64,000 nt of DNA from contig CAYIHQ010000001.1 in NCBI GenBank assembly GCA_964362905.1, forward strand, positions 1,163 through 65,162, in the 5' to 3' direction. Positions 1 through 64,000 of this stretch are shown here, piece by piece. Position numbers and translations under genes: made by a program. The stretch comes from an uncultured Ignavibacteriaceae bacterium (GTDB lineage: Bacteria; Bacteroidota; Ignavibacteria; UBA10030). Positions within the stretch are counted from its first letter, which is position 1, and each line of letters starts with the position of its first letter. The notes under the pieces were generated by a model. It saw nothing but the letters and a program-made list of their open reading frames with translations. It had not been told where the DNA came from and did not search any database.

Positions 1-387
1 CAGAACAGCCTTCTGCGATCGAAAGAGCGTCGTCAAAGCCTCTTTCTTCACGCGCTCTTCCTCTGTCTTCGGTAGGCGGTTCGCCTTGTAGTCCGGAGCG
101 CGCTCTTTCCGAAATCCTGGAACAGGGCTATCCCAGACCACCACACAGCGATCGGCACTCAGGCTCATCAACACACTCTGAATCACAGTGAGAGCCCCAA
201 AGACCCCACCTGTAGCTCGTCCATAAATCGACAGCTCTTGAAAGGCCGGAATATGCAAGATCCGATAGAGGTTATGATGGCCGTCGATTGCTACAAGACC
301 AGACACGAGAAAAGATGGCTCCTTTGTTTTTTGCAGGAAAAGGAAGTCGGATGTCCGTAGCTCTCCTACGGCACTATACGGAACCAC
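1..387 (-). CDS. 5'-3' exonuclease / flap endonuclease (Pol I N-terminal exonuclease family); only the N-terminal 129 codons are present because the gene runs off the left window edge
   Basis: Absent from the ORF track because it is open at the edge. Manual minus-strand translation gives GLVAIDGHHNLYRILH...GRATGGVFGA...CVVVWDSPVPGFRKERAPDYKANRLP. This matches the conserved FEN N-domain (compare Taq Pol I LVDGHHLAYR / AVYGF / VVFDAKAPSFRHEAYGGYKAGR). The start is tentatively the in-frame GTG at 387, which follows a stop at 424-426. Confidence 0.7.
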   Translation of the reverse strand, partial: MVPYSAVGELRTSDFLFLQKTKEPSFLVSGLVAIDGHHNLYRILHIPAFQELSIYGRATGGVFGALTVIQSVLMSLSADRCVVVWDSPVPGFRKERAPDYKANRLPKTEEERVKKEALTTLFRSQKAVL

Positions 388-480
388 CCAAGTTGTTCCA
401 GAAATGAGCAGCCTTTCTTTGTTTCATGCACCCTACAAGGCGTGTCTGTAAATCTCTCACAGCACCATACGAAAAGCTAC

Positions 481-1506
481 TCAAGAACTAATCACAGGAG
501 TCCATGCTGTCAAGCCGGTGTCAAACACAGAACCAGCATAGTGTCCCACGGATGTGGACACCAAGCGAAAAACCACACGCTTACCCACAGCACTAGCCGT
601 GGGCTTCACCGCAAACCACAGCTCAGATTCTTGACCTGAGAGCATGGCAGCACCGTTTGGTGTCGAATCCGAGTTGAAAGCACCGGCTACCCGAACACCA
701 CCCCCCGAGTTCGTCACGAACTCCGCGGTGTTGATCGTAGAGCCATCGGTTTTCGCCGTGTAGAGCACAAGCGTTGTCCAATCGAAGGCGCTACCACCCG
801 CGGGTGCTCCCCACGTCCCCGAGTAGTCTCCTAGCGTAGTGATCGCTTGACACTCAAGTGACGTAGCAGTAGTCGCCGGAGCGCCAGAGAAGCGCACGCG
901 AACCGCCAGCAAATAGCGTACGCCAGAGACCATGGAGGACAGAGGAACATCCGGGATGCCTGTAGCCCATGGCACTGCTGTGTCAGTAGTCCACCTGTAG
1001 CTCAATACCTCCACCAAGCCGGAAGCTACATCACCTTTTGAGGAGAGAGTAAGAGCTTGATTCAGGAGCCCGAACGCACCTTTGCAAACGAGAGACTTCG
1101 TGACACTACCAGAGACCAACCCCTTGGTCAACAAATTGGTCTCCTTGCGAGCCAGAGCATAGCCTTTGCTTGACAAAGAGACCTGCCGTTGGGGCGCGAC
1201 CTGGGATTGAAACTGAAGCAGCGTCGCTGAGGGATAGGTCACCACCCCAGAGGCAGAGACCGCAGCTTGGGGTGACACCAACCGATCATAGACCGTAGCC
1301 GCTGATTTCGGAAGGGTTATCAGGGAAGAAATTGCACGATGCTGGCGGCGCAATGCTTCATCGAAGTCTCCCACTTTCTCCGCGGTGATCGTTGAGGACG
1401 TGGGCACAACGCTGGGCAGCGACTCCGTAGCACTCAGCAGCTCCTCCGGAAGCTGCGCTTTCGGATTCACAGAGAGAAGAGGGGGTACCGAAGGAAGATC
1501 AGCCAT
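481..1506 (-). CDS. fibre-like structural protein (N-terminal tail, short S-K-G pseudo-repeat shaft, C-terminal globular domain); function inferred
   Basis: 341-aa ORF starting 4 nt after the upstream stop. Residues ~109-165 carry LSSKGYAL, LLTKGLVS, LVCKGAFG and LSSKGDVA. This is the same unit repeated about 30 times at the C-terminus of the 2436-aa protein. The C-terminal half is Gly/Thr/Ser-rich, beta-type sequence. Confidence 0.55.
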   Translation of the reverse strand: MADLPSVPPLLSVNPKAQLPEELLSATESLPSVVPTSSTITAEKVGDFDEALRRQHRAISSLITLPKSAATVYDRLVSPQAAVSASGVVTYPSATLLQFQSQVAPQRQVSLSSKGYALARKETNLLTKGLVSGSVTKSLVCKGAFGLLNQALTLSSKGDVASGLVEVLSYRWTTDTAVPWATGIPDVPLSSMVSGVRYLLAVRVRFSGAPATTATSLECQAITTLGDYSGTWGAPAGGSAFDWTTLVLYTAKTDGSTINTAEFVTNSGGGVRVAGAFNSDSTPNGAAMLSGQESELWFAVKPTASAVGKRVVFRLVSTSVGHYAGSVFDTGLTAWTPVISS

Positions 1507-1510
1507 GGCC

Positions 1511-1696
1511 TCACAATCTCACTGCTCGCCGGAGGACGGCATCCCGGATCTCGTCGGATGCACATTGGATCCCCTCGGTCACCACCTGGTTCTCCGGCCG
1601 TAGGAACGCCGGCAGCGGCTCGCCAGAGTTGAGTTCGCGCTCCATCATGCGCCGGATCCGAGCCACGTTCTCGCAGTAATCCCTGTCGGGTTTCAC
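1511..1696 (-). CDS. hypothetical protein (61 aa)
   Basis: ORF in the operon orientation. Its start makes an ATGA overlap with the stop of the upstream ORF (1693-1696), and the next gene starts 4 nt after its stop. Confidence 0.5.
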   Translation of the reverse strand: MKPDRDYCENVARIRRMMERELNSGEPLPAFLRPENQVVTEGIQCASDEIRDAVLRRAVRL

Positions 1697-1920
1697 AAGT
1701 AGATAACCTTTACCTCTTCATCGGGCTGCATCGACAGCATATCCCGAGTGAGATCCACAATCTCTCTCTCCTTCCACTCACCCACATTCTCATCGTGAGC
1801 CATGCTAACCGCGGGACGCCCCGGCAACTGGTACTCCCATCGGAGGGAGCCGTCGTCGTCCACGAGTGCTCGAACGTACAGATAGCGAGGTTCCGGTTCC
1901 TCCGTCGCAACGCTAGACAT
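1693..1920 (-). CDS. hypothetical acidic protein (75 aa)
   Basis: The track ORF 1693-1983 was trimmed to the internal ATG at 1920 (MSSVATEEPEP...), which lies 2 nt after the RecA-like stop at 1913-1915. The longer version would overlap the recombinase gene. Confidence 0.5.
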   Translation of the reverse strand: MSSVATEEPEPRYLYVRALVDDDGSLRWEYQLPGRPAVSMAHDENVGEWKEREIVDLTRDMLSMQPDEEVKVIYL

Positions 1921-3076
1921 GGATAAGCCTCTGAAGCTCTGACAGAAGATGGGAGCGTAGCCCCGGTACGGTGGACAAAACATTTGGCCACCCCTTGTAC
2001 TGAAACGATACAGGCTCCATCAAACCCGGATGCACCACCTGATACCAGCTCCCTCCCTTTTTTGTGATGATCGTATGGCCATCCTTTGAGAGGAAGAAGT
2101 CTAGTATAGCCAGGTCATCGTCGATCCCAACGGAGAAACGAATCGGGATCTCGACATCGAAAGTCGGCGGACAGATTGAGCTTTTCCTGCACTTCACTCT
2201 GGTGGTAATCCCCTGCTTCTCCTGCCCCTCCATCAAGTCCCCTGACTTCCGGATCTCCAATCGGAGCGTGGAGTGAAACTTGAGCCCGCGACCACCCGAG
2301 GATTCTACCATAGGATAGGGGCTACCAATCTTGTCGTAGACCTGGTTGATGATGAGGCAGGTTACATTGTGGGTCGCCAGCCTGCCCGTCATCTTGCGCA
2401 TTGCAGAACGGACCTTCCTCGCCTTGCTGGCAATACCATCCCGCAAGCCATCCCCCTCCATCTCTGCCTCGATGGGAGCACTGGCCAGGGAGTCCCAGAC
2501 CACGAGCACAGGAACATCCGGTCGTCGGAAGTAAGCATTCTTTCCGATGCGGTCGATCACCCGGTCCAGCTCTGCAAGAGCGTCCTCCACCGTGATGGTG
2601 TCCTTACCCTCCTTTGGCATGATGCGGACGATCCCAGAGACATTCAGGCCCTGTGCCTGCGCCCGATCCACCGGCCACTTGAACTCGCTGTCAATGAGAA
2701 TCCCTAACCCTGGAAGGAGCTTCGCACCGCTCGGACGAGGCATCCAAATCTTGACACCAGCAGATACCTCTTCCTCTACCCACGTCAAGAGTGTGCCCGC
2801 CCCACGCTGACAGGAGATCAACGCGCTCGTGGCCATGGTGGTCTTTCCCGTGCCCTCCACCCCATACAGCTCGGTGAAGCGCCCCATAGGGTAGCCCCCG
2901 GCCACACCCTGGCCAATCGCTGCATCCAGCACAGCACACCCGGTCGAGATGTAGCCACGAAGATCATTTGTGGCCTGAGATGGTCCCACAGAGATATCCA
3001 GCCCCTCCAACTCAGCCGCCAGGGACCCAAAGTCATAGGTCTCTGGCGGCGGTGCCTCTGGTTCCTTCTTGGCCAT
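1913..3076 (-). CDS. RecA-family recombinase (RecA/UvsX-like)
   Basis: ISTGCAVLDAAIG..GGYPMGRFTELYGVEGTGKTTMA matches the RecA Walker A region. NQVYDKIGSPYPMVESSGGRGLKFHSTLRLEIRK resembles RecA INQIR.K.G.....ETT.GG.ALKFYASVRLDIRR. The start is set to the ATG at 3076 (MAKKEPE...), which makes a TGATG overlap with the SSB stop. Confidence 0.8.
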   Translation of the reverse strand: MAKKEPEAPPPETYDFGSLAAELEGLDISVGPSQATNDLRGYISTGCAVLDAAIGQGVAGGYPMGRFTELYGVEGTGKTTMATSALISCQRGAGTLLTWVEEEVSAGVKIWMPRPSGAKLLPGLGILIDSEFKWPVDRAQAQGLNVSGIVRIMPKEGKDTITVEDALAELDRVIDRIGKNAYFRRPDVPVLVVWDSLASAPIEAEMEGDGLRDGIASKARKVRSAMRKMTGRLATHNVTCLIINQVYDKIGSPYPMVESSGGRGLKFHSTLRLEIRKSGDLMEGQEKQGITTRVKCRKSSICPPTFDVEIPIRFSVGIDDDLAILDFFLSKDGHTIITKKGGSWYQVVHPGLMEPVSFQYKGWPNVLSTVPGLRSHLLSELQRLIHV

Positions 3077-4230
3077 CAGGCGTTCTCGAAGAAACAGGGC
3101 AGGGCGAACGCGCAGATAGCGCACTGCGGATCCGTCGCGTTCCCCGCATCACATCCGGGGTTGCGCTGGCCAAACTGCTTGTAGCACACGGGATTCCCCG
3201 TCGTGGGGTCGATCGCGGGGGCACCTATCTGGGACGGGGACTGGACCACAGCAGCAGAGGGCGTGGGCTGGGAGGGTGCGAGATTCGGTGGGGCGACCAC
3301 CTTTGCTGGCGCAGACTTCGGAGGAGGAGGAGGAGGAGGAGGAGGTGGTGGTGAACTAGCCGCTGACGCCGCACGCCGCTCCGGTGTCTGCGCAACCCGC
3401 TGTGTCAAGCTGGCTAGGCTTCCCTCGGTCACGCCCTTCCCGAGATCCGAGCTGAGCGGACCAAACTGTCGCCCCCACTGCACCATCAGCTCCGCGGCAA
3501 CGACCTGCTTGGCCAGCCGCGCATCGTCCAACAGCGTCCACTTCTCCAGGTCGATCAGATCGCTGAGCAGCTTGTCCGTCTCCTCCACACTCGACGCCGC
3601 CGGCCCCCAGTTCCCGGGCTTCACCGAGCAGGAGTACCTCGTGTCGAGCCCCTCGCCCGTACGAGTCACGATCAGATCAGCACCATTGTAGGGGTCCACC
3701 CACAGCCCAAACTGCGGATTCATAATGCTAGTCTGCACGTAGTTGTAGAGATCGCTTGGTCCCTCCAGCAGCACGATCTTGCCAAACAGCTCCTGCTCCT
3801 GCGGAGCATTGCCAGGATCCATGCAGACTCGCAGAATCGCATTGAAGAGCGCTCTGGGCTTGGCCCGCTGACGCTTCAACTGATCCTCCGGGACCACGCC
3901 CTCGATCTTGTCGTAGGCCACACAGATGGAGCACGACTCGTAGCGCTCAGGATCCGTGTTGCGACCACACAGATGAATGCCCTTCGATTCGCCACCCCAG
4001 TAGAGAAAGTGCTTGTACTGAAGCTTTCCCAGCAGCCCCCGACGAAGCAGAGCCTCATTACCAGGGGGGAGAATGCGCAGCACCGAAGTACCCTTCAGGG
4101 GAGAGAAAAACGCAGTCCTTCCCCCACGCTCATCCAGCTTCCTCTGGATATCCTCTGCCTGCTGCTGCGCCGCCTCCAAATTGAACATCGCCGCGAAGTG
4201 ACTTGCACCCTTCTTTTGCATCTCTGCCAT
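3076..4230 (-). CDS. T4 gp32-like single-stranded DNA-binding protein with a poly-proline linker and a Cys-rich C-terminal tail
   Basis: The layout parallels gp32: VLRILPPGNE (gp32 VIRFLPS), a zinc-site-like HLCGRNTDPERYESCSICV, RAKPRALFNAILRV, and GADLIVTRTGEGLDTRYSCSV. An AAGAGG Shine-Dalgarno lies 6 nt upstream of the ATG. A run of 11 Pro is followed by NPVCYKQFGQRNPGCDAGNATDPQCAICAFALPC. Confidence 0.65.
   Translation of the reverse strand: MAEMQKKGASHFAAMFNLEAAQQQAEDIQRKLDERGGRTAFFSPLKGTSVLRILPPGNEALLRRGLLGKLQYKHFLYWGGESKGIHLCGRNTDPERYESCSICVAYDKIEGVVPEDQLKRQRAKPRALFNAILRVCMDPGNAPQEQELFGKIVLLEGPSDLYNYVQTSIMNPQFGLWVDPYNGADLIVTRTGEGLDTRYSCSVKPGNWGPAASSVEETDKLLSDLIDLEKWTLLDDARLAKQVVAAELMVQWGRQFGPLSSDLGKGVTEGSLASLTQRVAQTPERRAASAASSPPPPPPPPPPPKSAPAKVVAPPNLAPSQPTPSAAVVQSPSQIGAPAIDPTTGNPVCYKQFGQRNPGCDAGNATDPQCAICAFALPCFFENA
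3320..3352. repeat. trinucleotide microsatellite (GGA)8(GGT)3 encoding the poly-Pro run of the SSB
   Basis: Read directly from the sequence: ggaggaggaggaggaggaggaggaggtggtggt. On the minus strand it gives CCA/CCT proline codons. Confidence 0.9.
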
Positions 4231-4269
4231 GTTTGCCTCTTTGTCTCTTGTTGTTCGTTTTCAGTTCTT

Positions 4270-4764
4270 TCAGCCATCGGCTTTCAGAGCCGCACGATCG
4301 TTCCGCGTGATCTCGATGAGCACTTCTTGTCGTTCTCGTAGAGCCTCCCGCAGTTCCTGGAATAACCCATACAATTCCTCAGCTTGGGTGACCTTAGCGC
4401 ACAAGGCATTATATTGCTCGTCCAAATCACCTAGCTGGGAAACAGCAGATTCCGTGACCTTGATGCCGCCAGTTGTCAACTCATTACGAGCATCCGTCAA
4501 CGCTCTGGCGTAGTCTTTTTTCTTCTCCTGCGCTAGCGACTTAGCAATAGCAGCATATTTTACCTTCAGAAAGCCGCACAGGACAGAAGCATCGTTAGTT
4601 ACGAGAAGATGCGCGTCCTCCACATGGGGCACATCTACTGTTAGAGACAGACCACGGAGCAAGCGCACGAGTAGTGCAGCATCATCAAGCACCAATACGC
4701 TATTGGCGCGTACGTGCCCAACAATGGTCGCCAGATCACCCGTTGTCAATACCTCGCACTTCAT
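4270..4764 (-). CDS. hypothetical protein with a coiled-coil-like C-terminal half (164 aa)
   Basis: The track ORF was trimmed to the ATG at 4764 (MKCEVLTTG...), which makes an ATGA overlap with the upstream stop (4761-4763). The C-terminus is Glu/Leu/Ala/Arg-rich. Confidence 0.55.
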   Translation of the reverse strand: MKCEVLTTGDLATIVGHVRANSVLVLDDAALLVRLLRGLSLTVDVPHVEDAHLLVTNDASVLCGFLKVKYAAIAKSLAQEKKKDYARALTDARNELTTGGIKVTESAVSQLGDLDEQYNALCAKVTQAEELYGLFQELREALRERQEVLIEITRNDRAALKADG

Positions 4765-5129
4765 ACCCCCGTCTCCCCCCACTGCGCCAGCAGCGCCTTC
4801 GCCAGCGCCGTGCCGAGATCTTCCTCATCGCTAGCCAGAATCGTGCCATGGCGGAGCACACTCCACACGAAACGGCTACCCTCGTTTGCGCAGTGGATGC
4901 TGAGCGGCCAATCCACCATCGCCAGTAGGCCGCCGCATGTCGCGGGGTCGTCGAGAGCGGGATAGTGCCAGGCGTCACAACGATGACCAGTCGGGGCATC
5001 ACCATCTAGCCGCCCCCATTCCTTGGCGTTAGGATCGTCCGTCGCGGCGTACGTACCATCCACCCATAGCCACCTGGGATGCGCGGCCAGGCGCTTCGCC
5101 AGCTCGATCTGCTCTGGGGTCATACTCAT
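4761..5129 (-). CDS. hypothetical protein (122 aa)
   Basis: ORF whose start makes an ATGA overlap with the PolA stop (5126-5129). No recognisable motif. Confidence 0.55.
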   Translation of the reverse strand: MSMTPEQIELAKRLAAHPRWLWVDGTYAATDDPNAKEWGRLDGDAPTGHRCDAWHYPALDDPATCGGLLAMVDWPLSIHCANEGSRFVWSVLRHGTILASDEEDLGTALAKALLAQWGETGV

Positions 5130-8100
5130 CGGGGAGCGAGCTTCAAGCTCGCTGTGACCTCATCTATACCATCCTTGCCACGGCTCCGGATGATCTTTTC
5201 CGGAAAAACTTTCCAGGTGAGGCCCAGGCGGTGGACAATAGGTGTCAGCAGCGACAGCTTACCCGATAGCATCAAGAAATCCCCTTCGAGATGCACCTTC
5301 ATCTGATCGCACCAATTCAAGCCCATTGTAAAATCCACAGCAAGTGGCACGTTCAGCCAGGGGTAGATCACAGGCAGCTTGTCCTGCATTTCTTCTCGAA
5401 GTATTTTGAGTGCAGAAAGAAGCTCTAATCCTTGAACATCATAGAGACCAGAATCATGTACGGAGCCGAAGACCACACTCGACAAGCCCTCTCGACGAAA
5501 GCGATAAGCTACTCGGGAGACGCTTCCGAGAGTAATGTCAGACCCTAGACCCTGAATTGGCGTGTTCACAGCGCAGCGCAAAGCATGCGCTATTTTCCTC
5601 TGAACTCCAGAGTCAAGATCCTCCTGCAAAAAGCGGATTCTTCCTACCTTAGAGATACAGACCTTGTATTTCCTAGCAAACTTGTGCTGATCTGCTATCC
5701 ACTTCTTTATCAGTGGAGCAGAGTTCAGAAAGTCGTCCTTGATCTTGGCTGCCGCAGCCTCCGTCAATCCGGTACGATCCGCGATGCTGGAGGCTTCCGA
5801 ACCATAGAGCAGCCCGAAGATCGTAGCCTTCGCCAACTGACGCTGCTCCTCCGTGACATCCCCCAGGGCTACCCCATAGGTCTTGGCCGCCGCAGATCGG
5901 TGCGGATCCTCACCCCTGATGAAAACATCACGCAGGTCACGATCGCCAGACTCCACCACGAACAAGCGTACCTCTAGCTGGCTGTAGTCGCCGCAGACTA
6001 CAAATCCATCGGGAGAGCGTGAAATGAAAATGCGCTTGATTACACTCTTGCGCGGTACCGTGTGCAGTGGTGGTTCCCGTGTACTCAACCTCCCCGTGAC
6101 CGTACCATCCTGATAGTAGTTCGTGTGCATGTACCACAACCCGGTCCTCGGCTCGAACTCACGGGTCGGGTAATTTGATGTCTCATCCTCCAGCGTACGA
6201 ACCTTGATGTAGTTAGGTAGGCTTTTCGCATACGCTGTGTAGAGCTTAGACGCCTTCGCATAGGAGAGCAGAGCACGGAGCACCGCCGCATGCTCTTCCA
6301 GACCCTGCAAAGCACAGTACTCCAGTGCCTCTTCCTTTGCCTCACGATCTGTAGTACCTCCCCCTGGAAGCCGCATGATCGTCCAGAGAAGGAGCGCAAC
6401 TTGCTGGGGGCTGGCTGGGTTGAGATCCTGATAGATCCATTCCGGCTGCTCCAAGTCGATATCCATCTCACCCGTGGGGAGCATCTTCCGTTTCGCACGC
6501 AAATCGCTACCGTGGCAGGCCAAGCAGCATTCTACGGCAGCCCGCTCAAAACGAGGCTCTGAGTACCACCCGCAGGAATTACATAGATAGTAGCCAGCAG
6601 ATTTCTTTCTCTGCTTCCTTCTCTTTTTGTTCTCTTTCTTGGTCCTCTCTTGCCAAGGTGCATGAAACCTGGATGAATGCACAATCGCAAGCTGCTCCGA
6701 CATTTCTTTGTACAGAGATGCTTCTAGGAGAGGCAGCTCCTTGTAATCCAGTGGCGCCCCCGCGATCTCCATGTCCACTACGCAGCGCCACGGCTGCATG
6801 TAGAGACCTAGAAATGCTTCATACAGGTTGCGATAGTGCTGCTTTCCCGCACGACCGTAGCTGCTGTAATCTTCTGCTCGCAGCAGCTCTCGAAGAATCG
6901 GATATAGTCGAAGAGTGGTCTCGGCGTCGTCGCACCCATAGCGTACCAGGAGATCCCTGGGAGCGCATGAGAAGTCGAGCTGCTTCCCCGGTGCCCTCAT
7001 GGCATCCAAAGCATTCGTAATGAGGCTCTTATGCGATGCCTGCCCCAGGTAACGAGTAATTAGGTAGTCCAGATCATTCGGCTGCGAGCCACCCCACAGA
7101 CAATGGTGCGCCAGGAGCACGTCAAACACTAGCTTCTCGACTCGAAGACCCAGCTTGCAGTAGAGCCAGAGATAGTCCCCCTTGAAGTTCTGGCCAGCGA
7201 CGGGAACTCGATCAAACACCTTCTTTAGCTGGTCACAAAGCACCCGGATTCCTAGAGCGGACGCGAATGCCGATCCCTCCAAGATCACAGGGATGAACAC
7301 CGCCTCACCCGGGCCGCTGGAGACCTGAATAGAGATAATCGTATAGCGCGGATCCCAAGGCGTAGGCTTCTCCCCATAAGGAGTATTCGTCTCCAAGTCC
7401 ACACCGATGGCCCCGTAAATCAAGGCACCCGCAGCGTAGCGTGACACCAGATCATCCGCCCAAGCAACTAGCTCCTCGTGGCTTCCTATCTCCCTATAGT
7501 TCCTAGCCGTCTCCTTCGGCAGTCCCTCCGTTGCTACACGAAGCGCGAGCGCCAAGTCATTAGCCAGATCCGCTCTAGCCCTCTCATTCCCTCGCAGAAT
7601 GTAAGCTGGATGCCAAGAGGGAATAACTGGGATGTTGAAAACCAGTGCCTTTCCCTCTGCATCCACTAGATCGGTACCGAAGGACACAACCTTCGGTCTC
7701 CCACGGATCTCCCCCATCTTGGCCTGTAACCCGGTCAGCACGCGAGTAGCAGGCTTCCCCAGGGTTACAATGACCTTGGGTCGCAGATTCTGAATCTCAT
7801 TCCACAGGTAGTCCACACAGGCGATGATCTCCGTGTCCGTCGGCTCCCGATTATCAGGAGGACGACACTTCACCACGTTAGTGATGTAGACCTGGGACTG
7901 AGACAATCCGACCTGAGATAGCAGCTCATCCAAGAGCTGCCCAGAAGGCCCCACAAAGGGAGCACCCTGTCGGTCCTCGTGATAACCCGGCGCCTCCCCC
8001 ACGATGAGAACGGAAGCCTGTTCCGAGCCCCGCCCCCGCAAGCACACATGGCTCACCCCCTTGGAGAGCGCACAACGAGAGCACCCGTGGTCATAGCAAG

Positions 8101-8173
8101 CAGCAACCCAACTAGGCAAGGCAGTTACTTGCATACCGTCTCTTTGTGTGCCATCACTCCAAGACGGGGCCAC
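5126..8173 (-). CDS. polA: fusion protein: family-4 uracil-DNA glycosylase-like domain + 3'-5' exonuclease + family A DNA polymerase
   Basis: UDG4 motifs are present: GEAPGYHEDRQGAPFVGPSG, VVKCRPP, SWHPAYILR. The Exo I motif is IGVDLETN. PolA motifs are: motif A DYSQLEVR, motif B RQLAKATIFGLLYG, NTPIQGLGSD, and motif C SVHDSG. The start is a GTG at 8173; the ATG at 8134 is an alternative. Confidence 0.9.
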   Translation of the reverse strand: MAPSWSDGTQRDGMQVTALPSWVAACYDHGCSRCALSKGVSHVCLRGRGSEQASVLIVGEAPGYHEDRQGAPFVGPSGQLLDELLSQVGLSQSQVYITNVVKCRPPDNREPTDTEIIACVDYLWNEIQNLRPKVIVTLGKPATRVLTGLQAKMGEIRGRPKVVSFGTDLVDAEGKALVFNIPVIPSWHPAYILRGNERARADLANDLALALRVATEGLPKETARNYREIGSHEELVAWADDLVSRYAAGALIYGAIGVDLETNTPYGEKPTPWDPRYTIISIQVSSGPGEAVFIPVILEGSAFASALGIRVLCDQLKKVFDRVPVAGQNFKGDYLWLYCKLGLRVEKLVFDVLLAHHCLWGGSQPNDLDYLITRYLGQASHKSLITNALDAMRAPGKQLDFSCAPRDLLVRYGCDDAETTLRLYPILRELLRAEDYSSYGRAGKQHYRNLYEAFLGLYMQPWRCVVDMEIAGAPLDYKELPLLEASLYKEMSEQLAIVHSSRFHAPWQERTKKENKKRRKQRKKSAGYYLCNSCGWYSEPRFERAAVECCLACHGSDLRAKRKMLPTGEMDIDLEQPEWIYQDLNPASPQQVALLLWTIMRLPGGGTTDREAKEEALEYCALQGLEEHAAVLRALLSYAKASKLYTAYAKSLPNYIKVRTLEDETSNYPTREFEPRTGLWYMHTNYYQDGTVTGRLSTREPPLHTVPRKSVIKRIFISRSPDGFVVCGDYSQLEVRLFVVESGDRDLRDVFIRGEDPHRSAAAKTYGVALGDVTEEQRQLAKATIFGLLYGSEASSIADRTGLTEAAAAKIKDDFLNSAPLIKKWIADQHKFARKYKVCISKVGRIRFLQEDLDSGVQRKIAHALRCAVNTPIQGLGSDITLGSVSRVAYRFRREGLSSVVFGSVHDSGLYDVQGLELLSALKILREEMQDKLPVIYPWLNVPLAVDFTMGLNWCDQMKVHLEGDFLMLSGKLSLLTPIVHRLGLTWKVFPEKIIRSRGKDGIDEVTASLKLAPR

Positions 8174-8200
8174 ACTTTAGGTGTTGGTATTGAGAAAGAA

Positions 8201-8254
8201 GTGCGGCTCACCTTCCGTTCAACAACTCTCGCCCAGTTTTTGGGTGAGCCGCAC
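8201..8254 (-). promoter_or_regulatory. perfect 12-bp inverted repeat (GTGCGGCTCACC / GGTGAGCCGCAC) with a 30-nt loop, in the gap between the DUF932-like gene and polA
   Basis: The arms are at 8201-8212 and 8243-8254. On the minus strand the hairpin is followed by TTCTTTCTC. It could be a terminator or attenuator, an RNA processing site, or a protein-binding site. Confidence 0.4.
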
Positions 8255-8265
8255 CTTTGGTGTTC

Positions 8266-9252
8266 CTAGTGCGGAAGCAGTGACTCGCACTGGCTACATC
8301 GCGGTGCCTGCGCATTCGCCTGCGCCAAGCCCAGCACAGTGCTACCTATCTGCTCGAACCGATGGCGAGTGCGTGGATTCTCGTGCTCTTGCGCATAGCT
8401 CGTCAGGAGATTGACAAGCCCGTAGACCGTTGGACGCTCCATAGAGGGTACTCGCGCGAGCAACGCCACCTGATGTCGCGCAGGAATCCGCAGATCATGG
8501 AGCATGTGCGTCAGGTAGGCCGTTGGGTTCGTCACTGCATGCTCATCAGAGAGCACAAAATCCTGGAGTAGCTGACGCGCCACGTCATACGCCTGCTGCA
8601 CCACGACCTGAGCAGCAGCCATCATGGCCTCACGAGTCAGGTGGCTCCCCGCAGAAACCGAAGTCCCCATCGTCTCCCGGTGCATGCCATTGGTGCAGAC
8701 CATGCGGTAGACGTAGGGGCTGGCCTTCACGGCCCCATTCAGCTCGACCAGCACGCCACTGTGCGAAACATCCCCCACGGCGCGCGCGGGGGTGGCCGAG
8801 TGCTGGGCAACAAGGCGGAGCGCCAAATGTCCAGCATCGTCCACGTCAGCACCCTGGACCCCCGCGAGCTGGGGAAGACGCTGCACGATCGGCAGCAAGT
8901 CGCCGAAGTCTAGGCCACTCCCAGAACCGGGCTCGATCGAGACCACTCGATCCCCCAGGATCGAGAGACACACCGCCTCTCCAGATCGACGCGATTGGCT
9001 GGAGCGGAGCATCCGCTGCAACAGCTCCGGATCGTCCTTATACTCCGTCATCGCCCCCGAGGGCAGACCCAGGACGTTCAGCGTCCGCGAGTAGACACCA
9101 GAGAAATCCAGATCGTGTTGCGAGATGCTGACACCATTGTTGGTGGCCGAAAACTGGAGGCCCCCAAGGGTAGTACTCACGTTCCTCTGGCGCAGCCCCT
9201 CAATCTTTTGAGCAAGCTGATCCAGTGAGAGCAAAGCTGTAGCTGTTGTCAT
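8266..9252 (-). CDS. DUF932-like (phage/plasmid-associated) protein
   Basis: 328-aa ORF. The central YRMVCTNGM resembles the R-x-V-C-x-N signature I associate with DUF932/DUF945 proteins. This is recollection only. Confidence 0.45.
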   Translation of the reverse strand: MTTATALLSLDQLAQKIEGLRQRNVSTTLGGLQFSATNNGVSISQHDLDFSGVYSRTLNVLGLPSGAMTEYKDDPELLQRMLRSSQSRRSGEAVCLSILGDRVVSIEPGSGSGLDFGDLLPIVQRLPQLAGVQGADVDDAGHLALRLVAQHSATPARAVGDVSHSGVLVELNGAVKASPYVYRMVCTNGMHRETMGTSVSAGSHLTREAMMAAAQVVVQQAYDVARQLLQDFVLSDEHAVTNPTAYLTHMLHDLRIPARHQVALLARVPSMERPTVYGLVNLLTSYAQEHENPRTRHRFEQIGSTVLGLAQANAQAPRCSQCESLLPH

Positions 9253-9255
9253 GGG

Positions 9256-9330
9256 TTATGCCGTCGTTGTGCCTATTGTTGCCGTGCCTGTTGTTGCCGT
9301 CGTTGTGCCTGTTGTTGTACCCGTTGTATT
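9256..9330. repeat. imperfect tandem direct repeats (21-nt unit gccgtcgttgtgcct[a/g]ttgtt twice, with a 15-nt partial copy between them)
   Basis: Read directly from the sequence. The repeats lie in a 196-nt stretch (9253-9448) whose only ORF (9256-9477) has atypical codon use. Confidence 0.65.
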
Positions 9331-9448
9331 TTGCACCCAGTACCAAACGGGTGTGTACGTGGGTGTCACTACCGCCGGTACTTCCGAAAAGCGATCGAGG
9401 TAGCGACGATGGGGATGGGAATGAGGGGGAGAAGAGGCCCAGGCGGCC

Positions 9449-9676
9449 CTAGCAAAAGGGACGGACCGCCACCTCAAGGCGGTCGAGACGATCCCGATGT
9501 GTTTCGGGGATCATCAGAGCAGCCGCTACTCTCGCCGCATTCTCGTCCTTGGCCAAAACTAGGCCACTTGAGAGAATGCTGGCTTTTTCCAATGTGCTTC
9601 TCATCCCAGCACCCGTGTCCGGCCGATCCGGCCGATAGACAATGACGTAATCGAACGCCTGTTCTCTGTCACTCAT
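9449..9676 (-). CDS. hypothetical protein (75 aa)
   Basis: The track ORF was trimmed to the ATG at 9676 (MSDREQAF...), 2 nt after the upstream stop at 9669-9671. Confidence 0.5.
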   Translation of the reverse strand: MSDREQAFDYVIVYRPDRPDTGAGMRSTLEKASILSSGLVLAKDENAARVAAALMIPETHRDRLDRLEVAVRPFC

Positions 9677-10001
9677 TTTTCGCTGACCTTGCCGCATCAA
9701 AAACAACCTCGATCTCAATGCGTGGCACATGCGCACCCTCCAGCGAGGGATCGGTGTCGGGACGAATCAGCACCCACGCACCATCCACTTCGGCCTCAAC
9801 CCACACGGAGCGCACACCCCGCGTAGTGGCCGCCGTGGTCGTCAGGTCCACCGCATCCCCGTCTACCGCCACCCACATGCCTGCGGCAGAGAGTGAGACC
9901 TCTCGGGCACCCAGGGTGTAGGCCGCATCACGCTGGACCTTGACCTCTCGAAGCCCAGCGGTTGCCAGGGGGATCACACGATGGAGGGTAACCTTCGACA
10001 C
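9669..10001 (-). CDS. hypothetical protein (110 aa)
   Basis: GTG-initiated ORF in the operon orientation, preceded by a purine-rich AAAGAGAGAG tract. Confidence 0.5.
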   Translation of the reverse strand: MSKVTLHRVIPLATAGLREVKVQRDAAYTLGAREVSLSAAGMWVAVDGDAVDLTTTAATTRGVRSVWVEAEVDGAWVLIRPDTDPSLEGAHVPRIEIEVVFDAARSAKNE

Positions 10002-10087
10002 GCTCTCTCTTTACCACGGTGGTCAGCGGAGGAGAAGTTTTTTCCAAGAATCTTTCCGCGTGCCGGCGACGCCCGTCGCCAGACTAG

Positions 10088-10294
10088 TCACGAGTCACGA
10101 AGCCAGGTGTCGCGGGGGGTACGGGCTCGCCTCTCGGCGCTCGATCGGGCTCGAAGCTGGCGCTCGATCTCAGCCAGCCTCTCCTCCAGGCGGCCTATCC
10201 ACTCCAGCGCCGACACCAGCATCGCCCGGATGTCCTCCACCAGGCGCGCGGGGATCTCGGGCTCGGTGATGGGTTGTGTTCTGCTTGTTTCCAT
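10088..10294 (-). CDS. hypothetical small helical protein (68 aa)
   Basis: The ORF starts 7 nt downstream of a TGcTACTCT extended -10-like element. The sequence is Glu/Arg/Leu-rich. Confidence 0.45.
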   Translation of the reverse strand: METSRTQPITEPEIPARLVEDIRAMLVSALEWIGRLEERLAEIERQLRARSSAERRARTPRDTWLRDS

Positions 10295-10301
10295 GCCCAG
10301 G

Positions 10302-10310
10302 AGAGTAGCA
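10302..10310 (-). promoter_or_regulatory. extended -10-like promoter element TGcTACTCT, 7 nt before the ATG at 10294 (leaderless-type arrangement)
   Basis: The minus strand reads ttTGcTACTCTcctgggcATG. The same TGnTAnnnT-N6/7-ATG geometry occurs at 17817-17825. Confidence 0.3.
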
Positions 10311-10335
10311 AAAGGGGGACAGAACCTTCCTAAAG

Positions 10336-10375
10336 AAAAAAAAAGTCCTACGCAGGGCGCCCCCTACCCCTGGCG
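10336..10375 (-). terminator. putative intrinsic terminator after the Com-like gene
   Basis: The minus strand reads CGCCAGGG-gtagggggcg-CCCTGCG, then taggac, then T9 (the A9 at 10336-10344 on the plus strand). The stem has one bulge and overlaps the last codons of the gene. Confidence 0.45.
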
Positions 10376-10552
10376 GGAGAGTTCCACCACGAGCGTCAGG
10401 GGGCGCCCGCAAGCGTGGCACTCGGTGTGTACCCGCGTACGCCCATCGGGATCCCGGGTACGCACCCGGAGCTGCCGGCGCACCAGGGTACCGCAAGAGC
10501 ATCGCACGTCCACCACAGAAGCCTTCGGCTGGTTTTGGTTTTGGTTCGTCAT
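10364..10552 (-). CDS. small zinc-ribbon protein (Mu Com-like fold suspected; 62 aa)
   Basis: The track ORF was trimmed to the ATG at 10552 (MTNQNQNQ...), with an AGGAG 8 nt upstream. The Cys pairs are VRCSCG ... ECHACG. Confidence 0.5.
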   Translation of the reverse strand: MTNQNQNQPKASVVDVRCSCGTLVRRQLRVRTRDPDGRTRVHTECHACGRPLTLVVELSRQG

Positions 10553-10610
10553 CGGTCTGACTCCTATACCACCAGCAGATCGCCGGATGCACAGAAGTGC
10601 AAGCAATTTT

Positions 10611-11462
10611 TCAAAAAGCCTCGCCAATCTGCTCCAAGTTGTAGGGGCTCAGCTTGCTAGCTAGTTCGGGTCTACCAAGCACCGTTGCTGTAACAAGACC
10701 TATTTTCGTATAGGCTAGCCGTAGCTGCTTCTCTCGCACCCTGAAGTAGCGTGCGAGCAGCCAGAAGGGTGCCCTCCGCGGATCCACCCGGAGACCCGCA
10801 CGTTGGAGGAGGCGCACGAAGTGCGTTGTGGGGTGGTATAGCAGATCAAAGAGAGCACGCTCTGGAAAGGGCTCCAGCGCACTGCGGATGCGCTCGACAG
10901 ACGCTATCAACCCCAGCTGCTCCGCGGGCTCCGGCGTCCCCCCATCCACCAGCAGGCACGTAGAGATCCCACCATCAGCCGCGTCCACATCCACATCGAA
11001 GGATTCGCTGTCCAGACGGACATCCTGGATCTTTACCTCCGACTTCCGGATCTCCTTGGACAGGCAGGCGGGACACTGCTTGTTCCCCTTCCGCCACATC
11101 CAGATCCAGCCACACCCTCGGCACTCCCCTCGATAGCCAGATCGAGCCATGCGCTTTTGTGCCTGGTAATAACGTGTCAGGTCTATGCAGCGATTCTTGG
11201 CCTCTGCGGGGAACAACCTACGAAAATCATCACCTCCTGGATCATTCGTACGCGAGAGCCGCCAGAGTACGAGGTAAAGCTCTTGCCGCAGATCCTCCTC
11301 ATCCAACTTCCCTGGAATTGCGAAGGATTTCGACAGCCCATAGATAAGAGATCGCCAGCGCAGCAGCAAAGCCGAGTCAAAACGGTTCGTGATCTCAGCA
11401 GAGTCTCGTATCTGTCCAAGATGGGGTAAGGAGAGTAGACTTCGTAACCTGGTGAGCGCCAT
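10611..11462 (-). CDS. sigma-70-family (ECF-like) sigma factor with an inserted zinc ribbon
   Basis: Region-2-like sequence: EEDLRQELYLVLWRL...FPAEAKNRCIDLTRYYQAQKR. Insert: CRGCGWIWMWRKGNKQCPAC. Region-4-like sequence: ALEPFPERALFDLL...LLARYFRVREKQLRLAYTKIG. Confidence 0.5.
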   Translation of the reverse strand: MALTRLRSLLSLPHLGQIRDSAEITNRFDSALLLRWRSLIYGLSKSFAIPGKLDEEDLRQELYLVLWRLSRTNDPGGDDFRRLFPAEAKNRCIDLTRYYQAQKRMARSGYRGECRGCGWIWMWRKGNKQCPACLSKEIRKSEVKIQDVRLDSESFDVDVDAADGGISTCLLVDGGTPEPAEQLGLIASVERIRSALEPFPERALFDLLYHPTTHFVRLLQRAGLRVDPRRAPFWLLARYFRVREKQLRLAYTKIGLVTATVLGRPELASKLSPYNLEQIGEAF

Positions 11463-11465
11463 AGC

Positions 11466-11822
11466 TCAAACCTCCTCCACCGACTCTATTTCTTCTTCCT
11501 CAACACTTGTTCCTTCCTCAATATCTTCTTCTTCCAGACCGACGTGTATTCCTTCTTCCAATTCGCGGATAACAGGTGTTGCTCCCGCGAGATCAGCACG
11601 CCGCAGCTTCCTGGGCTCTTCCGCGGTCATGGTCCGCACGTAGCTCCAAGGAATCATATCCACACGCCAACGCCCTCGGTACTTGTACTTCACCAGAACA
11701 CCTGCCTCGCTGAGATCGAGACAAGTACCATGAATCTTCTGGATGGATACCTCCTCACGTTCGATGAACACACCGCGCCCATTGAAATCCGCAGTACTGT
11801 TGATAGCAGTCTTGTGCGTCAT
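11466..11822 (-). CDS. hypothetical protein with a strongly acidic C-terminal tail (118 aa)
   Basis: The track ORF was trimmed to the ATG at 11822 (MTHKTAINS...), which makes an ATGA overlap with the primase stop. The C-terminus is EEEDIEEGTSVEEEEIESVEEV. Confidence 0.5.
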   Translation of the reverse strand: MTHKTAINSTADFNGRGVFIEREEVSIQKIHGTCLDLSEAGVLVKYKYRGRWRVDMIPWSYVRTMTAEEPRKLRRADLAGATPVIRELEEGIHVGLEEEDIEEGTSVEEEEIESVEEV

Positions 11823-12775
11823 GTGAGAAGCAGCTCGATTTCGGAACGAAACGAAAATGGGGACGCGGAGTCCAAGTAGGACTTGAAATCCGGAACAGAG
11901 TCTGGGTCGTCCTGCGGTGGGAGCTTGACCAGCTTCACACCCGCACCACGACTTGACAACCATCTGGCAACGTACAATGCCTGTGGTTTAGCGTCACCAT
12001 CTAGGGCAACAAAGTGAGTCCTAAACCCAGCCGCAAGAATGTACTGTAGCTGTTCCACTGTTACCATCTTACCAAAGGTAGCCACAGCATTTGGACCCGC
12101 GGCAATCGCTGAAAAGACCCCTTCCGTAATAATCACATCAGCGTAGCCACGAGCACGATCTAGGTTGAACACATGATGGCGTCGATTTCTATGCGGTGGA
12201 TTCATGTACTTCGGATAGCGCGTGCTACCAGAAAAATCACGCGCACACCAGAAGGTTATTTTACCAGCATGAAAAGTAGGAATGAATATACGATTTACCC
12301 AGCCACCGCGGCTACCAACTCTTAGATGGTAGTCATCCAGGATTTGATCCGTAAGACCACGACAGGGCAGACCGTTCACTCGGGTATCCCTGGACCATAC
12401 CAAGTAGCGGTAGGAGAGCAGACCCAACTGGGGAACAAGAGTGGGGCAGGGGTATTCGATCTCCTCCGTTGGATCATAGCCTGGATCATAATTCTGCTCC
12501 GTAAACAGGCGGAGGCGTCTCACTACATCTCCCCACTCCGCAGCCTGGGGCATGATGGAGACACCCAGGGACTCCAGCAACCACGCAGCCGAGCCCTTCA
12601 TCCCGCAACGCTGGCATATAAATAGCTTCTTCTGTGTGTTGAGGTAGAGGTGGTACTTTGTATCCGGTGTCGGTTTCCCCCTTGAGACACAATAGGTACA
12701 GCAGAATCTTATCTCAGATCCAGGGCCTTTCACCGAGCTGCCAAAGTGGGCTACGAGTGCATCGTGGAGCTGCAA
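11819..12775 (-). CDS. DNA primase (zinc-finger + TOPRIM, DnaG/T7 gp4-primase type)
   Basis: Zinc finger: CCTYCVSRGK...H...CQRCG. TOPRIM acidic motifs: IITEGVFSAIA and FVALDGDAKP. It sits directly downstream of the DnaB-like helicase. Confidence 0.75.
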   Translation of the reverse strand: MQLHDALVAHFGSSVKGPGSEIRFCCTYCVSRGKPTPDTKYHLYLNTQKKLFICQRCGMKGSAAWLLESLGVSIMPQAAEWGDVVRRLRLFTEQNYDPGYDPTEEIEYPCPTLVPQLGLLSYRYLVWSRDTRVNGLPCRGLTDQILDDYHLRVGSRGGWVNRIFIPTFHAGKITFWCARDFSGSTRYPKYMNPPHRNRRHHVFNLDRARGYADVIITEGVFSAIAAGPNAVATFGKMVTVEQLQYILAAGFRTHFVALDGDAKPQALYVARWLSSRGAGVKLVKLPPQDDPDSVPDFKSYLDSASPFSFRSEIELLLT

Positions 12776-12979
12776 TCAACCCTCCACTAAGAACCGCACT
12801 TCCTTATGACAACGCTCACAGATCCACACTGGATCCGTTGTCTTGTAGAACACCTTCGCTTCCGCCCAGGTATTTCCATCAAGACTGTTCTGTCTTTTCA
12901 CCTCAAGAACTGGTACAGAGACCTCCTTTTGTACCAGTAGCATGTTACCACCGCAGCCACCACACTTTTCATCCTGCAC
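12776..12979 (-). CDS. small zinc-ribbon protein (67 aa)
   Basis: CGGCGG near the N-terminus and CERCH near the C-terminus give two CxxC pairs. It overlaps the DnaB stop by 11 nt. Confidence 0.55.
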   Translation of the reverse strand: MQDEKCGGCGGNMLLVQKEVSVPVLEVKRQNSLDGNTWAEAKVFYKTTDPVWICERCHKEVRFLVEG

Positions 12980-14339
12980 AGGATTGATCCTCTTTGGTGA
13001 CTACCTCGGATAGCATCGCACGAGAGAAATCCACGTTCAGTCGTACGTATTGATTGTCTCTGTGCCCTCTACGCATCTTCAAGACCTTGAGACGCATAGC
13101 CTGTTTCTCCAGCTCATCATCCGTCTGACAGAGAGCTAGGACAACATCAGCTTTTTCAACCTTCTGAATCGACCGCGATATCTTGCTCATATTGGGGTCG
13201 TCGTTCCCGTACCCATCACGAGTTACCTGAGAGGCCGTCCAGACCGGGCATCCATAGGTATTTCCAAGGTCAATCAGCTCACTCGTGATCGTGCCATACA
13301 CATGATAGATATTTTCATCGTCTCTTGGCTGCGAAGACGACGAGCGCATTTCATCCAGATAGTCCACAACAAGGAGTCCGGGGCGAACACCTCTGAGCGA
13401 ATCAAGACGGGCCAGCGTAGACCGCAACATGATGCTGGTAGCCCGAGAGGGTGGAAAATGCACCACCTGGAAGGTCTTGGCACCCGGCATACGCTCTAGG
13501 CTGGGCACCAAGCGGGTGTAGGCCGCATCGTTGGTCTGCACTTGCTTGATCGTACACCTGGTCATCCGGGCCAACACGCGGGAGACAACATCGTAGGGAC
13601 GCAGCTCCAGCGTGAAATACACCACGGATTTCCCCTGCATAATCGCTGAGGCCGCCAGGTTTATCAGCATCATGGACTTTCCGCGCCCAGACTGCCCCAA
13701 GACAAAGCCCAGCTCTCCACCGCCCAGACCCCCGTCAAGATAGCTGTCCAGCCGGCGAAACCCTGTAGCCACTCTAGAGCGCGGATCGGCCGCTGGGTCC
13801 CCCTCGGACACCGTAGAAATATCGCCCAGGTGCTCAAAGAGATTCACGCCGAGGTGCTTCGATTGACCTACCCCGAGCGCCGACTGGAGGAGGGAGACCA
13901 CGGGAGAGAGATCAGCACGGTCGGGGTCTCGATCCGCCGCGTCTACCAGCTCGACGGATCGCAGGATCGCCTCTTTCACTGCCTGATGCCGTCCGAATTG
14001 CACGGCCATCTGACGGACCACCGCGGATTGGTGCTCCTCGGTGGGGCTCTCGTAGAGGCGAGTCAGCTCCTCCAAGATCCGAGTCTCATCCTCCTTGGGC
14101 CATGCACTCTTCACAGCCCGCTGTCGTAGGGACTCACACACGACTTCCTTCCCGGGTTTCCCACGGAAGCGATCGAAGTAGTCCAAAAGAACCCCAGCAA
14201 TTATCTGATGGGAATCCTTGATGAAATAGCTCGCCCGAAGTGCCTCCCTACATTCCACCAGAAAAACTGGATCGAGCAGCATACTCCCGAGCACCAAGTC
14301 CTGGAACCCGTTGCTGAACGAGTAGCTTTTGAGCGTCAT
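12969..14339 (-). CDS. dnaB: replicative DNA helicase, DnaB family
   Basis: Walker A GQSGRGKSMMLINLAA, Walker B LLVVDYLDEM, and a C-terminal RecA-like fold with QVTRDG. An AAGG lies 4 nt upstream of the ATG. Confidence 0.85.
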   Translation of the reverse strand: MTLKSYSFSNGFQDLVLGSMLLDPVFLVECREALRASYFIKDSHQIIAGVLLDYFDRFRGKPGKEVVCESLRQRAVKSAWPKEDETRILEELTRLYESPTEEHQSAVVRQMAVQFGRHQAVKEAILRSVELVDAADRDPDRADLSPVVSLLQSALGVGQSKHLGVNLFEHLGDISTVSEGDPAADPRSRVATGFRRLDSYLDGGLGGGELGFVLGQSGRGKSMMLINLAASAIMQGKSVVYFTLELRPYDVVSRVLARMTRCTIKQVQTNDAAYTRLVPSLERMPGAKTFQVVHFPPSRATSIMLRSTLARLDSLRGVRPGLLVVDYLDEMRSSSSQPRDDENIYHVYGTITSELIDLGNTYGCPVWTASQVTRDGYGNDDPNMSKISRSIQKVEKADVVLALCQTDDELEKQAMRLKVLKMRRGHRDNQYVRLNVDFSRAMLSEVVTKEDQSCAG

Positions 14340-14467
14340 CTGACCTTGACACCGTTCAAGGGGTGAAGCATAGCCTCAGCTAGCTGCAAACCTACCTTTT
14401 CCCGCCAAAAACCTTTGAATATCGGGAGAACCCTCATACGCCTGTTTTGTAACGTTTCGGATTTTTC

Positions 14468-14497
14468 TTGACAAGAATGGCGTAGTAGGGGTATAAT
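14468..14497 (+). promoter_or_regulatory. perfect consensus sigma-70-type promoter TTGACA-N18-TATAAT on the non-coding (plus) strand
   Basis: The sequence reads cTTGACAagaatggcgtagtaggggTATAATc. The -35 lies inside the palindrome TTCTTG-a-CAAGAA (14464-14476). On the minus strand that palindrome gives TTGTCA-N17-TACAAA, pointing at dnaB. Confidence 0.4.
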
Positions 14498-14516
14498 CTA
14501 TGTCCTTCCACCCCAT

Positions 14517-15998
14517 TCAGGCTAGGCCGAAGGCCTTACGGAGTGGGATGGGAAGTGAGGTGACGACCTCAATCCCCTCGGCCTCGTAATCGGCCTTGCG
14601 CTTGTTGCTCTGAGCGCGAAGCATGGGGGAGGTGTGGTCGATGAAATCGACGACGTAGCTCTGAGTCTTCCCCTCAGAGACCGTCATGGCACGAAAAGCC
14701 CGCTGAAGAGTACGAATGGTGGACTTGCCTCCATCTCCGATGACCACGGCAGAAAGAGAAGGCAGGTCAATCCCCTCGTCGTAGACGGTGCTTCCCACCA
14801 CACAGCGGAGCCTCCCGGAGAGAAGCATCTGCTTCACCTGAGCTGCTTGTGTATCGTGCTGGAGACTACCACGTTTGCACACCGCTGAACGCTGGTTTCC
14901 AAAGACCATTGCACAATCCACATCCTCAGAGATGGATTTTAGGAGAGAAAATCCATGCTTTATCTCCTTTACGAGCACGAGGACCGTCTCTCCCGCATCG
15001 TGAAGGGCTCGCACGATCTGAGCTATGATCTTGTTCCTGTAATCGTTTTCTACGATTCCCTTTTTATGCACATTAGGCCACCTGTGCATATGCCACAGAG
15101 ATGGCTTCTTGATCGTAGGCATCAAGACGACGGGCTCAACGAGGTAGCGAGCATCCCGGAGATACTTGGAGCTGATCTCCACGATCCTCGGTCCCGTGGC
15201 ACCCATCAAAGCGAAATCAGCATGGTGAAAACCTGCTCCTTTCGCTACCCGCAGAGGAGTACCAGAATAGCCTATTCGGTATGCCGCTGGGATCTTAGCG
15301 AATACCTGATAGTACGTATTCGCACTCCCTAGATGGTGGCACTCGTCACACTGAGCTAGCTGGAGGCCCTGAAGCCACGTTCCAAGCTCTGTGTCTCCAG
15401 CTTGGATCGCTCGCCAGAGAGTCTGGAATGTGGCTACCACATGGAGAGCCCCCAGCTCCCTGTGACCTCCGCCGAGACGGCCTATTGGTCCGACCCCACG
15501 CGAGACAAAGCGCTCGTAGTGCTGCTCAAGCAAGTCCTTCTTTTCTACAAGCAGAATGCTAGGGACATTCAGCAGCTTGGCTACAGCTATCTGTATCTCT
15601 GTTTTTCCGCCGCGTGGAGCAATTGAGACCACACCGCGTTTTCGTCGCAGGATCTCAGAAATGGCGTCAACCTGGTAGTCCCGCAGTGTGACCCCATCGA
15701 GTAGAGCTGTATGAGGAGCACCCTGCGGCAATACTGGGAGAGGAAGATGGTCTTCCACCACGGGGGTAATCCCCGCTTTTGCCAGCTCCAGCAACACATG
15801 GGAAAAGAGACCCGAAGGAAACGTACGCATTTCCTTGTCTAGGAAAAAGGTACGCATTCCATCCCATGTCCCTTGCTTGAAATCCCAGTCACTCTCTGCC
15901 GTAGGGTCGCGGAAGTGAAGAATAGAGCAAAGAGCAGCTTGCTCTGCGGCGTCCACGCAGTCCGCTACAGTTACATGGGCGTAGCGAGCGAGACGCAT
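14517..15998 (-). CDS. SF2 DEAD/DEAH-box DNA helicase (UvsW / type III restriction Res-like)
   Basis: LRDYQVDAISEIL (Q motif), IAPRGGKTEI (motif I), CDECHHLGS (motif II), YSGTPLR (motif III). The C-terminal helicase domain has VVGSTVYDEGIDLP. Confidence 0.8.
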   Translation of the reverse strand: MRLARYAHVTVADCVDAAEQAALCSILHFRDPTAESDWDFKQGTWDGMRTFFLDKEMRTFPSGLFSHVLLELAKAGITPVVEDHLPLPVLPQGAPHTALLDGVTLRDYQVDAISEILRRKRGVVSIAPRGGKTEIQIAVAKLLNVPSILLVEKKDLLEQHYERFVSRGVGPIGRLGGGHRELGALHVVATFQTLWRAIQAGDTELGTWLQGLQLAQCDECHHLGSANTYYQVFAKIPAAYRIGYSGTPLRVAKGAGFHHADFALMGATGPRIVEISSKYLRDARYLVEPVVLMPTIKKPSLWHMHRWPNVHKKGIVENDYRNKIIAQIVRALHDAGETVLVLVKEIKHGFSLLKSISEDVDCAMVFGNQRSAVCKRGSLQHDTQAAQVKQMLLSGRLRCVVGSTVYDEGIDLPSLSAVVIGDGGKSTIRTLQRAFRAMTVSEGKTQSYVVDFIDHTSPMLRAQSNKRKADYEAEGIEVVTSLPIPLRKAFGLA

Positions 15999-16019
15999 AT
16001 TCCTTGGCTTCTTTGCTTC

Positions 16020-16253
16020 TCAGCGAGAGACGCGCCGTCGCAACCAGTCGGCGATTACAACCTTCAGCGCGTCCTCCCGGGATACCCCACCGAGAGCAGT
16101 CTGCACCTCGGAGAGCATCGCCTCTGAACCCTTTTCACCCGTAATCGCGCTCGCTTGGCACTTGGGGCACCCGGGATCGTCCCTCGAAGTCCCAGCCCAT
16201 CCGTAGCGGTGTCCGCGAGAGCACGCACGGTCAAAGAATCCGGTCTTGGTCAT
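16020..16253 (-). CDS. small Cys/His zinc-binding-like protein (77 aa)
   Basis: ACSRGH...GCPKC. Its start makes an ATGA overlap with the upstream gene (16250-16253). Confidence 0.5.
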   Translation of the reverse strand: MTKTGFFDRACSRGHRYGWAGTSRDDPGCPKCQASAITGEKGSEAMLSEVQTALGGVSREDALKVVIADWLRRRVSR

Positions 16254-16501
16254 GCGGGATTCTGAAACTCCTCATCCACAATCCTTGCGACGGCCAAGCA
16301 GTGTCTAACCAGATCCCTTATCCACTTCATCGTCTCCTCCGTCACCGAAGTTCCGATCATATCCGGATACTTGATGGCAAAAGCTGTCCATGCGTGGTTG
16401 AAGAGATCGCGCGCGATGTCATCTACTCGTGCCCTACGCTGCGCCTCTTGATAAGGTGTGGACGGTGGTGAAGGTCTCTGAAGCTCTCTTTTGTCAGACA
16501 T
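16250..16501 (-). CDS. hypothetical protein (83 aa)
   Basis: The track ORF was trimmed to the ATG at 16501 (MSDKRELQ...), which overlaps the stop of the aaRS-like gene by 8 nt. Confidence 0.5.
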   Translation of the reverse strand: MSDKRELQRPSPPSTPYQEAQRRARVDDIARDLFNHAWTAFAIKYPDMIGTSVTEETMKWIRDLVRHCLAVARIVDEEFQNPA

Positions 16502-17216
16502 GCTCTCTATTCCACGTCTCACTCGCAAGGCTGACAATCCGGTCAAGACCAGCAGCTACTTCGAGCACACAATGTACTTCGCTGAAATCCGTGCGCGTGG
16601 ATATGGAGCACATTTCCAGCATTATGCCCCTATACTCAGCTTCTACATCCACCGTCTTCGTGCTGTAAGACGGAAGTCTATCGCTGAGCACTATTTGTGT
16701 GCGCGCGCCGGTGAGTAATCCTATCGCGGACTGTACAGCGGGTGTCACGGCAGCACGATAATCCGCCTTAGTAGCCATCGCGTAAATGCACTGGAACTCA
16801 ACCTGGTAAAACTCGTTGAATCGTAGCTTCGAGACACGGGCACCATCGTTGGTTTCACGGCGAAAACTCTTGCCGGATTGCCATACACACAAAGGGAGGC
16901 GTATACCCTTTATCGTCTTGAGCAGGTGTCTCGCTACGGTGTAGCTGCTAGGAGTGGTCTCTGGCCGCAGGACCATCTCGTCCCCACCCAACCTCGCGTT
17001 GAGCAGCCATACGTCGTCACCCGCGTAGGCATCGCTAATTTGGGGGCGCGGCGTAAGAATCGGACCCTCACAGCGATGGAACTGCCAGGCCGAATTGAGA
17101 GAGCGCAGAGCACCACTCACCGCGCCGAAGAGCTTTTCCGTGGCCACCTCGCGCCATGCTATCTGGTCCTCGTCCCAAAAGCGGAGGCCCCCAAACCCGT
17201 AAAGCGCCTCACTCAT
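16494..17216 (-). CDS. minimal class-II aminoacyl-tRNA-synthetase-like catalytic core (HisRS/GlyRS-type motifs, no anticodon-binding domain)
   Basis: 240 aa. Motif-1-like: FHRCEGPILTP. Motif-2-like: MVLRPETTPSSYTVAR...WQSGKSFRRETNDGARVSKLRFNEFYQVEFQ (compare LRPE.T..R...G..FR.E....R..EF.Q.E). Motif-3-like: VLEVAAGLDRIVSLA. Confidence 0.6.
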   Translation of the reverse strand: MSEALYGFGGLRFWDEDQIAWREVATEKLFGAVSGALRSLNSAWQFHRCEGPILTPRPQISDAYAGDDVWLLNARLGGDEMVLRPETTPSSYTVARHLLKTIKGIRLPLCVWQSGKSFRRETNDGARVSKLRFNEFYQVEFQCIYAMATKADYRAAVTPAVQSAIGLLTGARTQIVLSDRLPSYSTKTVDVEAEYRGIMLEMCSISTRTDFSEVHCVLEVAAGLDRIVSLASETWNREHV

Positions 17217-17585
17217 TTTGACTCGTTTTCGTCATGCCAAAAACCGCCAGGGCTTACACCTGGCTCCGGCACTACCGACCGTAGCATTCACCGGGCAATA
17301 CTGCTTTCGGAGGAGCTGGTTATGCTGGGCTCTTCCGATCACACCCCAGTACAGGGGCGTCACACCCCTGTACAGGAGCATCATCTTTTCGTACCTCTTC
17401 CCAGGTAACACACTACCAGAAGAAGCGCACCTACTCAGGTAGTAATCGCCTGAGCTGTCGCGTTGATGATGGCGGCTCCTTAGATGGATACCCAGTGTGT
17501 CGGGGGCCACCTAGCGGTAGGTGCTACCTAGCCGAAGGAGTGAGCGGGAGGATAGCTGGTAGCAGCTAGAAAACCTAGAAAAAAC
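17217..17585 (-). ncRNA. candidate structured 5' leader or non-coding RNA upstream of the aaRS-like gene
   Basis: A 369-nt gap with no convincing ORF. Several perfect stems are visible: TAGCTG/CAGCTA at 17553-17568, CTCCTT/AAGGAG at 17476-17540, CTCAGG/CCTGAG at 17434-17454, and a 12-bp stem with one mismatch at 17346-17376. A terminator-like hairpin plus T5 sits at 17239-17264. Confidence 0.35.
17239..17264 (-). terminator. terminator/attenuator-like hairpin 22 nt upstream of the aaRS-like start codon
   Basis: The minus strand reads GCCAGG-tgtaagc-CCTGGC-gg-TTTTT-gg. The stem is only 6 bp. Confidence 0.4.
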
Positions 17586-17810
17586 TCAGAGCACGCGGCG
17601 AACCAGCAGGGCGCGGGGCTCCTGCTCCAGAAGTGCCTGTGCGGCGTGTTGCCAGTCCCTTCCCTCGCCGTAAAACGGGAGGCCCCTACGATCTCGCACC
17701 TTGAGGATGCAACCGCCGTCGAATCCCCAGAATACCTCGGCCTCGCAGCTCCAACGCCGCGACGCCCACGCACAAGCCGCCGACTCTGTGCTCGGGAGTT
17801 GAGTTTCCAT
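17586..17810 (-). CDS. hypothetical protein (74 aa)
   Basis: The ORF begins 6 nt downstream of TGgTAGAAT and follows the strong terminator at 17851-17900. The product has Trp/Cys/Gly-rich globular-looking sequence. Confidence 0.5.
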   Translation of the reverse strand: METQLPSTESAACAWASRRWSCEAEVFWGFDGGCILKVRDRRGLPFYGEGRDWQHAAQALLEQEPRALLVRRVL

Positions 17811-17816
17811 GACGAG

Positions 17817-17825
17817 ATTCTACCA
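17817..17825 (-). promoter_or_regulatory. extended -10 promoter element TGgTAGAAT, 6 nt before the ATG at 17810 (leaderless-type arrangement)
   Basis: The minus strand reads ttgTGgTAGAATctcgtcATG. Confidence 0.35.
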
Positions 17826-17850
17826 CAAAAGTAGCGAGAAGTAGGGGTAG

Positions 17851-17900
17851 AAAAAAGTGGACGCCGGTTACCAGGCGTTTTTCCCTGGCTCCCGGCGTCC
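17851..17900 (-). terminator. strong composite intrinsic terminator at the end of the tail/fibre operon
   Basis: The minus strand reads GGACGCCGG-gag-CCAGG-gaaaaacg-CCTGG-taa-CCGGCGTCC-ac-TTTTTT. That is 9 + 5 bp of perfect stem followed by T6, located 40 nt after the stop at 17940. Confidence 0.7.
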
Positions 17901-17939
17901 TGGCAAGGAGAAGAGGAGGAGATCTTCCCTAGTTTCGCG

Positions 17940-18515
17940 CTACACCGTAAACGTGAACTTCCACGAGTACAGCAACTGGAATGCTGAGGTCTTGGTGATG
18001 GTCGTGTGAACCTGTCTGGCGATCATCCCACTGGTGGATGCGCTGTTGACGGAGAAGAGCCCCGCCTCTTTTAGATCCGCGCCCAGAGTCAGTGGCTCGG
18101 TCTGTGGGATCAACATGTCGAACTGTACCCCATTCACCGGAGTACCGAGAAAGCTCTTCCCCGTGAAGGCAAAGCGTGCTCCTGCAATAGCTCCCTGAAG
18201 ATCCGTCTGGTTGACATCGGCGGCTACAAGGGACGTACCTACTCCAATTTTCCCCGGCTGGAGTGTGGCGTAGCTCTCCGGTGTCGAGGGGCCTCCCCAG
18301 ACATAGGCCAGGATCGTGAATCCCTGGTTCACGATGAGATTCGACTTCTCGACCAGAAGCTCTTTTTCACCCCCCGGAAAGATCCGAGCGATAGACAGCT
18401 CGCCCCGCACGCGGATGACCCTATCGGTGTCAGAAGCGGGGGTCTCAGCCCTACGATCAGCAATCGTATCCATGGCACGAACAAACTCCTCGACCTTCAC
18501 GTTGGCTTGGCTCAT
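17940..18515 (-). CDS. virion structural protein, distal tail/fibre-associated (191 aa; function unknown)
   Basis: The track ORF was trimmed to the ATG at 18515 (MSQANVKVEEF...), which makes an ATGA overlap with the stop of the 1017-aa fibre gene. It is the last gene of the tail operon. Confidence 0.55.
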   Translation of the reverse strand: MSQANVKVEEFVRAMDTIADRRAETPASDTDRVIRVRGELSIARIFPGGEKELLVEKSNLIVNQGFTILAYVWGGPSTPESYATLQPGKIGVGTSLVAADVNQTDLQGAIAGARFAFTGKSFLGTPVNGVQFDMLIPQTEPLTLGADLKEAGLFSVNSASTSGMIARQVHTTITKTSAFQLLYSWKFTFTV

Positions 18516-21500
18516 AGCTTCATCGCAATTCCCACAATCGTCAGCTCTGTGATCTTGTGGTAGTAGCCATTCAAAAAGAACACTCGCAGGTCCAGCACGG
18601 CGCCATTCGGGTTGGTGGACACACCGTTCGGACACCTGTACATGACTGCAAGGCCACTCCCTGTCGCTGGCGGCCCGTTGCGGAAGAGCACCTTGCTGGC
18701 CGTCACACTCCAGGTGATAGACCACCCGGCAGCACTGGGAAGCGTAGTAGTCTGGTAGGTCGTCAGGCTGGGCCAAGCTACATTGAAACCGACTGGATCA
18801 TCTTGCGCGGAAGAAAAGCCATTGCCTGCCAAGTTGGTGACATCCACCACCAGGGACCAAATAGCCTGCACGCCCCGAGTGGTCGCGGGTGAGGACCAGA
18901 AGTGCTTGACGTTCGCGTGGTCCAGATCAAAGGTCAGCTTACGCGCAGATATGTCAATCCCCAGCACCAGATCATTCTTCGCCTCGAAGACCAGGGGAGT
19001 CTGAGGAGTGCAATCCGTGATGAGACCACTCTGCTGATACGCCTGGATCGCCACGATTGCATCCCGGAGGCGTGCCCCACTGACAGGGGGCAGACCGGGG
19101 AGAGAAGAGAGCGCTCCGAAGGACCAGCCACCATGGGCCTGGAAGTTCTGGACCAAGAGGGACTTCGCTGGGAAGCCCCCACTCGTATTGACCGCCGTAC
19201 CCACCATTCCACAGTAGGTGTTACCCGCGTTGACCGAGCCTCCTCCATCATCGAAGGTGTGGATCAGCGGGTTGAGCACCGGATCCACCTCATTGGCCAC
19301 CTTGCCCGCCGGTGTGGCTACGGACTCCTTCTGCACCCAGTTGTGGCGCGCATTGGACCCGCCCCAGAAGACCTTGTGGTTACGAACACCATCGTACTCG
19401 ACACGGAGGGTGGAGAAGACGCCTCGAAGTGGCGGGTCCACAGTGAAGGTGCTACGGACCACGGCACTGCCAGTACCCGTACGCTCCCGGATCTCACCAA
19501 CCCCATTTCCACGGATCACACAGAGGAATCCGAAGTCAGTGTTGATCGTACCATCCCCTTGGTTCTTAGCCCCATAGATGAGACCGAACTCTGGGATATT
19601 CCCGCTCTGCACCCAGCTATCTACACCTACCTCCGCAGAGACAATCAGATCACTGAGCACGGACCAAGCGATGTAGACGGTGTAGCCCGCAGGTGGGGGA
19701 GTAGAGAAAGTGATACTACCCTTACCCGTAGTCAAATCAACAGTGCTCAGAGCCTGATTGATGTTGGTGCCGATGATCTGCGCTACCGGAGTCGCCCGGT
19801 TGTCCAGACCATCTGCCCACGTCAATGTGCCATTACCCACCGAGACGTAGATGCTACCGACACGAATACCCGTACCTATGGGTTGGAGTTTGAGTGCATC
19901 GGTAGTGAAATCAAATTGGGATTGTAACCCATTTGCTGCGAATGTCGTCTGGTGCCCCGCAGCACGCCGGTAGACACAGCGATCCTCCACACCGGCACCC
20001 GCACCCCCCACGTAGACCGAGGTATTGGAGCCAATGGTTACAAACTTGGTAGCACTCTGCGTCCACTTGACGCCCTCTGTAGATGGGGCGAGCTTCGTGA
20101 GATCCTGGATTGCGAAGTTATCGAACCGTGGATAGGGTCCAAATAGATTGCGAGCGTTAGACGCCTCGCTGGCGTGCTTCGGATACGTGGTGTTGGGCCA
20201 AGCGGGATCCCGTGCATCCACCAGCGTGACGACATCACCCTCACGCCCGGCTGTAATGTGCTTGCCCGTCGAAGCGAGGGGCACCGGCACATAGTCGTCC
20301 CCCACAGTGACTAGGCGGTAGCGGTCGAGCCCCCGGTCGAAGGACACCGGGTACTCCCACCCCGGAGCCGCGCGTCGCCAGCCCGGGGCCTTCCCCTCCC
20401 GGTATACCCAGAGCGCCCCCTCCGTCTTGGACATGCGGATCTCCCCGTCCACCACCCCCGTGGTCGGGAGGTAAAGCCGCTCCTCCAGAGTCAGACCCCA
20501 GGGACCAACCCCGGCTCCACTGCGATCGTTGACACCACGCAGGAACGCACGAGTCCAACCCTCGCCATAGAAAGTGATGGGCAGCCGATCCGCATAGCGC
20601 CCACCCTCCCCCCGGGAGAAGCCAAAAATCTGCTTCACCGCGTCATCTAGCTGGTAGGCCCCACTCACCAGCTCGCTGAAGAGCACACGACAGGCTGACC
20701 CCTTGTCCGGCGCTGTGTTGGCACCAGAAACCACTTCGAGATAGTTTCCTGCCCCATTCTTCTGCACCACCCGTGCCGGCCCAACCGAGTAGGCCGCAAA
20801 CCACGGGCTGTTTGCCACGAAGGCAGCGTTGATCTTGTCGCGGATCTCCGTGACAGTGGTAGCCACTGCGGTGGCTCCCTGGCAGTCGATGTTGAGTGGT
20901 CCAAAGGTTCCCAGCGGGGTGGTGATCTTGATGCGCAGATAGCGAACGATGGAGAGATCAACCGGATTGGTCAGGTCCACCTCAGAGGTGGCAGTAGCTG
21001 GCGTGTTGGAGTACAGCAAGTAGTCGTATTTGCTGGCCCCCGTGTTGTACCAAGGAGTGCCCTCCAGAGTAGTAGCCCCGGTCACCGTGTAGGGTACTGC
21101 CAGGCCCCGGCTGGCCACACCGAAGATCATATCCAGCGCATCCGCGGAGCTGCCATTATTCAGCGTGATGGTCGCCGTGGTACCCGCAGTAGGCGTCCTC
21201 AGCAAGATATACGCCGAGCTGTCATACGCTTGGGCATCGTAGACGAAGGCCACGGTACCAATGCTGCTGAACGCGGAGTTGATAGCCGATACCGCCTCGG
21301 TGGGGGTCACCGCCGTGATGCTGACTGCTTGTGACCGCAGGTTCACCGTCTGTGCCACACCGTTGATGGTGAGATGCACATTGTACTTGGTGGACATGTC
21401 GATGCGCGCAAATCGCACATCGCTGACGATCTGCGCCGGGATCGCCGGAGTCTGGCTGCCCGCATGCCCCGTGGCCACGGCCTTCAGGAGATCCCGAAGA

Positions 21501-21565
21501 ACCTTGGAGGCCACACCCTCGCCACTCCGGGGAATCTGCGGATCAAAGACGGTCAAGCTAGTCAT
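18512..21565 (-). CDS. large tail fibre / distal baseplate protein (1017 aa)
   Basis: It follows the gpJ- and gpI-like genes, the canonical fibre position in P2/Mu-type clusters. The composition is Gly/Thr/Ser/Val-rich beta-type. No specific domain recognised. Confidence 0.55.
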   Translation of the reverse strand: MTSLTVFDPQIPRSGEGVASKVLRDLLKAVATGHAGSQTPAIPAQIVSDVRFARIDMSTKYNVHLTINGVAQTVNLRSQAVSITAVTPTEAVSAINSAFSSIGTVAFVYDAQAYDSSAYILLRTPTAGTTATITLNNGSSADALDMIFGVASRGLAVPYTVTGATTLEGTPWYNTGASKYDYLLYSNTPATATSEVDLTNPVDLSIVRYLRIKITTPLGTFGPLNIDCQGATAVATTVTEIRDKINAAFVANSPWFAAYSVGPARVVQKNGAGNYLEVVSGANTAPDKGSACRVLFSELVSGAYQLDDAVKQIFGFSRGEGGRYADRLPITFYGEGWTRAFLRGVNDRSGAGVGPWGLTLEERLYLPTTGVVDGEIRMSKTEGALWVYREGKAPGWRRAAPGWEYPVSFDRGLDRYRLVTVGDDYVPVPLASTGKHITAGREGDVVTLVDARDPAWPNTTYPKHASEASNARNLFGPYPRFDNFAIQDLTKLAPSTEGVKWTQSATKFVTIGSNTSVYVGGAGAGVEDRCVYRRAAGHQTTFAANGLQSQFDFTTDALKLQPIGTGIRVGSIYVSVGNGTLTWADGLDNRATPVAQIIGTNINQALSTVDLTTGKGSITFSTPPPAGYTVYIAWSVLSDLIVSAEVGVDSWVQSGNIPEFGLIYGAKNQGDGTINTDFGFLCVIRGNGVGEIRERTGTGSAVVRSTFTVDPPLRGVFSTLRVEYDGVRNHKVFWGGSNARHNWVQKESVATPAGKVANEVDPVLNPLIHTFDDGGGSVNAGNTYCGMVGTAVNTSGGFPAKSLLVQNFQAHGGWSFGALSSLPGLPPVSGARLRDAIVAIQAYQQSGLITDCTPQTPLVFEAKNDLVLGIDISARKLTFDLDHANVKHFWSSPATTRGVQAIWSLVVDVTNLAGNGFSSAQDDPVGFNVAWPSLTTYQTTTLPSAAGWSITWSVTASKVLFRNGPPATGSGLAVMYRCPNGVSTNPNGAVLDLRVFFLNGYYHKITELTIVGIAMKL

Positions 21566-21567
21566 CG

Positions 21568-23475
21568 TCAGACACCACTGTGAAGAACCTTGCCAATATC
21601 ACACCGCAGTAGCCCGATCGGGGGGCCTGAGCTGCCGAGATCCGTGGGGGATACGCTTGGATCCGGCACGGTGCCATTGTAGCGGCAGCCAATATCATAA
21701 CGACCGGGCGTCCGGATTACCAGGGGCTGCGCTACCTTGGTAGCCTCTGTCAAGAGCGAGACGGGGACCACCCCAATAGGAGTACCGATGAACACCTCAA
21801 CCACATGCACGGACTCTGACGGAATCAGAGTCCAGGCCATGCTATAGGCTTCAGTCGCCTTGACAACCTCGTCAATCTCCTCCAAGAAACCTACGAGTAG
21901 GATCTCGATGTGGATAGGTAGCACCTGATCCACCTTACCGATGATTCGAGACAGGAGCTGGCCAGAGAATGCGACCTTGGGATGTAGTCGCTTCAGAAAT
22001 ATGGAGATATCCGAATCTGGGATCCGTGCCGTATCACGCCCCGGCGGCATGAGATAGGATGAGGGCACGCTGTCCTCACCAAAGCCCGTTTCGATAAAGG
22101 GCGTTACGGTGCTCCACGGATGCTGTGTGTGAGCCGGAGAGTCACTACCCGGTCCGACCGCAACCCGTGGGGGCGCATGCGTGTAGTTAGAAGCATGCTC
22201 CAGGATCGAGGAAGACAGCCCAAAAGTCCGGCAGATGAGGTCTATGGCCCTGGCCGTACCCTTCAGCTTGTAGAAGTTGAACGCCTGCCGGATCTGCTCC
22301 CGCTGTAGCTCCTCGGGATCCAGTGCATCAAGAGAGTACCCAAGCTGTCGCGCCAGGTACGCCAGCGAAACATAGTGATTCGAGATCCCGATGTAAGTCG
22401 ATGGGTCGGGAGGGAAATCGAAGGGTCTGCCCTCTCGGGTCTGCGGATCCCACACATAGGCTACGTGCTTGGCAGGCACAGAGGTGGCATCGTAGACCGA
22501 CCTGATGATCTTTCGTACCTCAATAGGATAGGTGTAGGACTTATCTGAAGGCCCCGAGACAACGCGTACCCAACGATCCTTGTAGAAGTCATTCGAGGTG
22601 GAGATCCCACTGTTATCCGGGGGAACCAAGCGAAACCAGTTGCCAAACGTAGGCTTCGCCGGTGTCGGATACGCGCTGTCCACTGTAAGCAGCAGCGTGG
22701 ATCCCGTGTAGTCCACAATGGTCTTCTTGATCCCCGCTGAAGGACCATCAAAGAACTCAAGAAGCCAACCGTTATAATAGTCGTCTGCCTGGCTGATGTA
22801 GAAGTGTGCAGGCAGACGCACCTGCGTGCTCGTCAGGCTCGTCTGATTCGGGAGAATCGTACCATCAGAGCGGTTTGGGTCGGAGACGATCGGAACCGGC
22901 AGGTAGATTCGATCGGGGAAGCAGAGGACCAGCACTCCGGAAGTTGGTAGCGTGGTCCAGGGTATGTCCAACGTAGCCACTTTCGTCGTGCCGTCGTAGT
23001 CAACAACACGGCGATATTGTGTCTCCGGAGCATCCGAGGCATTATCTATCAGAATATAGAAGCCGAAGCCCACGTAGAAGTCATCACCCGCAACACCCGG
23101 GGGCGTGCCATTCAGTGTGATTGTGGTGGAAGTCGCCGCCGTGTAGGGCAGTAGCTGCTCAATGTGATGAAATGTAGCGTTACCCCGCAGGATGAACCTG
23201 TTGTTGATCCCACGCGGGTCCACCAGCATCAGAACATCCGTGATGGAGTTCTTGTGCCGATCATACTCGTCCTGTACGGCCCCGAAGAAGCTCTGTAGGG
23301 CCTTGAGTGGGTCTCCTCCACTTCGTACGTATTCAGGAAGTAGCTCAAAGACCCGGGTGGATACGATGTCCGCACGGGTCAGAGTCTGCTGAATCTGCTT
23401 CGGCGTGTAGCTCCGTGGTGTAGGAGTGGGTGTGGGGTAGGGATTCGGCAGCGGTGGTACGGAGAGTGTGGTCAC
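21568..23475 (-). CDS. baseplate wedge protein, P2 gpI / Mu gp48-like, with a large insertion or extension
   Basis: N-terminal ELLPEYVRSGGDPLKAL, and later LARQLGYSLDAL..EELQREQIRQAFNFYKLKGTARAIDLICRTFG, resemble the gpI signature (LLP...LE ... R..i...h.KGT..a.....lG). It lies immediately downstream of gpJ with a 4-nt overlap. Confidence 0.55.
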   Translation of the reverse strand: MTTLSVPPLPNPYPTPTPTPRSYTPKQIQQTLTRADIVSTRVFELLPEYVRSGGDPLKALQSFFGAVQDEYDRHKNSITDVLMLVDPRGINNRFILRGNATFHHIEQLLPYTAATSTTITLNGTPPGVAGDDFYVGFGFYILIDNASDAPETQYRRVVDYDGTTKVATLDIPWTTLPTSGVLVLCFPDRIYLPVPIVSDPNRSDGTILPNQTSLTSTQVRLPAHFYISQADDYYNGWLLEFFDGPSAGIKKTIVDYTGSTLLLTVDSAYPTPAKPTFGNWFRLVPPDNSGISTSNDFYKDRWVRVVSGPSDKSYTYPIEVRKIIRSVYDATSVPAKHVAYVWDPQTREGRPFDFPPDPSTYIGISNHYVSLAYLARQLGYSLDALDPEELQREQIRQAFNFYKLKGTARAIDLICRTFGLSSSILEHASNYTHAPPRVAVGPGSDSPAHTQHPWSTVTPFIETGFGEDSVPSSYLMPPGRDTARIPDSDISIFLKRLHPKVAFSGQLLSRIIGKVDQVLPIHIEILLVGFLEEIDEVVKATEAYSMAWTLIPSESVHVVEVFIGTPIGVVPVSLLTEATKVAQPLVIRTPGRYDIGCRYNGTVPDPSVSPTDLGSSGPPIGLLRCDIGKVLHSGV

Positions 23476-25433
23476 GTCACCACCTCGATGGTCACCACAC
23501 CCTGGACAAGCGCCTGGGAGTCGATCACTCGATAGTCAGGCGTGATCTTGAACTTCAGGCCCGCAGTGGGTGTGGTCGTCCAATCCTTGTCCACCACAGC
23601 AATCTGGTTGGCTCCGTCATAGTCGATGATTGCACGATCCTGGCTGTTCCCAGGAGAAGAAGAATCATCCACGAGCAGAACGCGGCTGTTGTAGTAATCA
23701 TCAACCGTTGAAACCTTTCCGGTCACGAAACGCACACGCCGAGGGTGCGTAATGAAATACACCTGTCCCTGACTGATCGGAGGAGACCACACGGCCTCTA
23801 CCTTGGCCAGCACCAGACCAGCACCGTAGCTGACCCCAGAGTCGATCACACGGAGAACCTGGCTCCCCACCTGCACTCGGTAGTTCACGTAGTAGTCAGC
23901 TTGGCGGGCGACCCCAGGAGACAGGATCACCTCATCCACCTGGATACCCGTCAGGTCGGGTAGCACCCCCTTCTCGATATCCGTAGTCAAGTCCTCCACT
24001 ACTGTGGGATCCGGCTTGCGTACGTGTACCCAGTTTATGCCCAGCACGCTCTGCACCGCAGAGTAGATCCAGCTCGTACGCAGCTCGTTCCCGTAGAGAA
24101 CCCTAGACTCCTGAAACAGGCTAGAGATTGCAGAGGCTATCGCAGCGGTCGTGAGCGTCTTGTCGAAACCCTGATCGAGGCGTACCAGCACATCCACGTC
24201 GATCGGGATATTCACACCATCCTGGATTGGTGCGATCCACACTGCGAGAGTCCTTCGAGTTTCTAGGAAGTTCCGCAGCGAGTCCTTCAGCGAGGTACCG
24301 GCCTTGCCCAGAGCACCCGATGAGTCGTAGGCCCAGGTGTAGACAGTAACCGTATTGCTAATCCCATCCGTGGGATCCGCGATAATCCCTGCCTTGGCAA
24401 TGGTACCATTCGCCGTATCCGTGTAGCCATTACAGAGCGTGAAGTAATCCAGATAGGTTACAGCGCGATCCGTAGTGCGTGCCCATTGGGGTGCAAAGAC
24501 ACGCGCGTGATCCACCGTCTCCCGATCGGCTCCCCCTGTCGCCTTGCCCTGGTTAGCGGCCCCGATGGAGATGCTGTCCGTCCCATTGTGTACCGCAGCA
24601 AGCGCCTGATTGATCACCCCTGCCGCTACGTTTCCCACGGCACCCCCACCAACACGATAGGTGAGCACCACCTGGCTACCCGACACCGGCACGTCCCCGG
24701 CAACACCGTCTCCGAAGCGCGCTGTCGGACGGTCATCCTTGTCGAGCAGTATCTCGTAGATTTTGCTGTTCGTTGGAAGGGCGCTGTCCCCGAGAACAAG
24801 GGAGTCCACCAGTGTCCAGGGCACACCGGCGACCGTGGTAGCCAGACTCCCGTCAATCAGGGGTGCCCGTGAGAGCGTCAGCTCCATGAACTTGGCGCCG
24901 TTCGCCGTGAAGGTGTCCACCACGGTCTCCCCGTGGACCGCGGTAACAAAGGGAGAAATCCCGTACTGTAGGCCATTTACGGTGTAGGTATAGTTAGGCG
25001 AGGTGCCCTGCCGCTGAATTGTGTAAGCCTTATCCAGCTCGAAAATCTGCTCCCCTGCGGAAGCCTGTGCTCCCTTGGCGAACACCACGGGGCCTGCATA
25101 CGTGGAGAGTGCCGTGGTGTCGAGAAGCAGGATCACACTGGAAGCAGAGGCCCCAGCGAGCTTGTAACCCAAAAGCGCCGCCAAGCGGATAACCGATTGA
25201 CGCTCTCTCGCGGTCTCGATGTAAACCTCGTTCACCTGCCGATCCAGCATATAGCTCAAAATCGCATAGCTGTAGGAGACAATCTCCAGCATTGCGATTC
25301 CGAGCTGCGACTCACTGAAGTCCGTGAAGTCATCTGGAAACCTCTGCTTCAGGTAATCAACCAACGAGGCTTTTATGGCCTCGAAGTCGCGCGACGTAAA
25401 GTCGATGAAGGGAAGAGGTTGAGAGAATTGCAT
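23472..25433 (-). CDS. baseplate protein J (P2 gpJ / T4 gp6-like)
   Basis: N-terminal FIDFTSRDFEAIKASLVDYLKQRFPDDFTDFSESQLGIAMLEIVSYSYAILSYMLDRQVNEVYIETA is typical of Baseplate_J proteins. It is positioned after the gp25-like gene. Confidence 0.8.
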   Translation of the reverse strand: MQFSQPLPFIDFTSRDFEAIKASLVDYLKQRFPDDFTDFSESQLGIAMLEIVSYSYAILSYMLDRQVNEVYIETARERQSVIRLAALLGYKLAGASASSVILLLDTTALSTYAGPVVFAKGAQASAGEQIFELDKAYTIQRQGTSPNYTYTVNGLQYGISPFVTAVHGETVVDTFTANGAKFMELTLSRAPLIDGSLATTVAGVPWTLVDSLVLGDSALPTNSKIYEILLDKDDRPTARFGDGVAGDVPVSGSQVVLTYRVGGGAVGNVAAGVINQALAAVHNGTDSISIGAANQGKATGGADRETVDHARVFAPQWARTTDRAVTYLDYFTLCNGYTDTANGTIAKAGIIADPTDGISNTVTVYTWAYDSSGALGKAGTSLKDSLRNFLETRRTLAVWIAPIQDGVNIPIDVDVLVRLDQGFDKTLTTAAIASAISSLFQESRVLYGNELRTSWIYSAVQSVLGINWVHVRKPDPTVVEDLTTDIEKGVLPDLTGIQVDEVILSPGVARQADYYVNYRVQVGSQVLRVIDSGVSYGAGLVLAKVEAVWSPPISQGQVYFITHPRRVRFVTGKVSTVDDYYNSRVLLVDDSSSPGNSQDRAIIDYDGANQIAVVDKDWTTTPTAGLKFKITPDYRVIDSQALVQGVVTIEVVT

Positions 25434-25437
25434 CTGT

Positions 25438-25854
25438 CTACGTAGCTCGTGACGTGGGCTCCTGCCGCGGGAACACGAGAGTCACAGCATCCTCGATACT
25501 GAGTGAAACGATGTTGTAGTCTATGTGAATCTGTAGCTCATGCTCCGACGATGCTGTGCGAATCGACGTGACCTTGACACGGGGCTCCCATCGTTTTAGA
25601 TCGTCGATTACATAGCGAGAGGCTAGCTGTCGCAGTAGCGCGTCATTTGGCTCGAATATGAGCTTATAGAGACGGCTTCCAAACTCCGGGGTCATCACAC
25701 GCTCACCCAGCCGTGTGTTGAAGATCATCAAGATCGAAGCCCGAATAATCTCGCGTGTGTAGGAGGTTTGGAAAAACCCTTCCGGTTTCTTGTCGCAGGG
25801 GAGCACCAGGCCCCGAAAGCGCAGGTCCAGCAGGTCGAGAGGTGCCTCAGACAC
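25438..25854 (-). CDS. baseplate wedge protein gpW / T4 gp25-like
   Basis: GERVMTPEFGSRLYKLIFEPND matches the GPW/gp25 signature. GTG start with an AGGAGG 6 nt upstream. Confidence 0.8.
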   Translation of the reverse strand: MSEAPLDLLDLRFRGLVLPCDKKPEGFFQTSYTREIIRASILMIFNTRLGERVMTPEFGSRLYKLIFEPNDALLRQLASRYVIDDLKRWEPRVKVTSIRTASSEHELQIHIDYNIVSLSIEDAVTLVFPRQEPTSRAT

Positions 25855-25990
25855 GTCGGCCTCCTAGAACGCGCTGCCGTGCCCCCGAGCCGAGGGGGCT
25901 ACCCAATGGGTCGGCTCCCAGGCGGGTGCTCCCAACGGCCCGCCTACGCATCGACCTTGACAGGAAGAAAGCCATACCTCGGGTAATCAA

Positions 25991-26425
25991 CTAGGGAGAT
26001 GCCAGGATATGATCCACCGTAGCCACTGTAGCCGCCGTGATCTGAAAGCGAAGGCGGTAGAAGGCAAACAGGGGAGACCACACGAACAGCAGATGTGCCA
26101 CCCCGGAGCTGGTGTTGACCACCCCACCGCGGATTGTGCCCCCCTGGATGCTCGCATGCACCTGTGTCAGGTAGGCGCTTGTGCTCATATTGAGGATCTT
26201 CAAATCCGCGGTCGCCACATCGTTCCATCCGGAGAGTGTGGATCCCGTGGGATCCCCATTGGTCTGCAACGTGATCGCCAGCGGTGGTGTGGTGTACGTG
26301 ACCTTCAGCAACCAAGCAGCAGAGGCCAGGGACGTGCTAGAGAAATCCAACGTGGGCGAGAACTGGTCCGCAGTGCTCGCCCCACCATTGAACGTGAGTG
26401 GACCGCTCGTGAGTAGTCGTCCCAT
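25991..26425 (-). CDS. small beta-sandwich protein, distant fifth member of the paralogue family at 50596-51349 and 55519-56336
   Basis: AAWLLKVTYTTPPLAITLQTNGD...W and FYRLRFQITAAT align by eye with MVLLVNYTKGSEDTIQLSIEGSDNNTDW and RARLKVKASGS of the other members. It sits between the spike and gp25 genes. Confidence 0.5.
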   Translation of the reverse strand: MGRLLTSGPLTFNGGASTADQFSPTLDFSSTSLASAAWLLKVTYTTPPLAITLQTNGDPTGSTLSGWNDVATADLKILNMSTSAYLTQVHASIQGGTIRGGVVNTSSGVAHLLFVWSPLFAFYRLRFQITAATVATVDHILASP

Positions 26426-26429
26426 GAGA

Positions 26430-27911
26430 TCAGGTACCTGTGTCTACACCCCTCGTCGTAATCACCCCAGTTTGTGTAACGGGGATCGCACCTGCAAAGA
26501 GCTTACCAGGCCCATCAATAATATCCCACATATGCTTGTGGCTGAAATAGGTACTGAGCCATGGACCATTGATGGTCAGCACGCTGGAGCCACCGGAGCC
26601 ACTGGCTGGGCCGATGCCTATGGAGCTGGCTGTCAGGCGTATGCCTGTGAACCCGCCAAAGAGTGCAACCACTCCAAGTGAGGGATCCACCTCGATCTTG
26701 TTGCTGAGGGGGCTCGTAGTGTTCTCTCCAATTCGGATGAACCCATCGTTCTCCCCACTAGCACCCGTGGTCACCAGCTTGATGATATTCTTAGGTGTAG
26801 ACTGTGAAGTGTCGTAGAGATAAACAGCCCGGCTTCGCTGGCCGTCTCCGCAGTCCGCAAATACACCATTGGTGTTCCGGCTGCCCGCATAGACGTTCAC
26901 GGAGTCTCGCTGCACTCCACCAGCAATGCGGTAGAAATCTCGAACCTCTACACCCGCCAGATTCCCACTGGGATAGCGCGAATACATTCCAAGATGGCTC
27001 CCCAGGCTCCCCTCTCGCATCTCGAAGAAGTATTCCTCTTCATCCCCCTTCAGCAGCGCACGACGATTACCCTCGTCCAGCAGCAAACGATAGCCCTTCT
27101 CTACTACATCGTCACCCGCCGTAGACAGCTCCACAGTACGTGACGGGTCGTCGAAAACCAGGTAGTGCCCATCCTCGGTCTCAATGCGCACGAAGTCGCT
27201 TACCGAAGATAGCTCCATCCGGTGACCATCTGGAGTATCTATCCGAATGGTCTCTGCGTTGTCATCCAACAGGCATCGTCGAGAATCCTTCGTACCCAGC
27301 TCGATCGAGCCACGGAAATCTGAGGGCTTAGCTTGCTGGGTCACATCCTCAACAATCCGGAGGTAGAATCCATCCGGTGTAGATAGCTGAATCCGCGTGT
27401 ACTTGGTTGTCGCTCCGGAAGCCGTATGAACGTTGTCGTCCAGCTCCAGACGATGCCCATAGGGAGTCGTGAGGGAGTGGTATTTCGTCGGCGACCACCC
27501 CCCGGCATCCCCCGCAGGGTGCAGCCCGTAGGGATTCCCTGGATTGATGGTGGAGACATAGGTATCGGAGTCGCCTCCGGGCGCCCCCCAGACGGTACCC
27601 AACCAGACCGGGTACGTCGGGTGGCCGTCTATGAACTCCACCGCTACCTGTGAGCCAATCGGGGGCACGAAGTAGAACCCAGCGTTCTTCGACCCACCAC
27701 TTGGCCCCACAAAGGGTGCCCATGGAAGGTTATCCGTGGGTAGGTTCTCTACATCGGAATATACTGGAGTCCTGATCTTCAGCCGCCCGAGATTCTTCGG
27801 ATCCCTATTGTCCTCCACTGTCCCATAGTAGACTCCGTAGTAGCGTGATCGTTGGGGGAAAAACTCCTCCGGCGTGCGAATCATCGAGATGATGAGATCA
27901 TCGTCGAGCAT
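26430..27911 (-). CDS. baseplate central spike/hub (P2 gpV / Mu gp45 / VgrG-gp5-like)
   Basis: OB-fold signature GTVEDNRDPKNLGRLKIRTPVY...LPWAPFVGPSGGSKNAGFYFVPPIGSQVAVEFIDGHPTYPVWLG. The C-terminal repeats are beta-helix-like (HRLELDDN, HRMELSSVSDFVRIETEDGHYLVFDD). Confidence 0.8.
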   Translation of the reverse strand: MLDDDLIISMIRTPEEFFPQRSRYYGVYYGTVEDNRDPKNLGRLKIRTPVYSDVENLPTDNLPWAPFVGPSGGSKNAGFYFVPPIGSQVAVEFIDGHPTYPVWLGTVWGAPGGDSDTYVSTINPGNPYGLHPAGDAGGWSPTKYHSLTTPYGHRLELDDNVHTASGATTKYTRIQLSTPDGFYLRIVEDVTQQAKPSDFRGSIELGTKDSRRCLLDDNAETIRIDTPDGHRMELSSVSDFVRIETEDGHYLVFDDPSRTVELSTAGDDVVEKGYRLLLDEGNRRALLKGDEEEYFFEMREGSLGSHLGMYSRYPSGNLAGVEVRDFYRIAGGVQRDSVNVYAGSRNTNGVFADCGDGQRSRAVYLYDTSQSTPKNIIKLVTTGASGENDGFIRIGENTTSPLSNKIEVDPSLGVVALFGGFTGIRLTASSIGIGPASGSGGSSVLTINGPWLSTYFSHKHMWDIIDGPGKLFAGAIPVTQTGVITTRGVDTGT

Positions 27912-27914
27912 CGC

Positions 27915-29276
27915 TCAGCTACCTCCAATCCCCTTGAAGCTGTCCTTGAAACCACTCGTGAGCTGCTTCAAGATGGCTTTCTCGTCCATCTTGGCCTCCT
28001 TTATAGTCTCCCCACTCTTGGTTGGACGCGGCTGGAAATCCCTCTTGACGAGACGACCAATGTTCTCGATGCCCGCCAGACGGTGACCATCGCTGTGGGC
28101 AGTAATCTCGGTCACGAAGTTTCCAGGAGTGATCTTGTGGGTCACTACATCAGATTTCCACTCACCACTCGTGTAGTGGACATCACCCCGATCGGTGATG
28201 ACGATGACGGTGAAGGTATCTCCGACACGAAAGGTTGGATCACCAATGAGGGTAATACGGCACTGCGCGATCTTGCGCGCAGACTCCTCAAACTTTCGTC
28301 GGTTGTACGTCTCGGCCAGAGAGGCATCTTCATAGGGTGCCACGTAGAGACGCCCCGCCGTAGCCCGCTTGAGTCCGGGGGGATCAAAGGCTTCCTTGGC
28401 CAGCGGCACACGTCCACCCGTGCCACTCCCCGTCGTGAGATTTACTTCATGGCCTATAGCCTTCTTCTCCGTTGGGTCCCAGCTAGCTACTCGGAGACGG
28501 TCCCACTTGCCACCAAAAATCTGATTCTGATTGATGACCGCTTCGTAGGACAGGACCGGACCAGATTGATCCCGAAAGAAATAGAACGTGCGATAGGGCG
28601 CATAATCTGGCGTCCCGAAGTAGAGGCGTCCACCATTCAACCGCGCCTCGAAGTCCACACGTCCAGTCTTTGACTTCGCAAAGAGAGACAAGCGTTCGAT
28701 AAACGCCATGTTCGTCTCATTGTGTTGCCCCCATACGGACTTACCATCCGTTTCCTCGATGTCGGCAGGCACCCCCATCTCCGTCGCTATGTGCCTGACA
28801 ATATCGGAGATCCGCGAGGGTTTTATCTGCTTAGCGTTCTGTGGCGCGTGGGATACAGATGAGGGACGCCCATCGTCAAAGAAACGAGTCCATATCCCAG
28901 GAGTTCGCTTTTCGACGACTTCCATCGCCGTGATCTCCAAGCGCGCCCCCTCCATGGAAAACGATGGCTTGTAGACGTTGATGATCCCAGGAATAACCCC
29001 TGTCCAGTCGCCCCCGACCCAGCCGTAGGCCCAGCGAATGCGATGCCGGCTGGGGATCAGAAGGTTCTCCAGCGTATCCCAGGATCGGTCATAGAACGTA
29101 AACTTCGTGAGCCGTGGGGATCCCGTGGCAAACACTCGATCCTCCAGAGATTCGAGGTAGTGCGGAATCACATTGATGGTCTTTCCGCTCTCCAGTACCA
29201 GGTTCACAAACGGTGTCCCCGGAGCCAGCTCGTAGCGGATCCGGTTCACTCGGGGTACAGCTAGTGGATTAGGCAT
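27915..29276 (-). CDS. baseplate hub protein (P2 gpD / Mu gp44-like, late control D family)
   Basis: Size and position, between the LysM-like protein and the spike, match gpD/gp44. The start could be the ATG at 29276 (8-nt overlap) or at 29291 (23-nt overlap). Confidence 0.55.
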   Translation of the reverse strand: MPNPLAVPRVNRIRYELAPGTPFVNLVLESGKTINVIPHYLESLEDRVFATGSPRLTKFTFYDRSWDTLENLLIPSRHRIRWAYGWVGGDWTGVIPGIINVYKPSFSMEGARLEITAMEVVEKRTPGIWTRFFDDGRPSSVSHAPQNAKQIKPSRISDIVRHIATEMGVPADIEETDGKSVWGQHNETNMAFIERLSLFAKSKTGRVDFEARLNGGRLYFGTPDYAPYRTFYFFRDQSGPVLSYEAVINQNQIFGGKWDRLRVASWDPTEKKAIGHEVNLTTGSGTGGRVPLAKEAFDPPGLKRATAGRLYVAPYEDASLAETYNRRKFEESARKIAQCRITLIGDPTFRVGDTFTVIVITDRGDVHYTSGEWKSDVVTHKITPGNFVTEITAHSDGHRLAGIENIGRLVKRDFQPRPTKSGETIKEAKMDEKAILKQLTSGFKDSFKGIGGS

Positions 29277-29643
29277 CGTCCACCACAGCACCCTTTCTGA
29301 GCCCCTGATTCAGGAGCGTAGAGAATACCACTTCTCGACTAGGAATCCGAAGCAGTTGACCTATGGACATATCGGTCAAGGGATCTACGATGTCATTCAC
29401 GTAGGCGATTACCCACCACAGATTTACGTTCTCGTAATACTGATAGGCAAGAAGATCAAGGCGACCGAGATCGGTTATTCTTACACGATAGGTTGCGTCG
29501 ATGTCCGAGGGTGGGAAGTCAATGGGATTCCAGATACCCCACACAAACGTGTTTGTTGGGGCTCCTGTAGAGATGTCTGCTACTTGGTACAGATCAGTTT
29601 TGCCGTAGGGCGAATCGAACGGGAGTACAACCCTTCGGCTCAT
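29269..29643 (-). CDS. LysM-like / tail protein X-like baseplate protein
   Basis: YRVRITDLGRLDLLAYQYYENVNLWWVIAYVNDIVDPLTDMSIGQLLRIP fits the LysM/gpX pattern (Y.V..GD.ld.iA...Y......I...N......L..G..L.IP). Confidence 0.55.
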   Translation of the reverse strand: MSRRVVLPFDSPYGKTDLYQVADISTGAPTNTFVWGIWNPIDFPPSDIDATYRVRITDLGRLDLLAYQYYENVNLWWVIAYVNDIVDPLTDMSIGQLLRIPSREVVFSTLLNQGLRKGAVVDDA

Positions 29644-30212
29644 CGCTGCGTCCTGATGAAGACTGAATCGAGTGGCGCCTCATTCACTTCATCGAGATTG
29701 AGGTTCACTGTAGCCACCATAGGCAGATCCACGATCGGGGGTGTCCCATCGGGCACACTGCGATAGGGCTGCCCCGGGGAAGAGACCGTGGTGGTAGTCT
29801 GATACACAAACCATGGACCTTTCCACTCAACAGAGACATCACGGACGACGCAGCGACTGCTGAGCAGATTGGCTACCACCAGGATCACCACAGGTGGCGT
29901 GGTCACCAAGCGAGAGTTGCGGGTGACTACCGGATAGGCCAGGCTTTGCAGCCAGCTCACGGAGTTCACGACCTCTTCGGGTTCCCCGTAGTCTCCTTGA
30001 TCCACGCTTGCACAAAACGTCAGAGAGAAGCTAAACGAGCGTGGGCCACACCCAGCATAGACCTTTATTGGCTCGCTCCGACCTGCGATGGGAATATCAC
30101 TCCAGCTTACACTCTTGGTGTCAGTAATCGACTCCGGCATGAGCTGGAAGGTTACACGCTCCTGCGGATCCTCCTCCAGGACAATCGCTGCGTTACGGAT
30201 CTTGTTGACCAT
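29640..30212 (-). CDS. tube-like protein (tube initiator / gp19-fold baseplate tube protein)
   Basis: VTFQLMPESITDTKSVSWSDIPIAGRSEPIKVYAGCGPRSFSFSLTF resembles the N-terminal signature of contractile-system tube proteins. It is located right after the tape measure. Confidence 0.45.
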   Translation of the reverse strand: MVNKIRNAAIVLEEDPQERVTFQLMPESITDTKSVSWSDIPIAGRSEPIKVYAGCGPRSFSFSLTFCASVDQGDYGEPEEVVNSVSWLQSLAYPVVTRNSRLVTTPPVVILVVANLLSSRCVVRDVSVEWKGPWFVYQTTTTVSSPGQPYRSVPDGTPPIVDLPMVATVNLNLDEVNEAPLDSVFIRTQR

Positions 30213-32404
30213 CAGAGACCACGCATCGATTGCATATTGAAATTGGTAGCCCCTGCGAGAGCTGGAGCAGGGGTAGCCGCAGGATCCTGCGCTAGCTGCT
30301 CGGCCAGGAAGTAGGCCGCACCCCAGATAGCTTCCGTGATGTCGTCAACACCGATCAGATGTCGCATGAGGGAGGGATCGGCAATGAACTCCGGCTGACC
30401 CCCCTCTCCCACAGTCACCTGGGAACCCCCTGGCTGCGGCATCACCAGGCCACCGTGAGCGAATCCACGATCTTCCCGAGTCGGTCCCCCCTTCAGCTCC
30501 CCTTCATAATCTCGCCCCTGCATCAGCGAGTGGGGAGAGACGGGAGTGGCAGGCTCCCCCCCGCCCATACCTGGGATCCATCCGATGAGATCATTCACCA
30601 CGCTGCCAACAAGGGACTTGAACAGCCCCACCAGAGCGCTCCCCAAAGACGTTACTTTCTCGATAACCCAATCGACCGCAGCACCGATCATGCTCGACAT
30701 GATCTCAGAGATTTTGCTCGCAAGCCAGCGACCAAAGGCAACCCCGGCCTTCACGTAGGTCATGGGATTGAAGATGGTAGCTGCCAGATTGGCAAACGAG
30801 AGCATCATATCCCACATCCAAGACGCCAGATTCTTTACACCACTCCACACCCAGGAGAAGAAAGAGGAAACAGAGCCCGCAATCTCATCCCAGTAAGTAG
30901 CGATCAGAGCCACTACAACTGCAATGGCCAGAACAGTGAGAACAACGGGTGAAAACACCGCTGCGAGCAGCCCTGCAAGAGTTGCAACTATTACAACTAA
31001 CCCCGTCAAGACCGCGCCGATGCTAGAGATCGCCACGGCTATCGCAGAGACCACCACAAGAACCTGGAGAAACATGCGGCCGATATCAGTCTGCACAAAC
31101 GCCGCTAGCACGTTCACGATGGGCTCCACTACATTGAGTAGCTGGTGGCCAACCCAAACCAACATCGTACCAATGGGTTCCAGAATCACCTTGATCTTCT
31201 CCCATATCATCAGAAGGCGATCGGTGATCGTACGTGTATCCTTGTGCCGATCCGCAATGTACTTCGCGGAGTCCCCAACCTTTTCGTACGCCGAGATCAT
31301 CGCACCAAAGCGGCTCTCGTCAACACGCTGTAGCTTCTCCAAGGTAGCGATATCGAAGGGCATCACGCCACCCATAGCGCTTTCGATGGACTTGAATGCG
31401 TCTGTATCGAGATTTCGTAGCCCCTTCGTAAACTCAGCGTAGGCACCCATCACGTCCCCCTTCTCCAACGCTGCCTTATACGCCTCCGCGGCCCCCTCGC
31501 CACCATAGGACATGATGTAGCTTATTTGCGCCATCGCCTCGCTGCTGTCATCCACCATCCCCTGAAAAACCAACTGAGCGATCTGGGCGCCGTCCTCGTA
31601 GCTCTCGGCCAGCGCCCCATGGAGCTGGATCATGCCCGCCACGGCCTCCTTCTGCACATCCTTGTTGAACCGAATGAGCACGGAGTCGAGGCCGCCCATC
31701 TGAGACATCAGCTCTTGCAGCGACGTGTAGCTCTCTTTGGCTACCCTGTCAGCCCCGGCCAGCATATCAAGGATTTCCTTGTTGTTCATGCCATAGAGCT
31801 TCCGGTACTTCAACACTAGCTCAGAAATCTCCATCTCGCTGGTGTCAGCGATGTCCGCCACACGAATGATTGCGGAGCCCAGTGCAGCAAACTCCTCTAC
31901 CGGGAGATTCCCACGCTTTGCCATGATGCGCGCAACGGCCCCTACCCTGGAGATCGAGGCCCCTACATCAGAGGACACCTGATTGATGGCCCCCCGCATG
32001 TACTCGAACTCCGAGGCTGTGTAGGTCGCCTCCTTCTGTACCCCCTTCAACGAGCCCTCCATCTCCATCCCGGCCTTCAGGGCCACACCGGCGGCGGCCG
32101 CAATGGCAGTGGAGGGCCGGGTGAGCAACCGCATGATCGACGCTACGCGCGTCCCAAAGGTATCCTCTACCTTGTCTATGAAGTGCTCCAGACTAAAAGC
32201 ACCTTTCTTGTAGGAGTCTATGGCCTCAAGAACCTTGGCCTTGAGCACAGACATATTCAGGCTGAGAACCTTGGTCCACTTCCCAAACCCCTTGACGCTG
32301 CGTTCCCAGAGCTTGTCCAGCTTGAGCACGTCCTTGAAGACCCGCTCAAGGCCCTTGCTCGCCTTGTTCTTGAACTCCAACAGAAATCCAATGGCCTTCA
32401 GCAT
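30212..32404 (-). CDS. tail tape measure protein
   Basis: 730 aa, helix-rich, with a long hydrophobic central block (VVVSAIAVAISSIGAVLTGLVVIVATLAGLLAAVF...). It lies immediately downstream of the frameshifted chaperone pair and upstream of the baseplate genes. Confidence 0.8.
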   Translation of the reverse strand: MLKAIGFLLEFKNKASKGLERVFKDVLKLDKLWERSVKGFGKWTKVLSLNMSVLKAKVLEAIDSYKKGAFSLEHFIDKVEDTFGTRVASIMRLLTRPSTAIAAAAGVALKAGMEMEGSLKGVQKEATYTASEFEYMRGAINQVSSDVGASISRVGAVARIMAKRGNLPVEEFAALGSAIIRVADIADTSEMEISELVLKYRKLYGMNNKEILDMLAGADRVAKESYTSLQELMSQMGGLDSVLIRFNKDVQKEAVAGMIQLHGALAESYEDGAQIAQLVFQGMVDDSSEAMAQISYIMSYGGEGAAEAYKAALEKGDVMGAYAEFTKGLRNLDTDAFKSIESAMGGVMPFDIATLEKLQRVDESRFGAMISAYEKVGDSAKYIADRHKDTRTITDRLLMIWEKIKVILEPIGTMLVWVGHQLLNVVEPIVNVLAAFVQTDIGRMFLQVLVVVSAIAVAISSIGAVLTGLVVIVATLAGLLAAVFSPVVLTVLAIAVVVALIATYWDEIAGSVSSFFSWVWSGVKNLASWMWDMMLSFANLAATIFNPMTYVKAGVAFGRWLASKISEIMSSMIGAAVDWVIEKVTSLGSALVGLFKSLVGSVVNDLIGWIPGMGGGEPATPVSPHSLMQGRDYEGELKGGPTREDRGFAHGGLVMPQPGGSQVTVGEGGQPEFIADPSLMRHLIGVDDITEAIWGAAYFLAEQLAQDPAATPAPALAGATNFNMQSMRGL

Positions 32405-32668
32405 CTAACGCCGCCTCGGCGGGGGTCTCCGGGGTGTGGAGGTGCTGCGCGAAGCTGACTTGGTACGCATCTCCTGCATGCGCTTGTCATTCTCCGCCTT
32501 CTCCGCTTTCTTCTCCTGGACCAATCGAGCATGATGCCAGTCACGCTCACCAATCGACATGCTTTGGATGCTGGCCCAATCACCGAACTTTCCGTGGTAA
32601 AGGAGATCGAACTCCTTCTCTAGCGCAGTACGTAGTGCTTCAGCCGGTATTTCTTGGTCGAAAAAACT
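32405..32668 (-). CDS. frameshift extension of the tail assembly chaperone (GT-like C-terminal part)
   Basis: The alternative frame is open from 32788 to 32405 and overlaps the last codons of the chaperone. It ends 1 nt before the tape measure ATG. It encodes ...FFDQEIPAEALRTALEKEF... Confidence 0.45.
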   Translation of the reverse strand, partial: SFFDQEIPAEALRTALEKEFDLLYHGKFGDWASIQSMSIGERDWHHARLVQEKKAEKAENDKRMQEMRTKSASRSTSTPRRPPPRRR

Positions 32669-33416
32669 CGTCGCTCGCCGGGAACGCAATCGAACTGACG
32701 TAGCCGCAGCCCTGACAAGTGATCTCCAGCTCCGGATCGAAACCGGGGCTGGCCGCGTCGATCGCATTGGAGAGCGCCATACGATCACGAGTGACCAGGC
32801 TCTCCACCAGCTTCAACGCCGGGATCTCCCTCGCCTCCTCACGACCCTCCGGGGTCGTGATGGCCACGAGATGGCGCGCCAGGAGCAGGCTGTACGAGGA
32901 GTTGCTGGGCTCCCCCACCAACCGCTGGTGCTGCCGAGACACCTGCTTGGCGATCGCACGCTCGTCCTTCCCCCGCAGCAGCCGGCAATCCAAGGTGTAG
33001 CCCCTGACCGGGAGGAGCACCTCGAAGGGCTCACGCCAGTCATCGGCGAGCACCTTCAGCTCCATGTCACGCTCCAGGTCCATCTCGTGACGGAACTGCG
33101 TGCCACACTCAGAGCACTTCACCTGGAAGCCATAGCGATTCCCGATGGACAATGAGCGGAGCTTCAGGAGCAGAAAGAAGCGATCCCCCAGAACCAGATC
33201 ATCCGGAGTGACACCCCCCAAATCGCAGGTACGATGGAGGAGCACATTGGTCTTGTCCTCCGCGGTGGCTCCCTTGTTTGCAAGCATCTTCTCCTCCGCC
33301 ACCGTGATGGCCGAGATGGAGACTCTGCCATCTGGAACCTTTCCCTCATAGGGCAGGCCCCGAGAGGGGAGAGCAATCGGAGTGACCTGGCTACGCTCTT
33401 TCAGCTTCTCGCTCAT
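32640..33416 (-). CDS. tail assembly chaperone (G-like), contains two Cys pairs
   Basis: The track ORF was trimmed to the ATG at 33416 (MSEKLKERSQ...), with an AAGGTGA 5 nt upstream. It lies between the tube and tape measure genes. Cys pairs: CSECG and CQGCG. Confidence 0.55.
   Translation of the reverse strand: MSEKLKERSQVTPIALPSRGLPYEGKVPDGRVSISAITVAEEKMLANKGATAEDKTNVLLHRTCDLGGVTPDDLVLGDRFFLLLKLRSLSIGNRYGFQVKCSECGTQFRHEMDLERDMELKVLADDWREPFEVLLPVRGYTLDCRLLRGKDERAIAKQVSRQHQRLVGEPSNSSYSLLLARHLVAITTPEGREEAREIPALKLVESLVTRDRMALSNAIDAASPGFDPELEITCQGCGYVSSIAFPASDEFFRPRNTG
32658..32666 (-). promoter_or_regulatory. candidate programmed frameshift site TTT-TTT-CGA
   Basis: The zero frame reads GAG TTT TTT CGA. 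The extension frame reads AGT TTT TTC GAC. That is +1 (or -2) relative to the zero frame. The zero frame stops 6 codons later, at 32640. Confidence 0.4.
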
Positions 33417-33442
33417 TCTATCACCTTGCCGTCTACGGAGGC

Positions 33443-33467
33443 AGCCATGGGGCTCAGCGCCATGGCT
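33443..33467 (-). promoter_or_regulatory. 8-bp perfect hairpin (AGCCATGG / CCATGGCT) in the gap upstream of the chaperone gene
   Basis: Read directly from the sequence. The loop is 9 nt and there is no T-tract. Confidence 0.3.
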
Positions 33468-33485
33468 AACCAAAACTCAAACCAG

Positions 33486-33950
33486 CTAGCGCCTTCTCTG
33501 CTTGAATCGCTTGATCCAGTTGCCCGCCGCAGCAGAGGCCGCTGTTTTCAGCTTCGCTCTGGGGAAGTCGTGCAGACCGAGATGCCGAGTCCGAGCAAAT
33601 CGGTCTGCTCGTAGCACCTTCACCGCGGCCCGTCGATTCCCTAGAGGACGCTTATGGGAACGTGTCTTGGGGTCGCGTGCATTCCAATCGTTTCGGTCTA
33701 CAGACAGGTCTTTACCTGTATGCTTCTGCGCGATCGCCCGCGCACGCCTGGCCTTCCCATAGTGCTTGCCAACCTGCTTCTGATCTACCTCTCGGGCTGG
33801 GTCCGTCCAAGGGCGAGTCCGGTCCATGGCAATTGCGTGCGCGCTCGCCTTGCGTCCGGCCATTCGTTTCTGGTGCGCAAACTGGAGAAGCTTCTTCAGC
33901 CTGAGCTTCCGCTCCTCCGGATCCACAGCCTCTAGCACGAGAAAACGCAT
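33486..33950 (-). CDS. Arg/Lys-rich protein, MRFLVLEAVDPEERKLRLKKL family, copy 1 (154 aa)
   Basis: The start is set to the ATG at 33950 (MRFLVLEAV...), 1 nt after the tail tube stop. The first 25 aa are identical to the 50127-50591 product, and the rest is clearly homologous. Confidence 0.65.
   Translation of the reverse strand: MRFLVLEAVDPEERKLRLKKLLQFAHQKRMAGRKASAHAIAMDRTRPWTDPAREVDQKQVGKHYGKARRARAIAQKHTGKDLSVDRNDWNARDPKTRSHKRPLGNRRAAVKVLRADRFARTRHLGLHDFPRAKLKTAASAAAGNWIKRFKQRRR
33890..33950. repeat. 61-nt segment, 60/61 identical to 50531-50591 (5' ends of two paralogous genes)
   Basis: Direct comparison: gcttcttcagcctgagcttccgctcctccggatccac[a/c]gcctctagcacgagaaaacgcat. Confidence 0.9.
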
Positions 33951-33951
33951 A

Positions 33952-34494
33952 TCAGAAGCCAAGGGCTCGTGCCCGATCGTAGCGAAGCACGGTCTCGATG
34001 AGAACCTTGTCCGAGCTGTTCATGTCGAGCTGCCCGTAGTTCACGCTGACGGGCCAGCAGCCGAGCAGGCTCCACGTACGTTGCAGCTCCCCGTCCGGCC
34101 CAAAGAGCACCAGATCCGCGACCTTCTTGTAGTTCTTCGCCAGCCCGATCTTGTGGGTCTCCGGGTTGTACACCTGCTCGTGCCAATCCTTGATCGCACT
34201 CGCCACCCCCACATCCACCATGTCCTTCACAACGAGGGGAATGGTATCATAGATCGCACGTCCCGCAACCCAACGGGTTGTGTTGAGGAAGTTGAGCGGG
34301 ATCTCTTCCACGGCCACCGAGGGGAGAGCTGCGGCCTCCAGAGCAAGCCGAATGTTGTTCTCTCCCGCGACACCCGCGATCGAGATAAGCCAGTTGGACT
34401 GACGCTGGGGCTCGAACTTCGATGCCGCACCCCCGGGAGCCAGGTGGTCGCCGATGACCCCCAGCGGAAAGCCTTGAGTAGAAATACCGGGCAT
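33952..34494 (-). CDS. tail tube protein (T4 gp19-fold)
   Basis: 180 aa, immediately downstream of the sheath gene. The sequence style is that of contractile tail tube proteins. Confidence 0.7.
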   Translation of the reverse strand: MPGISTQGFPLGVIGDHLAPGGAASKFEPQRQSNWLISIAGVAGENNIRLALEAAALPSVAVEEIPLNFLNTTRWVAGRAIYDTIPLVVKDMVDVGVASAIKDWHEQVYNPETHKIGLAKNYKKVADLVLFGPDGELQRTWSLLGCWPVSVNYGQLDMNSSDKVLIETVLRYDRARALGF

Positions 34495-34500
34495 GATGGA

Positions 34501-36135
34501 TTAGCCTTGCACGAACTCGTTGAACTGCGCCCCAGTCGAAAGCAGCGTGAAATCCACGGTGATGACCTCCGCCGCCTTCGTCGGCTTCATCAGGATGATC
34601 CCACGCATCTGATTCTGGTCGATCAGAGTCGGTGTATTGGTCGTCGCATCGCAGATCACCTTGAACTCGTACAACCCACGAGCGTCCTTGATGGTCTGAA
34701 GCACGGGGTTCACCAGGTTGACAAAGCGACGCCAGGTGAACTCGTCGTTGGGCTCAAAGACCAGGACACGGATGCTCGTGGAGATGATCTTCTTGGCGTA
34801 GTTCAGCATCCTACGCACGTTGACACGGTTCAGCGCCGTAGACAGACGTTGCGTAGTCTTCTGGCCCCAGACCGTGATCCCATCACCAGGGAAGTTGACA
34901 ATGGGGTTGACAACCTGGCCCGGCCCGTAGAGCGATTCGCGCTCGCCCAGGGTCGTGTTGTACCAGACCGACAACGCGCTGGAGGGACGGCCCCGGGTGA
35001 AGCCCGCGGGCGCCCACCAGGTATCGGTCGTCCGGTCGTTGTAGGCGTAGACCCCGGCACAGATGCCGCTCGGGGGCACCCAGACCGACTTCTGGTTGTA
35101 GTTGTCGTAGACCTCCACCCACGGCCAGTAGTAAGCAGAGTAGGAGCTGTTCAACGAGTTGCCCGAGAAGCTACCCGTGGCGTTGGCGAAGTCCTTCGCA
35201 GTGGTGGGGGTCTGGACCGAGAATGGGGGGTCCACCAGGGCAATGCAGTCCCCACGAGCTGCGGCTAGGGTGGTGAGCTGGGTTTCCACCGTACGGGTAG
35301 TGTCGTTGATCTCGGTGGCCACGCCCGGGGCCATCAAGATATTGACATCCACGGTATCCGCATTGGAGAACAGATTGAGTCCGGAGGTGGCACTCGCGTA
35401 GTAGTCAGCCGCGGTGGTGGGCACCCCGTCGTTCCCCGTCGTTGCGCCACTCCCGGTCCCGCTGGCATACGTCCCATCCAGTGGTCTCCCGGTATTGAAA
35501 GTCGTTACAGTGAAGTACGCACTCACCCCGTTCATACGGAGCGAAATCTCGTTCGCGGGATCTCCGGGATTAGTAGGTGGTGTAGGGAGCTGATTCGGAG
35601 GCGCCAAGAGGTTGTCGAAGACCTCCCTCGCTACCCCCTTCTCGTAGACCGTCAGCTTGAAGTAGTTGGCGTTGGTACCACTCTGACCCCCCGCCTCGAT
35701 CTTGACCGTGACATTGGCATAGGTTGCGCTCTGCCATGTCCCAGCGGATGTGGCTGTCAGCGTGATGGTGGGAGTCGCGGGCGCCGACGTGATAACCGTC
35801 GTGGTGGTGGTGCCCGTCCCCACCTTCACCACCCTCACCACGTACAGTTGGTTCCCCTGGCGGAGATACTGGATCGCCGAGGGTACCAGCCCCTTCGCGT
35901 AGTAGACCGTCTTTGCGGGCTGCCCAAAAGTCCCCGCCACCGTGGTCGAAGTTGGTACGGGGGGTGGCCCAAAGGTCTCGATCAACTGCCTCTCGTTGGT
36001 GACGAGTGTCAGGGTCTCCGCCGGCCCCTTGACCGCCCATCCCACCACCCCGCAGATTGCCGTGGAGATTCTTTCTGCGTAGTCAGAGAAGTCAAACTCG
36101 TTGACTACAACGCCGGGGGAAACCTGGGAAGCCAT
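34501..36135 (-). CDS. contractile tail sheath protein
   Basis: N-terminal SPGVVVNEFDFS is a sheath signature. The protein is 544 aa and the tube gene follows. A GAGGA lies upstream of the ATG. Confidence 0.85.
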   Translation of the reverse strand: MASQVSPGVVVNEFDFSDYAERISTAICGVVGWAVKGPAETLTLVTNERQLIETFGPPPVPTSTTVAGTFGQPAKTVYYAKGLVPSAIQYLRQGNQLYVVRVVKVGTGTTTTTVITSAPATPTITLTATSAGTWQSATYANVTVKIEAGGQSGTNANYFKLTVYEKGVAREVFDNLLAPPNQLPTPPTNPGDPANEISLRMNGVSAYFTVTTFNTGRPLDGTYASGTGSGATTGNDGVPTTAADYYASATSGLNLFSNADTVDVNILMAPGVATEINDTTRTVETQLTTLAAARGDCIALVDPPFSVQTPTTAKDFANATGSFSGNSLNSSYSAYYWPWVEVYDNYNQKSVWVPPSGICAGVYAYNDRTTDTWWAPAGFTRGRPSSALSVWYNTTLGERESLYGPGQVVNPIVNFPGDGITVWGQKTTQRLSTALNRVNVRRMLNYAKKIISTSIRVLVFEPNDEFTWRRFVNLVNPVLQTIKDARGLYEFKVICDATTNTPTLIDQNQMRGIILMKPTKAAEVITVDFTLLSTGAQFNEFVQG

Positions 36136-36148
36136 TTACGTCAGATCC

Positions 36149-36403
36149 TCAAGGCTTGGCTCTTGCACTCTTGGAGGTCGGAGTCACCGGCACCCCCGAA
36201 GCAGCAGCATCAGTCTCAGAAACGAAGAGCAGAGCAAAAACGGCTCCGCTAGAAGACATCTGCTTCAGCTCAGAGAACACAACATCAGAGACAACGAACT
36301 CCCCTGACGTTTCTTCTACACTGAGAGCCACGCCAGGAAACGACAGAATGCTTGGCACGATCAGAGCCGATTCCTTGCTAGGGTTTTTGATCTTGATTTT
36401 CAT
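36149..36403 (-). CDS. hypothetical protein (84 aa)
   Basis: ORF tightly packed between the 260-aa gene and the sheath gene. Confidence 0.5.
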   Translation of the reverse strand: MKIKIKNPSKESALIVPSILSFPGVALSVEETSGEFVVSDVVFSELKQMSSSGAVFALLFVSETDAAASGVPVTPTSKSARAKP

Positions 36404-36405
36404 AG

Positions 36406-37188
36406 CTATCCTTGGTTCGACGTGGTGACCGTGCTACCGCTACCAGTGTAGGTAACGCGGGACAGACGAGGATAAGTAGTCGGGTTGGCATCCACTGTGG
36501 CCGCGGTGAGAGTCGCGGTGTCTACAGCCTGGGGCACGAAGTAGCTGTCCTGGAAGATGGTCAGCACAACCTTCAGCTCCTCCACCTTGGCCAACACCCA
36601 GCCCTTGCCAAGCAGGGACTGCGTGAAGCGGAGCACCCTGTGGCCCTCCATGGGTTCCAAATCCGAAGCGTCCTGCACCCCCTCGTTCTCGAAGGGAACA
36701 CTCACCAATCCCCATGGATCCCAGATGCCTCGCATGTTGACTTTCAAGAACATCTCAAAGGAGCTGAAGGCACCAAGGCAGTACAGCTCATAGGCGTTCA
36801 GGGTCGTTCTGTTCTTGGCCCACAGCTCTACCTGATAACCGATGTTGAAAGGCGCAGGGAAGCGAGCTTGGTAGAGCTTCTTGTTGTCCGCTGTCCGCGC
36901 TAGCCGATCAAACTTCGCTTTGTTTCCGTGAAAGCGCGTCTGGTCATACAGGATACGGCTACGGGAGACACTTGCAAATGGTAGCGGGATGTTCCGGATA
37001 TCATCCACCTTCGTCCCGAGGGTGGGGCGCAGGAGATCCTGCATCGAGGCGAATGCTCTGTCCGGTGTGGCCATCACCACCGGGATGACCGCATTGGAGC
37101 GCATCAGCGGCGCAGACTCTACCCACTCCACGACCGCTTGGTCGTAGGCTCGTAGCTGATCCGCAATGGCATCCGCGTGGTCGGTCAT
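36406..37188 (-). CDS. tail completion / terminator-like structural protein (function tentative)
   Basis: 260 aa, positioned between the neck/adaptor genes and the sheath. Nothing beyond position and general sequence style supports the call. Confidence 0.45.
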   Translation of the reverse strand: MTDHADAIADQLRAYDQAVVEWVESAPLMRSNAVIPVVMATPDRAFASMQDLLRPTLGTKVDDIRNIPLPFASVSRSRILYDQTRFHGNKAKFDRLARTADNKKLYQARFPAPFNIGYQVELWAKNRTTLNAYELYCLGAFSSFEMFLKVNMRGIWDPWGLVSVPFENEGVQDASDLEPMEGHRVLRFTQSLLGKGWVLAKVEELKVVLTIFQDSYFVPQAVDTATLTAATVDANPTTYPRLSRVTYTGSGSTVTTSNQG

Positions 37189-37355
37189 CGAGTTTGGATC
37201 TGCTTGCTCCGATTCCGATTCCCCGTGAGCCGGAGTCGCCGGACCAGCTTACGCTTCTGCGGAGAGTAAGTCGAAGGACGCTGCCCCAGCGCCGGAGTCA
37301 CCCCCAGGCCAATCCCGAGCGTAGTGGTCATCTCCCGCAACACAAGAAACTTCAT
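37185..37355 (-). CDS. small basic protein (56 aa), absent from the ORF track
   Basis: Manual translation gives MKFLVLREMTTTLGIGLGVTPALGQRPSTYSPQKRKLVRRLRLTGNRNRSKQIQTR. It has ATGA overlaps with both neighbours (37352-37355 and 37185-37188). The head and the KRKLVRRLRL segment recall the MRFLVLEAV...RKLRLKKL family. Confidence 0.45.
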   Translation of the reverse strand: MKFLVLREMTTTLGIGLGVTPALGQRPSTYSPQKRKLVRRLRLTGNRNRSKQIQTR

Positions 37356-37819
37356 CGGTCGAAATCGAAGGGCTCGAAGATCCCAAAGAGGTCGGATAGA
37401 GTTGTGGGGAAGAACTGGCTCTCACCCACGAGCTGCATGACGTGCAACACATTCAATAGAACGAAACCAGCACGACGGATCGTCAAGTGCGGATGGTCAA
37501 AGCTCTCGTTCTTGCAGGGAATGTAAGCCGAGACAAAAACACGCCCAGTTTTACTAGGCTCATGGGGAGAGATCACAATGGTACGCCCGTGACCATCCGG
37601 ATGCAGCAGCAGGCTAGCCAATACCTGCTCCGCCCTCTTCAGGGTATCCATGGCTTTATCCCGATCCGGGCATCGCCGAGGATCCGGTAGCTCCATACCA
37701 GCGAGCTGGAAAGTGCTGTGATTGAATAGTCGAAAACCAAGGTCTACGACACCAGAAAAGGTACGTCCATCGCTCACCGACTCAACGTGCATCTTGTAGT
37801 TGTAGATGATGCGATTCAT
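37352..37819 (-). CDS. OB-fold, staphylococcal-nuclease-like protein (catalytic status unclear)
   Basis: VESVSDGRTFSGVVDLGFRLFNHSTFQLAGMELPDPR resembles the SNase-like pattern V.DGDT....dLG....vRL.GIDAPE. Confidence 0.4.
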   Translation of the reverse strand: MNRIIYNYKMHVESVSDGRTFSGVVDLGFRLFNHSTFQLAGMELPDPRRCPDRDKAMDTLKRAEQVLASLLLHPDGHGRTIVISPHEPSKTGRVFVSAYIPCKNESFDHPHLTIRRAGFVLLNVLHVMQLVGESQFFPTTLSDLFGIFEPFDFDR

Positions 37820-37835
37820 TTCGTCGGCTCTCGGC

Positions 37836-38420
37836 TCATTTCATCTTGATTACTCGGCCCTGCTCTGGCTTCTTCACAAGGGCAAGCAGCTTCAAGTATG
37901 TTCTGTTACCAATCTGGCTCGACATGCGGTGGATGAAATGCGGAATGCTCGCCTTCCATTTCCAGTACGCCGGCCCCCAGTGAGGACGTGCTGGAATCTT
38001 CCGCGTGCCAAACTCATGGATACGTCCAAGATCGTTGTAGTTCATCTTGGCCGTCCGATGATCCAGATTGGGCACCCCTACATAGATGCGCACACGGGTT
38101 TTTCCCTTGTAGATCCGCTGCACACCAATGGATCCCACATAATCCTCAGTAGCCTTCAGCATCTCCGGGCTCAAGCCAACTGCCAACTTGTGCGCCAGGT
38201 AGTCTGGATTCAGTGGCGGCCAGTTACTGGGCTGCGCCTGGATCTCCGAGATCACAGCATCTGCTAGACGCTCCGCGTCCTCCCGAAGAAGCCTGTTCAT
38301 CACCTCCGTCGGAACACTTTCAAGCACCTTACGGAATCGTTTCATATCCGTGATCCCGTAGCGACGTGCTGATGCCTCCAGGCGTCCACGGAAAGCACGC
38401 TGTACATCGAAGCCAATCAT
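37836..38420 (-). CDS. HK97 gp10-like head-tail/neck protein
   Basis: IHEFGTRKIPARPHWGPA matches the HK97-gp10-like motif (EfGT....arPfl.pA). Confidence 0.65.
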   Translation of the reverse strand: MIGFDVQRAFRGRLEASARRYGITDMKRFRKVLESVPTEVMNRLLREDAERLADAVISEIQAQPSNWPPLNPDYLAHKLAVGLSPEMLKATEDYVGSIGVQRIYKGKTRVRIYVGVPNLDHRTAKMNYNDLGRIHEFGTRKIPARPHWGPAYWKWKASIPHFIHRMSSQIGNRTYLKLLALVKKPEQGRVIKMK

Positions 38421-38872
38421 GTGCCTTCCCTATAGTAATCTGCACCAAGAACCAGAAAGAACGGTATATTCGTGGTCCCCCAATAGGCAGAAGTATCTCG
38501 AATCTGATCCTTGATCTCGTAGTGATCGCCACCCCAACGGATCAGATCCCCGATCAAAAAGGTCTCAGATTGCTCCAGGATCCCAAGCTCAGAAAGATGA
38601 AGAGTTGAGACATCGAAGAGCACATCACGCGACTGCTCGATCCCATACTTCGTCAGCGCCTTCTTCGACGGTCGATGCTGCACACTCGCCCACAACGGTA
38701 TCGGGTCCAACCAGCGACGGGCCGGGGCCTCGTGATAGAGTGGGTCCACGAAGGTGGTAGCCCGATCCAAACGGATTAGCTCTACCTGTGGAAAGTGCCT
38801 CTCGGTATGCTCCCGAATCCAGACCTTCTGGACCGTCACATCGAAGCCATCGGGAACTCGTACCACTACCAT
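38417..38872 (-). CDS. head-tail adaptor / head closure-like protein (151 aa)
   Basis: The track ORF was trimmed to the ATG at 38872 (MVVVRVPDGF...), 10 nt after the upstream stop. IGDLIRWGGDHYEIKDQIRD resembles the head-tail joining family motif. Confidence 0.5.
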   Translation of the reverse strand: MVVVRVPDGFDVTVQKVWIREHTERHFPQVELIRLDRATTFVDPLYHEAPARRWLDPIPLWASVQHRPSKKALTKYGIEQSRDVLFDVSTLHLSELGILEQSETFLIGDLIRWGGDHYEIKDQIRDTSAYWGTTNIPFFLVLGADYYREGT

Positions 38873-38882
38873 CGGGTCACCA

Positions 38883-39908
38883 TCACCCCAAGACGGGGGG
38901 TACACTGGGGGACATGCTCCTCGCCTCCTCCACCAGCGACGCCTGCTCCTGAGCCCCCTCCTGAAGCAAGCTCTCGCTATCGAGCTGTAGGGGACCACCT
39001 GGAGCGGGCACCTTCCCGGAGTACTTCCCACGGATACGCCCAAGGATCTGCTTCGCCAGGGCAAGACAGTAGCGGCGGAACCATCGGAAGTGATCCAAGC
39101 GAATGCCGTCGATTCCCACGTTGTCGAAATAGCGATACATCACGTAGTAGTTTCCGCTGGCTCCAGCGATGTTGGTGCCACCCACATTGATGTACAGCGT
39201 TTTACTGGAAGCATCCCAAACCCATTCCGGTTCCTGGCTGGTCACACGATTCAACGTCTCCCAGAAGCTGATCCCCAGGACATACTGATCGAAGTCAAGC
39301 TGCTGCCCCCTCGGGTACTCCCTACCAAAGAGAGGGTCACTGATGAGCGGCGTACCCTCCTGGCGGACAAAGGAGAGAGTCGTTGGCCCCCGGCTGGGGA
39401 GGCTGGGCAGTGGGTACGCCGTCGTGCTGACGGCCAGCGTGAGGGTGCCGTATTTCTCGACCGGAAGCCATGTGTTGTAGACCGCAAGCGCCTCCTCCAC
39501 GATCGTCCGATAGTGCTCGCTTGTCAGCTCCACCGCAACCGCAGGGAAGCCGAGCATGGTCCGCACGTAGTCACGAAGCTCAGTGGAGTTGAGAATAGCA
39601 TCGTAGGGATAGGGCAGAACCTCGATGAACGGATAAGGTGAGGTGAAGCTACCACCCAGCTTAGCGTACCATTTCGCTGTGACATCTCCCTTGATGTAAG
39701 CAATCAGATCGACGGTGGTGGTGTAGAGCACCCCCGCAGCATCCGTGGTCTTGAGAATCGAGTTGGTCGCCTCCGCGCCAATAACTCTCCGCTCCTTATA
39801 GACCGTAGCTCCTTCTTCGTAGATTTCTACGTAGAGATCCGCGTCAACGGTTTGGCCCGTGGTTCCCGTGGTTACAAATCGGGCATCAAACGTGAGCGGA
39901 CGAGCCAT
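38883..39908 (-). CDS. neck / head-completion structural protein (341 aa; function tentative)
   Basis: It sits between the giant fibre-like gene and the adaptor genes. No specific motif recognised. Confidence 0.5.
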   Translation of the reverse strand: MARPLTFDARFVTTGTTGQTVDADLYVEIYEEGATVYKERRVIGAEATNSILKTTDAAGVLYTTTVDLIAYIKGDVTAKWYAKLGGSFTSPYPFIEVLPYPYDAILNSTELRDYVRTMLGFPAVAVELTSEHYRTIVEEALAVYNTWLPVEKYGTLTLAVSTTAYPLPSLPSRGPTTLSFVRQEGTPLISDPLFGREYPRGQQLDFDQYVLGISFWETLNRVTSQEPEWVWDASSKTLYINVGGTNIAGASGNYYVMYRYFDNVGIDGIRLDHFRWFRRYCLALAKQILGRIRGKYSGKVPAPGGPLQLDSESLLQEGAQEQASLVEEARSMSPSVPPVLG

Positions 39909-39914
39909 GCTGCC

Positions 39915-41390
39915 TTATCCTTGGACGGGCTTCCCAGTGATGGTGATGGGGCTGCTGGGCGTCAGCAGCAAGCTACCTACGATGAGGTACCCGGCACCAA
40001 TGAGAGCGACCTGCTTGGTGGTGGCGAGGGTACCCCGTGTTGTCAACGAGTTAGTCCGCGCGACCGCCAGTGCGGATGCGGTGGGGAGCTGGGTAAGAAC
40101 GTCGAGCAGCGAGTAGATGAAACCCTTCGACACGAGGGGTGCAGTGAGCTGCACCCCCACCACGTAGCCCACCGAGGTGAGAGACTGCTGGGCGATGACC
40201 GCGAGCTGGCCCCGCGAGACCAAGAAGCTGGAGGCTGCGCCCTGCACGTAGGCGGCGCAGACGAGGTAACGGTAGCCCACCGCATCCAGGAGGTGTCCCT
40301 TGGAGGCCAAGAAGAGCACATTCCCACTGATCTGGATATCGCCCTTCGAGGTGAGTAGCTGCTGAAAACCTAGAGTCTGTAGATATCCCTTCGAGGTGAG
40401 TAGCTGCTGAAGATTCGATGTCTGGAACGCGCCCTTGGAAGAGAGCTGTAGCTGCACACCAAGAACTTGCAACGCCCCCTTGGAAGAGAGCGGCACCAGC
40501 ACGCCCAGCACCCCCAGGTAACCCCGGGAAGAGAGCGACAGCGAGGTGCCAGTGGCCAGCGTGCCCCGGGAGACAACCAAGAGCTGTGTGCCCAGCACCT
40601 GGAGATAGCCAACGGAGGCTACCTGCGTGTACGCGGCCCCCCAGGCAATCAGCTCACCCTTTGACAGCAGCAAGAGCTGGGTGCCCAGCACCTGGAGATA
40701 CCCCTTCGAGGTGAGCACGCTCTGCCCTGCCAACACCACATGGCCCTTGCTAGCCAGCAGTGACGACGTGTTGACTACCTGGAGGTACCCGCGTGTAAAC
40801 AGATCGTGCGACTGCGCGACCGCGAGATAGCCCCGTGAAGGAAGAAACAGCAGGATACCGGACGAAGAAAGTAGATCCCCCTTCGAGGTGAGGACCACCT
40901 GGAGATTGACGACTCCAAAGGCACCCTTTGACAGCAGCAAGAGCTGTACGGTGGGAGCCTGAAGGTAGCCGCTGCTTACCAGCGGAAGCTGCGTGTTCGA
41001 GGTGAGGAACGACCCCTTCGACACGAGTGGCAGCTCGGCCGTAGTAGCCAGGGTGCCCTTCGATAGCAGACTGTGGCTGAGGCCGTTGATCGACAGATAG
41101 CCACTACACGAGACCTGCCCTTGCTGAGGGGTGGCCAGCGTGCCCCGGGAAGTGAGGGACAACCCGGGCTCCAGGCTCGGCAACGACAGGGTACCCCGGC
41201 ATATCAAGGGATTCTGGTAGCCGAGGATCACGAGGTAGCCACGGGACGAGGTGGACGCCTGCAACCCCACCGCATTGACGAGATAGCCCGCACCTACCAG
41301 ATTAGGGGCGGTCATCCCGCTAGCCAGTGACCCACGAGATGTCAGCTTGTTGTCCATCACCGTGGTCAGCGTGCCCCGGGATGTAAGAGC
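39915..41390. repeat. tandem 45-nt (15-codon) repeat array encoding the S-K/R-G shaft of the giant protein
   Basis: Near-identical DNA copies occur, for example cccttcgaggtgagtagctgctgaa at 40343 and 40388, and gcccttggaagagag at 40431 and 40476. Protein units include LLTSKGYLQTLGFQQ, LLTSKGDIQISGNVL and QLSSKGAFQTSNLQQ. Confidence 0.8.
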
Positions 41391-44300
41391 CAGCTCCTCC
41401 GTTTCGCTGAGCGCTTCCTCAGCCTGGAGCACGGGTGTAACCGGGGTGGCCACCTTGTAGGTCGCTGGCCGATCCACGCGCGACAGCCTCACCTCTGCCA
41501 GCTTGATGTTGGCAAATGAGGTGAAGAATGTGCTAGGTGTGTAGAATGCTCCGTGGACGAAGCTGGTAACCTGGGATACAACTGCCAGGCTGCCGGAGAC
41601 GGCTTGGCCTGTACCCGCCACACCCCCTACATAGGGGGTAAGCGTGGTGCTAGAGTAGTCGAGCTTGATGTGTACCCAACGATCCGTGGGGTACTGCGTT
41701 GTGGAGGTGGTATGCGTGCTGATGATTTGCACGCCACCTGCTGGTGGTGAGGAGAAGGTGACAGACCAGGCACCCGTGAGATAGTCCAGGGTTCCAGAGG
41801 TGATCCCCGTGCCACTGATCGTACCCGCACCGTAGTCATAGCCTGCTACGGAGCTGCCAGCCACATAGATGTAGAAGCTGCTGGCTATAACAGGGGCTAC
41901 CAAAGTCCCAGAGAATACAGTCTGAGAGCCGTTGCCCGTAGCGAGCACAGTGCGCGTCCCCTGAGGGATAGCCACCTCGACTACGGAATATGAAGTCCCC
42001 TGACCCACAGTGAACCGACCGCGCAGAGCACGATCCGTTGACGCAGTGTTGAGGTAGACGAGAATAGGAGCCACCGTGTCATCCGCTAGAGACAGCAGAG
42101 ACCACAGCTCAGAGACTCCAGAGTCTCGATCGAGCGTCCGGATGAGCACCCAGAAATCCAAGCAGAAGCTACCCTGCCACGCATAGACAGAGAAGTTGGC
42201 CGAAACGAACGACGCTTGGAACAGAGATTTCTGGAAGTGCGAAGCCCCGCCGAAAATCCCCTTGATGTGGCTTGGGGAGAATCCAGCAATCGTAGCCAGT
42301 GCCTGAGAGTTGGGACCGGCATCGTTTCCGATCGAGCCCTCGCTGTTCCACAGCGCTACCGTGTTGGCATCAGAGGCGTAGGGGCCGTCAATCGAGTCCG
42401 TATTGGACCACGCTGTGGACGAGGCAGCTCCGGGATTGCTGTAGTACACATAGTACGCCTGAGTGACAGACAATCCAACATCTTCATTTTGCTGGATCGT
42501 CTGCGTCGGAACGAAGTATAGAAAATAGTCTCCAGAAGCTGGATCACGCCGGAGAGTGCTGGGCACCAGCGTGAACAGGTTGGTGTCCGTCTGGTGGACT
42601 ACGCGCAGATCCCCCAGACCGAGCTGGCTAAACGTGGGGATCCCATAGGTCGTCACGTTCACACCCAGGACATCCCTGCCCCCGGTGTACAGGGAGTGGG
42701 TGCCCGAGGTGGACACTCGGCGACGCCGACGCCAAGTGGTGTCCCACCAGCCAGTGACCTGCCCCAGCCCACCATCCGCGTGTGGGAAGTCCCCTGTGAT
42801 GGGACCAAGGAACTGCTCCTCATACTCGAACTTGCTACCCTTCGTATTGGCGTTCACACCGCTGAACCGGCCATTTACGTGGCTAAACGCCATCAGGTTG
42901 TAAAGCCAGTTATTCAGCAGCTTTATAGCAAGTGCCCTTTTTTGAGTATTCGTGTGGTAGCGTGCAGCGTAATACGCCACGAGCGATAGAGCAGCGTTTA
43001 TTCCGTCTGGTAGTCCATCGGGATAATTACCAACTCCTTCGTGATAGAAAGTTTCGGCATCTGTTGGCGCCCTCTGGCACGGGTACCTCGGGGGCTGTCC
43101 TGGAGGGTTCGTGCAGCTCGGTACGGTGAGAACCGGAGGGACAGTCCCTGGATGGGGGATGCCACCATCGAAAGTGGTGATGTCCTGACCATGTGCTCGA
43201 AAGGTGCCAGCGACGGGCCACCCAATGGTATCGACGTGTGGGCTGGGAGAGTCCTTCAAGCCCGGAGTTTGCTTGCTGGTAACCCAGTCCTGAACAGCCG
43301 TATCTGAGCCTAGCCGATTGTAGTAGGTAGCTATCGGCGTATCGCTATCCGTCAATGCCGGGTAGTACGGCGGTGTGGTAGACAGATAGGGTGACGATAT
43401 CGGGATTACCCAAGAATAGCCCTGACCATAGTTATCGTTACAGAAGCGAACGGGGAACCCGTGGCTACCACCCCTTAGTGGATCCTGGAACAGAAGGCCA
43501 AACCGACCGAGAGTCTGTGAGACGAATCCCGGGGATAGTCGGCCTGGATACGGACCAAGCCCGTAGAGTAAGCAGTAGTCAAGCACGTAGCTGCTGCCCC
43601 CCAACCCAAGACGCAGGAGGGTGGCAGGCAATGTGAGACCGTTGGAAAGCAGCTTGGTCTCGTAGCGAAACTCTCGATAGCACGCCCAGATGTAGGGCAG
43701 GATGTAGCCGAGCTGCCAGGTAGAGCTGTAGGTGAAATACCCCTCACCAAAACGCATCTGCACCTCGGAGATGGGAAGCGAGGGATTACCCAGCGCGGTG
43801 CCACCCCCATACAGTGGATTGGTGCTCCCAACATTCTCCGGATTGCCCCAATCCAGACCCCTTCCTTCATCTATCGGAAAGTCCTTGATCTTCTCTTTCC
43901 CGGAGACCGCGATCAGCCCCGCAGGGTCCATCAAGCCGAGGGGTGAGGTGGACAAACGCCAGACATTTCGACTCTCGATGAACTCCTTATAGCGATCCGG
44001 CGCGCTCCCGTAGGCAGCAGAGGTCAGGAACTCGAATCCGCTGCGCCCAGCCAACGCCTTGGTCACGAGATAGGCCGTCAGAACGTTCTTCAACGACCAG
44101 GCATTAGCCCGAGATTCGTCGCGGAATTGCTGCTGGTTGGTGCCCGTCGGATCAAAGGGGCTCTTATCCTTGTAAGCCCCCAGAAAGAACTCGCCCATGA
44201 GACGAACCTTGTCCCACAGAAGCCAGCTCCCTGTGGTCTCCCACACCTCAAAGGCAGCATCCTGGCTACAGTGAGAAGCGTTCTCCGCGGACATCCCATG

Positions 44301-47225
44301 CTGTAGATTCTCCTCAAGGAACGCAATGCGAGTCAGCGCATAGCTTCTTGTATCGTTCTTCGGGAGCACGGAGACCCCGGGCTCTGGATCGTTGCAGATC
44401 GCATACGACACCTCGGAGCCCGGGGCTGTGGTGGTACCCTGATAGGGACTGCTCAGAGTACCTTTCCAGAAACCGGCCGCAAAGTCGTACCACGTAGCCG
44501 TCAGGATGTAGGTTCGATCGTGCCCGTCCACCACAAGACGCCGATAGCCCGCGTACACGGTAGAACCCGCATAGGTCGAGAACCCGTTAGCATTCTGAGA
44601 GTAGTAGGCTATGTCATTCGCGGAGAGAGACGATCCCGCGCTATTGGTAAACGTTACCGTAGTGCTGTTGTTGGTGACTCCGATTTTGTCACGTCCGAAG
44701 CAGCGTCTGAACGTACGATTCAGTGGCTCCTGGTTGGTGATGAAATACTGTCCCCCCGTCGTTGAGAACGGCACGAGTCCGTTATCTCCGGGTGCCGTCT
44801 GATACTTATAGAAAGGACGACGGCTCCAGGTGTGCGCGTTCTCGAAGTTCCACAGCACCTGACCTACTCGCGTATACCCGTGGAGCCCCGCATGATAGAA
44901 ATAGCGTACGGCTTGCCATGCCTGGCTGTAGTAGATCAACAAGCAATGAGCGTGTCCGTTTCTCGGGGCTCCCGCTGTGTTGGCCGTGGGTACACCCTGC
45001 TCATGCCATCCATGGCAGGCGCGGCTACCCACAGACGTGGTGGTGGTGCCGCCCCCTTGGAAATTGCCACTACTCCAGGCAGTGACCGCGGAGATCGCAG
45101 TTGCCTGATTCAGAGTGTGGATCGTCCCCTTGTCTCTGGCAATCGCCTCCGTCGTGTAGCTCCGCGTGTAGACATTACCGGGCGCTACGAGCTGTGTGGG
45201 GGTCAGGAACTTCAGTGCCCCCTCGAAGAGCCCCAGAGCCCGGGTAGCATTGTAGGTCTCCCGCTTGGCAATCGGAGTGATCGGATGCAGCTTGCGCGCA
45301 GCAAAGGTGTCATTCTCTGCCGCTGAGGCCCCCGCCCCAAAGTAAAGAAAAAAGATTCTTGGGACGCTCGATCCGTCCGTCAGGTGCTCCTGCACGTAGT
45401 CCGACTGGAAGCCCCCTGCCGGGATCGCCCCGCCGATCGTGTCCCTCGGACATCCGCAGATCGTGTAGCCACGCTTATCTCCCCCGAAGACAAACGTACT
45501 CGCCCGATAGCCCGAAATCGCCTCCATGTGAGAATCCGTCACATGGTCGGTATCGAAAACCAGTCCCCACCGATTGAACGGCATTGGACCCAGCGGGTGG
45601 TAGTTCGGATTCTGTGAGAACGACGTAGCTAGATCATTCTTGATGTAGGACGCCTGGATTTTCGTGCCATTCGTAGGTGCGGTGCGGAACGTGAGATCCA
45701 CGGCACCCGTGGTGTAATTCACTGTCCCATCGAGAATCAGTGTGGCCCCGGTTACATCATACGAGTAGGTTCCCAGCACCTGTATCCCAGAGCCGGGCGC
45801 GGTGGAGAAGGTGATGGAGTAGGCACCCGTGGTGTAATTGATTGTGCCCGCCGAGATCCCAACACCAGAGATCGTCCCCAAGCCGTTGTCGCGCCCGAAG
45901 ACCGTAGTACCCGTTCCCACCTTCACGAGGAGCGCACCCTTGATGAGCGGCTTACCCACCGCGGTCCCGGTGAACACCGTCTGCGAGGCTGTGCCCGTGC
46001 CCCACAGCTCATTGACTACATTCGTGTGGTAGAAGGGCACCACCTGGCCAAGGCCATTGTCCTTGCCCTCCACCGTACCCGCCTGTACGTGCAGAGAGTG
46101 AGCATTAGGACGGCTCGGAAGAATCGCCCCGGTAAACGAGGTACCTCCAGCACCTACGTAGAGCTGCCAATAGGCATAGCGATAGGAGGACAGCACGGGA
46201 ACCAGATTCAGTGGGGCTACAGCAAACTCCACCGAGATGGCACCAGTGGCGTAGTTCACATAGCTGTTCGCCCCCTTCACAATCCCTGGCCCTGTGATCT
46301 CCCCGACACCACCACTCAGGGTCTGTCCGTCCTGCCCGGAGACACTGGCTCCCGCAGAGACCCGCAGATACCCCTTGGGAAACGCACCATGGCCCGCGAA
46401 AGCATATGGTAGCGTCCCGGTGAAGATCCGAGTGACACCATTCCCTGTCCCCAGAGAATAGCTAGCATTGGTGTGCAGCTCCGCGTCCCTTCCCTGATAA
46501 TCATTCCCCAGACGCACCTCCAGATCCACACAACGAGAGTTGTGCGGAATATACAGGTACCACGTCAGCGAGAAGAGATCACGATTGAGCGAGGTTGCAG
46601 ATGTCTGGATGTCCCTATGATAGCTGCGCCTCCGGATGACCTTCATCCACTTCGTGTTCTCCAGAGTAGTATCCTCGTACCACTCTGTAGAGTTCGTGGC
46701 GTCCACCCGATAGAGATTTCCGGAGCGCGAGAGCGCAGCATCTACATAGACATCAAAGACTTCGCTCTGGAACGTACCGGAGATAAGCCCCGAGGTTACA
46801 GAGGCATGCTGCGCATAGGTTGGCAGGTTGTTCTTGAGAGTGATGCTCTTGATGAGCTTCAGGTACTGAACACCCCGCACGTTGGTCGCCGCATTGCGCT
46901 TCGGGATGTCTACCCCTGTACCATCCGTTTTCCCACACCATCCCTTGGCAACACGCACCTGACCATTCGGCCACGTCGTCAGCAGCGTCCACGCCGTAGG
47001 CAAGTCCACATCGGCGGGTACCGTCGCCGACTGAAGCAGACGAAAATGGTAGTCCGCTAGCTCGCTCTCGTAGATCCCATTGTTCCCCGAAGGAAACGGA
47101 CATGTCACACCCACGACCTCCTTCCGGTCGTAGTCCGTGTCATTCTCCAAGATGAACTGGAGATCCAGAGCCTCTGGCCCCCCGGCATCACCCATGCCAC
47201 CCGGTCCCGGGGGAACGACAGCCAT
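39915..47225 (-). CDS. giant multidomain fibre-like virion protein (2436 aa)
   Basis: A single uninterrupted ORF. Its parts are an N-terminal globular region, at least 4 copies of a GT..FTGT...DNG.G.I.G..I..GTINY.TGA.S.TF module (aa ~257-527, and again at ~1800-1870), a possible LamG/concanavalin-like segment, and about 30 C-terminal 15-residue S-K/R-G repeats. Confidence 0.85.
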   Translation of the reverse strand: MAVVPPGPGGMGDAGGPEALDLQFILENDTDYDRKEVVGVTCPFPSGNNGIYESELADYHFRLLQSATVPADVDLPTAWTLLTTWPNGQVRVAKGWCGKTDGTGVDIPKRNAATNVRGVQYLKLIKSITLKNNLPTYAQHASVTSGLISGTFQSEVFDVYVDAALSRSGNLYRVDATNSTEWYEDTTLENTKWMKVIRRRSYHRDIQTSATSLNRDLFSLTWYLYIPHNSRCVDLEVRLGNDYQGRDAELHTNASYSLGTGNGVTRIFTGTLPYAFAGHGAFPKGYLRVSAGASVSGQDGQTLSGGVGEITGPGIVKGANSYVNYATGAISVEFAVAPLNLVPVLSSYRYAYWQLYVGAGGTSFTGAILPSRPNAHSLHVQAGTVEGKDNGLGQVVPFYHTNVVNELWGTGTASQTVFTGTAVGKPLIKGALLVKVGTGTTVFGRDNGLGTISGVGISAGTINYTTGAYSITFSTAPGSGIQVLGTYSYDVTGATLILDGTVNYTTGAVDLTFRTAPTNGTKIQASYIKNDLATSFSQNPNYHPLGPMPFNRWGLVFDTDHVTDSHMEAISGYRASTFVFGGDKRGYTICGCPRDTIGGAIPAGGFQSDYVQEHLTDGSSVPRIFFLYFGAGASAAENDTFAARKLHPITPIAKRETYNATRALGLFEGALKFLTPTQLVAPGNVYTRSYTTEAIARDKGTIHTLNQATAISAVTAWSSGNFQGGGTTTTSVGSRACHGWHEQGVPTANTAGAPRNGHAHCLLIYYSQAWQAVRYFYHAGLHGYTRVGQVLWNFENAHTWSRRPFYKYQTAPGDNGLVPFSTTGGQYFITNQEPLNRTFRRCFGRDKIGVTNNSTTVTFTNSAGSSLSANDIAYYSQNANGFSTYAGSTVYAGYRRLVVDGHDRTYILTATWYDFAAGFWKGTLSSPYQGTTTAPGSEVSYAICNDPEPGVSVLPKNDTRSYALTRIAFLEENLQHGMSAENASHCSQDAAFEVWETTGSWLLWDKVRLMGEFFLGAYKDKSPFDPTGTNQQQFRDESRANAWSLKNVLTAYLVTKALAGRSGFEFLTSAAYGSAPDRYKEFIESRNVWRLSTSPLGLMDPAGLIAVSGKEKIKDFPIDEGRGLDWGNPENVGSTNPLYGGGTALGNPSLPISEVQMRFGEGYFTYSSTWQLGYILPYIWACYREFRYETKLLSNGLTLPATLLRLGLGGSSYVLDYCLLYGLGPYPGRLSPGFVSQTLGRFGLLFQDPLRGGSHGFPVRFCNDNYGQGYSWVIPISSPYLSTTPPYYPALTDSDTPIATYYNRLGSDTAVQDWVTSKQTPGLKDSPSPHVDTIGWPVAGTFRAHGQDITTFDGGIPHPGTVPPVLTVPSCTNPPGQPPRYPCQRAPTDAETFYHEGVGNYPDGLPDGINAALSLVAYYAARYHTNTQKRALAIKLLNNWLYNLMAFSHVNGRFSGVNANTKGSKFEYEEQFLGPITGDFPHADGGLGQVTGWWDTTWRRRRRVSTSGTHSLYTGGRDVLGVNVTTYGIPTFSQLGLGDLRVVHQTDTNLFTLVPSTLRRDPASGDYFLYFVPTQTIQQNEDVGLSVTQAYYVYYSNPGAASSTAWSNTDSIDGPYASDANTVALWNSEGSIGNDAGPNSQALATIAGFSPSHIKGIFGGASHFQKSLFQASFVSANFSVYAWQGSFCLDFWVLIRTLDRDSGVSELWSLLSLADDTVAPILVYLNTASTDRALRGRFTVGQGTSYSVVEVAIPQGTRTVLATGNGSQTVFSGTLVAPVIASSFYIYVAGSSVAGYDYGAGTISGTGITSGTLDYLTGAWSVTFSSPPAGGVQIISTHTTSTTQYPTDRWVHIKLDYSSTTLTPYVGGVAGTGQAVSGSLAVVSQVTSFVHGAFYTPSTFFTSFANIKLAEVRLSRVDRPATYKVATPVTPVLQAEEALSETEELALTSRGTLTTVMDNKLTSRGSLASGMTAPNLVGAGYLVNAVGLQASTSSRGYLVILGYQNPLICRGTLSLPSLEPGLSLTSRGTLATPQQGQVSCSGYLSINGLSHSLLSKGTLATTAELPLVSKGSFLTSNTQLPLVSSGYLQAPTVQLLLLSKGAFGVVNLQVVLTSKGDLLSSSGILLFLPSRGYLAVAQSHDLFTRGYLQVVNTSSLLASKGHVVLAGQSVLTSKGYLQVLGTQLLLLSKGELIAWGAAYTQVASVGYLQVLGTQLLVVSRGTLATGTSLSLSSRGYLGVLGVLVPLSSKGALQVLGVQLQLSSKGAFQTSNLQQLLTSKGYLQTLGFQQLLTSKGDIQISGNVLFLASKGHLLDAVGYRYLVCAAYVQGAASSFLVSRGQLAVIAQQSLTSVGYVVGVQLTAPLVSKGFIYSLLDVLTQLPTASALAVARTNSLTTRGTLATTKQVALIGAGYLIVGSLLLTPSSPITITGKPVQG

Positions 47226-47227
47226 GG

Positions 47228-47725
47228 TTAGCTCAACGGTTGACCAGCAGACAGCGCGTGCTGGCGCTGTGACATGAACCTGTCAAATCCAGTCTGGAAC
47301 AACGGATCATTACTACGCTCGAACGCACCCTCGAATATAGCGCTATCGAAGCGATAGACAGGAGAGATGTAGTAAACATCCTCCAGAGTGGGAGAGAACC
47401 GCCGACCGACGCAGTAGGTGAAATAGAGCAGCCCACCCGTACCCATGTAGGACTTGCGGTAGAGGACAATACCTACCGAGTCCCCCACTTCGAGGAGAAT
47501 CTGCTTCGTGGGGTCCACCACTGACACCCAACCAGCGGCCTGTACCCCCGCCAACACCGGAGTGCCTACATAGAGATCACAGGGAGACTTGGAGTACAGG
47601 GTACAGAACTCACCAATCTGGTGCTCTCCCAAGCTATCGAACTGATCGTGCGCTATCCCATCGGGAGTGACTACACGCCAGTAGAAGCTCAGACCCTGCG
47701 ATCGGGCTGCCTCAGTGGGTGTCAC
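47228..47725 (-). CDS. hypothetical protein (165 aa)
   Basis: ORF packed 2 nt upstream of the giant gene start. No motif recognised. Confidence 0.55.
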   Translation of the reverse strand: MTPTEAARSQGLSFYWRVVTPDGIAHDQFDSLGEHQIGEFCTLYSKSPCDLYVGTPVLAGVQAAGWVSVVDPTKQILLEVGDSVGIVLYRKSYMGTGGLLYFTYCVGRRFSPTLEDVYYISPVYRFDSAIFEGAFERSNDPLFQTGFDRFMSQRQHALSAGQPLS

Positions 47726-47728
47726 TCC

Positions 47729-48259
47729 TCAAATCTCGTTGTAGACCGCGATCGTATTCCAGTTGGTCAGACTCCCACCGTTTCCCGGCGTGATCCCCAG
47801 CCAGAGGTAGAGAAAATTGGAGTTCGGCGGTGTATTTCCACCCCACTGCACATCGTTCGTGCCGTGGGTTACTGCATTGTGGTTCCCCGCCCCCGTCCAC
47901 GTCACCTCACTCGTCGTCAGGGTCGTTGCCGGGGTCGTACTGGCGAGCACGGGCTGGGTGTAGGAGGCCTTGAACAGGTAGTAGCAGGTGACACCACTGC
48001 CGAGACCCGCACCGATGTCACTGGTGCTGCTCTTCACCCTCAGATTGCTCAGCTCCGTGAACGTGGAGGTATTGAAGATCAGAATGCGCAGGGCTTTCTC
48101 CCACGAGTAGTTTGTACCACTCGTTGGGCGCACCAATGGATTGGTCAGATCATCCACATTGTCGATGGCGGCCTTGAAGCGCAGCACGGAGATACCGCTG
48201 GCTACACCCCAGTTCGCATTGGTCGTCGTGGAGTTCTGCCACTTGAGAACCGCTACCAT
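47729..48259 (-). CDS. hypothetical beta-rich structural-type protein (176 aa)
   Basis: ORF with a GAGGAAG upstream of the ATG. The composition is Thr/Asn/Gly/Ser-rich. Confidence 0.55.
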   Translation of the reverse strand: MVAVLKWQNSTTTNANWGVASGISVLRFKAAIDNVDDLTNPLVRPTSGTNYSWEKALRILIFNTSTFTELSNLRVKSSTSDIGAGLGSGVTCYYLFKASYTQPVLASTTPATTLTTSEVTWTGAGNHNAVTHGTNDVQWGGNTPPNSNFLYLWLGITPGNGGSLTNWNTIAVYNEI

Positions 48260-48280
48260 TTCTTCCTCGTCTCGTCCTTG

Positions 48281-48772
48281 CTAGTGTTTTTGAAATGTGC
48301 CACGAATCGCGCGCAGAATCTCCATCTTTGTCATCGTGGACTGCGCGAGAGACGCACCAAAGAGCTTGGCCAGGGCTTGCAAATCTTCCAGCTTCAAGGA
48401 GGCCAACACGCCCAAGTCAGGCTCCGTCTGAAAGTAGACGCGCCAGACTGCGAGATCCTTGTCCTTGTAGACCACAAGTGCCGGAGGTACCACAGTAGCC
48501 GGATTCGGCTCCGAAGTCGCCGTGGGCTTCGCACTTTTGGAGCCACCTCCCAGCCGAAGCGGGTCATGCACCTTCGCCGGGGCCTGCCCCGGCCCCGTAA
48601 CGATGGTCAGCAGACCCGCACGGCATGCGCGTGCGAAGTGTACACCACGGATACCCTCACCAGACGCTAGCCGATAGCTACCCCCTGAAGGCAGGCTCAA
48701 GCAGACCATACTCCCCGTCGCATTGACGTAGATCGGCTCCAAGCCCACCTCATTCTTGAGCAGGGTGCTCAC
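48281..48772 (-). CDS. protein with a C-terminal Rho_N/SAP (HeH)-like domain
   Basis: LKLEDLQALAKLFGASLAQSTMTKMEILRAI fits the Rho N-terminal/HeH motif (l.v.eLr.lAk.lgi.g.s.m.K.eLi.aI). Confidence 0.5.
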   Translation of the reverse strand: MSTLLKNEVGLEPIYVNATGSMVCLSLPSGGSYRLASGEGIRGVHFARACRAGLLTIVTGPGQAPAKVHDPLRLGGGSKSAKPTATSEPNPATVVPPALVVYKDKDLAVWRVYFQTEPDLGVLASLKLEDLQALAKLFGASLAQSTMTKMEILRAIRGTFQKH

Positions 48773-49911
48773 GCGCCCTCCAGATGATGCTTTGCCAACA
48801 GCTCCTTCAGCTTGGCATCGAACTTCCGCAAGCGCGGGGGCTTGCCCGTACGAGCCTTCGGAACCTGGCGTGCCAGTATGCTCGCCGCGCGGATAGCCTT
48901 GTACTTCGCGCGGGCCGCACCCGCGTCACCCGGGCTACCGCTTCCGATCCCTGTAGTAGACATGTGCTGCTGATAGACCTTGGCATTGGCCTTCAGACTC
49001 TTCAGCACATTCAAAATCCGATGCAGATGGCTCACCTTCGACGATGCGCCTTCCTGGAAGAACGCTTGAAGACGTGCCCGCCGCTGCTCCTCTCTGCCTT
49101 GATCTGTGAAGTCCGCCACCTGAGCCTCCTGCTGAAGAAGTGGTCCAGTTCTCTTGAACGAATGCAGCCCCATCCGATGCGCTACACGCTGCACCATCCG
49201 TAGGCCGTGCTGCAAAGATACCCGATGGGCCGCCGGATGGAAACCCTCATCTCCAGGTTCCGCGAACTTCCCCGTGATCGCCCGGTGAACCGCATCGTGC
49301 ATCACGGTGTTCAGCTCCTTGTGGAAAACTCGGTCAGAGACGTGGATCCCGAGATGCTTGGCACTCAGCTCCCGCTGCTTGTGCGCCGCTAGCCACTCCC
49401 AGTGTACCGCCCGAGTGGCCTCTCGGGGGGAGCGCACGCCCAGCTTGCCCAGCCTACGACCTTCCCCGTACATCTGGTTGAGCCGTGCGCGGGTCAACGC
49501 GTGCGCCAGCTCATGGGTTTTTCGCCACGCCTCGGTGTAGTGCTGGTTCTTGAAGTCCCCTCCCGAGCCACTACTGGGATCCCAGATCATCAGGTGCTCG
49601 GTGTCGTAGTTCTTGCGCGCGAGATCGGGCTTCCCGTGGCTACCCCCAGCATAGTAGTGCTGGTAGCCATGATGCGCCAGCATCCGGTCGATCGCCGGCA
49701 GATGGCGCTCGGTATAAGGGTAGTGCTTTAGGTTGGGGTGACCCCCCGGATGCACCCGACCCCAGCCGGAAGCAATCTGTCGGTAGGCTGCGGAGGAGCC
49801 CACCACAGCCACCTGAGCATTCTCCCGGAATTGGGATCGGAATTGGAAGCGCCTGTAGTGCTCCGTGTGGCCATCGTGCCAAGCATACGCATGGGGATGT
49901 GAGTGGGCCAC
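48769..49911 (-). CDS. His-rich protein with an HExxH (zincin-like) motif
   Basis: 380 aa with a GTG start. WRKTHELAHALT contains HELAH. The sequence has an unusual density of His, and the C-terminal third is basic and helical. Confidence 0.5.
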   Translation of the reverse strand: MAHSHPHAYAWHDGHTEHYRRFQFRSQFRENAQVAVVGSSAAYRQIASGWGRVHPGGHPNLKHYPYTERHLPAIDRMLAHHGYQHYYAGGSHGKPDLARKNYDTEHLMIWDPSSGSGGDFKNQHYTEAWRKTHELAHALTRARLNQMYGEGRRLGKLGVRSPREATRAVHWEWLAAHKQRELSAKHLGIHVSDRVFHKELNTVMHDAVHRAITGKFAEPGDEGFHPAAHRVSLQHGLRMVQRVAHRMGLHSFKRTGPLLQQEAQVADFTDQGREEQRRARLQAFFQEGASSKVSHLHRILNVLKSLKANAKVYQQHMSTTGIGSGSPGDAGAARAKYKAIRAASILARQVPKARTGKPPRLRKFDAKLKELLAKHHLEGA

Positions 49912-49926
49912 GGATAAGACGGGGAA

Positions 49927-50130
49927 CTAGCCCCTGCCCAGATGACGACGCTTCCGCTTGTAAGCGCTTAGATAGCGCTGCAACTTGTCATCAGCACTAC
50001 GCGCATCCGCATGGGTGCGTGCCCAAGCACGCCGTTTCTTCAGCGCCCAGACGCGGCGCAGAACACTAGCCAAACGCTTCCGCCGCAACGCGATGTCAAG
50101 AAACGCCTCGGAAAGCGCATAGACCTTCAT
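49927..50130 (-). CDS. small highly basic protein (67 aa)
   Basis: Its start makes an ATGA overlap with the upstream stop (50127-50130). The sequence is Arg/Lys-rich (RRKRLASVLRR, KKRRAWAR, YKRKRRHLGRG). Confidence 0.45.
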   Translation of the reverse strand: MKVYALSEAFLDIALRRKRLASVLRRVWALKKRRAWARTHADARSADDKLQRYLSAYKRKRRHLGRG

Positions 50131-50591
50131 GTCACCGCCTTGCCCTCACGCTGCTTGAAGCGAGCAAGCCATCGGTTGGTTGCACCAGAGATTTTTCTCT
50201 GTGACGCCCCCGTGCCGTGAAGACCCAGGACTCGCTTATAGCGATCTCGGCGTAGCACCTTTACAGCGTCTCGGCGATTGCTGATAGGCCGAGGACGAGC
50301 ACGGCGTCCTCCCCTGGTCCAATCCAGAGAAGTCGCATGGTAATCCCTACCTGTATGCTTCTGCACGATCGCGCGAGCACGCTGACCACGGGTCCAATGC
50401 GCGTAGGCTGCGTGAGTCGCATGATCCGCGGGTTGATCCCCACGGAGACCCCCCGTTTCCTTATCCAGAGCGTGGGCGTGCTCCCTCCCAGTACGCCCGG
50501 CCTTTCGTTGCCTCGCAGCAAATTGAAGGAGCTTCTTCAGCCTGAGCTTCCGCTCCTCCGGATCCACCGCCTCTAGCACGAGAAAACGCAT
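50127..50591 (-). CDS. Arg/Lys-rich protein, MRFLVLEAVDPEERKLRLKKL family, copy 2 (154 aa)
   Basis: It starts 4 nt after the stop of the upstream beta-sandwich gene. About one quarter of residues are Arg or Lys. It shares motifs with copy 1 (RARAI.QKHTG.D, NRR.AVKVLR.DR). Confidence 0.65.
   Translation of the reverse strand: MRFLVLEAVDPEERKLRLKKLLQFAARQRKAGRTGREHAHALDKETGGLRGDQPADHATHAAYAHWTRGQRARAIVQKHTGRDYHATSLDWTRGGRRARPRPISNRRDAVKVLRRDRYKRVLGLHGTGASQRKISGATNRWLARFKQREGKAVT
50531..50591. repeat. 61-nt segment, 60/61 identical to 33890-33950
   Basis: Direct comparison. See 33890-33950. Confidence 0.9.
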
Positions 50592-50595
50592 CGCA

Positions 50596-50958
50596 TCATC
50601 CTATGGGATTGTGGCAGACCTTGATGGTGCAGGAGCCAGGTGACGCCACGCTCCCCGAGGCCTTCACCTTGAGTCGCGCACGGGTTTCTCCAGAGAAGAG
50701 CGAGATGGTGATGACCCGGTACTTGCCAGTTCCGGTGAGGCTAGTAACTTGAGAAACATCGTTACCGCTAGCATCCCGTGTTGGATACCAATCCGTGTTG
50801 TTGTCCGATCCCTCAATACTAAGCTGGATCGTATCCTCGGAGCCCTTCGTGTAGTTGACAAGCAAGACCATCGTACCCGTGGCAGCACGAAACGAGGCTC
50901 CAGCCACATAGCTCGTGGAGAAGCTACCTACGGAGGACCAAGCTGTTGTGACCGCCAT
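50596..50958 (-). CDS. small beta-sandwich (discoidin/CBM-like?) protein, paralogue A (120 aa)
   Basis: Trimmed to the ATG at 50958 (MAVTTAWSS...). MVLLVNYTKGSEDTIQLSIEGSDNNTDWYP and RARLKVKASGS are shared with paralogues B, C and D. Confidence 0.6.
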   Translation of the reverse strand: MAVTTAWSSVGSFSTSYVAGASFRAATGTMVLLVNYTKGSEDTIQLSIEGSDNNTDWYPTRDASGNDVSQVTSLTGTGKYRVITISLFSGETRARLKVKASGSVASPGSCTIKVCHNPIG

Positions 50959-50959
50959 C

Positions 50960-51349
50960 TCAGAATACGGAGGGGTGAGGATTATGCAGCAGCTTGACCG
51001 TGACCGTCCCATTGCCTCCCGGTGTCCCCGCGATTCGGCTTGTCAACCGGACGTACTGCTCCCCCGAGGCCAGAGCGATGTTGGTGTTGAGGCGCCCGGC
51101 ACCACCAGCGGAAGCACTGTAAACCTGAGAGATGTCTGCACCACCCGAGCTGGTGGGCAGATACCAGGATACACCGTCATCCGAGATCTCCAAGCGGAGC
51201 TGTAGGCTCGTCTCCGTGCCCGTACCTTTGACGTAGCTGATGAGCAACACTACCGTCGAAGGCGACACCCTGACAACAGCGGAGGGGCTACCAAACCCGG
51301 TCGTCAAACTCGCTGTCGCCAGCGCATTGTAGAGAATAGTCGCACTCAC
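50960..51349 (-). CDS. small beta-sandwich protein, paralogue B (129 aa)
   Basis: VVLLISYVKGTGTETSLQLRLEISDDGVSWYLP and YVRLTSRIAGT. Confidence 0.6.
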   Translation of the reverse strand: MSATILYNALATASLTTGFGSPSAVVRVSPSTVVLLISYVKGTGTETSLQLRLEISDDGVSWYLPTSSGGADISQVYSASAGGAGRLNTNIALASGEQYVRLTSRIAGTPGGNGTVTVKLLHNPHPSVF

Positions 51350-51355
51350 GGAAGA

Positions 51356-51751
51356 TCAGGTGCTGTTCTCAGACTTCGGGAACTTTTTCACCAGGCGACC
51401 CGCCAGCTTCAGATAGCGCGCAGTGCGATGCGCAACGTGTGGATGCTGCCTTCCCACGCGCTGAGCAATCAGTTGCATATCCTGAGCATCAACTGGAGCG
51501 TTGTGAGCAGAGTAATGTACATCCGTAGCTGGCGTATGCCGAAGCTGCGGATAGCTCATCTTCGCACCCCAACCCACGTTCTTCCAGAAGAGGTTCCCTG
51601 TCTTCTTGTTGCGGCGGAGTGCCGCAACTGCCTTTTTGACGGCATCCTGCCACACCCAGCTCCCCTTTTGGGTGGAGACTACATTGGTAAGCCCCGTCCC
51701 CTTCCGGATCTGCTTGTACCCAGTGGCTTCGGGGATCACACAGAACAGCAT
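51356..51751 (-). CDS. basic hypothetical protein (131 aa)
   Basis: First ORF after the hairpin that follows the capsid gene. The sequence is Lys/Arg/His-rich. Confidence 0.5.
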   Translation of the reverse strand: MLFCVIPEATGYKQIRKGTGLTNVVSTQKGSWVWQDAVKKAVAALRRNKKTGNLFWKNVGWGAKMSYPQLRHTPATDVHYSAHNAPVDAQDMQLIAQRVGRQHPHVAHRTARYLKLAGRLVKKFPKSENST

Positions 51752-51780
51752 TGGTCAGCCCCCAGCAAGGTGAAAGGAAT

Positions 51781-51816
51781 CTGGTGCCCACCCTACCCTT
51801 GCGATGTAGGCACCAG
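51781..51816 (-). terminator. stable stem-loop immediately downstream of the major capsid gene (terminator or mRNA stabiliser)
   Basis: The minus strand reads CTGGTGCC-TAC...GTAG-ggtg-GGCACCAG. That is 8 + 4 bp with a 4-nt bulge, followed by ATTCCTTTC, a weak T-tract. Confidence 0.45.
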
Positions 51817-51833
51817 ATCCCCCACAGCTCCCA

Positions 51834-53231
51834 TCACGGATTCAGCAGAACGCCCCGGCAGTAGAAGTTCGCATTGACCGGCTTCTTCCCGTACTGCGTT
51901 CCGATCCCCTTCCGGCCGATGAAATCGTCCAGGATGATGGTCGGCGTCATGTACAACGGGATGTAGGGCGCGTAGACGTAGCCCGTGTCGAGGAAGCTGT
52001 TGCCCTTGTAGCCCATCACCCATGTGGTCGTGGCAAGGAACGGATCCTTGTAGACCGTCCAGCGGTTGTTCAGCGTCCCGATCTTCAGGACACCGCTGTT
52101 GGCCTGCGTGCCCAACGCACCCGGGATCGGCACAAACGTGGGCAGGGACTCGATCACGTCGCAGACGGCGATGCCGGCCACAATGAAGTTGGTCTGCACA
52201 CGCTTGGTCTTGCTCATCACCAAGTTGCTGCCCGAGATCATCGCATCCACGATGGACAGCTTGTGCTCCGTGTAGCTCACACCCGCCGGAACCGCCTTGT
52301 CCCAGGTCACTGAGCCCGCACCAGCAAAGGAGTCCAGATCGTTGATGATCTCGCGGTCCAGCTCCTGCTTGATGACCTCGGCCATGATCCCCACCATCTC
52401 GGCCTCCGCGTCCAGACCATGCAGCGCGTTGAGGTTCTGCGCCGCTTCCAGACTCCAGCGAGCACGCAGCTTGCGGACCAACGCCTGGATGGGCGCGCTT
52501 GTGAGCTGGAGATCAAGCTGCGGAACGTTGTCGGATGCCTCCGAGTCGTACCGATAGGTGACCGTGGCGGCCGTGATGTTGTTGACGAAATCGAGGGAGA
52601 TCACCCCCGTCGCGTAGTTGATGGTGGCGACACTGAGGGTCTCCGTGCCAACGGTCAGCACGAACCCGCCATTGCCATCATCCGTCACCGTGAAGGCCCC
52701 ACCCGCGCTGGTCCCCGAGATGGTCACCGTGCCGGGACGCACAGGGATGTAGGCGCAGGTGTGCGCGACGTTGTTGGAGCTGATCGTGCCAGTCTCCTTG
52801 TTGACCGCATCACCGCTGTAGGTCTCATTCCCGGTCCCACCCGTGCGGGCATCAAAGGCCGCACCGCCCGAAGCGATGGTACCCTTTGTGGTCCCGTAGA
52901 GGTAGTCCAGATAGAAGATCAGCGAGATCGGACCAGCCATGGGCTGGACCGAGACGATCTCGTTGGCGATCAGATTCGGGTAGACCGCCCGAATCAGCGG
53001 AAAAGCGAACTTGTCCCAATTGCCCACCTGGAGCACCTTGGTGACCTCGTTCATCTCGCTGGTCTGAAAGCGATGCTGATTCTCCAGCAGGATGGCAGTG
53101 TGCTTGCGCGGCCAGCCAGAGAGATCATCACAGTAGGGTGCCCAACGCGGGCTGGAGGCAAGGGCCTCGCCAATCGTCTCCATCTGGTCCACGCCGGACC
53201 CACGGAGATTCGGAAGCATTACGGAAGACAT
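51834..53231 (-). CDS. major capsid protein, T4 gp23 family, with an inserted repeat-type domain
   Basis: FPLIRAVYPNLIANEIVSVQPMAGPISLIFYLDYLYG, VRKLRARWSLEAAQNLNALHGLDAEAEMV..EVIKQELDREIINDL and PTIILDDFIGRKGIGTQYGKKPVNANFY match gp23 hallmarks. Confidence 0.9.
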   Translation of the reverse strand: MSSVMLPNLRGSGVDQMETIGEALASSPRWAPYCDDLSGWPRKHTAILLENQHRFQTSEMNEVTKVLQVGNWDKFAFPLIRAVYPNLIANEIVSVQPMAGPISLIFYLDYLYGTTKGTIASGGAAFDARTGGTGNETYSGDAVNKETGTISSNNVAHTCAYIPVRPGTVTISGTSAGGAFTVTDDGNGGFVLTVGTETLSVATINYATGVISLDFVNNITAATVTYRYDSEASDNVPQLDLQLTSAPIQALVRKLRARWSLEAAQNLNALHGLDAEAEMVGIMAEVIKQELDREIINDLDSFAGAGSVTWDKAVPAGVSYTEHKLSIVDAMISGSNLVMSKTKRVQTNFIVAGIAVCDVIESLPTFVPIPGALGTQANSGVLKIGTLNNRWTVYKDPFLATTTWVMGYKGNSFLDTGYVYAPYIPLYMTPTIILDDFIGRKGIGTQYGKKPVNANFYCRGVLLNP

Positions 53232-53258
53232 CTTTGCGTTCGCTCAGGAAGAAGGGGA

Positions 53259-54845
53259 TCAGATCCAGCCAGGCCGCGCCCCAATCGCAGCCCGTGCCGC
53301 ACGGACACCAGGGTCCGTGGATTCCACCACCGTTGACAACACCTCGGAGTCTGCACCCTCGTTGATCGCGTCCCCGCGCTTGGGCAGCTCCGAGCGGTCC
53401 CCGTGGTCCCCAGGCTCGTCGTCCACAGCGGCCGACAGATTCACCTGCCTGGTCAGCGCCTCATGCTTGTCCTGCGTAGGCAAGCCCAGCGCCTTCTTGT
53501 ACTCCTCAATCCGCTCCCCCAGCTCAGCTTCACTCGCGCAGGAGAGGAGGGACTTGGAAAACCGAGCCAGGTCCGGGGTGGCTTCAATGGCCTCCCGCAC
53601 CGATCGAGTCAGGCGCGCGCGGTCCTGGCGCTCGGTGATCGCCGAGACCAAACGCACTGCGGCTCCATACCGCTCTTCCAGAGCATGATGCGCCTGGGAA
53701 AGATCATCCAGGGCACCTTCACTCTTCCGCAGCCTGGTCAACAGCTCGTTACCCAGGCCCTTGGCCGCGACGTATCGACGCCGCAGCTCGTCCTCGTCGG
53801 ATTCGAGGACTTCCAACGCCTCGGCCAGACGCTCCCGATAGTGGTCCCGCGCTTCTCGGGTCTCCCGCAGAAGCGTCTTGAACCGCTCAATAGCAGCGTC
53901 ATGCCGAGAAGATTCTGTAGCCGGGGCGCCGGCTCCCTTCTTCTCCTCCTCCTTCTCATCCCCCGGAGTGGCGTCCTCCAGCGCGTTGTCCACACGCCGA
54001 TCCAGGTCCGCATCGTTCTGCACATGGTGCGCATCCAGGGCAGTCACCAGGGCAGTCCGAGCCTCCAGGATTCGAGAAGTAGTACCGGCCACCTGCTCCT
54101 GCAAGGCCCCACGCTCTTCCTCCGAGAGCAACCCCACAAGCGTGTCCGCGCTGGACTCGGCTTCGACACAGCTCTGGAATCGCTTGCGCAGATCGTCCGC
54201 CCCTAGCTGGTCCACACCCTTGGCAAGATCCAGGGCAGCGACTTCGAGGCGCTTCAACTCGTCTTGCTTCTCTTTCATCGTAGAGTTCCTACCGTAAGGC
54301 CCTTTCAGCACCCCTTCCTGGAGCTTTGGATAAGCGTCTGGAGTCGAGGGCTTGTACACAAAGTCAAACGTGTCGAGCTGGTAGCTAGTCTCATCAACGT
54401 ATTCAACGCCACCCCTTGTCTGTGACGTGCCTCGACCACGCGAGGATATGCCCACTTCACAACCGGCCCGAAAAAGCTCCTGGATTATCTGTCCAGAAGG
54501 AGTGTTGAGTACCTCAGCTTCGCCAATGATATCGTTGCCCTCTCGATCAAGGCGGGTCACAACGTGACTAACACGATTGAGATTGGTGACGCCCCGCTCA
54601 GGGTGCTCCACCTCTCCCATCATGCGCTTCCGTTGCAACATGTCCGTCGTCCGATTGTCGGAGAGAACACGCTCCCAAAGCGATGCGCTGTAGATTCGTC
54701 CGTTAGCGTTCTTGGTGTCCGCGCGCTGAAAAATACCACGAACACGCATCCTGCCCGTGGGCCTCCCGTCTTCTACAACATTGTCCTCAAGAATCTTGTA
54801 GTGGACAAAGCCCACAAAATCCTTGATCTCTTGTAGCGGGGACAT
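53259..54845 (-). CDS. prohead core protease (T4 gp21 / peptidase U9-like) fused to a long coiled-coil scaffold-like C-terminal region
   Basis: VRGIFQRADTKNANGRIYSASLWERVL, MMGEVEHP, GISSRGRGT and FDFVYKPSTPDAYP align with T4 gp21 (IEGIFMQAEVVNRNKRLYP, ALGELNHP, GVSSRGLGS, VDAVWGPSAPDAWV). The last ~330 aa are Glu/Ala/Arg/Leu-rich. Confidence 0.8.
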   Translation of the reverse strand: MSPLQEIKDFVGFVHYKILEDNVVEDGRPTGRMRVRGIFQRADTKNANGRIYSASLWERVLSDNRTTDMLQRKRMMGEVEHPERGVTNLNRVSHVVTRLDREGNDIIGEAEVLNTPSGQIIQELFRAGCEVGISSRGRGTSQTRGGVEYVDETSYQLDTFDFVYKPSTPDAYPKLQEGVLKGPYGRNSTMKEKQDELKRLEVAALDLAKGVDQLGADDLRKRFQSCVEAESSADTLVGLLSEEERGALQEQVAGTTSRILEARTALVTALDAHHVQNDADLDRRVDNALEDATPGDEKEEEKKGAGAPATESSRHDAAIERFKTLLRETREARDHYRERLAEALEVLESDEDELRRRYVAAKGLGNELLTRLRKSEGALDDLSQAHHALEERYGAAVRLVSAITERQDRARLTRSVREAIEATPDLARFSKSLLSCASEAELGERIEEYKKALGLPTQDKHEALTRQVNLSAAVDDEPGDHGDRSELPKRGDAINEGADSEVLSTVVESTDPGVRAARAAIGARPGWI

Positions 54846-55474
54846 CAGAGGGAGCTTCCAGTGATGCGAAAAGGAGGGGATATGCGCTTCACACCCTTGG
54901 TGGACGACTTCATGGGCTCACGCCCCAGCAGACCCAGAAGGCGTTTTCCAGACGTTCTCTCCGAGCTGCGCGCCAGGGCACTGACAGCCTCCTCCACCGA
55001 GGACTCCCCCGCGGCGAGCCGTGCCAACAGCCCATCGGAGATCGCCCCCACCTCCTGATGAAGTAGGTTGAGCACACTCTCCACTTGGGGCAGGCTGACA
55101 CCCACTAGGAGCGAGACGATCTCCACAGAGCCCCGCCCTTCACCAGCGAGCCGCACGATCTCTTCCACCAACGCGGTGGACAGCCCAGTACGAGAGGCTA
55201 GCTCAGACTCGTTGTAGAAGCCACCGGAGACCAGGCGATTTACACGCACGTAGCGCTTGGAGGGCCAGCGCTCTTTGTACTGGCGGTAGCGTCGAATGTA
55301 GCTCTGGAGGTACTTCAAGCCCTTACTCCGTGACTTCCCAATGCGTGCCCTGAAGTTCTCGTAGACTCGTGGAGTCAGCGGGAACCAATAGCTGCGCTGG
55401 CGGAGCTGAAGCATCAGCTCGCTGCGGCGTCGTCCGGATGGCCCTCGACCCTCTCTGTAAGCTCGTATGCGCAT
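54845..55474 (-). CDS. basic protein with a possible helix-turn-helix (209 aa)
   Basis: The track ORF was trimmed to the ATG at 55474 (MRIRAYREG...) to avoid overlapping paralogue C. ESELASRTGLSTALVEEIVRLA looks HTH-like. Its stop makes an ATGA overlap with the protease start. Confidence 0.5.
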   Translation of the reverse strand: MRIRAYREGRGPSGRRRSELMLQLRQRSYWFPLTPRVYENFRARIGKSRSKGLKYLQSYIRRYRQYKERWPSKRYVRVNRLVSGGFYNESELASRTGLSTALVEEIVRLAGEGRGSVEIVSLLVGVSLPQVESVLNLLHQEVGAISDGLLARLAAGESSVEEAVSALARSSERTSGKRLLGLLGREPMKSSTKGVKRISPPFRITGSSL

Positions 55475-55518
55475 CCATTCCGGACGATCTCCTAGCTTCT
55501 CAGAGAGCAAGTAGGGCC

Positions 55519-55926
55519 TCAGCTCGGGATCTTGGATGTCCCCACGAGACGAGCCCGGATAGCCACAGTCCCCGGAGTGCTTCCCACAGTGCCCGTAGAG
55601 GCCATCACACGCACCGTCTTCTCCCCGCGCACGAACGGCCCCCATTCGACACGATAGGTACCACTGACGATCGGGTTGATCGAGAAGGTCGGCTCCTGCA
55701 CGAACCAATTCGTGTCGTCCGCCGAGGTCTCAATACGCACATCCAGTGTGGTAGAGTTGTTCGCCACCCCAACCAGCTCGACCGCCAGGTGGCTCGCAGC
55801 GGATTGCGTGAGGTTCCCGATGCCGAGGTTGATCGACCCCAGAGCCGTCGGGGTGGTTGTCAAATTGGTGGCCGCAGCGAGTACCGCATAGGCCGCCAAA
55901 CCAGAGGGATAGACTACAGCTACCAT
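55519..55926 (-). CDS. small beta-sandwich protein, paralogue C (135 aa)
   Basis: Trimmed to the ATG at 55926 (MVAVVYPSG...). TTLDVRIETSADDTNWFVQ and TVRVMASTGT. Confidence 0.6.
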   Translation of the reverse strand: MVAVVYPSGLAAYAVLAAATNLTTTPTALGSINLGIGNLTQSAASHLAVELVGVANNSTTLDVRIETSADDTNWFVQEPTFSINPIVSGTYRVEWGPFVRGEKTVRVMASTGTVGSTPGTVAIRARLVGTSKIPS

Positions 55927-55928
55927 CG

Positions 55929-56336
55929 CTACACCGTGTTGCCAGAAATGGGCTGCGTCGCGCTGCCCAGAGAGCACTGCACTTTCACCAGAGTCGTGGC
56001 ATCGCTCGATCCAGTGGACTTGGCTGAAACCCGCAGCTTCGACTCAAAGCGCCCCGTGGTCACTGCCCAGCGAGACTTGGTGGTGGCAGTCTTGGACCAC
56101 ACCACCGTGCCCGTCTCCAAGTAGGGGACAACCCGCCAGGTCGCACCATCCCAGCTCTCTACCTGGATCTGCGCGCTGGTCTCCGCCCCCTTGGTGTAGT
56201 CCAAGTAGAAGACGACCGTACGAGCCCCGTGGGTGTCAAGGGATACCTGGTTGCCCGTGTACGCGGTTGTCAAGGCCGTGCCCACCACGTTCAGCAGCGT
56301 GGTGAACCCGCCTACGCCATGGAGCGTGGTCGGCAT
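55929..56336 (-). CDS. small beta-sandwich protein, paralogue D (135 aa)
   Basis: TVVFYLDYTKGAETSAQIQVESWDGATWRVVP and KLRVSAKSTGS. Confidence 0.6.
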   Translation of the reverse strand: MPTTLHGVGGFTTLLNVVGTALTTAYTGNQVSLDTHGARTVVFYLDYTKGAETSAQIQVESWDGATWRVVPYLETGTVVWSKTATTKSRWAVTTGRFESKLRVSAKSTGSSDATTLVKVQCSLGSATQPISGNTV

Positions 56337-56341
56337 GGGGG

Positions 56342-56785
56342 TTACTCCTCTGCGGGCACGTAGCCCGTGCCACAGGCATCGCAGACGATGAGCGGGATCT
56401 CCCCCTGCTCGTCCTCCACCACCTGACCGTCGAGCGCATCCTCACCGCAGGTCGGGCAGATAGGATTCTCCTCGTCGATCTCCGCTTCCTCCAGCTCGCC
56501 CTCTTCAGCGTCAGCTTCGGCGAGAGCATCCGGATCCGGGATGTACCCCGTATCGCAGGGCTGGCAGTAGAGAGCTGGGATCTCCCCATCCTCGGTCTCC
56601 ACCTGCACCTCCTCAAGCGGGGCCTTGCAGGTGACACACACCGGAGTGGAACCCTCATCGAACTCCACCACCTCGGGCTGATCGTTCATCACCGCGGCCA
56701 CCGCGGTATCGACATCCTGGCCCTCTACCATCCCGCTGATGATAGACTCTACCAGGTCTTCAGGCTGCTTCGTCACGTCACTCAT
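56342..56785 (-). CDS. acidic protein with a duplicated zinc-ribbon module (147 aa)
   Basis: There are two copies of C-x-T-C...E(D/E)(G/Q)GEIP...C-x2-C-x-TGY(I/V)P: PVCVTCKAPLEEVQVETEDGEIPALYCQPCDTGYIP and PICPTCGEDALDGQVVEDEQGEIPLIVCDACGTGYVP. Confidence 0.6.
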   Translation of the reverse strand: MSDVTKQPEDLVESIISGMVEGQDVDTAVAAVMNDQPEVVEFDEGSTPVCVTCKAPLEEVQVETEDGEIPALYCQPCDTGYIPDPDALAEADAEEGELEEAEIDEENPICPTCGEDALDGQVVEDEQGEIPLIVCDACGTGYVPAEE

Positions 56786-57144
56786 TGTGTACTCCAGGGG
56801 CGGTCCTGTAGTGGGTCAAACGGATCACGGGCAGCGGAGTGCTGCCGTCGTGGGGCGCGGAAGGGTCCACTAGATTCCCCTCTCATATCCAAGGGATTTC
56901 TTTGGACTTCTGGAATGCTGATCTTTCCGGTTGTCACATCAAAGGAGACAAGAGGCCAGTTCCACGACAAGTCCACTAGCCTCTCGTAGACTTCCCAGTG
57001 AAGCCCAATCTTGTGCAGCCAGAGCTTCAGCGAATCCAGCTCGTGGACGTAGCTGCTCTCTCCTAGAATGACCTCCACGGTCTCCTCTCCAGGAGCACGC
57101 ACGAGCTGAAAGCTCGTAATGCCGGCAGTGGGACACGTCAGCAT
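56782..57144 (-). CDS. hypothetical protein (120 aa)
   Basis: The track ORF 56782-57597 was trimmed to the ATG at 57144 (MLTCPTAGI...), which makes a TGATG overlap with the upstream stop. The longer N-terminus is the wrong frame of the neighbouring gene. Confidence 0.5.
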   Translation of the reverse strand: MLTCPTAGITSFQLVRAPGEETVEVILGESSYVHELDSLKLWLHKIGLHWEVYERLVDLSWNWPLVSFDVTTGKISIPEVQRNPLDMRGESSGPFRAPRRQHSAARDPFDPLQDRPWSTQ

Positions 57145-57443
57145 CAGGGTGCTGGCACCAGCTTGACGGTGGCGCCCTCGTTGATCCCATTCTGGAGGAA
57201 TGTCATCTCCATCTTGAGATCCACGCTGGCAGAGGTTTGCAGTTTGTACGCAGGACGCCCATTGGCGTTGAGCCCCGAGGCCGCACGGAGCTGGAAAGCA
57301 TTTGCTAGCTCTTTCACAGCTAGATTGCATGGCAGCCCGAGAGCTACATCCAGCTTCTGCTCCGCCCCGGAGTTGAGCGCCCCGGTGACCGTGCTGGTCA
57401 CCAGCACAACCCCGTTGCCAGACAAACTCGCGGGGTAGCCCAT
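57144..57443 (-). CDS. hypothetical protein (99 aa), possibly beta-grasp-like
   Basis: ORF in the operon. KLDVALGLPCNLAVKELANAF...MTFLQNGINEGATVKLV is loosely ubiquitin/YukD-like. This is weak. Confidence 0.45.
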   Translation of the reverse strand: MGYPASLSGNGVVLVTSTVTGALNSGAEQKLDVALGLPCNLAVKELANAFQLRAASGLNANGRPAYKLQTSASVDLKMEMTFLQNGINEGATVKLVPAP

Positions 57444-57446
57444 GGG

Positions 57447-57710
57447 TTACTTGCGTGACTCCGAGGGCACATGAGGATGATGGCTGCCAAACGCCGTCTC
57501 CTCCTGCGTCGTGAGCGTTGCGGTCGAGAAGTCCAGCACGATGCGATAGACCGTGGCCGCCGGAGCAGCCAAGTTCCCCGTCACATGCGTGTAGCACTCG
57601 AACTCGTCGCTCGACGGATTGCCCGAGTGAGCTGCCTTCCGAAGACCCCGGGTCTTGAGCAGTTCGATGAGGTCTCGGATCAGATTCTGTCGGGTTGCCA
57701 CGAGGGCCAT
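57447..57710 (-). CDS. hypothetical protein (87 aa)
   Basis: ORF following a 75-nt gap that contains the hairpin CGTCTT/AAGACG. Confidence 0.5.
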   Translation of the reverse strand: MALVATRQNLIRDLIELLKTRGLRKAAHSGNPSSDEFECYTHVTGNLAAPAATVYRIVLDFSTATLTTQEETAFGSHHPHVPSESRK

Positions 57711-57785
57711 TGCTTTACGGCTCCAAAAAAGTTGGGTTCAGACCGTCTTACACCCTTCAAGACGAAAAGGAGTGGTGGTGGTGCT

Positions 57786-58580
57786 CTACGCGAGAACCAG
57801 GGTCACCCCACCACTTGCCACAATGGCACCACTTCCTACGCTACGGAGCGCTCGTAGAACGATGTCGGATTTCTCTGGAACTATCTCGTACAGCTCCCGC
57901 ACGAATACAGTGCCCTCAAAGACCTCGATGCGATGTCGTGGGATAAAGACCTGTGAGGTGAAGCTGCGCGCGAACAGAGTGTACTGGAGTCCGAGCGCTG
58001 CCTGTGCGGTACCATAGTAGGAGACCACGCTGGCAGTTTTTCCCGCAGGTACCGTATACTGCGTCATGTACGCTCGGTTGTCTCCTACAGCAATCTCAGC
58101 CAATGCCGTAGCACCACTCTTGATGGTGATGAGCCCAACATTTGCCCCCGCGGACCCCGCAGTGGCCACCTCTGCCCGATACACTCGAAGAAACGCTGCT
58201 GAGGTGCCAACGCTGGTCGTCCCGTTCATCGTGACGGTCTCCAACTGCTCTACGTAGGTGCCGCTCAGACCCCAGATCGTCACCGTACGTGCCCCGGTAC
58301 CCGCAGAGGCATCCGCGGCATCCCCGGAAACAATCGTCAACGTAGTCGCGGCCCCGATGTAGGTCATCGACCCACCGGCAGTCCACAGATCCTCCTGCGT
58401 TGTGTCCACCGCAGGATTCCTTCCAAGGAGGCGCACTACCGTATAGCTGGATTCTAGGCCACGACTAGCACGCAGAAGCCACGGAGATTCGAGGAGATTG
58501 TAGGGTACCTCAGCACCTCCTACAGTGGAAGTCGCAATGGACTTGGTAGTATTTGCAGCGTCTTTTACTGTGAGAACCAT
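57786..58580 (-). CDS. virion structural-type beta-rich protein (264 aa)
   Basis: EDLWTAGGSMTYIG...LTIVSGDAADASAGTGARTVTIWGLSGTYVEQLETVTMNGTTSVGT..FLRVYRAEVATAGSAGANVGLITI resembles a recurrent phage structural family whose name I cannot recall. Confidence 0.5.
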   Translation of the reverse strand: MVLTVKDAANTTKSIATSTVGGAEVPYNLLESPWLLRASRGLESSYTVVRLLGRNPAVDTTQEDLWTAGGSMTYIGAATTLTIVSGDAADASAGTGARTVTIWGLSGTYVEQLETVTMNGTTSVGTSAAFLRVYRAEVATAGSAGANVGLITIKSGATALAEIAVGDNRAYMTQYTVPAGKTASVVSYYGTAQAALGLQYTLFARSFTSQVFIPRHRIEVFEGTVFVRELYEIVPEKSDIVLRALRSVGSGAIVASGGVTLVLA

Positions 58581-58583
58581 GAG

Positions 58584-60176
58584 CTACACCACCGCCAGCC
58601 AGCCAGATTGGGTACCATCCACAAACGAGAGCTGTCCTCCCAAGCCACTACCTGGATTAGGTGCCGTGAAGTCCCCTTCCAGGCTGTCATGCGTAGTTAC
58701 CCCATAGTCTATCAAACGCAGAACCTGCTGCATTTGCTTCACCAAGTTAGCGTCAGAAACATAGGGCATGGCCCCAATCTGATTTTGATACGGTAGAAAA
58801 CCGAATGCTTTCGAGACCCCAGGTTGGGGGCTACCTGCCCGAAGCAAAGAAGAGGACGCGGAGACTACGAGGTACTTTGAGGAGAAACCAGGGACCACAC
58901 TGCTAAGCGATTTGGGTCCACTTCCATTCGCAGATTCTGTCGCATTGAAATCCCAGAGGTTTCCACTTGCGACCGATCTGTGTGTTGGGTCGAGGCGTGT
59001 GAAGTAGTTGTTCACGTAGACCCCTCCCACGATGCCATCACTCTGAGCTGTGAAGCTGGCACCCAAAACGGGATCCGTACGTACCGAGTTATGCGCCCAG
59101 TAGCACGCAGCCAGCTTCCCCTGCACGCTGACACCACTGGCTGCCGCGGTGTTCCAGACATTCCCGACCACGGCCGCAGAGGACCAGCCAGCTCCCTGCA
59201 CGCTGAGAACAGGGGCCGAGAGATCCACGGCTATATTGTGGCGTACGAAAGGGCTGGCCCCCACATCCCAGCGCGCCCAAAGGCAGGGCCAGGAGCCTGA
59301 GGCAGCAAGACCATACCCGGTAGTCCCCTCCAGCACCCGAAGCGTGTTGGAGAAGACGACCCCGGAAAGCTGCCTCCAGAAAGCTCCTCGAATCACCTCC
59401 ACTCCATGGCAGCCGCTAGAAAGCGCGTCGAAGAAGCAGTTGGTCAGCTTCACACGAGCACCCTGCTCAGCCCACAACCCCAGGGTACGCCCAGTAGCCT
59501 GTGTGTTGCTGAAACGGCAGGAGATAAAGGTGTGTATCCCCGTCACGGTGAGAGTGGTACCGTGAGTAGCAGAGCCTGTAAACGCCAAACCCTTCCAGAT
59601 CGCCCGCTTTACAAGTGGGGGAGAATCCGCTTGAATCTGCGCCTCTACCCCTGAAGCGGGTTCAAACGTAACCAGCTTGCCATCTGCGGAGGAGAGATCG
59701 AACTGGGAGTACAGCGGATCGGACTTCGATGGGAATACATAGGTCGCGGAGGCCACGAATCGGATGCGTATGTGGGAGCCAGAATGCCCCACCGCAGCCA
59801 CCAGCGCCCCACGCAAGTCCACGGTGCTGCCAACATCCTGTGTCAGATCATAGGGCTGGAACACACGAATCGTGGTGGTGTCAGTGGACTCCCCCCCACT
59901 TCCACCCGCGTAGGTCACGATGACCAGGCTGCCCCCAGCATGATAGCGATCCGCAGGAATAGCAAGCTGGTAGCACTCTACGGGTACCCGCGATGAGTAG
60001 TCCTGCACCTCGGGGAGAAGCGTACGAGATACCACCTCGGCGCCCTGGAAGAGGGCAGACGCCTGCACCGTGTAAGGCTGATCGCTGTGGGCTGCTACAT
60101 GAATGAGCAGCGGTCTGCCATCGTAAACTACATGATCGGCAGAAGCATGCGAGAGGATCCGAACTACGGGGTTCAA
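58584..60176 (-). CDS. right-handed beta-helix-type protein (tailspike/depolymerase-like)
   Basis: It shows repetitive short beta-strand rungs with C/N ladders: FISCRFSNTQATGRTLGLWAEQGARVKLTNCFFDALSSGCHGVEVIRGAFW..VVFSNT. Confidence 0.45.
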   Translation of the reverse strand: MNPVVRILSHASADHVVYDGRPLLIHVAAHSDQPYTVQASALFQGAEVVSRTLLPEVQDYSSRVPVECYQLAIPADRYHAGGSLVIVTYAGGSGGESTDTTTIRVFQPYDLTQDVGSTVDLRGALVAAVGHSGSHIRIRFVASATYVFPSKSDPLYSQFDLSSADGKLVTFEPASGVEAQIQADSPPLVKRAIWKGLAFTGSATHGTTLTVTGIHTFISCRFSNTQATGRTLGLWAEQGARVKLTNCFFDALSSGCHGVEVIRGAFWRQLSGVVFSNTLRVLEGTTGYGLAASGSWPCLWARWDVGASPFVRHNIAVDLSAPVLSVQGAGWSSAAVVGNVWNTAAASGVSVQGKLAACYWAHNSVRTDPVLGASFTAQSDGIVGGVYVNNYFTRLDPTHRSVASGNLWDFNATESANGSGPKSLSSVVPGFSSKYLVVSASSSLLRAGSPQPGVSKAFGFLPYQNQIGAMPYVSDANLVKQMQQVLRLIDYGVTTHDSLEGDFTAPNPGSGLGGQLSFVDGTQSGWLAVV

Positions 60177-60478
60177 TCCTTAGGGCTCCGATTCCGATTC
60201 CGCTTCCGCCACCGCGTCAGAGCAAAGGGATTCGTCACCCCAGGCTTTTTCTTCAGCACCCTCACTACCTTCTCCCCCTTCTTTCCGGGGGCCTCTGCCA
60301 GATTACCAGAGAACCTGCGTAGGAGATAAAAACGAGTAGCTTCTCCAGAGCTAAGGGGATCAGATGATGTATATCCCTGTAGATATGGATAGTGGATCAG
60401 AAAATAGTTATCCACTACAGCGCTCTCCGACTTCCCTTGGAGAACTTCGGAAAGCAGCTCATCGAAGGAGTGGATCAC
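60173..60478 (-). CDS. hypothetical protein with a basic C-terminus (101 aa)
   Basis: ATGA overlaps at both ends (60475-60478 and 60173-60176). Confidence 0.5.
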   Translation of the reverse strand: MIHSFDELLSEVLQGKSESAVVDNYFLIHYPYLQGYTSSDPLSSGEATRFYLLRRFSGNLAEAPGKKGEKVVRVLKKKPGVTNPFALTRWRKRNRNRSPKD

Positions 60479-60681
60479 GATGCTGAAATCTCCTCCTCTA
60501 CTGGCACTGCATTGTGTGCATCATCGAGCACGGGTTTCTGGAGAGCCCCTATCAGGTTACCGATAGCAAAGACCTCTGCCCCGCTGAAAGTGTGAGTGCG
60601 AATTAGCTCCAGGAGCATACCGATCTGTTCCCCTGTCAGAAGCACACGAAAGGATTTGCTCTTCGGAACCCGGATCTCCAT
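60475..60681 (-). CDS. hypothetical protein (68 aa)
   Basis: Trimmed to the ATG at 60681 (MEIRVPKSK...), 4 nt after the upstream stop. Confidence 0.45.
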   Translation of the reverse strand: MEIRVPKSKSFRVLLTGEQIGMLLELIRTHTFSGAEVFAIGNLIGALQKPVLDDAHNAVPVEEEISAS

Positions 60682-60685
60682 GGAC

Positions 60686-61546
60686 TCAGCCCTGCTTCGA
60701 TTGCCCATCCGTCATCTCAACGAAAGGCCCTCCCCATGTTGTCTGCTGTTCCATCCAAGAGAAAAACTGCTGATAGCTCTCCATGCTATTCCTTGCCTCC
60801 AGGATGAGATCAGCCAAATCCTCTCGTCTGTTGCACACGGGGATCTCGATGCCTGACCAACGGATCAGACCACAGATTTCATTGGCGTTTCCGCAGAAGA
60901 GAAAGGGTGTCCGGGCCAAGCACGCGGCATAGACTTCTGTCGGGAACCCGGTCACGCAGAGTCCAGCCGTAGCAATCTTCAGAATCGAGAGGCCCCAAGA
61001 GCCCTTATCTAGAGCGTAGGCAGGCCAGCCACGAAAGATTGGATCAGATTTGCGTACCCAGAAATGTTGGGGAAAGGCGCCCACTATGCAACGACCAGAT
61101 AAGCCTTTGGACGCACAACCCGGGACAGGAATGCCTTCTCGATCCAACGCGGAGTGTAGATGCAGCCTCGCGGTAACACCCTGCTTCTCCATCTCCTTGT
61201 GGCTGATCGTCTCCGTCGTCACCACACTAGCTGACTGGAGAACGCTGGACCACCGCGGATTGGTGTAGAGGCCCGACCACGAGGCGTTTACCAGCCAAAC
61301 CTTCTTCCCCAAGCTGATCCCGTGCGCAGTCAGAGTCAACATGGACTCCGCGTAGTGCGTGGGCAGGTAGTTCCAGTCCCCGTTGACCACGAGGGTATCC
61401 GCTGCCTGAAACTGCGAACCATTCACCTCATGCGCCCCAAACAGGTGCCGCCCCGCAATGTTCTTCTCCCCCAGAAGCCGCGTCAACGACAGCGACCCAG
61501 GAAGATGCAGATGATGCGTCGTATCGTTGGCCAGGAAGATGCTCAC
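60686..61546 (-). CDS. polysaccharide pyruvyl-transferase-like (CsaB/WcaK-type, GT-B-like) protein
   Basis: DTLVVNGDWNY...GISLGKKVWLVNASWSG...VVTTETISHKEMEKQGVTARLHLHSAL and LCVTGFPTEVYAACLARTPFLFCGNANEICGLIRWSG follow the PS_pyruv_trans pattern as I recall it. Confidence 0.4.
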   Translation of the reverse strand: MSIFLANDTTHHLHLPGSLSLTRLLGEKNIAGRHLFGAHEVNGSQFQAADTLVVNGDWNYLPTHYAESMLTLTAHGISLGKKVWLVNASWSGLYTNPRWSSVLQSASVVTTETISHKEMEKQGVTARLHLHSALDREGIPVPGCASKGLSGRCIVGAFPQHFWVRKSDPIFRGWPAYALDKGSWGLSILKIATAGLCVTGFPTEVYAACLARTPFLFCGNANEICGLIRWSGIEIPVCNRREDLADLILEARNSMESYQQFFSWMEQQTTWGGPFVEMTDGQSKQG

Positions 61547-62097
61547 GCAAACACCAGCTCATCCCCGAAGATGCTGCTCTTTACGATGCTTACGTGGGGG
61601 AACTCACACGCGACTCGCTTGAGCTGAGCATCCCATGTCTCTGTAGAGAACCGAAGGGTCTCCACAGGGTAATTTGGTGAACCTACGTAGTGGTTTGAGA
61701 CGAAGCCCGCAGAGTCCGCCCCATCCCATCCCACGAGATGAATGGGATTGCAGCCGGCAAGCGCCGCTACATGGACCATCATCGGACCCGTGGACCACGA
61801 GGGATCGTGGTCCCAGAGATACAGATGCTCCTGTGAGTGCGCAGCCAACCACTCCTCTACCTGGGGCTGCACACGAGAGGAAGCTACCACCACATGATCG
61901 CGGGCGTAGCCTGCCCGCAGGATCTCCATGAGCATCCCCAAGTCGGAGACACCAAGAAAATCAGGAGAAAAATCTCGATATAGGGCGTTGCACCCCATGG
62001 AGATCACCCCTGGGGGGCGGAATGGCACTTTCGGCCGGGGCCGGCTGCAACCGTTGCCCAGCACTACCGCGGCACCCCAGAGAGATAGGCTCTTCAC
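61543..62097 (-). CDS. DUF115 / MptE-Maf-like (GT42 sialyltransferase-like) transferase
   Basis: AAVVLGNGCS (compare GNGPSL), VISMGCNALYRDFSPDFLGVSD, and STGPMMVHVAALAGCNPIHLVGWDGA (compare G.s...a..lA..lG...I.L.G.D). Confidence 0.5.
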   Translation of the reverse strand: MKSLSLWGAAVVLGNGCSRPRPKVPFRPPGVISMGCNALYRDFSPDFLGVSDLGMLMEILRAGYARDHVVVASSRVQPQVEEWLAAHSQEHLYLWDHDPSWSTGPMMVHVAALAGCNPIHLVGWDGADSAGFVSNHYVGSPNYPVETLRFSTETWDAQLKRVACEFPHVSIVKSSIFGDELVFA

Positions 62098-62468
62098 CGA
62101 CGCCTCCGCAAGTGCCTTCGGAGCAGCGCGAACACGCCCTTACCATAGAGCCCTTCGGAAAGCCTGGGAAACACAAGCGTGCGCAATCCTTCGGACTGTA
62201 TGGAGTGGATCTTGAAGTTCCGTGCGTGCCGCACATGTACCGTGTAGTGCTCTTCTCCATCTGGAAAAACATCGTCCAAGTCGGCGTGGCGGGCATCAAA
62301 AGCAACAGCCACAGGTCCGTAGCCCGCAGCATGCCCTCCAGGGCGATTGGACGCCCAGATGTGGCTGACATAGTGCGCGGACATCCCCGGGTCTATCCGC
62401 TTGGAGAAGGATTGCCGGCGGATGATCTCGGCGGCATGCGCATGGGACGTATGGTGGTAGAGCCTCAT
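62094..62468 (-). CDS. small ADP-ribosyltransferase-like protein (H-Y-D/E type?), very tentative
   Basis: MRLYHHTSHAHAAEIIRRQSF resembles the YH(G/x)T(S) start of H-Y-E/D clade ART and Tpt1-like domains. Possible Y (AHYVSH) and acidic (DDVFPDGEEHYTV) positions follow. It has ATGA overlaps with both neighbours. Confidence 0.3.
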   Translation of the reverse strand: MRLYHHTSHAHAAEIIRRQSFSKRIDPGMSAHYVSHIWASNRPGGHAAGYGPVAVAFDARHADLDDVFPDGEEHYTVHVRHARNFKIHSIQSEGLRTLVFPRLSEGLYGKGVFALLRRHLRRRR

Positions 62469-62728
62469 TCCACTACTTTTTCACGCTGCTGACTCATCAG
62501 AGTCTTCAGCATGCGCTTCCCATAGTATCCGATGACCAGGAGTACAGCACCTACAGAGGGGAGCACCACCGTCAACGTCCAGTTCTTCAGCTCCTCCGTC
62601 GTCTCGTGCAGATCCGACGATGCCATTCGCACCTCACGAGAAGCCTCTTTGGTGTTCCGCGCACTCTCCGCCAGGCTGCACGCCAGGAGGACAACGAGAG
62701 TTGCAGGGAAAAACAGATGCCATCTCAC
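62465..62728 (-). CDS. small membrane protein with an N-terminal signal/lipobox-like segment and a C-terminal transmembrane helix (holin or u-spanin-like topology)
   Basis: MRWHLFFPATLVVLLAC-S (LLAC lipobox-like) and WTLTVVLPSVGAVLLVIGYYG. Confidence 0.5.
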   Translation of the reverse strand: MRWHLFFPATLVVLLACSLAESARNTKEASREVRMASSDLHETTEELKNWTLTVVLPSVGAVLLVIGYYGKRMLKTLMSQQREKVVE

Positions 62729-62743
62729 TCGTCGTGTCCTCGC

Positions 62744-63754
62744 TTAGACCTCAAACTTGTAGCGTTTTGGCACCCAAGGAATACGCTCCCTCTGTGAGAA
62801 GCTTTTCAGATCCTTCATTCGAGCAGTAATACCCTTGCGTTGGTGGGGGTGCAACGTCCACTTCTTTACAGCAAGGTTTGCTCTCTTTCTAAGGATGTCA
62901 TGGCCCATCGCCACATTCGTCAAGATGTCGTATGCCTTGGGAGTCCGATAAGTAGGCCCACGATCCCCGACTACTGGCTCGGACATACTCGCTCTGGCTG
63001 CACGAGCAGCAGCTAGTAGCTGTTTCGTATGCCATTGCGCAAAGTTCTTGATCTTACGCAGCCTCAGCTTCCGCTCCTCCGGATCCTTCACACGCCGAGA
63101 CCACTTGACTTGGGGATTCTTCTGTAACAGATCCTTCAGCTTCCGCTGCTTTTCTAGCCCCAAATCAGATGCGGACACACGCTGAAGTTTGTTGGCACGC
63201 CACTGTCGATTTGCCCTCAACTTCGCATGCGCTTCCCTGGGTCCTCCCATGCCACGAGAACGTGGCCTAAACTTCTTGACGATGTACTGAGCCCTGTAGT
63301 GCCGATCCCAGTGGGGCGACTCTATAGGATCTCTATGTCCTGATGGCGAAGGCTGCTCCCCGTGCGCGATGTGCGCCAGCGTCTTCTGCTTCTTGCTGAA
63401 GTCCGTCAGCTTGCGTAGGCGTACCCAGCGAGCCTGCGGATCCACTGCTTCTATTTTCCCCTTCAGCTTATTGGCACGCTGGCTCGCACGTCGTTGCTGA
63501 TTCCACCTCAACCGCGCATGTAACTTGTCTCTCTCCTTGTCATACCGCGGCATGAACTTCTTGATGGTATCGTGCGCCCTGTAGTGTCGATCCCAGTGGG
63601 GAAACTCGCTGGGGGTACGCCGTGATAACGCAGGCTGCTGCTCCCCCCTAGCAATATAAGCTAGTTCTTTCTGTCTATTTCCGTAGTCCAGCAGCTTACG
63701 CAGGCGTACCCAACGGGACTGCGGATCCACCGCTTCTAGCACAGAGCACATCAT
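62744..63754 (-). CDS. Arg/Lys-rich protein with three tandem units of the LEAVDP..R..RL(K/R)K family (336 aa)
   Basis: Unit heads are LEAVDPQSRWVRLRKLLDYG, IEAVDPQARWVRLRKLTDFS and VKDPEERKLRLRKIKNFA. Units 1 and 2 also share PHWDRHYRA...KKF.PR. Confidence 0.65.
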   Translation of the reverse strand: MMCSVLEAVDPQSRWVRLRKLLDYGNRQKELAYIARGEQQPALSRRTPSEFPHWDRHYRAHDTIKKFMPRYDKERDKLHARLRWNQQRRASQRANKLKGKIEAVDPQARWVRLRKLTDFSKKQKTLAHIAHGEQPSPSGHRDPIESPHWDRHYRAQYIVKKFRPRSRGMGGPREAHAKLRANRQWRANKLQRVSASDLGLEKQRKLKDLLQKNPQVKWSRRVKDPEERKLRLRKIKNFAQWHTKQLLAAARAARASMSEPVVGDRGPTYRTPKAYDILTNVAMGHDILRKRANLAVKKWTLHPHQRKGITARMKDLKSFSQRERIPWVPKRYKFEV

Positions 63755-64000
63755 CGCAGGTGCTCCCAGACCACGCTGGTGTGTGGGTGAACCGTATTCC
63801 CACCCTCTGAATAGACCGGCTTACCCCCCTCAAGATGATGGTGCAGACCCACAAAGCCAGGACGCATCGCGTAGACACGCCCCTTGAATATGCCCTTCAC
63901 GTTGTGAACCGGCAAATCCCCTGGAACCTCTACATCGTCACCACCACGATCAGTGCGAATAATTGCGTGCTCAGGCTTCTTGATCTTTATGACGTACGCT
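63751..64000 (-). CDS. C-terminal 83 codons of an unidentified protein; the gene runs off the right window edge
   Basis: Absent from the ORF track. Manual translation gives ...AYVIKIKKPEHAIIRTDRGGDDVEVPGDLPVHNVKGIFKGRVYAMRPGFVGLHHHLEGGKPVYSEGGNTVHPHTSVVWEHLR*. The stop makes an ATGA overlap with the start at 63754. Confidence 0.5.
   Translation of the reverse strand, partial: AYVIKIKKPEHAIIRTDRGGDDVEVPGDLPVHNVKGIFKGRVYAMRPGFVGLHHHLEGGKPVYSEGGNTVHPHTSVVWEHLR

Follow-up and report, generated by a model that had tools for sequence, protein, structure and literature searches.

The closest known system to the gene that we describe here is the alpha2-type glycyl-tRNA synthetase (GlyRS), as found in T. 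thermophilus (1ATI/1B76), M. tuberculosis (8T5N/8U2P) and N. equitans (5Z5E). The catalytic cores of other class-II synthetases are also met as stand-alone paralogues, and this is the case of EpmA/PoxA (LysRS-like), HisZ (HisRS-like), AsnA (AspRS-like) and the SerRS-like amino acid:carrier-protein ligases. The chemistry of the characterised paralogues that lack an anticodon-binding domain extends to EF-P lysylation, queuosine glutamylation, carrier-protein loading and asparagine synthesis, and these proteins have been a repeated source of unexpected chemistry. To our knowledge, all the characterised ones use non-canonical acceptors, and none that derives from GlyRS was found in the literature. 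A natural class-II enzyme of a comparable size is the PylRS core (~270 aa; ISO4-G1, M. alvus), which charges its tRNA without reading the anticodon.

The window, that is, the whole stretch of 64,000 nucleotides that was analysed, comes from an uncultured groundwater phage and carries a gene whose product shares the architecture of EpmA, HisZ, AsnA and the SerRS-like ligases, namely a separately encoded catalytic core without an anticodon-binding domain, but whose parent synthetase, unlike theirs, appears to be GlyRS. We will refer to the following features of this locus:

16020 to 16253, minus strand: 77-aa ORF with a Cys/His zinc-ribbon-like spacing, overlapping the 83-aa ORF by 4 nt
16250 to 16501, minus strand: 83-aa ORF, the ATG of which overlaps the stop of the synthetase-like gene by 8 nt (ATGTCTGA)
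16494 to 17216, minus strand: gene for a 240-aa minimal GlyRS-like class-II catalytic core, assigned from profile and fold matches and from conservation
17217 to 17585, minus strand: 369-nt hairpin- and short-repeat-rich spacer, or "leader", private to this phage
17232 to 17384, minus strand: 50-aa ORFan ORF with a GAGG 9 nt before its ATG, 92 aa long with the GTG at 17510 as its start (17232 to 17510)
17239 to 17264, minus strand: terminator-like GCCAGG-tgtaagc-CCTGGC, then GGTTTTT, situated 22 nt upstream of the start codon of the synthetase-like gene and inside the 50/92-aa ORF
17339 to 17380, no strand assigned: two tandem 21-nt repeats, each with a GTAC-centred near-palindrome (CCTGTACAGG / CCCCTGTACTGGGG)
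17586 to 17810, minus strand: 74-aa ORFan ORF between the putative tail-module terminator and the spacer, with an ambiguous coding score (0.03)
17817 to 17825, minus strand: extended -10-like TGGTAGAAT, located 6 nt ahead of the start codon (ATG) of the 74-aa ORF
17851 to 17900, minus strand: long GC-rich hairpin with 17-nt arms, followed by T6

Fold, motifs and relatives of the 240-residue protein

The original prediction saw in this product the three core motifs of class-II synthetases, and all the strings that it quoted (FHRCEGPILTP, LRPETT, GKSFRRE...RFNEFYQVEFQ and AAGLDRI) are indeed found in the ORF. Motif 1 lies around P52, motif 2 includes R119 and E121, and motif 3 includes G223 and R226. 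Compared with alpha2 GlyRS, the three motifs are in place, and the arginines of motifs 2 and 3 (R119 and R226) align with those of the class-II cores and are conserved. Profile searches and Foldseek searches with an AF2 model both recover the class-II core: the model consists of one class-II catalytic domain (pLDDT 90.3), and it aligns only to the catalytic domains within full-length synthetases, with a TMq of ~0.70 and a TMt of ~0.4. The alignments reach only catalytic-domain residues, ~171-350 of the 476-aa GlyRS, and the protein stops ~14 residues past motif 3. Neither the alignments nor the fold comparison reveals an anticodon-binding, insertion or editing domain, and the earlier remark that the protein is too short to carry an anticodon-binding or editing domain thus stands.

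As for the synthetase from which this core derives, the different searches converge on GlyRS. The best matches of the family profile in the PDB are alpha2 GlyRS (3e-12), then the N. equitans and T. thermophilus GlyRS, and the top Foldseek matches are GlyRS too (E 2.5e-14, TMq 0.70-0.73). The structure search in BFVD returned a phage member of the family first and a giant-virus GlyRS second. In NCBIfam, the best match is glycine--tRNA ligase (1.8e-11, against 2e-4 for hisZ), with scores that stay far below the curated cut-offs (43.6 vs 312 bits for NF003211 and 26.5 vs 243.3 for TIGR00389), as does the match to Pfam PF00587 (26.7 bits, cut-off 29.3). The protein shares with alpha2 GlyRS motifs 1-3, including RPET(T/A), GKSFR(R/N)E, EF.Q.E and the E.(A/S)AG.(D/T)R of motif 3, as well as LxxYS..T.D(V/I)E...R(T)DF and the three glutamates that align with the pocket; it is, however, about half the size and is devoid of the C-terminal anticodon-binding and insertion domains. 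It matches neither PF02091 nor glyQ, the alpha subunit of the alpha2beta2 GlyRS.

The other stand-alone paralogues fit less well. The hisZ model (TIGR00443) gives 20.5 bits for a cut-off of 271.65, the catalytic residues are kept in the window protein, unlike in HisZ, and no his gene, including the partner hisG, lies near the synthetase-like gene. There is no match to the LysRS/AspRS-type PF00152 or to the AsnA models, SerRS is only a weak match (7.6e-4, profile vs PDB), and no EF-P or carrier-protein gene is found beside the synthetase-like gene, the neighbouring small ORFs having no Pfam match and no conservation. PylRS is among the structural and profile matches, but it is weaker than GlyRS (9e-5 vs 3e-12), and the amino-acid pocket of the window protein is GlyRS-like, not PylRS-like. 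The original prediction was thus right in placing this protein among the stand-alone class-II cores, but not in likening it to HisZ, EpmA, AsnA or the carrier-protein ligases: judging from sequence and model, it is a cut-down core of the alpha2-type GlyRS specifically.

Conservation was examined in 103 representatives that are 28-64% identical to the window protein. The residues kept in at least 90% of them are R84, E86, T87, T88, Q113, S117, R119, E121, F136, Q138, E140, Q142, Y184, D190, E201, R208, D210, E219, G223, D225 and R226. Three of these, E86, E140 and E219, align with glutamates of GlyRS and are conserved at 97-98%; the profile-alignment offsets bring E86 onto residue 188 of 1ATI, while E140 and E219 line up with the glutamates of the GlyRS 'EQMEME' and 'IEPAAG'. 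We take the acidic glycine pocket of GlyRS to be made of three glutamates, 188, 239 and 359 in the Tth numbering, so that E86, E140 and E219 would be its counterparts, and glycine is the amino acid predicted from this alignment. As far as sequence and model can tell, we are then dealing with a real and intact 240-residue copy of the catalytic core of GlyRS alone. In a strain variant of the phage (contig L168), the gene differs by four synonymous changes and one non-synonymous change.

The gene is not unique to the window: by sequence, the protein is one member of a large uncharacterised family of phages and Alphaproteobacteria. This family comprises at least 947 clusters (E<=1e-3), all of ~235 aa, or 230 clusters of <=50% identity at E<=1e-10, and the top matches are 54-69% identical over 96-100% of the length. 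Its members share with the window protein an N-terminal GGLRFW, RxETT, CVWQxGKSFRRE, EFQC, SDRLPxYS and RTDF, while the loop of motif 2 reads TNDGA... in the phage clade and QDQ...H in the cellular one. They are encoded by many phages, often jumbo, and by the chromosomes of Rhizobium, Devosia, Phenylobacterium and Caulobacter. NCBI names the family only "aminoacyl--tRNA ligase-related protein", and no description of it was found in the literature on truncated or phage GlyRS, GlyRS-like proteins and jumbo-phage synthetases.

Gene neighbourhoods in this phage and in the family

In the window, the synthetase-like gene is the first of the replication module, upstream of helicase, DnaB and PolA. 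The 83-aa ORF that follows it is probably translationally coupled to it, because their start and stop codons overlap, and the gene of the SF2 helicase comes 21 nt after the 77-aa ORF. On the other side, the 17851-17900 hairpin is likely the terminator of the upstream tail-gene operon, and the -10-like site that comes next may be the promoter of an operon that reads through the spacer. In related phages, the helicases of which are 40-51% identical, the content between tail gene and helicase differs and includes a TnpB element; the best explanation is that the slot between the tail and replication modules is variable and that the synthetase-like gene occupies it as an accessory gene. A remnant of an IS605/TnpB element like that of one related phage (L094) was ruled out, there being no similarity.

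Across the family, the neighbourhoods are diverse. Among 68 dereplicated phage loci, a tRNA gene lies within 200 nt in 13, within 1 kb in 27 and within 8 kb in 35, while about half of the phage loci, among them this window, have no nearby tRNA. Phages often have the gene within a tRNA array, or with CysRS, an amber-suppressor tRNA, an RNA ligase and Pnkp as neighbours, and this embedding in tRNA arrays recurs in independent phage lineages. In three loci (L016/L025 and L038), a tRNA-Gly even sits 19-20 nt upstream of the mini-synthetase gene. One clade has a fixed order, CysRS - tRNA(CUA) - mini-synthetase - ... - Pnkp, and in its cultured phage Phosso, an RNA ligase and a peptidyl-tRNA hydrolase are annotated in the same 10-kb stretch; as this synteny is confined to one clade, it counts as one observation. 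The tRNA(CUA) next to the gene in some phages is a parallel with PylRS, but with their G73 and standard cloverleaf these phage tRNAs have the look of ordinary suppressors, and no recoding of TAG was seen at the suppressor-tRNA loci, where the coding density already reaches ~0.9 with the standard code. The cellular members stand alone amid unrelated housekeeping genes and not near tRNA genes, and in the closest relatives (L007, L008) the gene is found among nucleotide-metabolism and replication genes (ThyX, dUTPase, primase, DNA methylase), not tRNA genes. No conserved protein partner was found within +/-8 kb in 83 phage loci and 66 cellular loci; the largest co-occurring family is CysRS, at 13 of the 83 loci and in one clade. 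The small ORFs downstream of the gene in the window were not found to be conserved across loci either.

That phage copies are often lodged among tRNA genes, or next to CysRS and suppressor tRNA genes, therefore makes a tRNA-linked role our best guess for the mini-synthetase. It is from these neighbourhoods only that we infer the charging of a tRNA by a protein without anticodon-binding and insertion domains.

Possible functions of the core

Our preferred reading, which is tentative and falls somewhat short of an even chance, is that of a class-IIa core that stands alone, descends from GlyRS, is competent for catalysis and acts on tRNA, preceded in this phage by an unrelated, lineage-specific spacer. 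The protein would act as a motif-1 dimer, bind ATP and glycine, form glycyl-adenylate and transfer the glycyl moiety to the 3' terminus of a tRNA recognised through its acceptor end only, independently of the anticodon, and it would serve the phage as an accessory factor of translation or of tRNA maintenance. Its gene would be translationally coupled to the two small ORFs, with the helicase gene next in line, and the spacer, transcribed from the promoter-like site just after the tail-operon terminator, would hold palindromic repeats that resemble operators and a weak hairpin of the terminator type, and perhaps also an ORFan gene of 50 aa.

It is also possible, if doubtful, that the enzyme forms glycyl-AMP, or some other acyl-adenylate, and delivers it to something other than tRNA. 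By analogy with EpmA and EF-P, the acceptor might be a side chain of a protein; by analogy with the SerRS-like ligases, it might be the thiol of a carrier protein. Other candidates are an amine, with amide synthesis of the AsnA type, a second nucleotide, with synthesis of the Ap4A type, and a modified DNA base. The precedent of the characterised paralogues speaks for this reading, as do the replication and nucleotide-metabolism genes that surround the gene here and in its closest relatives, the cellular members that lie away from tRNA genes and the unlike motif-2 loops of the phage and cellular clades. It would, however, leave unexplained the repeated embedding in tRNA arrays across independent lineages, and the neighbourhoods offer neither a conserved partner, CysRS being the most frequent one, nor a carrier-protein-like gene. 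Concerning a modified base, Mom-type DNA modification is Gly-tRNA-dependent (PMC13219725). Yet none of the 20 window proteins scanned, which do not include all those of the late module, has a Mom or GNAT domain. The protein could, at the other extreme, be a paralogue without catalytic activity whose part is regulatory or structural, as with HisZ or with the accessory subunit, itself GlyRS-like, of the mitochondrial DNA polymerase gamma; it might here serve the adjacent replication proteins. GlyRS-like folds have already been recruited as polymerase accessory factors, and the gene opens the replication module. This replication context, however, is not conserved across the family, and the 103 diverged members show at least 90% conservation at all the positions of ATP binding and of the amino-acid pocket, which is not expected of a non-enzymatic paralogue; we thus regard this last reading as very improbable.

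Should the tRNA-directed reading hold, it could be carried further, to a claim that we consider unlikely for now: with a GlyRS core of ~235 aa that charges tRNA with glycine through the acceptor end only and is blind to the anticodon, the family would be the smallest aminoacyl-tRNA synthetase in nature. This would be a living case of charging by the acceptor stem alone (the 'operational code'); it would allow phages to maintain their supply of Gly-tRNA or to redirect it, for instance against host toxins that target tRNA-Gly, and the enzyme of the Phosso-type clade could even load the adjacent amber-suppressor tRNA. The family is large, very well conserved and common to phages and alphaproteobacterial host lineages, with catalytic positions that are intact in sequence, and the identity of the acceptor would reveal either a minimal, anticodon-independent tRNA charging by phages, with a bearing on the evolution of the code, on phage counter-defence at tRNA-Gly and on orthogonal translation tools, or a new glycyl-transfer reaction. 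This question is directly testable since culturable carriers exist, namely CcrBL9 (gp230), Phosso (gene 258) and XbC2 (XbC2_371). The leader adds little to it, being specific to one uncultured groundwater phage.

The spacer upstream of the gene

The gap between the synthetase-like gene and the 74-aa ORF spans 369 nt and was described in the original prediction as a hairpin-rich, ORF-poor leader with the architecture of an attenuator or riboswitch. The hairpins are well and truly there: we find five distinct perfect ones, with stems of 6, 6, 6, 9 and 6 bp, and the seven stem/loop matches of the spacer compare with 0.94 +/- 1.28 in dinucleotide shuffles (at least seven in 2 of 500), while only 1.7% of the 369-nt windows of the phage itself reach its hairpin count. 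The GCCAGG/CCTGGC hairpin with its T5 is also present where it had been announced, and it agrees with the terminator consensus (6 bp, of which 5 GC, and T5). The spacer holds tandem repeats of 21 nt and 17 nt. The two 21-nt copies, CCTGTACAGG and CCCCTGTACTGGGG, jointly build the 9-bp hairpin (17349-17373), their GTAC near-palindromes look operator-like to us, and the 17-mer of the spacer repeats is found nowhere else in the window. A replication origin with iterons was ruled out, each repeat being present only twice and no GC-skew switch being seen. Two other points of the description are weakened: the 50/92-aa ORF spans most of the 3' part of the leader, which may thus not be so ORF-poor, and 9253-9668 (416 nt) and 10002-10610 are likewise without a well-scoring ORF, so that this may not be the largest non-coding stretch of the window.

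That the leader is a cis-acting attenuator or riboswitch ending in the 17264-17239 hairpin, or a small RNA that stops there, seems improbable. Such a role would agree with the hairpin enrichment, with a fold z-score of -3.8 to -4.3, with the position of the hairpin and T5, which leaves no room for a promoter before the ATG, and with the ability of the T-run to pair with a downstream GAAAAC. The opposite (plus) strand, however, folds nearly as well (-3.0), a symmetry at the level of the DNA which, like the tandem repeats, favours the spacer reading; the background of the window (-0.9 +/- 1.3) goes down to -3.7 among 42 windows, terminator-like sites are not in excess (2 in the spacer region vs 1.6 +/- 1.2 in shuffles), and the terminator hairpin is crossed by an ORF. 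A long structured 5' region that ends in a hairpin and a U-run before an aaRS-like gene does recall a T-box; the leader nonetheless differs in having no match to RF00230, no specifier or T-box sequence (the original prediction had already seen no canonical UGGN bulge) and no counterpart in any homologue examined. T-boxes are rare in Proteobacteria, and the hosts of the phages related to this one are Proteobacteria. At gathering scores, Rfam gives no match in the leader or in the whole window, and at E<=10 it gives no T-box, glycine riboswitch or tRNA between 17100 and 17900. ARAGORN detects no tRNA, tmRNA or intron-containing tRNA in the leader, relaxed settings yielding only sub-threshold junk, and no NCCA follows a hairpin there.

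Comparison with the homologues points the same way. The nearest ones (54-69% identity) start 0-10 nt after the preceding gene or overlap it, and have no leader; no riboswitch was found ahead of phage or cellular homologues, 19 homologous loci giving only tRNAs and one 6S RNA. Neither GenBank phages nor the fetched loci gave DNA similar to the leader, searches of IMG/VR with the helicase and tail genes gave no close relatives, and the metagenome scan returned the same phage only. The idea of an enzyme with its own structured RNA is thus not borne out in any homologue examined, and in sequence the spacer gives no hint that a riboswitch or T-box serves the gene, nor does it belong to a conserved RNA-enzyme module. 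It rather resembles a control or spacer region that is specific to this lineage and lies at a module boundary that varies. Given the hairpin enrichment, it may nevertheless act at the RNA level in some other way, for instance as a partial terminator or through processing sites.

Alternatively, most of the leader could be coding, for a 50- or 92-aa ORFan protein that ends 15 nt before the synthetase-like gene, in which case the true non-coding gap would be of ~200 nt or less. The 50-aa ORF is predicted by gene callers in four contigs, it has a GAGG 9 nt ahead of its ATG, and its codon score of 0.09 resembles that of its neighbours (0.11 for the synthetase-like gene and 0.09 for the 77-aa ORF). 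This score is, however, ambiguous, as it falls between the in-frame (0.20 +/- 0.10) and off-frame (-0.19 +/- 0.07) distributions, the ORF consists mostly of tandem repeat and hairpins, it has no PHROG match, and its sole homologue among 5.8 billion clusters is itself. We hold a coding leader to be somewhat unlikely, and the ORF may be either genuine, as a small gene, or due to chance. An ORF conserved across the leader was ruled out, the sole homologue of the 92-aa ORF being its own 50-aa call.

Seven other contigs carry this phage with an unchanged leader. In six of them (L001-L006) leader and gene are 100% identical to the window, and the strain variant L168 is ~99% identical with a leader free of SNPs. 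This says nothing about selection and cannot count for an RNA regulator, because the SNP-free block extends over 16913-19045 and is identical by descent. The same variant carries an in-frame deletion of 30 nt in the 83-aa ORF.

A glycyl-tRNA synthetase-like core

The class-II synthetase motifs quoted in the original prediction are indeed present in the following ORF:

16494-17216, minus strand: mini-synthetase gene, 240 aa, beginning MSEALYGFGGLRFW

Sequence and profile searches, the NCBIfam models and the predicted fold point to glycyl-tRNA synthetase (GlyRS) as the closest relative of its product. Pfam gives a single match, to the class-II core (PF00587), which is below threshold (26.7 versus 29.3 bits). 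Among PDB sequences, the best match in a single-sequence search is an alpha2-type GlyRS (2e-4), and a profile of 37 family members brings alpha2-type GlyRS to 3e-12, followed by the Nanoarchaeum and Thermus GlyRS, with PylRS and SerRS far behind. The AlphaFold2 model, built from the family alignment, is a single alpha/beta domain (pLDDT 90.3, pTM 0.89), and among PDB structures Foldseek places the catalytic domains of GlyRS first (E 2.5e-14, TMq 0.70-0.73, TMt about 0.4); in the viral library BFVD, a 222-aa phage member of the family comes first and a giant-virus GlyRS second. Thus, the resemblance to HisZ, EpmA, AsnA or carrier-protein ligases (SerRS-like) that had been proposed must be rejected in favor of GlyRS as the nearest relative.

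This does not make the window protein a canonical GlyRS. The best NCBIfam model is glycine--tRNA ligase (1.8e-11), but the score is 43.6 bits against a cut-off of 312. The alignments are restricted to the catalytic part of GlyRS; the anticodon-binding domain is missing, as had been anticipated, and so is the insertion domain. The protein resembles the catalytic core of an aaRS, and is predicted to be a working one, but it falls outside the canonical GlyRS enzymes because domains are missing and scores are below cut-offs; it is a variant of the stand-alone paralogues of aaRS cores, a class already known.

Further small viral proteins without a name fit the class-II core fold in BFVD (A0A141HRQ2, 217 aa; A0A292GIB7, 196 aa; A0A2I7SAH4, 185 aa), with E of 7e-9 to 6e-8 and 12-14% identity. 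Minimal class-II-like proteins may therefore occur in phages as two or more families.

Family members, carriers and neighborhoods

The window protein is an ordinary instance of a catalogued, uncharacterised family. A word-indexed search retrieves at least 947 clusters at E<=1e-3; the best 120 of these 947 are 227-258 aa long and 52-69% identical over near-full length, and the named clusters carry the JGI label 'glycyl-tRNA synthetase'. An exhaustive profile search of 50%-identity representatives gives 230 at E<=1e-10, the complete ones being nearly all 210-260 aa. PHROG has no match at E<=0.01, and searches of the literature brought up no account of the family. The cultured carriers are:

Caulobacter jumbo phages (CcrBL9, CcrSC and relatives)
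Brevundimonas jumbo phages
Sinorhizobium phage Phosso
Xanthomonas phage XbC2

In these phages, the gene is annotated as 'hypothetical', 'aminoacyl-tRNA synthetase', 'serine-tRNA synthetase' or 'RNA synthetase class II'. A scan of species-representative genomes found 66 chromosomal loci, in the Rhizobium tropici/lusitanum/rhizogenes group, Devosia, Phenylobacterium, Caulobacter and Pseudaminobacter. RefSeq names these members 'aminoacyl--tRNA ligase-related protein', and their motif-2 loop is unlike that of the phage clade. Examples are:

L131, 5992-6741: Rhizobium sp. SYY.PMSO chromosome, one of the cellular loci L100-L165 (same family, ~250 aa)
L166, 7001-7756: Devosia nitrariae
L167, 7001-7744: Phenylobacterium ferrooxidans

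The family merits biochemical work, and its carriers include culturable phages and bacteria.

No protein family consistently accompanies the gene, the commonest co-occurring one being found in 13 of the 83 phage loci. The chromosomal members stand alone behind upstream gaps of 240-390 nt, in which Rfam has no match. The gene adjoins gltD and gltB in Rhizobium; it looks monocistronic and has unrelated neighbors in Devosia and Phenylobacterium.

tRNA biology is a recurrent feature of the phage neighborhoods. In a dereplicated set of 68 phage loci, a tRNA gene lies within 200 nt in 13, within 1 kb in 27 and within 8 kb in 35, and in several independent lineages (L038, L053, L057, L062, L067, L082, L087) the gene is the protein-coding island of a tRNA array. 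In L016/L025 and L038, a tRNA-Gly is found 19-20 nt upstream of the gene. tRNA-Gly is the most frequent tRNA in these neighborhoods (39 of 282), a suggestive count at best in view of isoacceptor numbers and of loci that are duplicated. One clade of 160-470-kb phages shares the order CysRS, two small genes, a single tRNA(CUA) amber suppressor, the mini-synthetase and, further on, Pnkp:

L035, L046, L054, L056, L060, L061, L063, L069, around 6000-9000: phage loci of this clade
L098, 2579-5750: cultured Sinorhizobium phage Phosso, whose record also lists genes for an RNA ligase (upstream) and a peptidyl-tRNA hydrolase (downstream)

The suppressor tRNAs fold as ordinary cloverleaves and carry G73. 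This gene order resembles a 'code-change operon'; no TAG recoding is seen in the stretches of this clade. As a separate observation, several jumbo phages (CcrBL9, XbC2, L034, L039-L043, L047) repeatedly have NAD salvage genes (NMNAT/NadM, NAMPT, NadE, PncA-like, PnuC) no more than a few kb away from the mini-synthetase gene.

Catalytic positions and the proposed reaction

In an alignment of 103 representatives, 28-64% identical to the window protein, conservation is at least 90% for R119 and E121 of motif 2, for F136, for G223, D225 and R226 of motif 3, for the GlyRS-type segments R84-E86-T87-T88, Q138-E140-Q142 and Y184...D190...E201...R208-D210, and for E219. By the profile alignment offsets, the counterpart of E86 in T. 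thermophilus GlyRS is residue 188, and E140 and E219 are aligned with the glutamates of GlyRS 'EQMEME' and 'IEPAAG'; in GlyRS, the glutamates equivalent to these three hold the glycine ammonium group. Because the catalytic positions are conserved, we infer aminoacyl-adenylate formation by the window protein, with glycyl-AMP as the most probable product.

In the proposed reaction, glycine would be activated to glycyl-AMP, which this conservation makes likely. The glycyl group would then be passed to the 3' end of a tRNA recognised by its acceptor end alone, a step that we propose tentatively, at somewhat less than even chances. The activated group could instead go to an acceptor other than tRNA, which we hold to be rather unlikely. 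The phage neighborhoods at large are tRNA-rich; by contrast, the relatives nearest to the window protein (63-65% identity) lie among genes of ThyX, dUTPase, RNA ligase, primase and DNA methylase, and the 64-kb window has no tRNA gene. The catalytic positions are intact, and a non-catalytic role appears extremely improbable.

The leader and its variable slot

The minus strand carries all the large genes of the window, and the mini-synthetase gene is placed at a module boundary. On this strand we find:

Higher coordinates than the mini-synthetase: tail-type genes, the last one a 191-aa gene
17900-17851: strong hairpin with T6, end of the tail-type genes
17825-17817: promoter-like TGGTAGAAT, extended -10-like, 6 nt before the ATG (17810) of the 74-aa ORF
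17586-17810: 74-aa ORFan ORF, between the promoter-like site and the leader
17217-17585: leader, 369 nt, directly before the mini-synthetase gene
17568-17553: hairpin 1, 6-bp stem
17523-17508: hairpin 2, 6-bp stem
17454-17434: hairpin 3, 6-bp stem
17373-17349: hairpin 4, 9-bp stem
17264-17246: hairpin 5, 6-bp stem
17232-17384: 50-aa ORFan ORF, predicted by gene callers, with a plausible Shine-Dalgarno sequence
3' of the mini-synthetase gene: two small ORFs, with overlaps of 8 nt and 4 nt
Downstream: replication genes (SF2 helicase, DnaB, UDG-PolA fusion, gp32-like SSB, RecA-like protein)

No Shine-Dalgarno sequence precedes the ATG of the 74-aa ORF, whose mRNA would be leaderless if TGGTAGAAT is a promoter, right after the tail-operon terminator. 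The same nonamer is found again at 2310-2302.

The leader (369 nt) contains five distinct perfect hairpins. Its stem/loop count is 7 against a shuffle mean of 0.94, a value reached in 2 of 500 shuffles; genomic windows of equal length have a mean of 1.53, and 1.7% of them reach 7. The MFE z-score is -4.3 (-3.8 on re-run), with -3.0 for the complementary strand and -0.9 +/- 1.3 (minimum -3.7) for 42 other windows of the same phage, so that the leader is unusually, not uniquely, palindromic and the signal is largely strand-symmetric. It also carries tandem direct repeats at spacings of 21, 17 and 9 nt, and the 21-nt pair, GTAC-centered near-palindromes two helical turns apart, looks like putative operators.

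The hairpin with T5 that was taken for a terminator does exist where it was placed; it falls inside an ORF, and terminator consensus matches are no commoner in the leader region than in shuffles. The 50-aa ORF has no homologue and may be a real gene. The suggestion of a T-box or riboswitch finds no support: Rfam has no match at gathering scores in the whole window, its matches at E<=10 in 17100-17900 include no T-box, glycine riboswitch or tRNA, and ARAGORN at relaxed settings returns only implausible models for the leader. The comparison of homologues is decisive. In the closest ones (L090, L092, L007, L008), the gene starts 9 nt after the preceding gene or overlaps it, and no cis-regulatory Rfam family lies 5' of 19 further phage and cellular homologues. 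No relative of the leader is detectable in GenBank phages, the fetched loci or a metagenome scan. It is unchanged in seven other contigs of the same phage, L001-L006 (100% identical over the leader) and the strain variant L168. With no Rfam match to the leader and no leader in the closest homologues, a module made of a mini-aaRS and its own RNA is not supported. We thus favor an unrelated control or spacer region, possibly with a small gene, over a dedicated riboswitch or attenuator, which the hairpins would suit and which we consider improbable.

The surroundings are variable. In helicase-related phages (40-51% identity), the helicase-DnaB order is kept, and the content from the tail gene to the helicase is quite different from that of the window, with no mini-synthetase. 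In L094 (4750-5982) and L095, whose helicase is 41% identical, an IS605-type TnpB (OrfB_IS605 / Cas12f1-like TNB) occupies the slot instead, which therefore appears as an insertion hot spot. Codon scores in 16020-17810 are below those of core genes, and we read this stretch as accessory DNA inserted into a variable slot, the leader being its lineage-specific control or spacer DNA.

L168 (about 99% identical), compared with window 14994-20216, has a SNP-free 2.1-kb block (16913-19045) reaching well past the leader on both sides. Its tail-fibre gene (19046-20194) concentrates 22 SNP positions, nearly all synonymous; its mini-synthetase gene has five substitutions, four synonymous and I102T, and an 83-aa ORF has an in-frame 30-nt deletion at about 16443-16472.

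In the replication module, 9253-9668 (416 nt) and 10002-10610 (609 nt) have no ORF of coding-like codon score on either strand and nothing in Rfam; they may be non-coding or host to foreign genes. The DNA polymerase A gene (5126-8173, 1015 aa) encodes an N-terminal uracil-DNA-glycosylase-superfamily domain and a 3'-5' exonuclease domain.

Follow-up and report, generated by a model that had tools for sequence, protein, structure and literature searches.

Bacteriophage T4 internal proteins and Alt carry an N-terminal capsid targeting sequence of 10-20 residues, which attaches them to the core of the prohead and is afterwards cleaved off (PMC9026906); apart from this conserved sequence, the internal proteins are a diverse group (PMC3012670). 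The responsible protease, gp21, cuts after Glu in L/I-x-Glu, a site initially identified as a Glu-Ala bond (PMC9026906), and the small core proteins gp67 and gp68 are likewise processed by gp21 (PMC9026906; PMC5694885). Our direct reading of the T4 genome showed that IPII and IPIII start with MKTYQEFIAE↓A and IPI with MKTFKEF…ITE↓A, the arrow here and below marking the known or putative cut. Giant phages with gp21-like proteases possess families of head-protein paralogues with 2 to 20 members (PMC5694885). Among these, gp53 and gp54 of SPN3US are processed head proteins with identical N-termini that have diverged elsewhere (PMC5694885), and in phiKZ gp93, gp95 and gp162 as well as SPN3US gp53, gp54 and paralogue family B a diverged homologue of gp21 makes the cut, which falls after Glu (PMC5694885; PMC9026906).

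The window examined here (the whole stretch of 64,000 nt that was analysed) belongs to a phage contig of ~129 kb from Hainich groundwater metagenomes. It encodes three related proteins, A, B and C, in minus-strand ORFs that an earlier sequence-only reading had pointed out, and all three were found at the positions which that reading had given (Table 1). Its estimate that about a quarter of the residues are Arg or Lys agrees with the computed contents of 27.9% (A), 24.7% (B) and 24.7% (C); the pI values are 11.2-11.7 and the net charges +24 to +51. The two shared segments that it had described, an EAVDP head and a later HxxRxxRA stretch, are both present in all five units, i.e. A, B and the three tandem units of C, which had also been recognised correctly. 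In fuller form, the head of A, B and C reads EAVDP(E/Q)xR(K/W)(L/V)RLxK and the later stretch HxxRxxRAxxIxxK. The columns D10, P11, R14, R17, L18, K20, H63, R69, A70 and K76 are invariant in the five units and are conserved in distant metagenomic homologues as well.

Table 1. Features of the window and its flank discussed in the text, with positions in the window.
Feature	Position	Strand	Description
A	33486-33950	-	154 aa; ATG at 33950; leader MRFLVLE↓A, leading into the VDPEERKLRLKKL head
56-aa basic ORF	37185-37355	-	leader MKFLVLRE↓M; ATGA overlaps at both ends
165-aa gene	~47.2-47.7 kb		position by offset from L003
176-aa gene	~47.7-48.3 kb		position by offset from L003
67-aa ORF	49927-50130	-	31% Arg+Lys; leader MKVYALSE↓A; ATGA overlap with B
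B	50127-50591	-	154 aa; leader MRFLVLE↓A
131-aa ORF	51356-51751	-	directly after the major capsid gene; leader MLFCVIPE↓A
Major capsid protein	51834-53231	-	T4 gp23 family (PF07068)
Prohead protease	53259-54845	-	Peptidase_S77 (PF03420, T4 gp21 type), E 1.4e-20, residues 30-175
C	62744-63754	-	336 aa; three units; leader MMCSVLE↓A
C, unit 1	63467-63754	-	MMCSVLE↓AVDPQSRWVRLRKLL...; ATG overlaps the upstream stop (ATGA)
C, unit 2	63110-63466	-	…KGKIE↓AVDPQARWVRLRKL…; tandem duplicate of unit 1
C, unit 3	62744-63109 with stop codon; 62747-63109 without	-	…SRRVKDPEERKLRLRKI…; Glu-Ala dipeptide lost
269-aa gene, 3' end	63751-64000	-	translationally coupled to C
342-aa protein	flank, L005		leader MKFCLIPRFTE↓A
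624-aa protein	flank, just outside the window		leader MRFFLAPCFSE↓A
Tail tube			gp19 type
Tail sheath			Phage_sheath_1 (PF04984/PF17482)
Neck			gp13 type
Baseplate			gp25, gp5-like, gp26-like hub

A and B are 49% identical overall, with residues 1-25 identical. On the DNA level they are almost the same over the first ~73 nt, counted from the ATG, and most of the remainder has diverged; a second block of 35 nt (91% identity) encodes RARAIxQKHTG. Among degenerate codons for identical residues, synonymous differences between A and B amount to 1 of 19 in the first 20 codons and to 23 of 49 in the rest, and the likeliest cause of this low divergence in the head would be gene conversion between the paralogues. 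RNA structure in the conserved 5' block was considered as a cause and rejected (z -0.1 to -0.8). Units 1 and 2 of C represent a tandem duplication of 285 nt, and unit 3 keeps the 51-nt head block common to both. The sister contigs of the window phage are 99.4-100% identical, so that a selection comparison between these strain variants is not discriminating.

The translational coupling suggested for the three loci was borne out; high expression of the coupled virion genes is an assumption of the sequence-only reading. A starts 1 nt after the TGA of the tube gene and B 4 nt after the upstream stop, while the start of C overlaps the upstream gene by ATGA. The gene preceding A, which had been taken for a tail tube gene, is indeed a gp19-type tube (PF06841; phrog_4542, E 8e-24), and the gene order at this locus is tube, A, gp26-like hub, unannotated ORF and tape measure; the gene upstream of B had been labelled decoration-like, but profile searches gave no family match to back this label. 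No promoter- or terminator-like signals around the loci rose above shuffled controls, which makes co-transcription with the neighbouring genes the simplest reading.

A, B and C belong to a new protein family, whose members are small, very basic and predicted to be helical. In an exhaustive profile search of 1.84 billion representatives, 30 proteins matched at E <= 0.001, seven of them at E <= 1e-10, a signal far beyond chance. Three of the 30 are A, B and C themselves and the other 27 originate from metagenome assemblies; the long contigs examined are those of T4-like phages. Common to the matches are a hydrophobic start, EAVDPEERKLRLxK(L/I/V)xx(Y/F)A and a later HxxRxxRAxxI(V/I)(Q/K)K(H/Y/F)TG. 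Single-unit, two-unit and multi-unit proteins were found, and two family members are fused to GNAT-like domains.

The sequence-only reading had recognised no known family, and searches of Pfam, PHROG, PDB sequences and known folds upheld this. Neither Pfam nor PHROG matched A, B, C or any of the small ORFs, and for A, B and C zero Pfam families, pfam12699 included, were obtained at E <= 1. The same was true for tblastn against 50,697 INPHARED phage records, T4 among them; a word-indexed search with A alone returned only A and B themselves, and neither IMG/VR nor 185,579 species genomes held a confirmed relative. Sequence profile searches of the PDB gave nothing significant (best E 0.38, a silk-moth DNA-binding repeat), and Foldseek searches with two AlphaFold2 models against the PDB and BFVD gave nothing at E <= 0.001, the best PDB fold E-value being 0.9. 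No nuclease domain or motif (GIY-YIG, HNH, LAGLIDADG) was detected by Pfam, PHROG or PDB sequence, and no Pfam or fold match links the family to HU/IHF, H-NS and similar histone-like proteins.

The AlphaFold2 model of A, built with a 19-sequence alignment (mean pLDDT 78.8), is all-helical. Residues 1-10 are modelled as unstructured and are followed by a helical hairpin (residues 11-78, pLDDT >90) and two further helices. From the secondary-structure output, the two conserved motifs appear to lie at the sequence-distal ends of the hairpin helices (residues 11-20 and ~69-79). The unstructured state of the first ten residues ahead of a confident hairpin was counted in favour of their being a leader.

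The form of this leader is M(K/R)(F/V)x-hydrophobic-hydrophobic, 0-5 residues and hydrophobic-x-Glu↓Ala. It is likewise found at the start of unrelated proteins (67, 131, 342 and 624 aa) that are encoded by the same phages and escape detection by the family HMM. Seven genes match the scanned pattern, namely A, B, C, the 67-, 56- and 131-aa ORFs and the 342-aa protein, and the 624-aa protein fits a second leader pattern; among the relatives, ~15 leader-bearing genes were found on contig L010, four on L017 and three on L022. On L017, three non-basic paralogues of 784-924 aa start with MKV(K/T)LLE↓A or MRVRINE↓A. The 131-aa ORF is rich in Arg, Lys and His by eye and is unrelated to the family beyond its leader. 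Two of these small ORFs were tried as family members and rejected: the 67-aa ORF (profile E 8.4), which bears the leader, and the 56-aa ORF, which the sequence-only reading had put forward as a possible mini-member. The latter had no profile match at E <= 10, and a second HMM aligned at E 2.7 over the leader alone, so that the leader is all it shares; with ATGA overlaps on both sides, it nevertheless looks like a genuine gene.

ORF starts at seven loci were counted with the pattern [MVL][KR][FVI]x[LIVFA][LIVA]. On the coding strand 38 starts fitted, 28 of which continued to Glu-[Ala/Ser/Thr] within 5 residues, as compared to 0 of 6 on the other strand. Ala followed Glu in 26 of the 28 leaders, and P3 was always hydrophobic (F in 15, L in 9, V in 3 and C in 1); some leaders end in Glu-Val, Glu-Ile or Glu-Met. 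These endings, and the frequent Phe or Val at P3 where T4 gp21 has Leu or Ile, count against the proposed T4-like processing. Each phage has its own flavour of leader (MRFLVLE in the window, MKFI(I/V)IxNFSE in L010 and L016, MKVxLLE in L017 and L022), as would be expected for a leader evolving together with a receptor peculiar to each phage. In the internal units P3 is usually Lys or Arg (KIE↓A, KAE↓A, KQE↓A), or the Glu is absent, a misfit to L/I-x-Glu that makes polyprotein cleavage doubtful, and cutting of C into three pieces is not claimed. The 269-aa protein and the C-terminal domain of the leader-bearing 624-aa protein share 40% identity. Neither these two, nor the 342-aa protein, nor the 784-924-aa proteins of L017 had a Pfam or PDB-sequence match, and a homologue search with the 269-aa protein returned solely its near-identical variant, so that an Alt-like ADP-ribosyltransferase is a speculative identity for it.

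The head and tail genes of the window are of T4 type (Table 1), with phrog_207 and phrog_138 matches in the protease/capsid module. The protease domain is followed, in the same protein, by a long acidic tail (pI 5.2) that looks scaffold-like and has numerous hydrophobic-x-Glu↓Ala sites, and the N-terminal region of the capsid protein contains the candidate maturation sites ETIGE↓A (after residue 22) and AILLE↓N (after residue 50). Leader-like sites (IIGE↓A, ILE↓A, AIE↓A, ETIGE↓A) occur in the protease tail and the capsid N-terminus. The S77 protease was confirmed solely for the window phage and its near-identical variants, a point against the reading proposed below; the relatives showed gp13, a T4-type portal or synteny. 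The combination of a gp21-type protease with a leader that ends in hydrophobic-x-Glu↓Ala on unrelated proteins points to the logic of the T4 capsid targeting sequence.

Among the relatives, the 114.7-kb phage contig L010 has a tandem array of ~15 small genes (25-32% Arg+Lys, pI 10.8-11.9), all members of which start with MKFI(I/V)(I/V)xNFSE↓A or a close variant. In ~9 of the ~15 the leader is followed by VDPEERKLRL, and it also heads the others, which are without this stretch. The position of the array, immediately upstream of counterparts of the 176-aa and 165-aa genes of the window, a giant ORF and gp13, is therefore syntenic with locus B. Family members are also carried by phage contigs of 52.8 kb (L016), 89 kb (L017), 173.8 kb (L022) and 30.4 kb (L012, with a T4-type portal), and the copy number of the family ranges from 1 to ~15 between related phages. 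The family is not confined to structural operons. C is part of a group of basic-protein genes that is set apart and follows an mCpol gene; further members of the group are encoded after that gene in the flank upstream of C, outside the window. One of these, a 284-aa flank protein, has the internal unit …SKAE↓AVDPEERKLRLRKLL… (HMM E 1.9e-8). In one relative, one member follows genes for ribonucleotide reductase and a 385-aa protein with only a weak purple-acid-phosphatase N-domain match.

On balance, we lean, at slightly better than even, towards A, B and C being analogues of the T4 internal proteins, which would be loaded into the prohead by the leader, clipped at Glu↓Ala, retained with the DNA and ejected. 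The family and its conservation, the predicted fold, the common leader, the types of protease and capsid and the synteny were observed, and it is from these that we infer targeting, cleavage, DNA binding and ejection. The genes would be translated late together with the neighbouring virion genes, and the leader may anchor each protein to the core of the prohead while the shell is still open. The S77 gp21-type protease would then cut after Glu, in A and B at E7↓A8, leaving mature proteins that start AVDPEERKLRL.... The mature helical hairpins might be kept in the head, where they would neutralise and organise the packaged DNA, and could exit with it at infection, with some paralogues or enzyme fusions possibly acting on the host. 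The GNAT-like fusions and the large leader-bearing proteins recall T4 Alt, a packaged enzyme. The guess that the proteins are packaged, internal or ejected, already made in the sequence-only reading, was strengthened by the gp21-type protease, the gp23-type capsid and the separable leader, and stays short of proof.

The best-conserved stretch, AVDPEERKLRLxK, follows the proposed cut, which speaks against this proposal; AVDPEERKLRL is more probably the beginning of helix 1 of the domain than a targeting signal. The absence of sequence or fold similarity to the T4 and giant-phage proteins and the siting of locus A within a tail operon, both set out below, count against it too.

A broader and decidedly tentative reading is that a clade of T4-like phages (~90-175 kb, from groundwater and other metagenomes) uses the new leader as a portable address tag for large, fast-diversifying head cargo. 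This cargo would possibly comprise protamine-like hairpins (up to ~15 tandem paralogues), multi-unit proteins, GNAT-like and other enzyme fusions and 800-900-aa proteins, giving a head with a protein-rich 'phage chromatin' and an injected effector arsenal far beyond that of T4.

The extreme basicity and the helical hairpin would suit generic nucleic-acid binding outside the virion, by RNA chaperones, translational or transcriptional regulators or host-nucleoid disruptors, with the hydrophobic N-terminus serving folding or oligomerisation and not capsid targeting. Such a role is consistent with the position of the most conserved residues in the mature part, and with C and its relatives residing beside mCpol and genes without assigned function, away from head genes. 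We nevertheless consider it unlikely, since it leaves unexplained both the same Glu↓Ala leader on unrelated proteins, including the non-basic ones of 784-924 aa, and its phage-specific flavour. The leader is also predicted to be unstructured and outside the fold, and loci A and B lie within operons of late structural genes, with no promoter or terminator signal above shuffled controls. If the leader does direct the proteins to the prohead, they could still be core or assembly factors like T4 gp67 and gp68, which are also small and gp21-processed; these would be cut and mostly expelled before DNA packaging instead of being retained or ejected. The same leader and protease logic applies here, yet proteins with a net charge of +24 to +51 are better suited to touching DNA than to building a scaffold, a copy number of 1 to ~15 fits accessory cargo and not an essential core part, and each single-unit protein has a single evident cleavage site, all of which renders a core function improbable.

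The dispersal of copies between conserved genes brings to mind selfish or mobile ORFs, either homing-endonuclease-like or morons, for which the 5' DNA block would be a recombination handle; the 1/19 synonymous differences in the first 20 codons, as compared to 23/49 in the rest, do suggest gene conversion. However, Pfam, PHROG and PDB-sequence searches revealed no nuclease, integrase or transposase motif or domain, no flanking repeats were seen beyond the ORFs, distant homologues retain the protein motifs with different DNA, and tandem arrays and in-frame multi-unit proteins are unlike homing genes, so that we regard a mobile origin as very unlikely. The least probable explanation, which concerns locus A alone, is a tail assembly chaperone or tail-lumen protein. 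It draws on the gene order, in which A follows the tube gene and precedes those towards the tape measure; the gp26-like hub gene, however, separates A from the latter. Moreover, A has no chaperone family match in Pfam or PHROG and no evident frameshift architecture, the paralogues B and C occur in head-proximal or unrelated contexts, and the members in L010, L016, L017, L022 and L012 are placed elsewhere.

Should the leader prove to be a signal for capsid targeting and processing, it would represent an independent, sequence-unrelated example of the T4 targeting principle from environmental phages. The packaged and injected proteome of uncultivated phages could then be listed by scanning genomes for the leader, and internal-protein repertoires could grow beyond a dozen paralogues and take in multi-unit proteins, which bears on the dense packing of charged DNA and on the delivery of anti-defence effectors. 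The T4 capsid targeting sequence has served for protein delivery, and the 7-12-residue leader would likewise be a practical tag for loading arbitrary cargo. If this reading is wrong, what is left is a clearly delimited and fairly widespread orphan family, with a helical hairpin predicted at high confidence and two invariant motifs.

Compared to the described systems, the likeness to the T4 internal proteins lies in the M-K/R start followed by a few residues and hydrophobic-x-Glu↓Ala, in the gp21-type protease and gp23-type capsid encoded by the window phage, in the basic cargo with a leader common to diverged or unrelated proteins, and in the variation of the number and identity of such proteins between related phages. 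In contrast, the window family has 25-31% Arg+Lys and a pI of 11-12, whereas the T4 internal proteins have 14-19% and a pI of ~9, and no sequence or fold similarity to IPI, IPII or IPIII was found by PHROG, Pfam, tblastn or Foldseek. The propeptide is the conserved part in T4, while the strongest conservation of the window family comes after the putative cut. The T4 internal-protein genes also lie outside tail operons, and locus A lies inside one. With the inner-body proteins of phiKZ and SPN3US the family shares paralogue families of variable size and identical N-termini, as in A and B. However, the propeptides of the giant phages are mostly >100 residues with the motif A/S/G-x-Glu, and their proteins of ~31 kDa match pfam12699, while the window family has no Pfam match and resides in genomes of ~90-175 kb that are T4-like and not phiKZ-like; Pfam, PHROG and Foldseek revealed no sequence or fold similarity between the two. 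Adenovirus protein VII, a core protein of the protamine-like, DNA-condensing kind that is made as a precursor (pVII) and clipped by the virion protease, is similarly small and very rich in Arg and Lys, and neutralisation of the charge of packaged DNA is plausible in both cases; it comes from an unrelated virus lineage and sequence, and DNA binding by the window family is putative. In-frame multi-unit proteins and tandem arrays of ~15 genes furthermore set the family apart from the T4 internal proteins. These architectures appear to be new, with no counterpart found among the T4 internal proteins; the literature offered nothing usable on T4-type 'hyperplastic' internal-protein loci. The protein family and the leader sequence are thus new, and the logic is that of the T4 internal proteins.

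The 269-aa protein coupled to C, the three-unit locus of the basic family, shares 40% identity with the last 270 aa of a 624-aa protein that bears the leader (the short hydrophobic N-terminus), and a leader-bearing 342-aa protein is paralogous to the N-terminal 340 aa of the same 624-aa protein. The motifs (F/W)RGMSH(D/E)E … SFS … (D/E)xx(E/D)VP are conserved in this set and might denote an enzyme, possibly one that is ADP-ribosyltransferase-like. None of the three proteins had a Pfam match, a PDB-sequence search with the 624-aa protein gave no match, and the homologue search with the 269-aa protein found no distant homologue.

Two family members, P0030 and P0041, have a small GNAT-like acetyltransferase domain at their C-terminus; its Pfam matches are weak but consistent, and P0030 barely attains the Acetyltransf_1 cut-off. 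A 100-aa member identical to P0035 lies within a gene-caller gap at L016 9698-10000. In the related phage L017, a GTG start at 9096 lengthens a called gene of 269 aa, and the longer form carries the leader. Upstream of the basic-protein cluster, related phage loci encode mCpol (minimal CRISPR polymerase, PF18182), matched by Pfam in three loci (L014, L016 and L017), and a candidate in L022 is recognised by its N-terminal motif.

Four proteins of 129-152 aa, apparent paralogues as judged by eye, are encoded on either side of the capsid and protease genes, and the genes for two of these four proteins overlap by ~50 nt. The 347-380-aa basic protein encoded downstream of the single-unit locus B contains an HExxH-like motif (HELAH), its C-terminus KLKELLAKH is similar to KLKDLLQKN within C, and it had no significant family match. 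Elsewhere in the window, the end of a 127-aa ORF coincides exactly with the tape-measure start (32404) at a 235-nt gap in the gene-caller output; this ORF could represent a gene missed by annotation, or else an extension made by frameshifting ahead of the tape measure. Its translation looks like a genuine protein.

Coordinates of the features discussed
Feature	Location	Strand	Remark
127-aa ORF	window 32405-32788	-	different frame, overlapping 3' end of gp26-like hub gene
155-aa protein	window 37352-37819	-	immediately upstream of leader-only 56-aa ORF
Giant 2436-aa ORF	window 39915-47225	-	
347-380-aa basic protein	window 48769-49911	-	downstream of B
129-152-aa set	window 50596-51012	-	
129-152-aa set	window 50960-51349	-	
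129-152-aa set	window 55929-56336	-	
129-152-aa set, called 152-aa gene	window about 55.5-56.0 kb = L003 4615-5073		
C-coupled 269-aa protein gene, 3' end	window 63751-64000	-	
Loci listed with 269-/342-/624-aa proteins	L005 9195-10004, 2968-3996, 3993-5867		
Family member P0041	L017 10001-10666		GNAT-like C-terminal domain
mCpol	L014 8000-8515		Pfam match
mCpol	L016 8538-9023		Pfam match
mCpol	L017 1-623		Pfam match
mCpol, putative	L022 1433-2773		N-terminal motif only
Intein, ribonucleotide reductase	L012 4676-8419		Intein_splicing + LAGLIDADG
Intein, gp13-like gene	L010 12495 onward		Intein_splicing + weak HNH_3 match

The 155-aa protein weakly matches an 'endonuclease' PHROG (phrog_452, E 2e-4), and conserved genes of the related phages L012 and L010 are interrupted by inteins. 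The giant ORF contains 45-nt (15-aa) repeats around 40331-40912. In the related phages L010 and L017, giant ORFs (1806 aa and >1709 aa, respectively) lie at the corresponding position after shared 165/171-aa-type genes, and that of L010 immediately precedes gp13.

Follow-up and report, generated by a model that had tools for sequence, protein, structure and literature searches.

Beta-structured viral fibres come in only a few kinds, namely the triple beta-spiral, the triple beta-helix and the beta-prism, and each new one has proved useful, both for the insight it gives into host attachment and as a protein-engineering scaffold. Most phage fibres are trimers, and those that have been characterised usually bind the virion by a conserved N-terminus, with the variable end distal. 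T4 fibritin, the product of wac, has 487 aa and forms an alpha-helical coiled coil that ends in a foldon at its C-terminus. The coils of the Lolium perenne ice-binding protein (3ULT) are 14–15 residues long. The published consensus of the triple beta-spiral repeat (positions a to o) places hydrophobic residues at c, e, g, k and m, and Gly or Pro at position j of the g-h-i-j turn (PMC3150272).

Here we compare with these systems a giant protein encoded in a 64,000-nt stretch of DNA (the window) from an uncultivated T4-like groundwater phage of a myovirus lineage. The protein ends in a repeat array without a relative in Pfam, PHROG or PDB, whose length, not sequence, is conserved across a rare clade of such phages, and the motif recurs in other phage-like proteins of very different net charge. 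Our preferred reading, to which we assign a probability of roughly 0.5, is that the array is an all-beta rod module of ~32 units at the C-terminus of a giant virion protein, that this protein is a fibre attached to the neck or collar, and that the module consists of an unclassified beta repeat of 14–15 residues and not of a canonical triple beta-spiral.

A giant gene beside a gp13-like adaptor gene

The giant ORF (39915..47225, on the minus strand like all features given below; P0001), delineated from the ORF list, its translation and the family alignment (A1), encodes 2,436 aa and is the gene of a probable virion protein, neck-associated and fibre-like. The ORF recurs at equal length in independent assemblies (L003, L011), and is therefore not an assembly artefact; assembly collapse of the repeats was likewise rejected, since the DNA units are too divergent and three assemblies agree. 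Six nucleotides past its stop codon lies the downstream gene (38883..39908; phrog_211), which encodes a T4 gp13-like neck or head-tail adaptor and whose orthologues in L002, L003, L006 and L007 match PF26809 (Phage_T4_gp13). In all relatives found, the giant gene is directly upstream of the gp13-like gene, and the window shares with the same four genomes the order protease, gp23 capsid protein, small genes, giant gene, gp13, gp15, sheath and tube. The position directly upstream of gp13 is that of wac in T4, which is why we read the giant protein as a putative neck- or collar-attached fibre; adjacency to gp13 is circumstantial evidence for such a location in the virion.

The conserved N-terminal domain (46464..47225, residues 1–254) contains the densest run of invariant residues in the family alignment, and a search for its stand-alone homologues, meant to test whether it could be an anchor, found none. 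It is followed by four tandem beta modules of ~70 aa (45621..46463, residues ~255–535) with the pattern …GTGNG.T..F.GTL…NY.TGA.S..F..AP, which match phrog_1014/6128 and, in PDB, the Gp23 insertion domain (E=0.014), a weak relation to the insertion domain of capsid proteins; all four are missing from the 1,806-aa relative P0007. The conserved central region (42201..45620, residues ~536–1685) is partly helical and displays many invariant W, R, D, H and Y residues in the family alignment; AF2 confidence is low over the portion modelled, and searches of Pfam, PHROG and PDB returned no match for it. The domain before the array (41478..42200, residues ~1686–1916) is a ConA-like/Laminin-G jelly-roll, a beta-sandwich recognised by both profile and fold, into which a beta (Ig-like) module is inserted. 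PF13385 was found in 4/10 family members (best E=3e-6), a profile search of PDB matched the LamG domain of PAPP-A2, and the AF2 model (pLDDT 72–93) gave Foldseek probabilities of 1.0 to ConA-like lectin subdomains and to PAPP-A LamG, at identities of no more than 10%.

A linker (41394..41453, residues 1925–1944, …ATPVTPVLQAEEALSETEE), in which the family alignment shows E1936 and E1937 to be nearly invariant, leads into the repeat array (39954..41393, residues 1945–2424), and the protein closes with a C-terminal tail of 12 residues (39918..39953, residues 2425–2436, PSSPITITGKPVQG), no globular knob following the array; P0007 ends similarly (TPVTPITITPVGRQG). When the whole protein was compared by tblastn with 50,697 phage records, just two short matches were obtained, both to Ig-like modules, and the C-terminal region alone yielded none even at E≤1. 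Scans against Pfam and PHROG left the repeat unmatched, whether the query was the full protein, its C-terminal 496 aa or any of the family members.

The repeat array and its variation

A preliminary description had reported a near-regular array of ~30 units in the last ~490 residues, and we could confirm it: the array divides into 32 units with the core L-x-S-[KR]-G-x-L, in which S-[KR]-G serves as the anchor, and the example units quoted there are found in its translation. The units are 15 aa long in 19 cases, 14 in nine, 16 in three and 17 in one. The Gly, described there as invariant, is present in 30/32 units, and the Ser/Thr and Lys/Arg said to precede it occur in 26/32 and 24/32, respectively; Leu stands two residues before the Ser in 26/32, and a hydrophobic residue two positions after the Gly in 31/32. 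At lag 15 the identity autocorrelation reaches 0.209, compared with a maximum of 0.131 ± 0.007 (highest value 0.163) in 2,000 shuffles at lags 5–49. The signal is thus ~11 SD over the shuffles; it peaks at lags 15, 30 and 45, and autocorrelation detected no similar period in 485-aa stretches elsewhere in the protein. Hydrophobic residues make up 38% of the array and Leu 20%, and its net charge is +19. Among known types of repeat we rejected a coiled coil (Gly recurs every 6–9 residues and no helices are predicted), a collagen-like or Gly-rich fibre (the period is wrong) and a Ca-binding RTX-type roll (the position before the Gly holds K/R here and varies among relatives).

The family has ~10 representatives among 1.8–5.8 billion proteins, 1,806–2,659 aa in length, all with a C-terminal array of period 14–15. 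With the array as query, HMMER run exhaustively over 1.84 billion representatives gave only 9 matches, a profile search made to widen the family added no full-length members, and scans of IMG/VR and metagenomes retrieved one more distant member, a known allele, one known distant relative and one fragment. A more general form of the repeat, L-x-[SA]-x-[GA]-x-[VIL] with a period of 14–15, is also present in other phage-like proteins, whose genes adjoin an SU10-type adaptor gene or genes of beta-helix/fibre size. A super-period of two units is seen in P0004, P0008 and P0009, and the net charge of relatives reaches the extremes of -104 (over 529 aa), -53 and +44.

Several 45-nt DNA units had been called almost identical and the array recombinogenic and variable in length, of which only the recombination stood. 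The pairs named as examples are just 76–78% identical, and other units 60–74%; the longest exact internal DNA repeat is 25 nt (40655/40922), and Tandem Repeats Finder reports only 2.4 copies at 75% match. Two known alleles, those of the window and of L003, are 99% identical overall and differ by 24 nt/kb in the array versus 5.7 nt/kb upstream, a density of differences ~4 times greater, the array holding 14/18 of the amino-acid changes between them. These changes are clustered: one window allele equals a paralogous unit (19/19 identical), and part of one L003 allele resembles the neighbouring unit (34/44 over the segment tested). Short conversion tracts thus run between units, and in that sense the array is recombinogenic. 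Its length is another matter: the two alleles have identical repeat numbers and equal array lengths, and in 8/10 family members the distance from the end of the LamG domain to the C-terminus is 499–537 aa, though identity there is below 25%. The faster change of the array could reflect relaxed constraint instead of selection driven by the host.

Conservation falls off along the protein, the N-terminal 254 aa being the most conserved part of the family and the rod the least, and from this gradient we infer the polarity. In the preferred reading, the lectin-like (ConA/LamG) and Ig-like surface modules sit in the conserved N-terminal ~1,940 residues, and the fast-evolving C-terminal rod would probably be the exposed end that contacts surfaces. 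Its length (~32 units) would be kept constant while its surface diversified by point changes and short inter-unit conversion tracts. The opposite orientation seems to us doubtful but deserves to be taken seriously: the rod with its tail (…P-I-T-I-T…) would then be a neck-docking stalk and the N-terminal 1,940 residues the distal head, and the conserved rod length would be that of a spacer. Such an arrangement would suit a rod that varies in sequence while it keeps to 499–537 aa in 8/10 members, the short C-terminal motif common to P0001 and P0007, and the N-terminal location of lectin-like and Ig-like modules, which are typical of distal or exposed parts. It would, however, run against the conservation gradient and against the usual attachment of characterised phage fibres by a conserved N-terminus, and the C-terminal motif is not uniform, but differs from one subfamily to another.

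Fold of the repeat

For the C-terminal 500 residues, the structure predicted by AF2 is exclusively beta. A model of residues 1237–2436 built with the 10-sequence family alignment was uninformative for the repeats (pLDDT 30–54), and a monomer model of eight units reached a mean pLDDT of 72.3 and a pTM of 0.55 with a 24-row repeat-block alignment that includes blocks of P0005–P0009, related only at E=3e-7 to 6e-4. In both independent runs DSSP assigned two short strands per unit, and in the models each unit appears to follow the succession strand, tight Gly turn, strand, loop. Mapped onto the motif, the first short strand of a unit would be L-x-S and the second L-x-V-L, with a tight turn at K/R-Gly between them and a loop of 3–4 residues at the end; L, S, G, L and V would alternate on one buried face. 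Tandem beta units of 15 residues, ~32 in number, probably build a stiff rod, and we lean towards an oligomeric, probably trimeric one, since the hydrophobicity of the array is too high for a monomeric coil of 15 residues.

In a rival reading the array would be a monomeric narrow beta-solenoid (beta-roll), with a coil of 14–15 residues per unit or of ~30 residues per two units; at 4.8 Å per coil it would make a rod of ~15 nm. The two strands per unit and the confidence of the eight-unit model agree with this, as do the way in which large residues alternate with small ones (L, S, G, L), which fits a tight two-sheet core, and the two-unit super-period of three relatives. Phage models from BFVD superpose on the eight-unit model with TM of 0.74–0.78 and rmsd of ~3 Å, but they are themselves predictions of AF2 type. 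In PDB, Foldseek found 42 weak matches for the eight-unit model, a model of moderate confidence; these are all beta-solenoids, including the Lolium ice-binding protein (3ult), but none superposes (TM≤0.34, E≥1.5). Confident but hallucinated beta-solenoids are a known outcome of AF2 on repeats (PMC11795689), and the model of the array may reflect this bias. Moreover, 38% of hydrophobic residues exceed what a 15-residue coil can bury, ladders of like charge at a spacing of 4.8 Å would be extreme in the relatives, and a monomer would depart from the trimeric state usual in phage fibres. We therefore regard the solenoid as possible but questionable.

The period and the strand logic had led the preliminary description to liken the array to the shafts of adenovirus and reovirus fibres, and part of this likeness persists: the period is ~15 residues, the array looks like an all-beta repeat of rod or shaft type, and the order strand, tight Gly turn, strand, variable loop is that of a homotrimeric triple beta-spiral (adenovirus fibre, reovirus sigma1), which at a rise of ~13 Å per unit would give a fibre of ~40 nm. 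That large rise would also accommodate the extreme charge of the relatives (-104 over 529 aa) better than stacking at 4.8 Å. The residue pattern tells against it. With the Gly set at j, hydrophobic occupancy of c, e, g, k and m is 0.36, below the 0.47 found elsewhere. In one register these positions are filled reasonably well (0.58 vs 0.28 elsewhere), but there the Gly falls at i and Ser at g; G/P at j is 0.00 in the registers that fit the hydrophobics best (0.57–0.58). After comparison of all registers, no single one agreed with the published consensus. In a search of 177,635 PDB sequences with the repeat profile, the adenovirus fibre shaft 3izo_F (residues 97–176) came second, but with E=0.99 and 12.5 bits; phmmer and two profile searches against PDB gave nothing significant, and Pfam gave no match to Adeno_shaft or to any other fibre repeat even at E≤10. 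For the monomer model of moderate confidence, Foldseek retrieved no fibre shaft (best E=1.5). The preliminary description had named a different repeat fold and an invariant repeat number as refuting its proposal, and by this measure the beta-spiral reading is weakened. As the earlier account had observed, a shaft at the C-terminus is unusual for a fibre: the array stops 12 residues before the end of the protein without the knob of adenovirus and reovirus, and instead of the order anchor, shaft and C-terminal head, it comes after globular domains that span ~1,940 residues. A triple beta-spiral is thus unlikely.

Place in the virion and comparison with known systems

Least probable of all is that the giant protein is no external fibre but an internal head or ejected protein or an assembly factor, with a flexible or extended repeat: its gene does lie within the head-to-neck block, among small basic proteins, and homology to known fibres was found neither in Pfam and PHROG nor by tblastn against phage records, but its ConA-like and Ig-like modules are of kinds that exposed virion proteins typically have, the repeat combines a conserved buried-face pattern with predicted beta structure, and synteny agrees with the position of wac.

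If the preferred reading holds and a neck appendage carries a rod of a new fold, the repertoire of fibres would gain a further element, and the array would reveal what occupies the fibritin position in distant relatives of T4; a divergent beta-spiral would mean that this fold reaches the neck proteins of tailed phages. A wider proposal can be offered tentatively, as one that may well prove wrong: the L-x-[SA]-x-[GA]-x-[VIL] repeat of 14–15 residues would be an undescribed fibrous or solenoid fold for appendages next to the neck or adaptor in several unrelated phage lineages, its ~30–35 units would act like a ruler, and the charge ladder set by the exposed turn residue (from about -104 to +44 per chain, depending on the phage) would tune electrostatic adhesion to different host surfaces.

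The giant gene resembles wac in its place within the T4-like module, adjoining gp13 from upstream, and in that its product is also predicted to be elongated. The proteins themselves differ: the giant protein has 2,436 aa, large globular domains and an all-beta repeat, its C-terminal 500 residues are all-beta in the AF2 models, unlike the coiled coil and foldon of fibritin, Pfam finds no Fibritin_C in it, and searches of Pfam, PHROG, PDB and phage records revealed no similarity to fibritin or to any characterised fibre. With narrow beta-solenoids (3ULT, bactofilin, CsgA) the array would share, going by the AF2 monomer, two short strands per 15-residue unit, but the PDB solenoids do not superpose globally on the model, and the array is far more hydrophobic and more highly charged than monomeric coils. 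Similar in predicted shape are three uncharacterised phage proteins of BFVD, from Paracoccus phage Shpa (A0A0U2C121), Podoviridae (DUF7666 protein A0A8S5MQ87) and Gordonia phage Trine (A0A2Z4Q9M1), which superpose on the eight-unit model with TM of 0.62–0.78 and rmsd of 2.9–5.8 Å, although they are only 15–18% identical to the array and are predicted, not solved, structures. Triple beta-spiral shafts bear no significant sequence or Foldseek similarity to the array, whose Gly is one position off j and whose position g is Ser, and they have 7–22 units, compared with 32 in this C-terminal and knobless array; what the two have in common is a pseudo-repeat of ~15 residues with a tight turn at a small residue and alternating hydrophobics, in a fibrous viral protein.

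Composition and microevolution of the repeat array

The 2,436-aa protein encoded by a single ORF on the reverse strand (39915..47225) does carry at its C-terminus the near-regular 15-residue array noted in the preliminary description. Anchored on S-[KR]-G, residues 1945–2424 (39954–41393) divide into 32 consecutive units (19 of 15 aa, nine of 14 aa, three of 16 aa and one of 17 aa) with the core motif L-x-S-[KR]-G-x-L, in which Leu occurs in 26/32 units, Ser in 24/32 (Ser/Thr in 26/32), Lys/Arg in 24/32 and Gly in 30/32. A hydrophobic residue occupies Gly+2 in all units but one (31/32), and a second, weaker Gly lies at +6 from the first. The identity autocorrelation has maxima at lags 15, 30 and 45 and reaches 0.209 at lag 15, compared to a best-lag mean of 0.131 ± 0.007 and a maximum of 0.163 among 2,000 shuffled sequences, and no comparable period was detected by autocorrelation in the rest of the protein. 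The array comprises 20% Leu and 38% hydrophobic residues, with 28 Lys/Arg versus 9 Asp/Glu. The whole 3.5-Mb assembly contains no second array of this kind.

It had also been proposed that several 45-nt DNA units are almost identical, and that the array is recombinogenic and variable in length. The unit pairs named are only 76–78% identical and other units 60–74%, and the longest exact repeat inside the array DNA is 25 nt. An allele encoding P0002 (99% identical to the giant protein), found in the locus L003 and in the 96-kb Hainich contig L011, has the same length as the window allele and differs from it at 69 nucleotides (5.7/kb in the first 5,820 nt, 24/kb in the array); 14 of the 18 amino-acid differences fall into the last 496 residues. 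The array differences are clustered, and in two clusters one allele resembles a paralogous unit: one cluster of the window allele is identical (19/19) to a unit 267 nt away, and part of one cluster in the L003 allele agrees with the adjacent unit (34/44 over the segment tested). Patterns of this kind are the hallmark of short gene-conversion tracts, hence recombination among units does occur; in the two alleles available it reshuffles the sequence of the array and leaves the number of units unchanged.

Genomic context, family and polarity

All genes flanking the giant ORF share its (reverse) strand and together make up a structural module of T4-like myovirus type, which in the order of transcription comprises the prohead protease (53259–54845), the gp23-type capsid protein (51834–53231), five small genes, the giant ORF, directly after it a gp13-like neck/adaptor gene (38883–39908), then Neck1/tail-completion (37836–38420), sheath (34501–36135), tube (33952–34494), baseplate hub and, finally, tape measure. 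The Phage_T4_gp13 gene is found directly downstream of the giant gene in every locus recovered. Between the neck genes, a 155-aa ORF (37352–37819) shows a weak PHROG endonuclease match (phrog_452, E=2e-4). In the locus of the relative P0007 (L007, 11421–13532) the gp13-like neck gene encodes 703 aa with Intein_splicing and HNH_3 matches, and judging from its sequence looks like it contains an intein. The closest relatives of the capsid protein are from distant T4-type phages (≤39% identity). The contig harboring the window (positions 1163–65162) is, with 129.5 kb, the longest in a 721-contig MAG and resembles a phage genome that was binned together with a bacterial one (GC 58.4% vs 56.7%); Hainich groundwater metagenomes contain near-identical contigs. 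The 55 nt at the start of the contig are repeated exactly 547 nt before its end, possibly because of an assembly overlap.

The giant protein belongs to a rare, uncharacterised family. Exhaustive and word-indexed searches (1.8 and 5.8 billion proteins) revealed only ~10 representatives of 1,806–2,659 aa; besides P0002 these include P0004 (36% identity to the giant protein), P0011–P0016 (30–34%) and P0007 (29%). IMG/VR added one further distant member; from a metagenome scan came a short fragment besides the allele and the P0011 relative that were known already. Across the family, the alignment is good over the first ~1,940 residues, many W/R/D/H/Y positions being invariant. This stretch includes a ConA-like/LamG jelly-roll (residues ~1686–1916; PF13385 in 4/10 members; AlphaFold2 (AF2) pLDDT 72–93), which in Foldseek matches jelly-roll subdomains of the lectin-like type (probability 1.0, ≤10% identity), a resemblance at the fold level only. 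For the central ~1,100 residues, Pfam, PHROG and PDB gave no match. Four ~70-aa beta modules (residues ~255–535) and one inserted near 1795–1870 show a weak relationship to the insertion domain that gp23-type capsid proteins carry. In the phage's own capsid protein the insertion at residues ~138–228 weakly resembles these modules (45621–46463 and ~41700–41950; BLASTP E=0.03–0.16, phrog_1014/6128 common to both, and a match to Gp23 in PDB 9ukm); one and the same module may be displayed by the giant protein and on the surface of the capsid.

A C-terminal region with period 14–15 is present in all members, including those no longer alignable there, and the motif can be written more generally as [LI]-x-[SAC]-x-[GA]-x-[VIL]; the residue preceding Gly is K/R in the giant protein, E/R in P0004 and D in P0007. 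From the end of LamG to the C-terminus there are 499–537 aa in 8/10 members (379 aa in P0007, 638 aa in P0004), i.e. length is conserved and sequence is not, which likewise speaks against variable length. Conservation is highest at the N-terminus and lowest in the rod, a gradient that suggests anchoring by the N-terminus, with the C-terminal rod distal. The opposite polarity is a live alternative, favored by the conserved rod length and a short shared C-terminal motif.

Fold of the array

The triple beta-spiral consensus (positions a–o) is hydrophobic at c, e, g, k and m, with Gly/Pro as residue j in the g-h-i-j turn (PMC3150272). We scored all 15 registers over the 19 exact 15-mers of the array. 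Placing the invariant Gly at j leaves c, e, g, k and m less hydrophobic (occupancy 0.36) than the remaining positions (0.47). Registers in agreement with the hydrophobic pattern (0.57–0.58) lack Gly/Pro at j, and one of them puts Gly at i and Ser at g. The Pfam search detected neither Adeno_shaft nor any other fibre repeat at E≤10. A PDB search with the profile A4, built from 24 repeat blocks, ranked the shaft of the adenovirus fibre (3izo_F, residues 97–176) second, at a non-significant E=0.99 and aligned in the shifted register with Gly at i.

In an AF2 monomer model of residues 1237–2436 the repeats have pLDDT 30–54; eight units modeled with A4 reach a mean pLDDT of 72.3 (pTM 0.55), each unit having exactly two short strands (V-L-T-S and L-Q-V-L, with the turn K-G-x between them and a loop after the second). 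Structural evidence of this predicted kind neither confirms nor excludes the spiral. Foldseek comparison of the eight-unit model with the PDB gave a best E of 1.5; all 42 weak matches are beta-solenoids (e.g. LpxA/GlmU, CcmM, bactofilin, CsgA, FapC, Lolium ice-binding protein) and none is a fibre shaft. In BFVD, whose entries are themselves predictions, several uncharacterised phage proteins superpose with TM 0.62–0.78. AF2 is known to produce confident but spurious beta-solenoids for repeat sequences (PMC11795689), and the solenoid is accordingly a hypothesis. The array has hydrophobic residues in excess for a simple 15-residue monomeric coil, and 4.8-Å coil stacking would give its relatives extreme like-charge ladders. 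Among same-motif arrays (loci L004, L006, L007, L008, L009 and L005, encoding in this order P0005, P0004, P0007, P0006, P0008 and P0009) net charge runs from -104 (P0005) via -53 and -30 to +40–44, a spread driven mainly by the residue before Gly and by loop residues.

Four of these proteins are phage-like, lie outside the family and share motif and period with the array (E=3e-7 to 6e-4): P0005, with fibre-sized and beta-helix gene neighbors; P0006, encoded two genes upstream of an SU10-type adaptor gene; and P0008 and P0009, whose genes are surrounded by homing-endonuclease genes. The best match outside the family is P0003 (1,072 aa, E=1.4e-12), a Lys-rich, eukaryote-looking protein with near-perfect 15-residue repeats SSADI[LP]ASGYL[DN]VV at residues ~800–1072, with the A-S-G-Y-L core and period as in the array.

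Comparison with known phage appendages

The array is a true repeat module, folded and all-beta, with a buried conserved face (L, S, G, L and V at every second position) and an exposed, charge-variable turn. No curated family covers the repeat; the description that fits best is that of an unclassified repeat forming a rod on what is probably a fibre attached to the neck. Beta rods built from repeats are a known feature of phage appendages. The array resembles the triple beta-spiral, to which it had been likened, in period and general logic, but departs from its sequence definition and yields no significant shaft match. In T4, the position just upstream of gp13 is occupied by wac, which encodes the collar/whisker protein fibritin, and the giant gene takes the same position relative to gp13.
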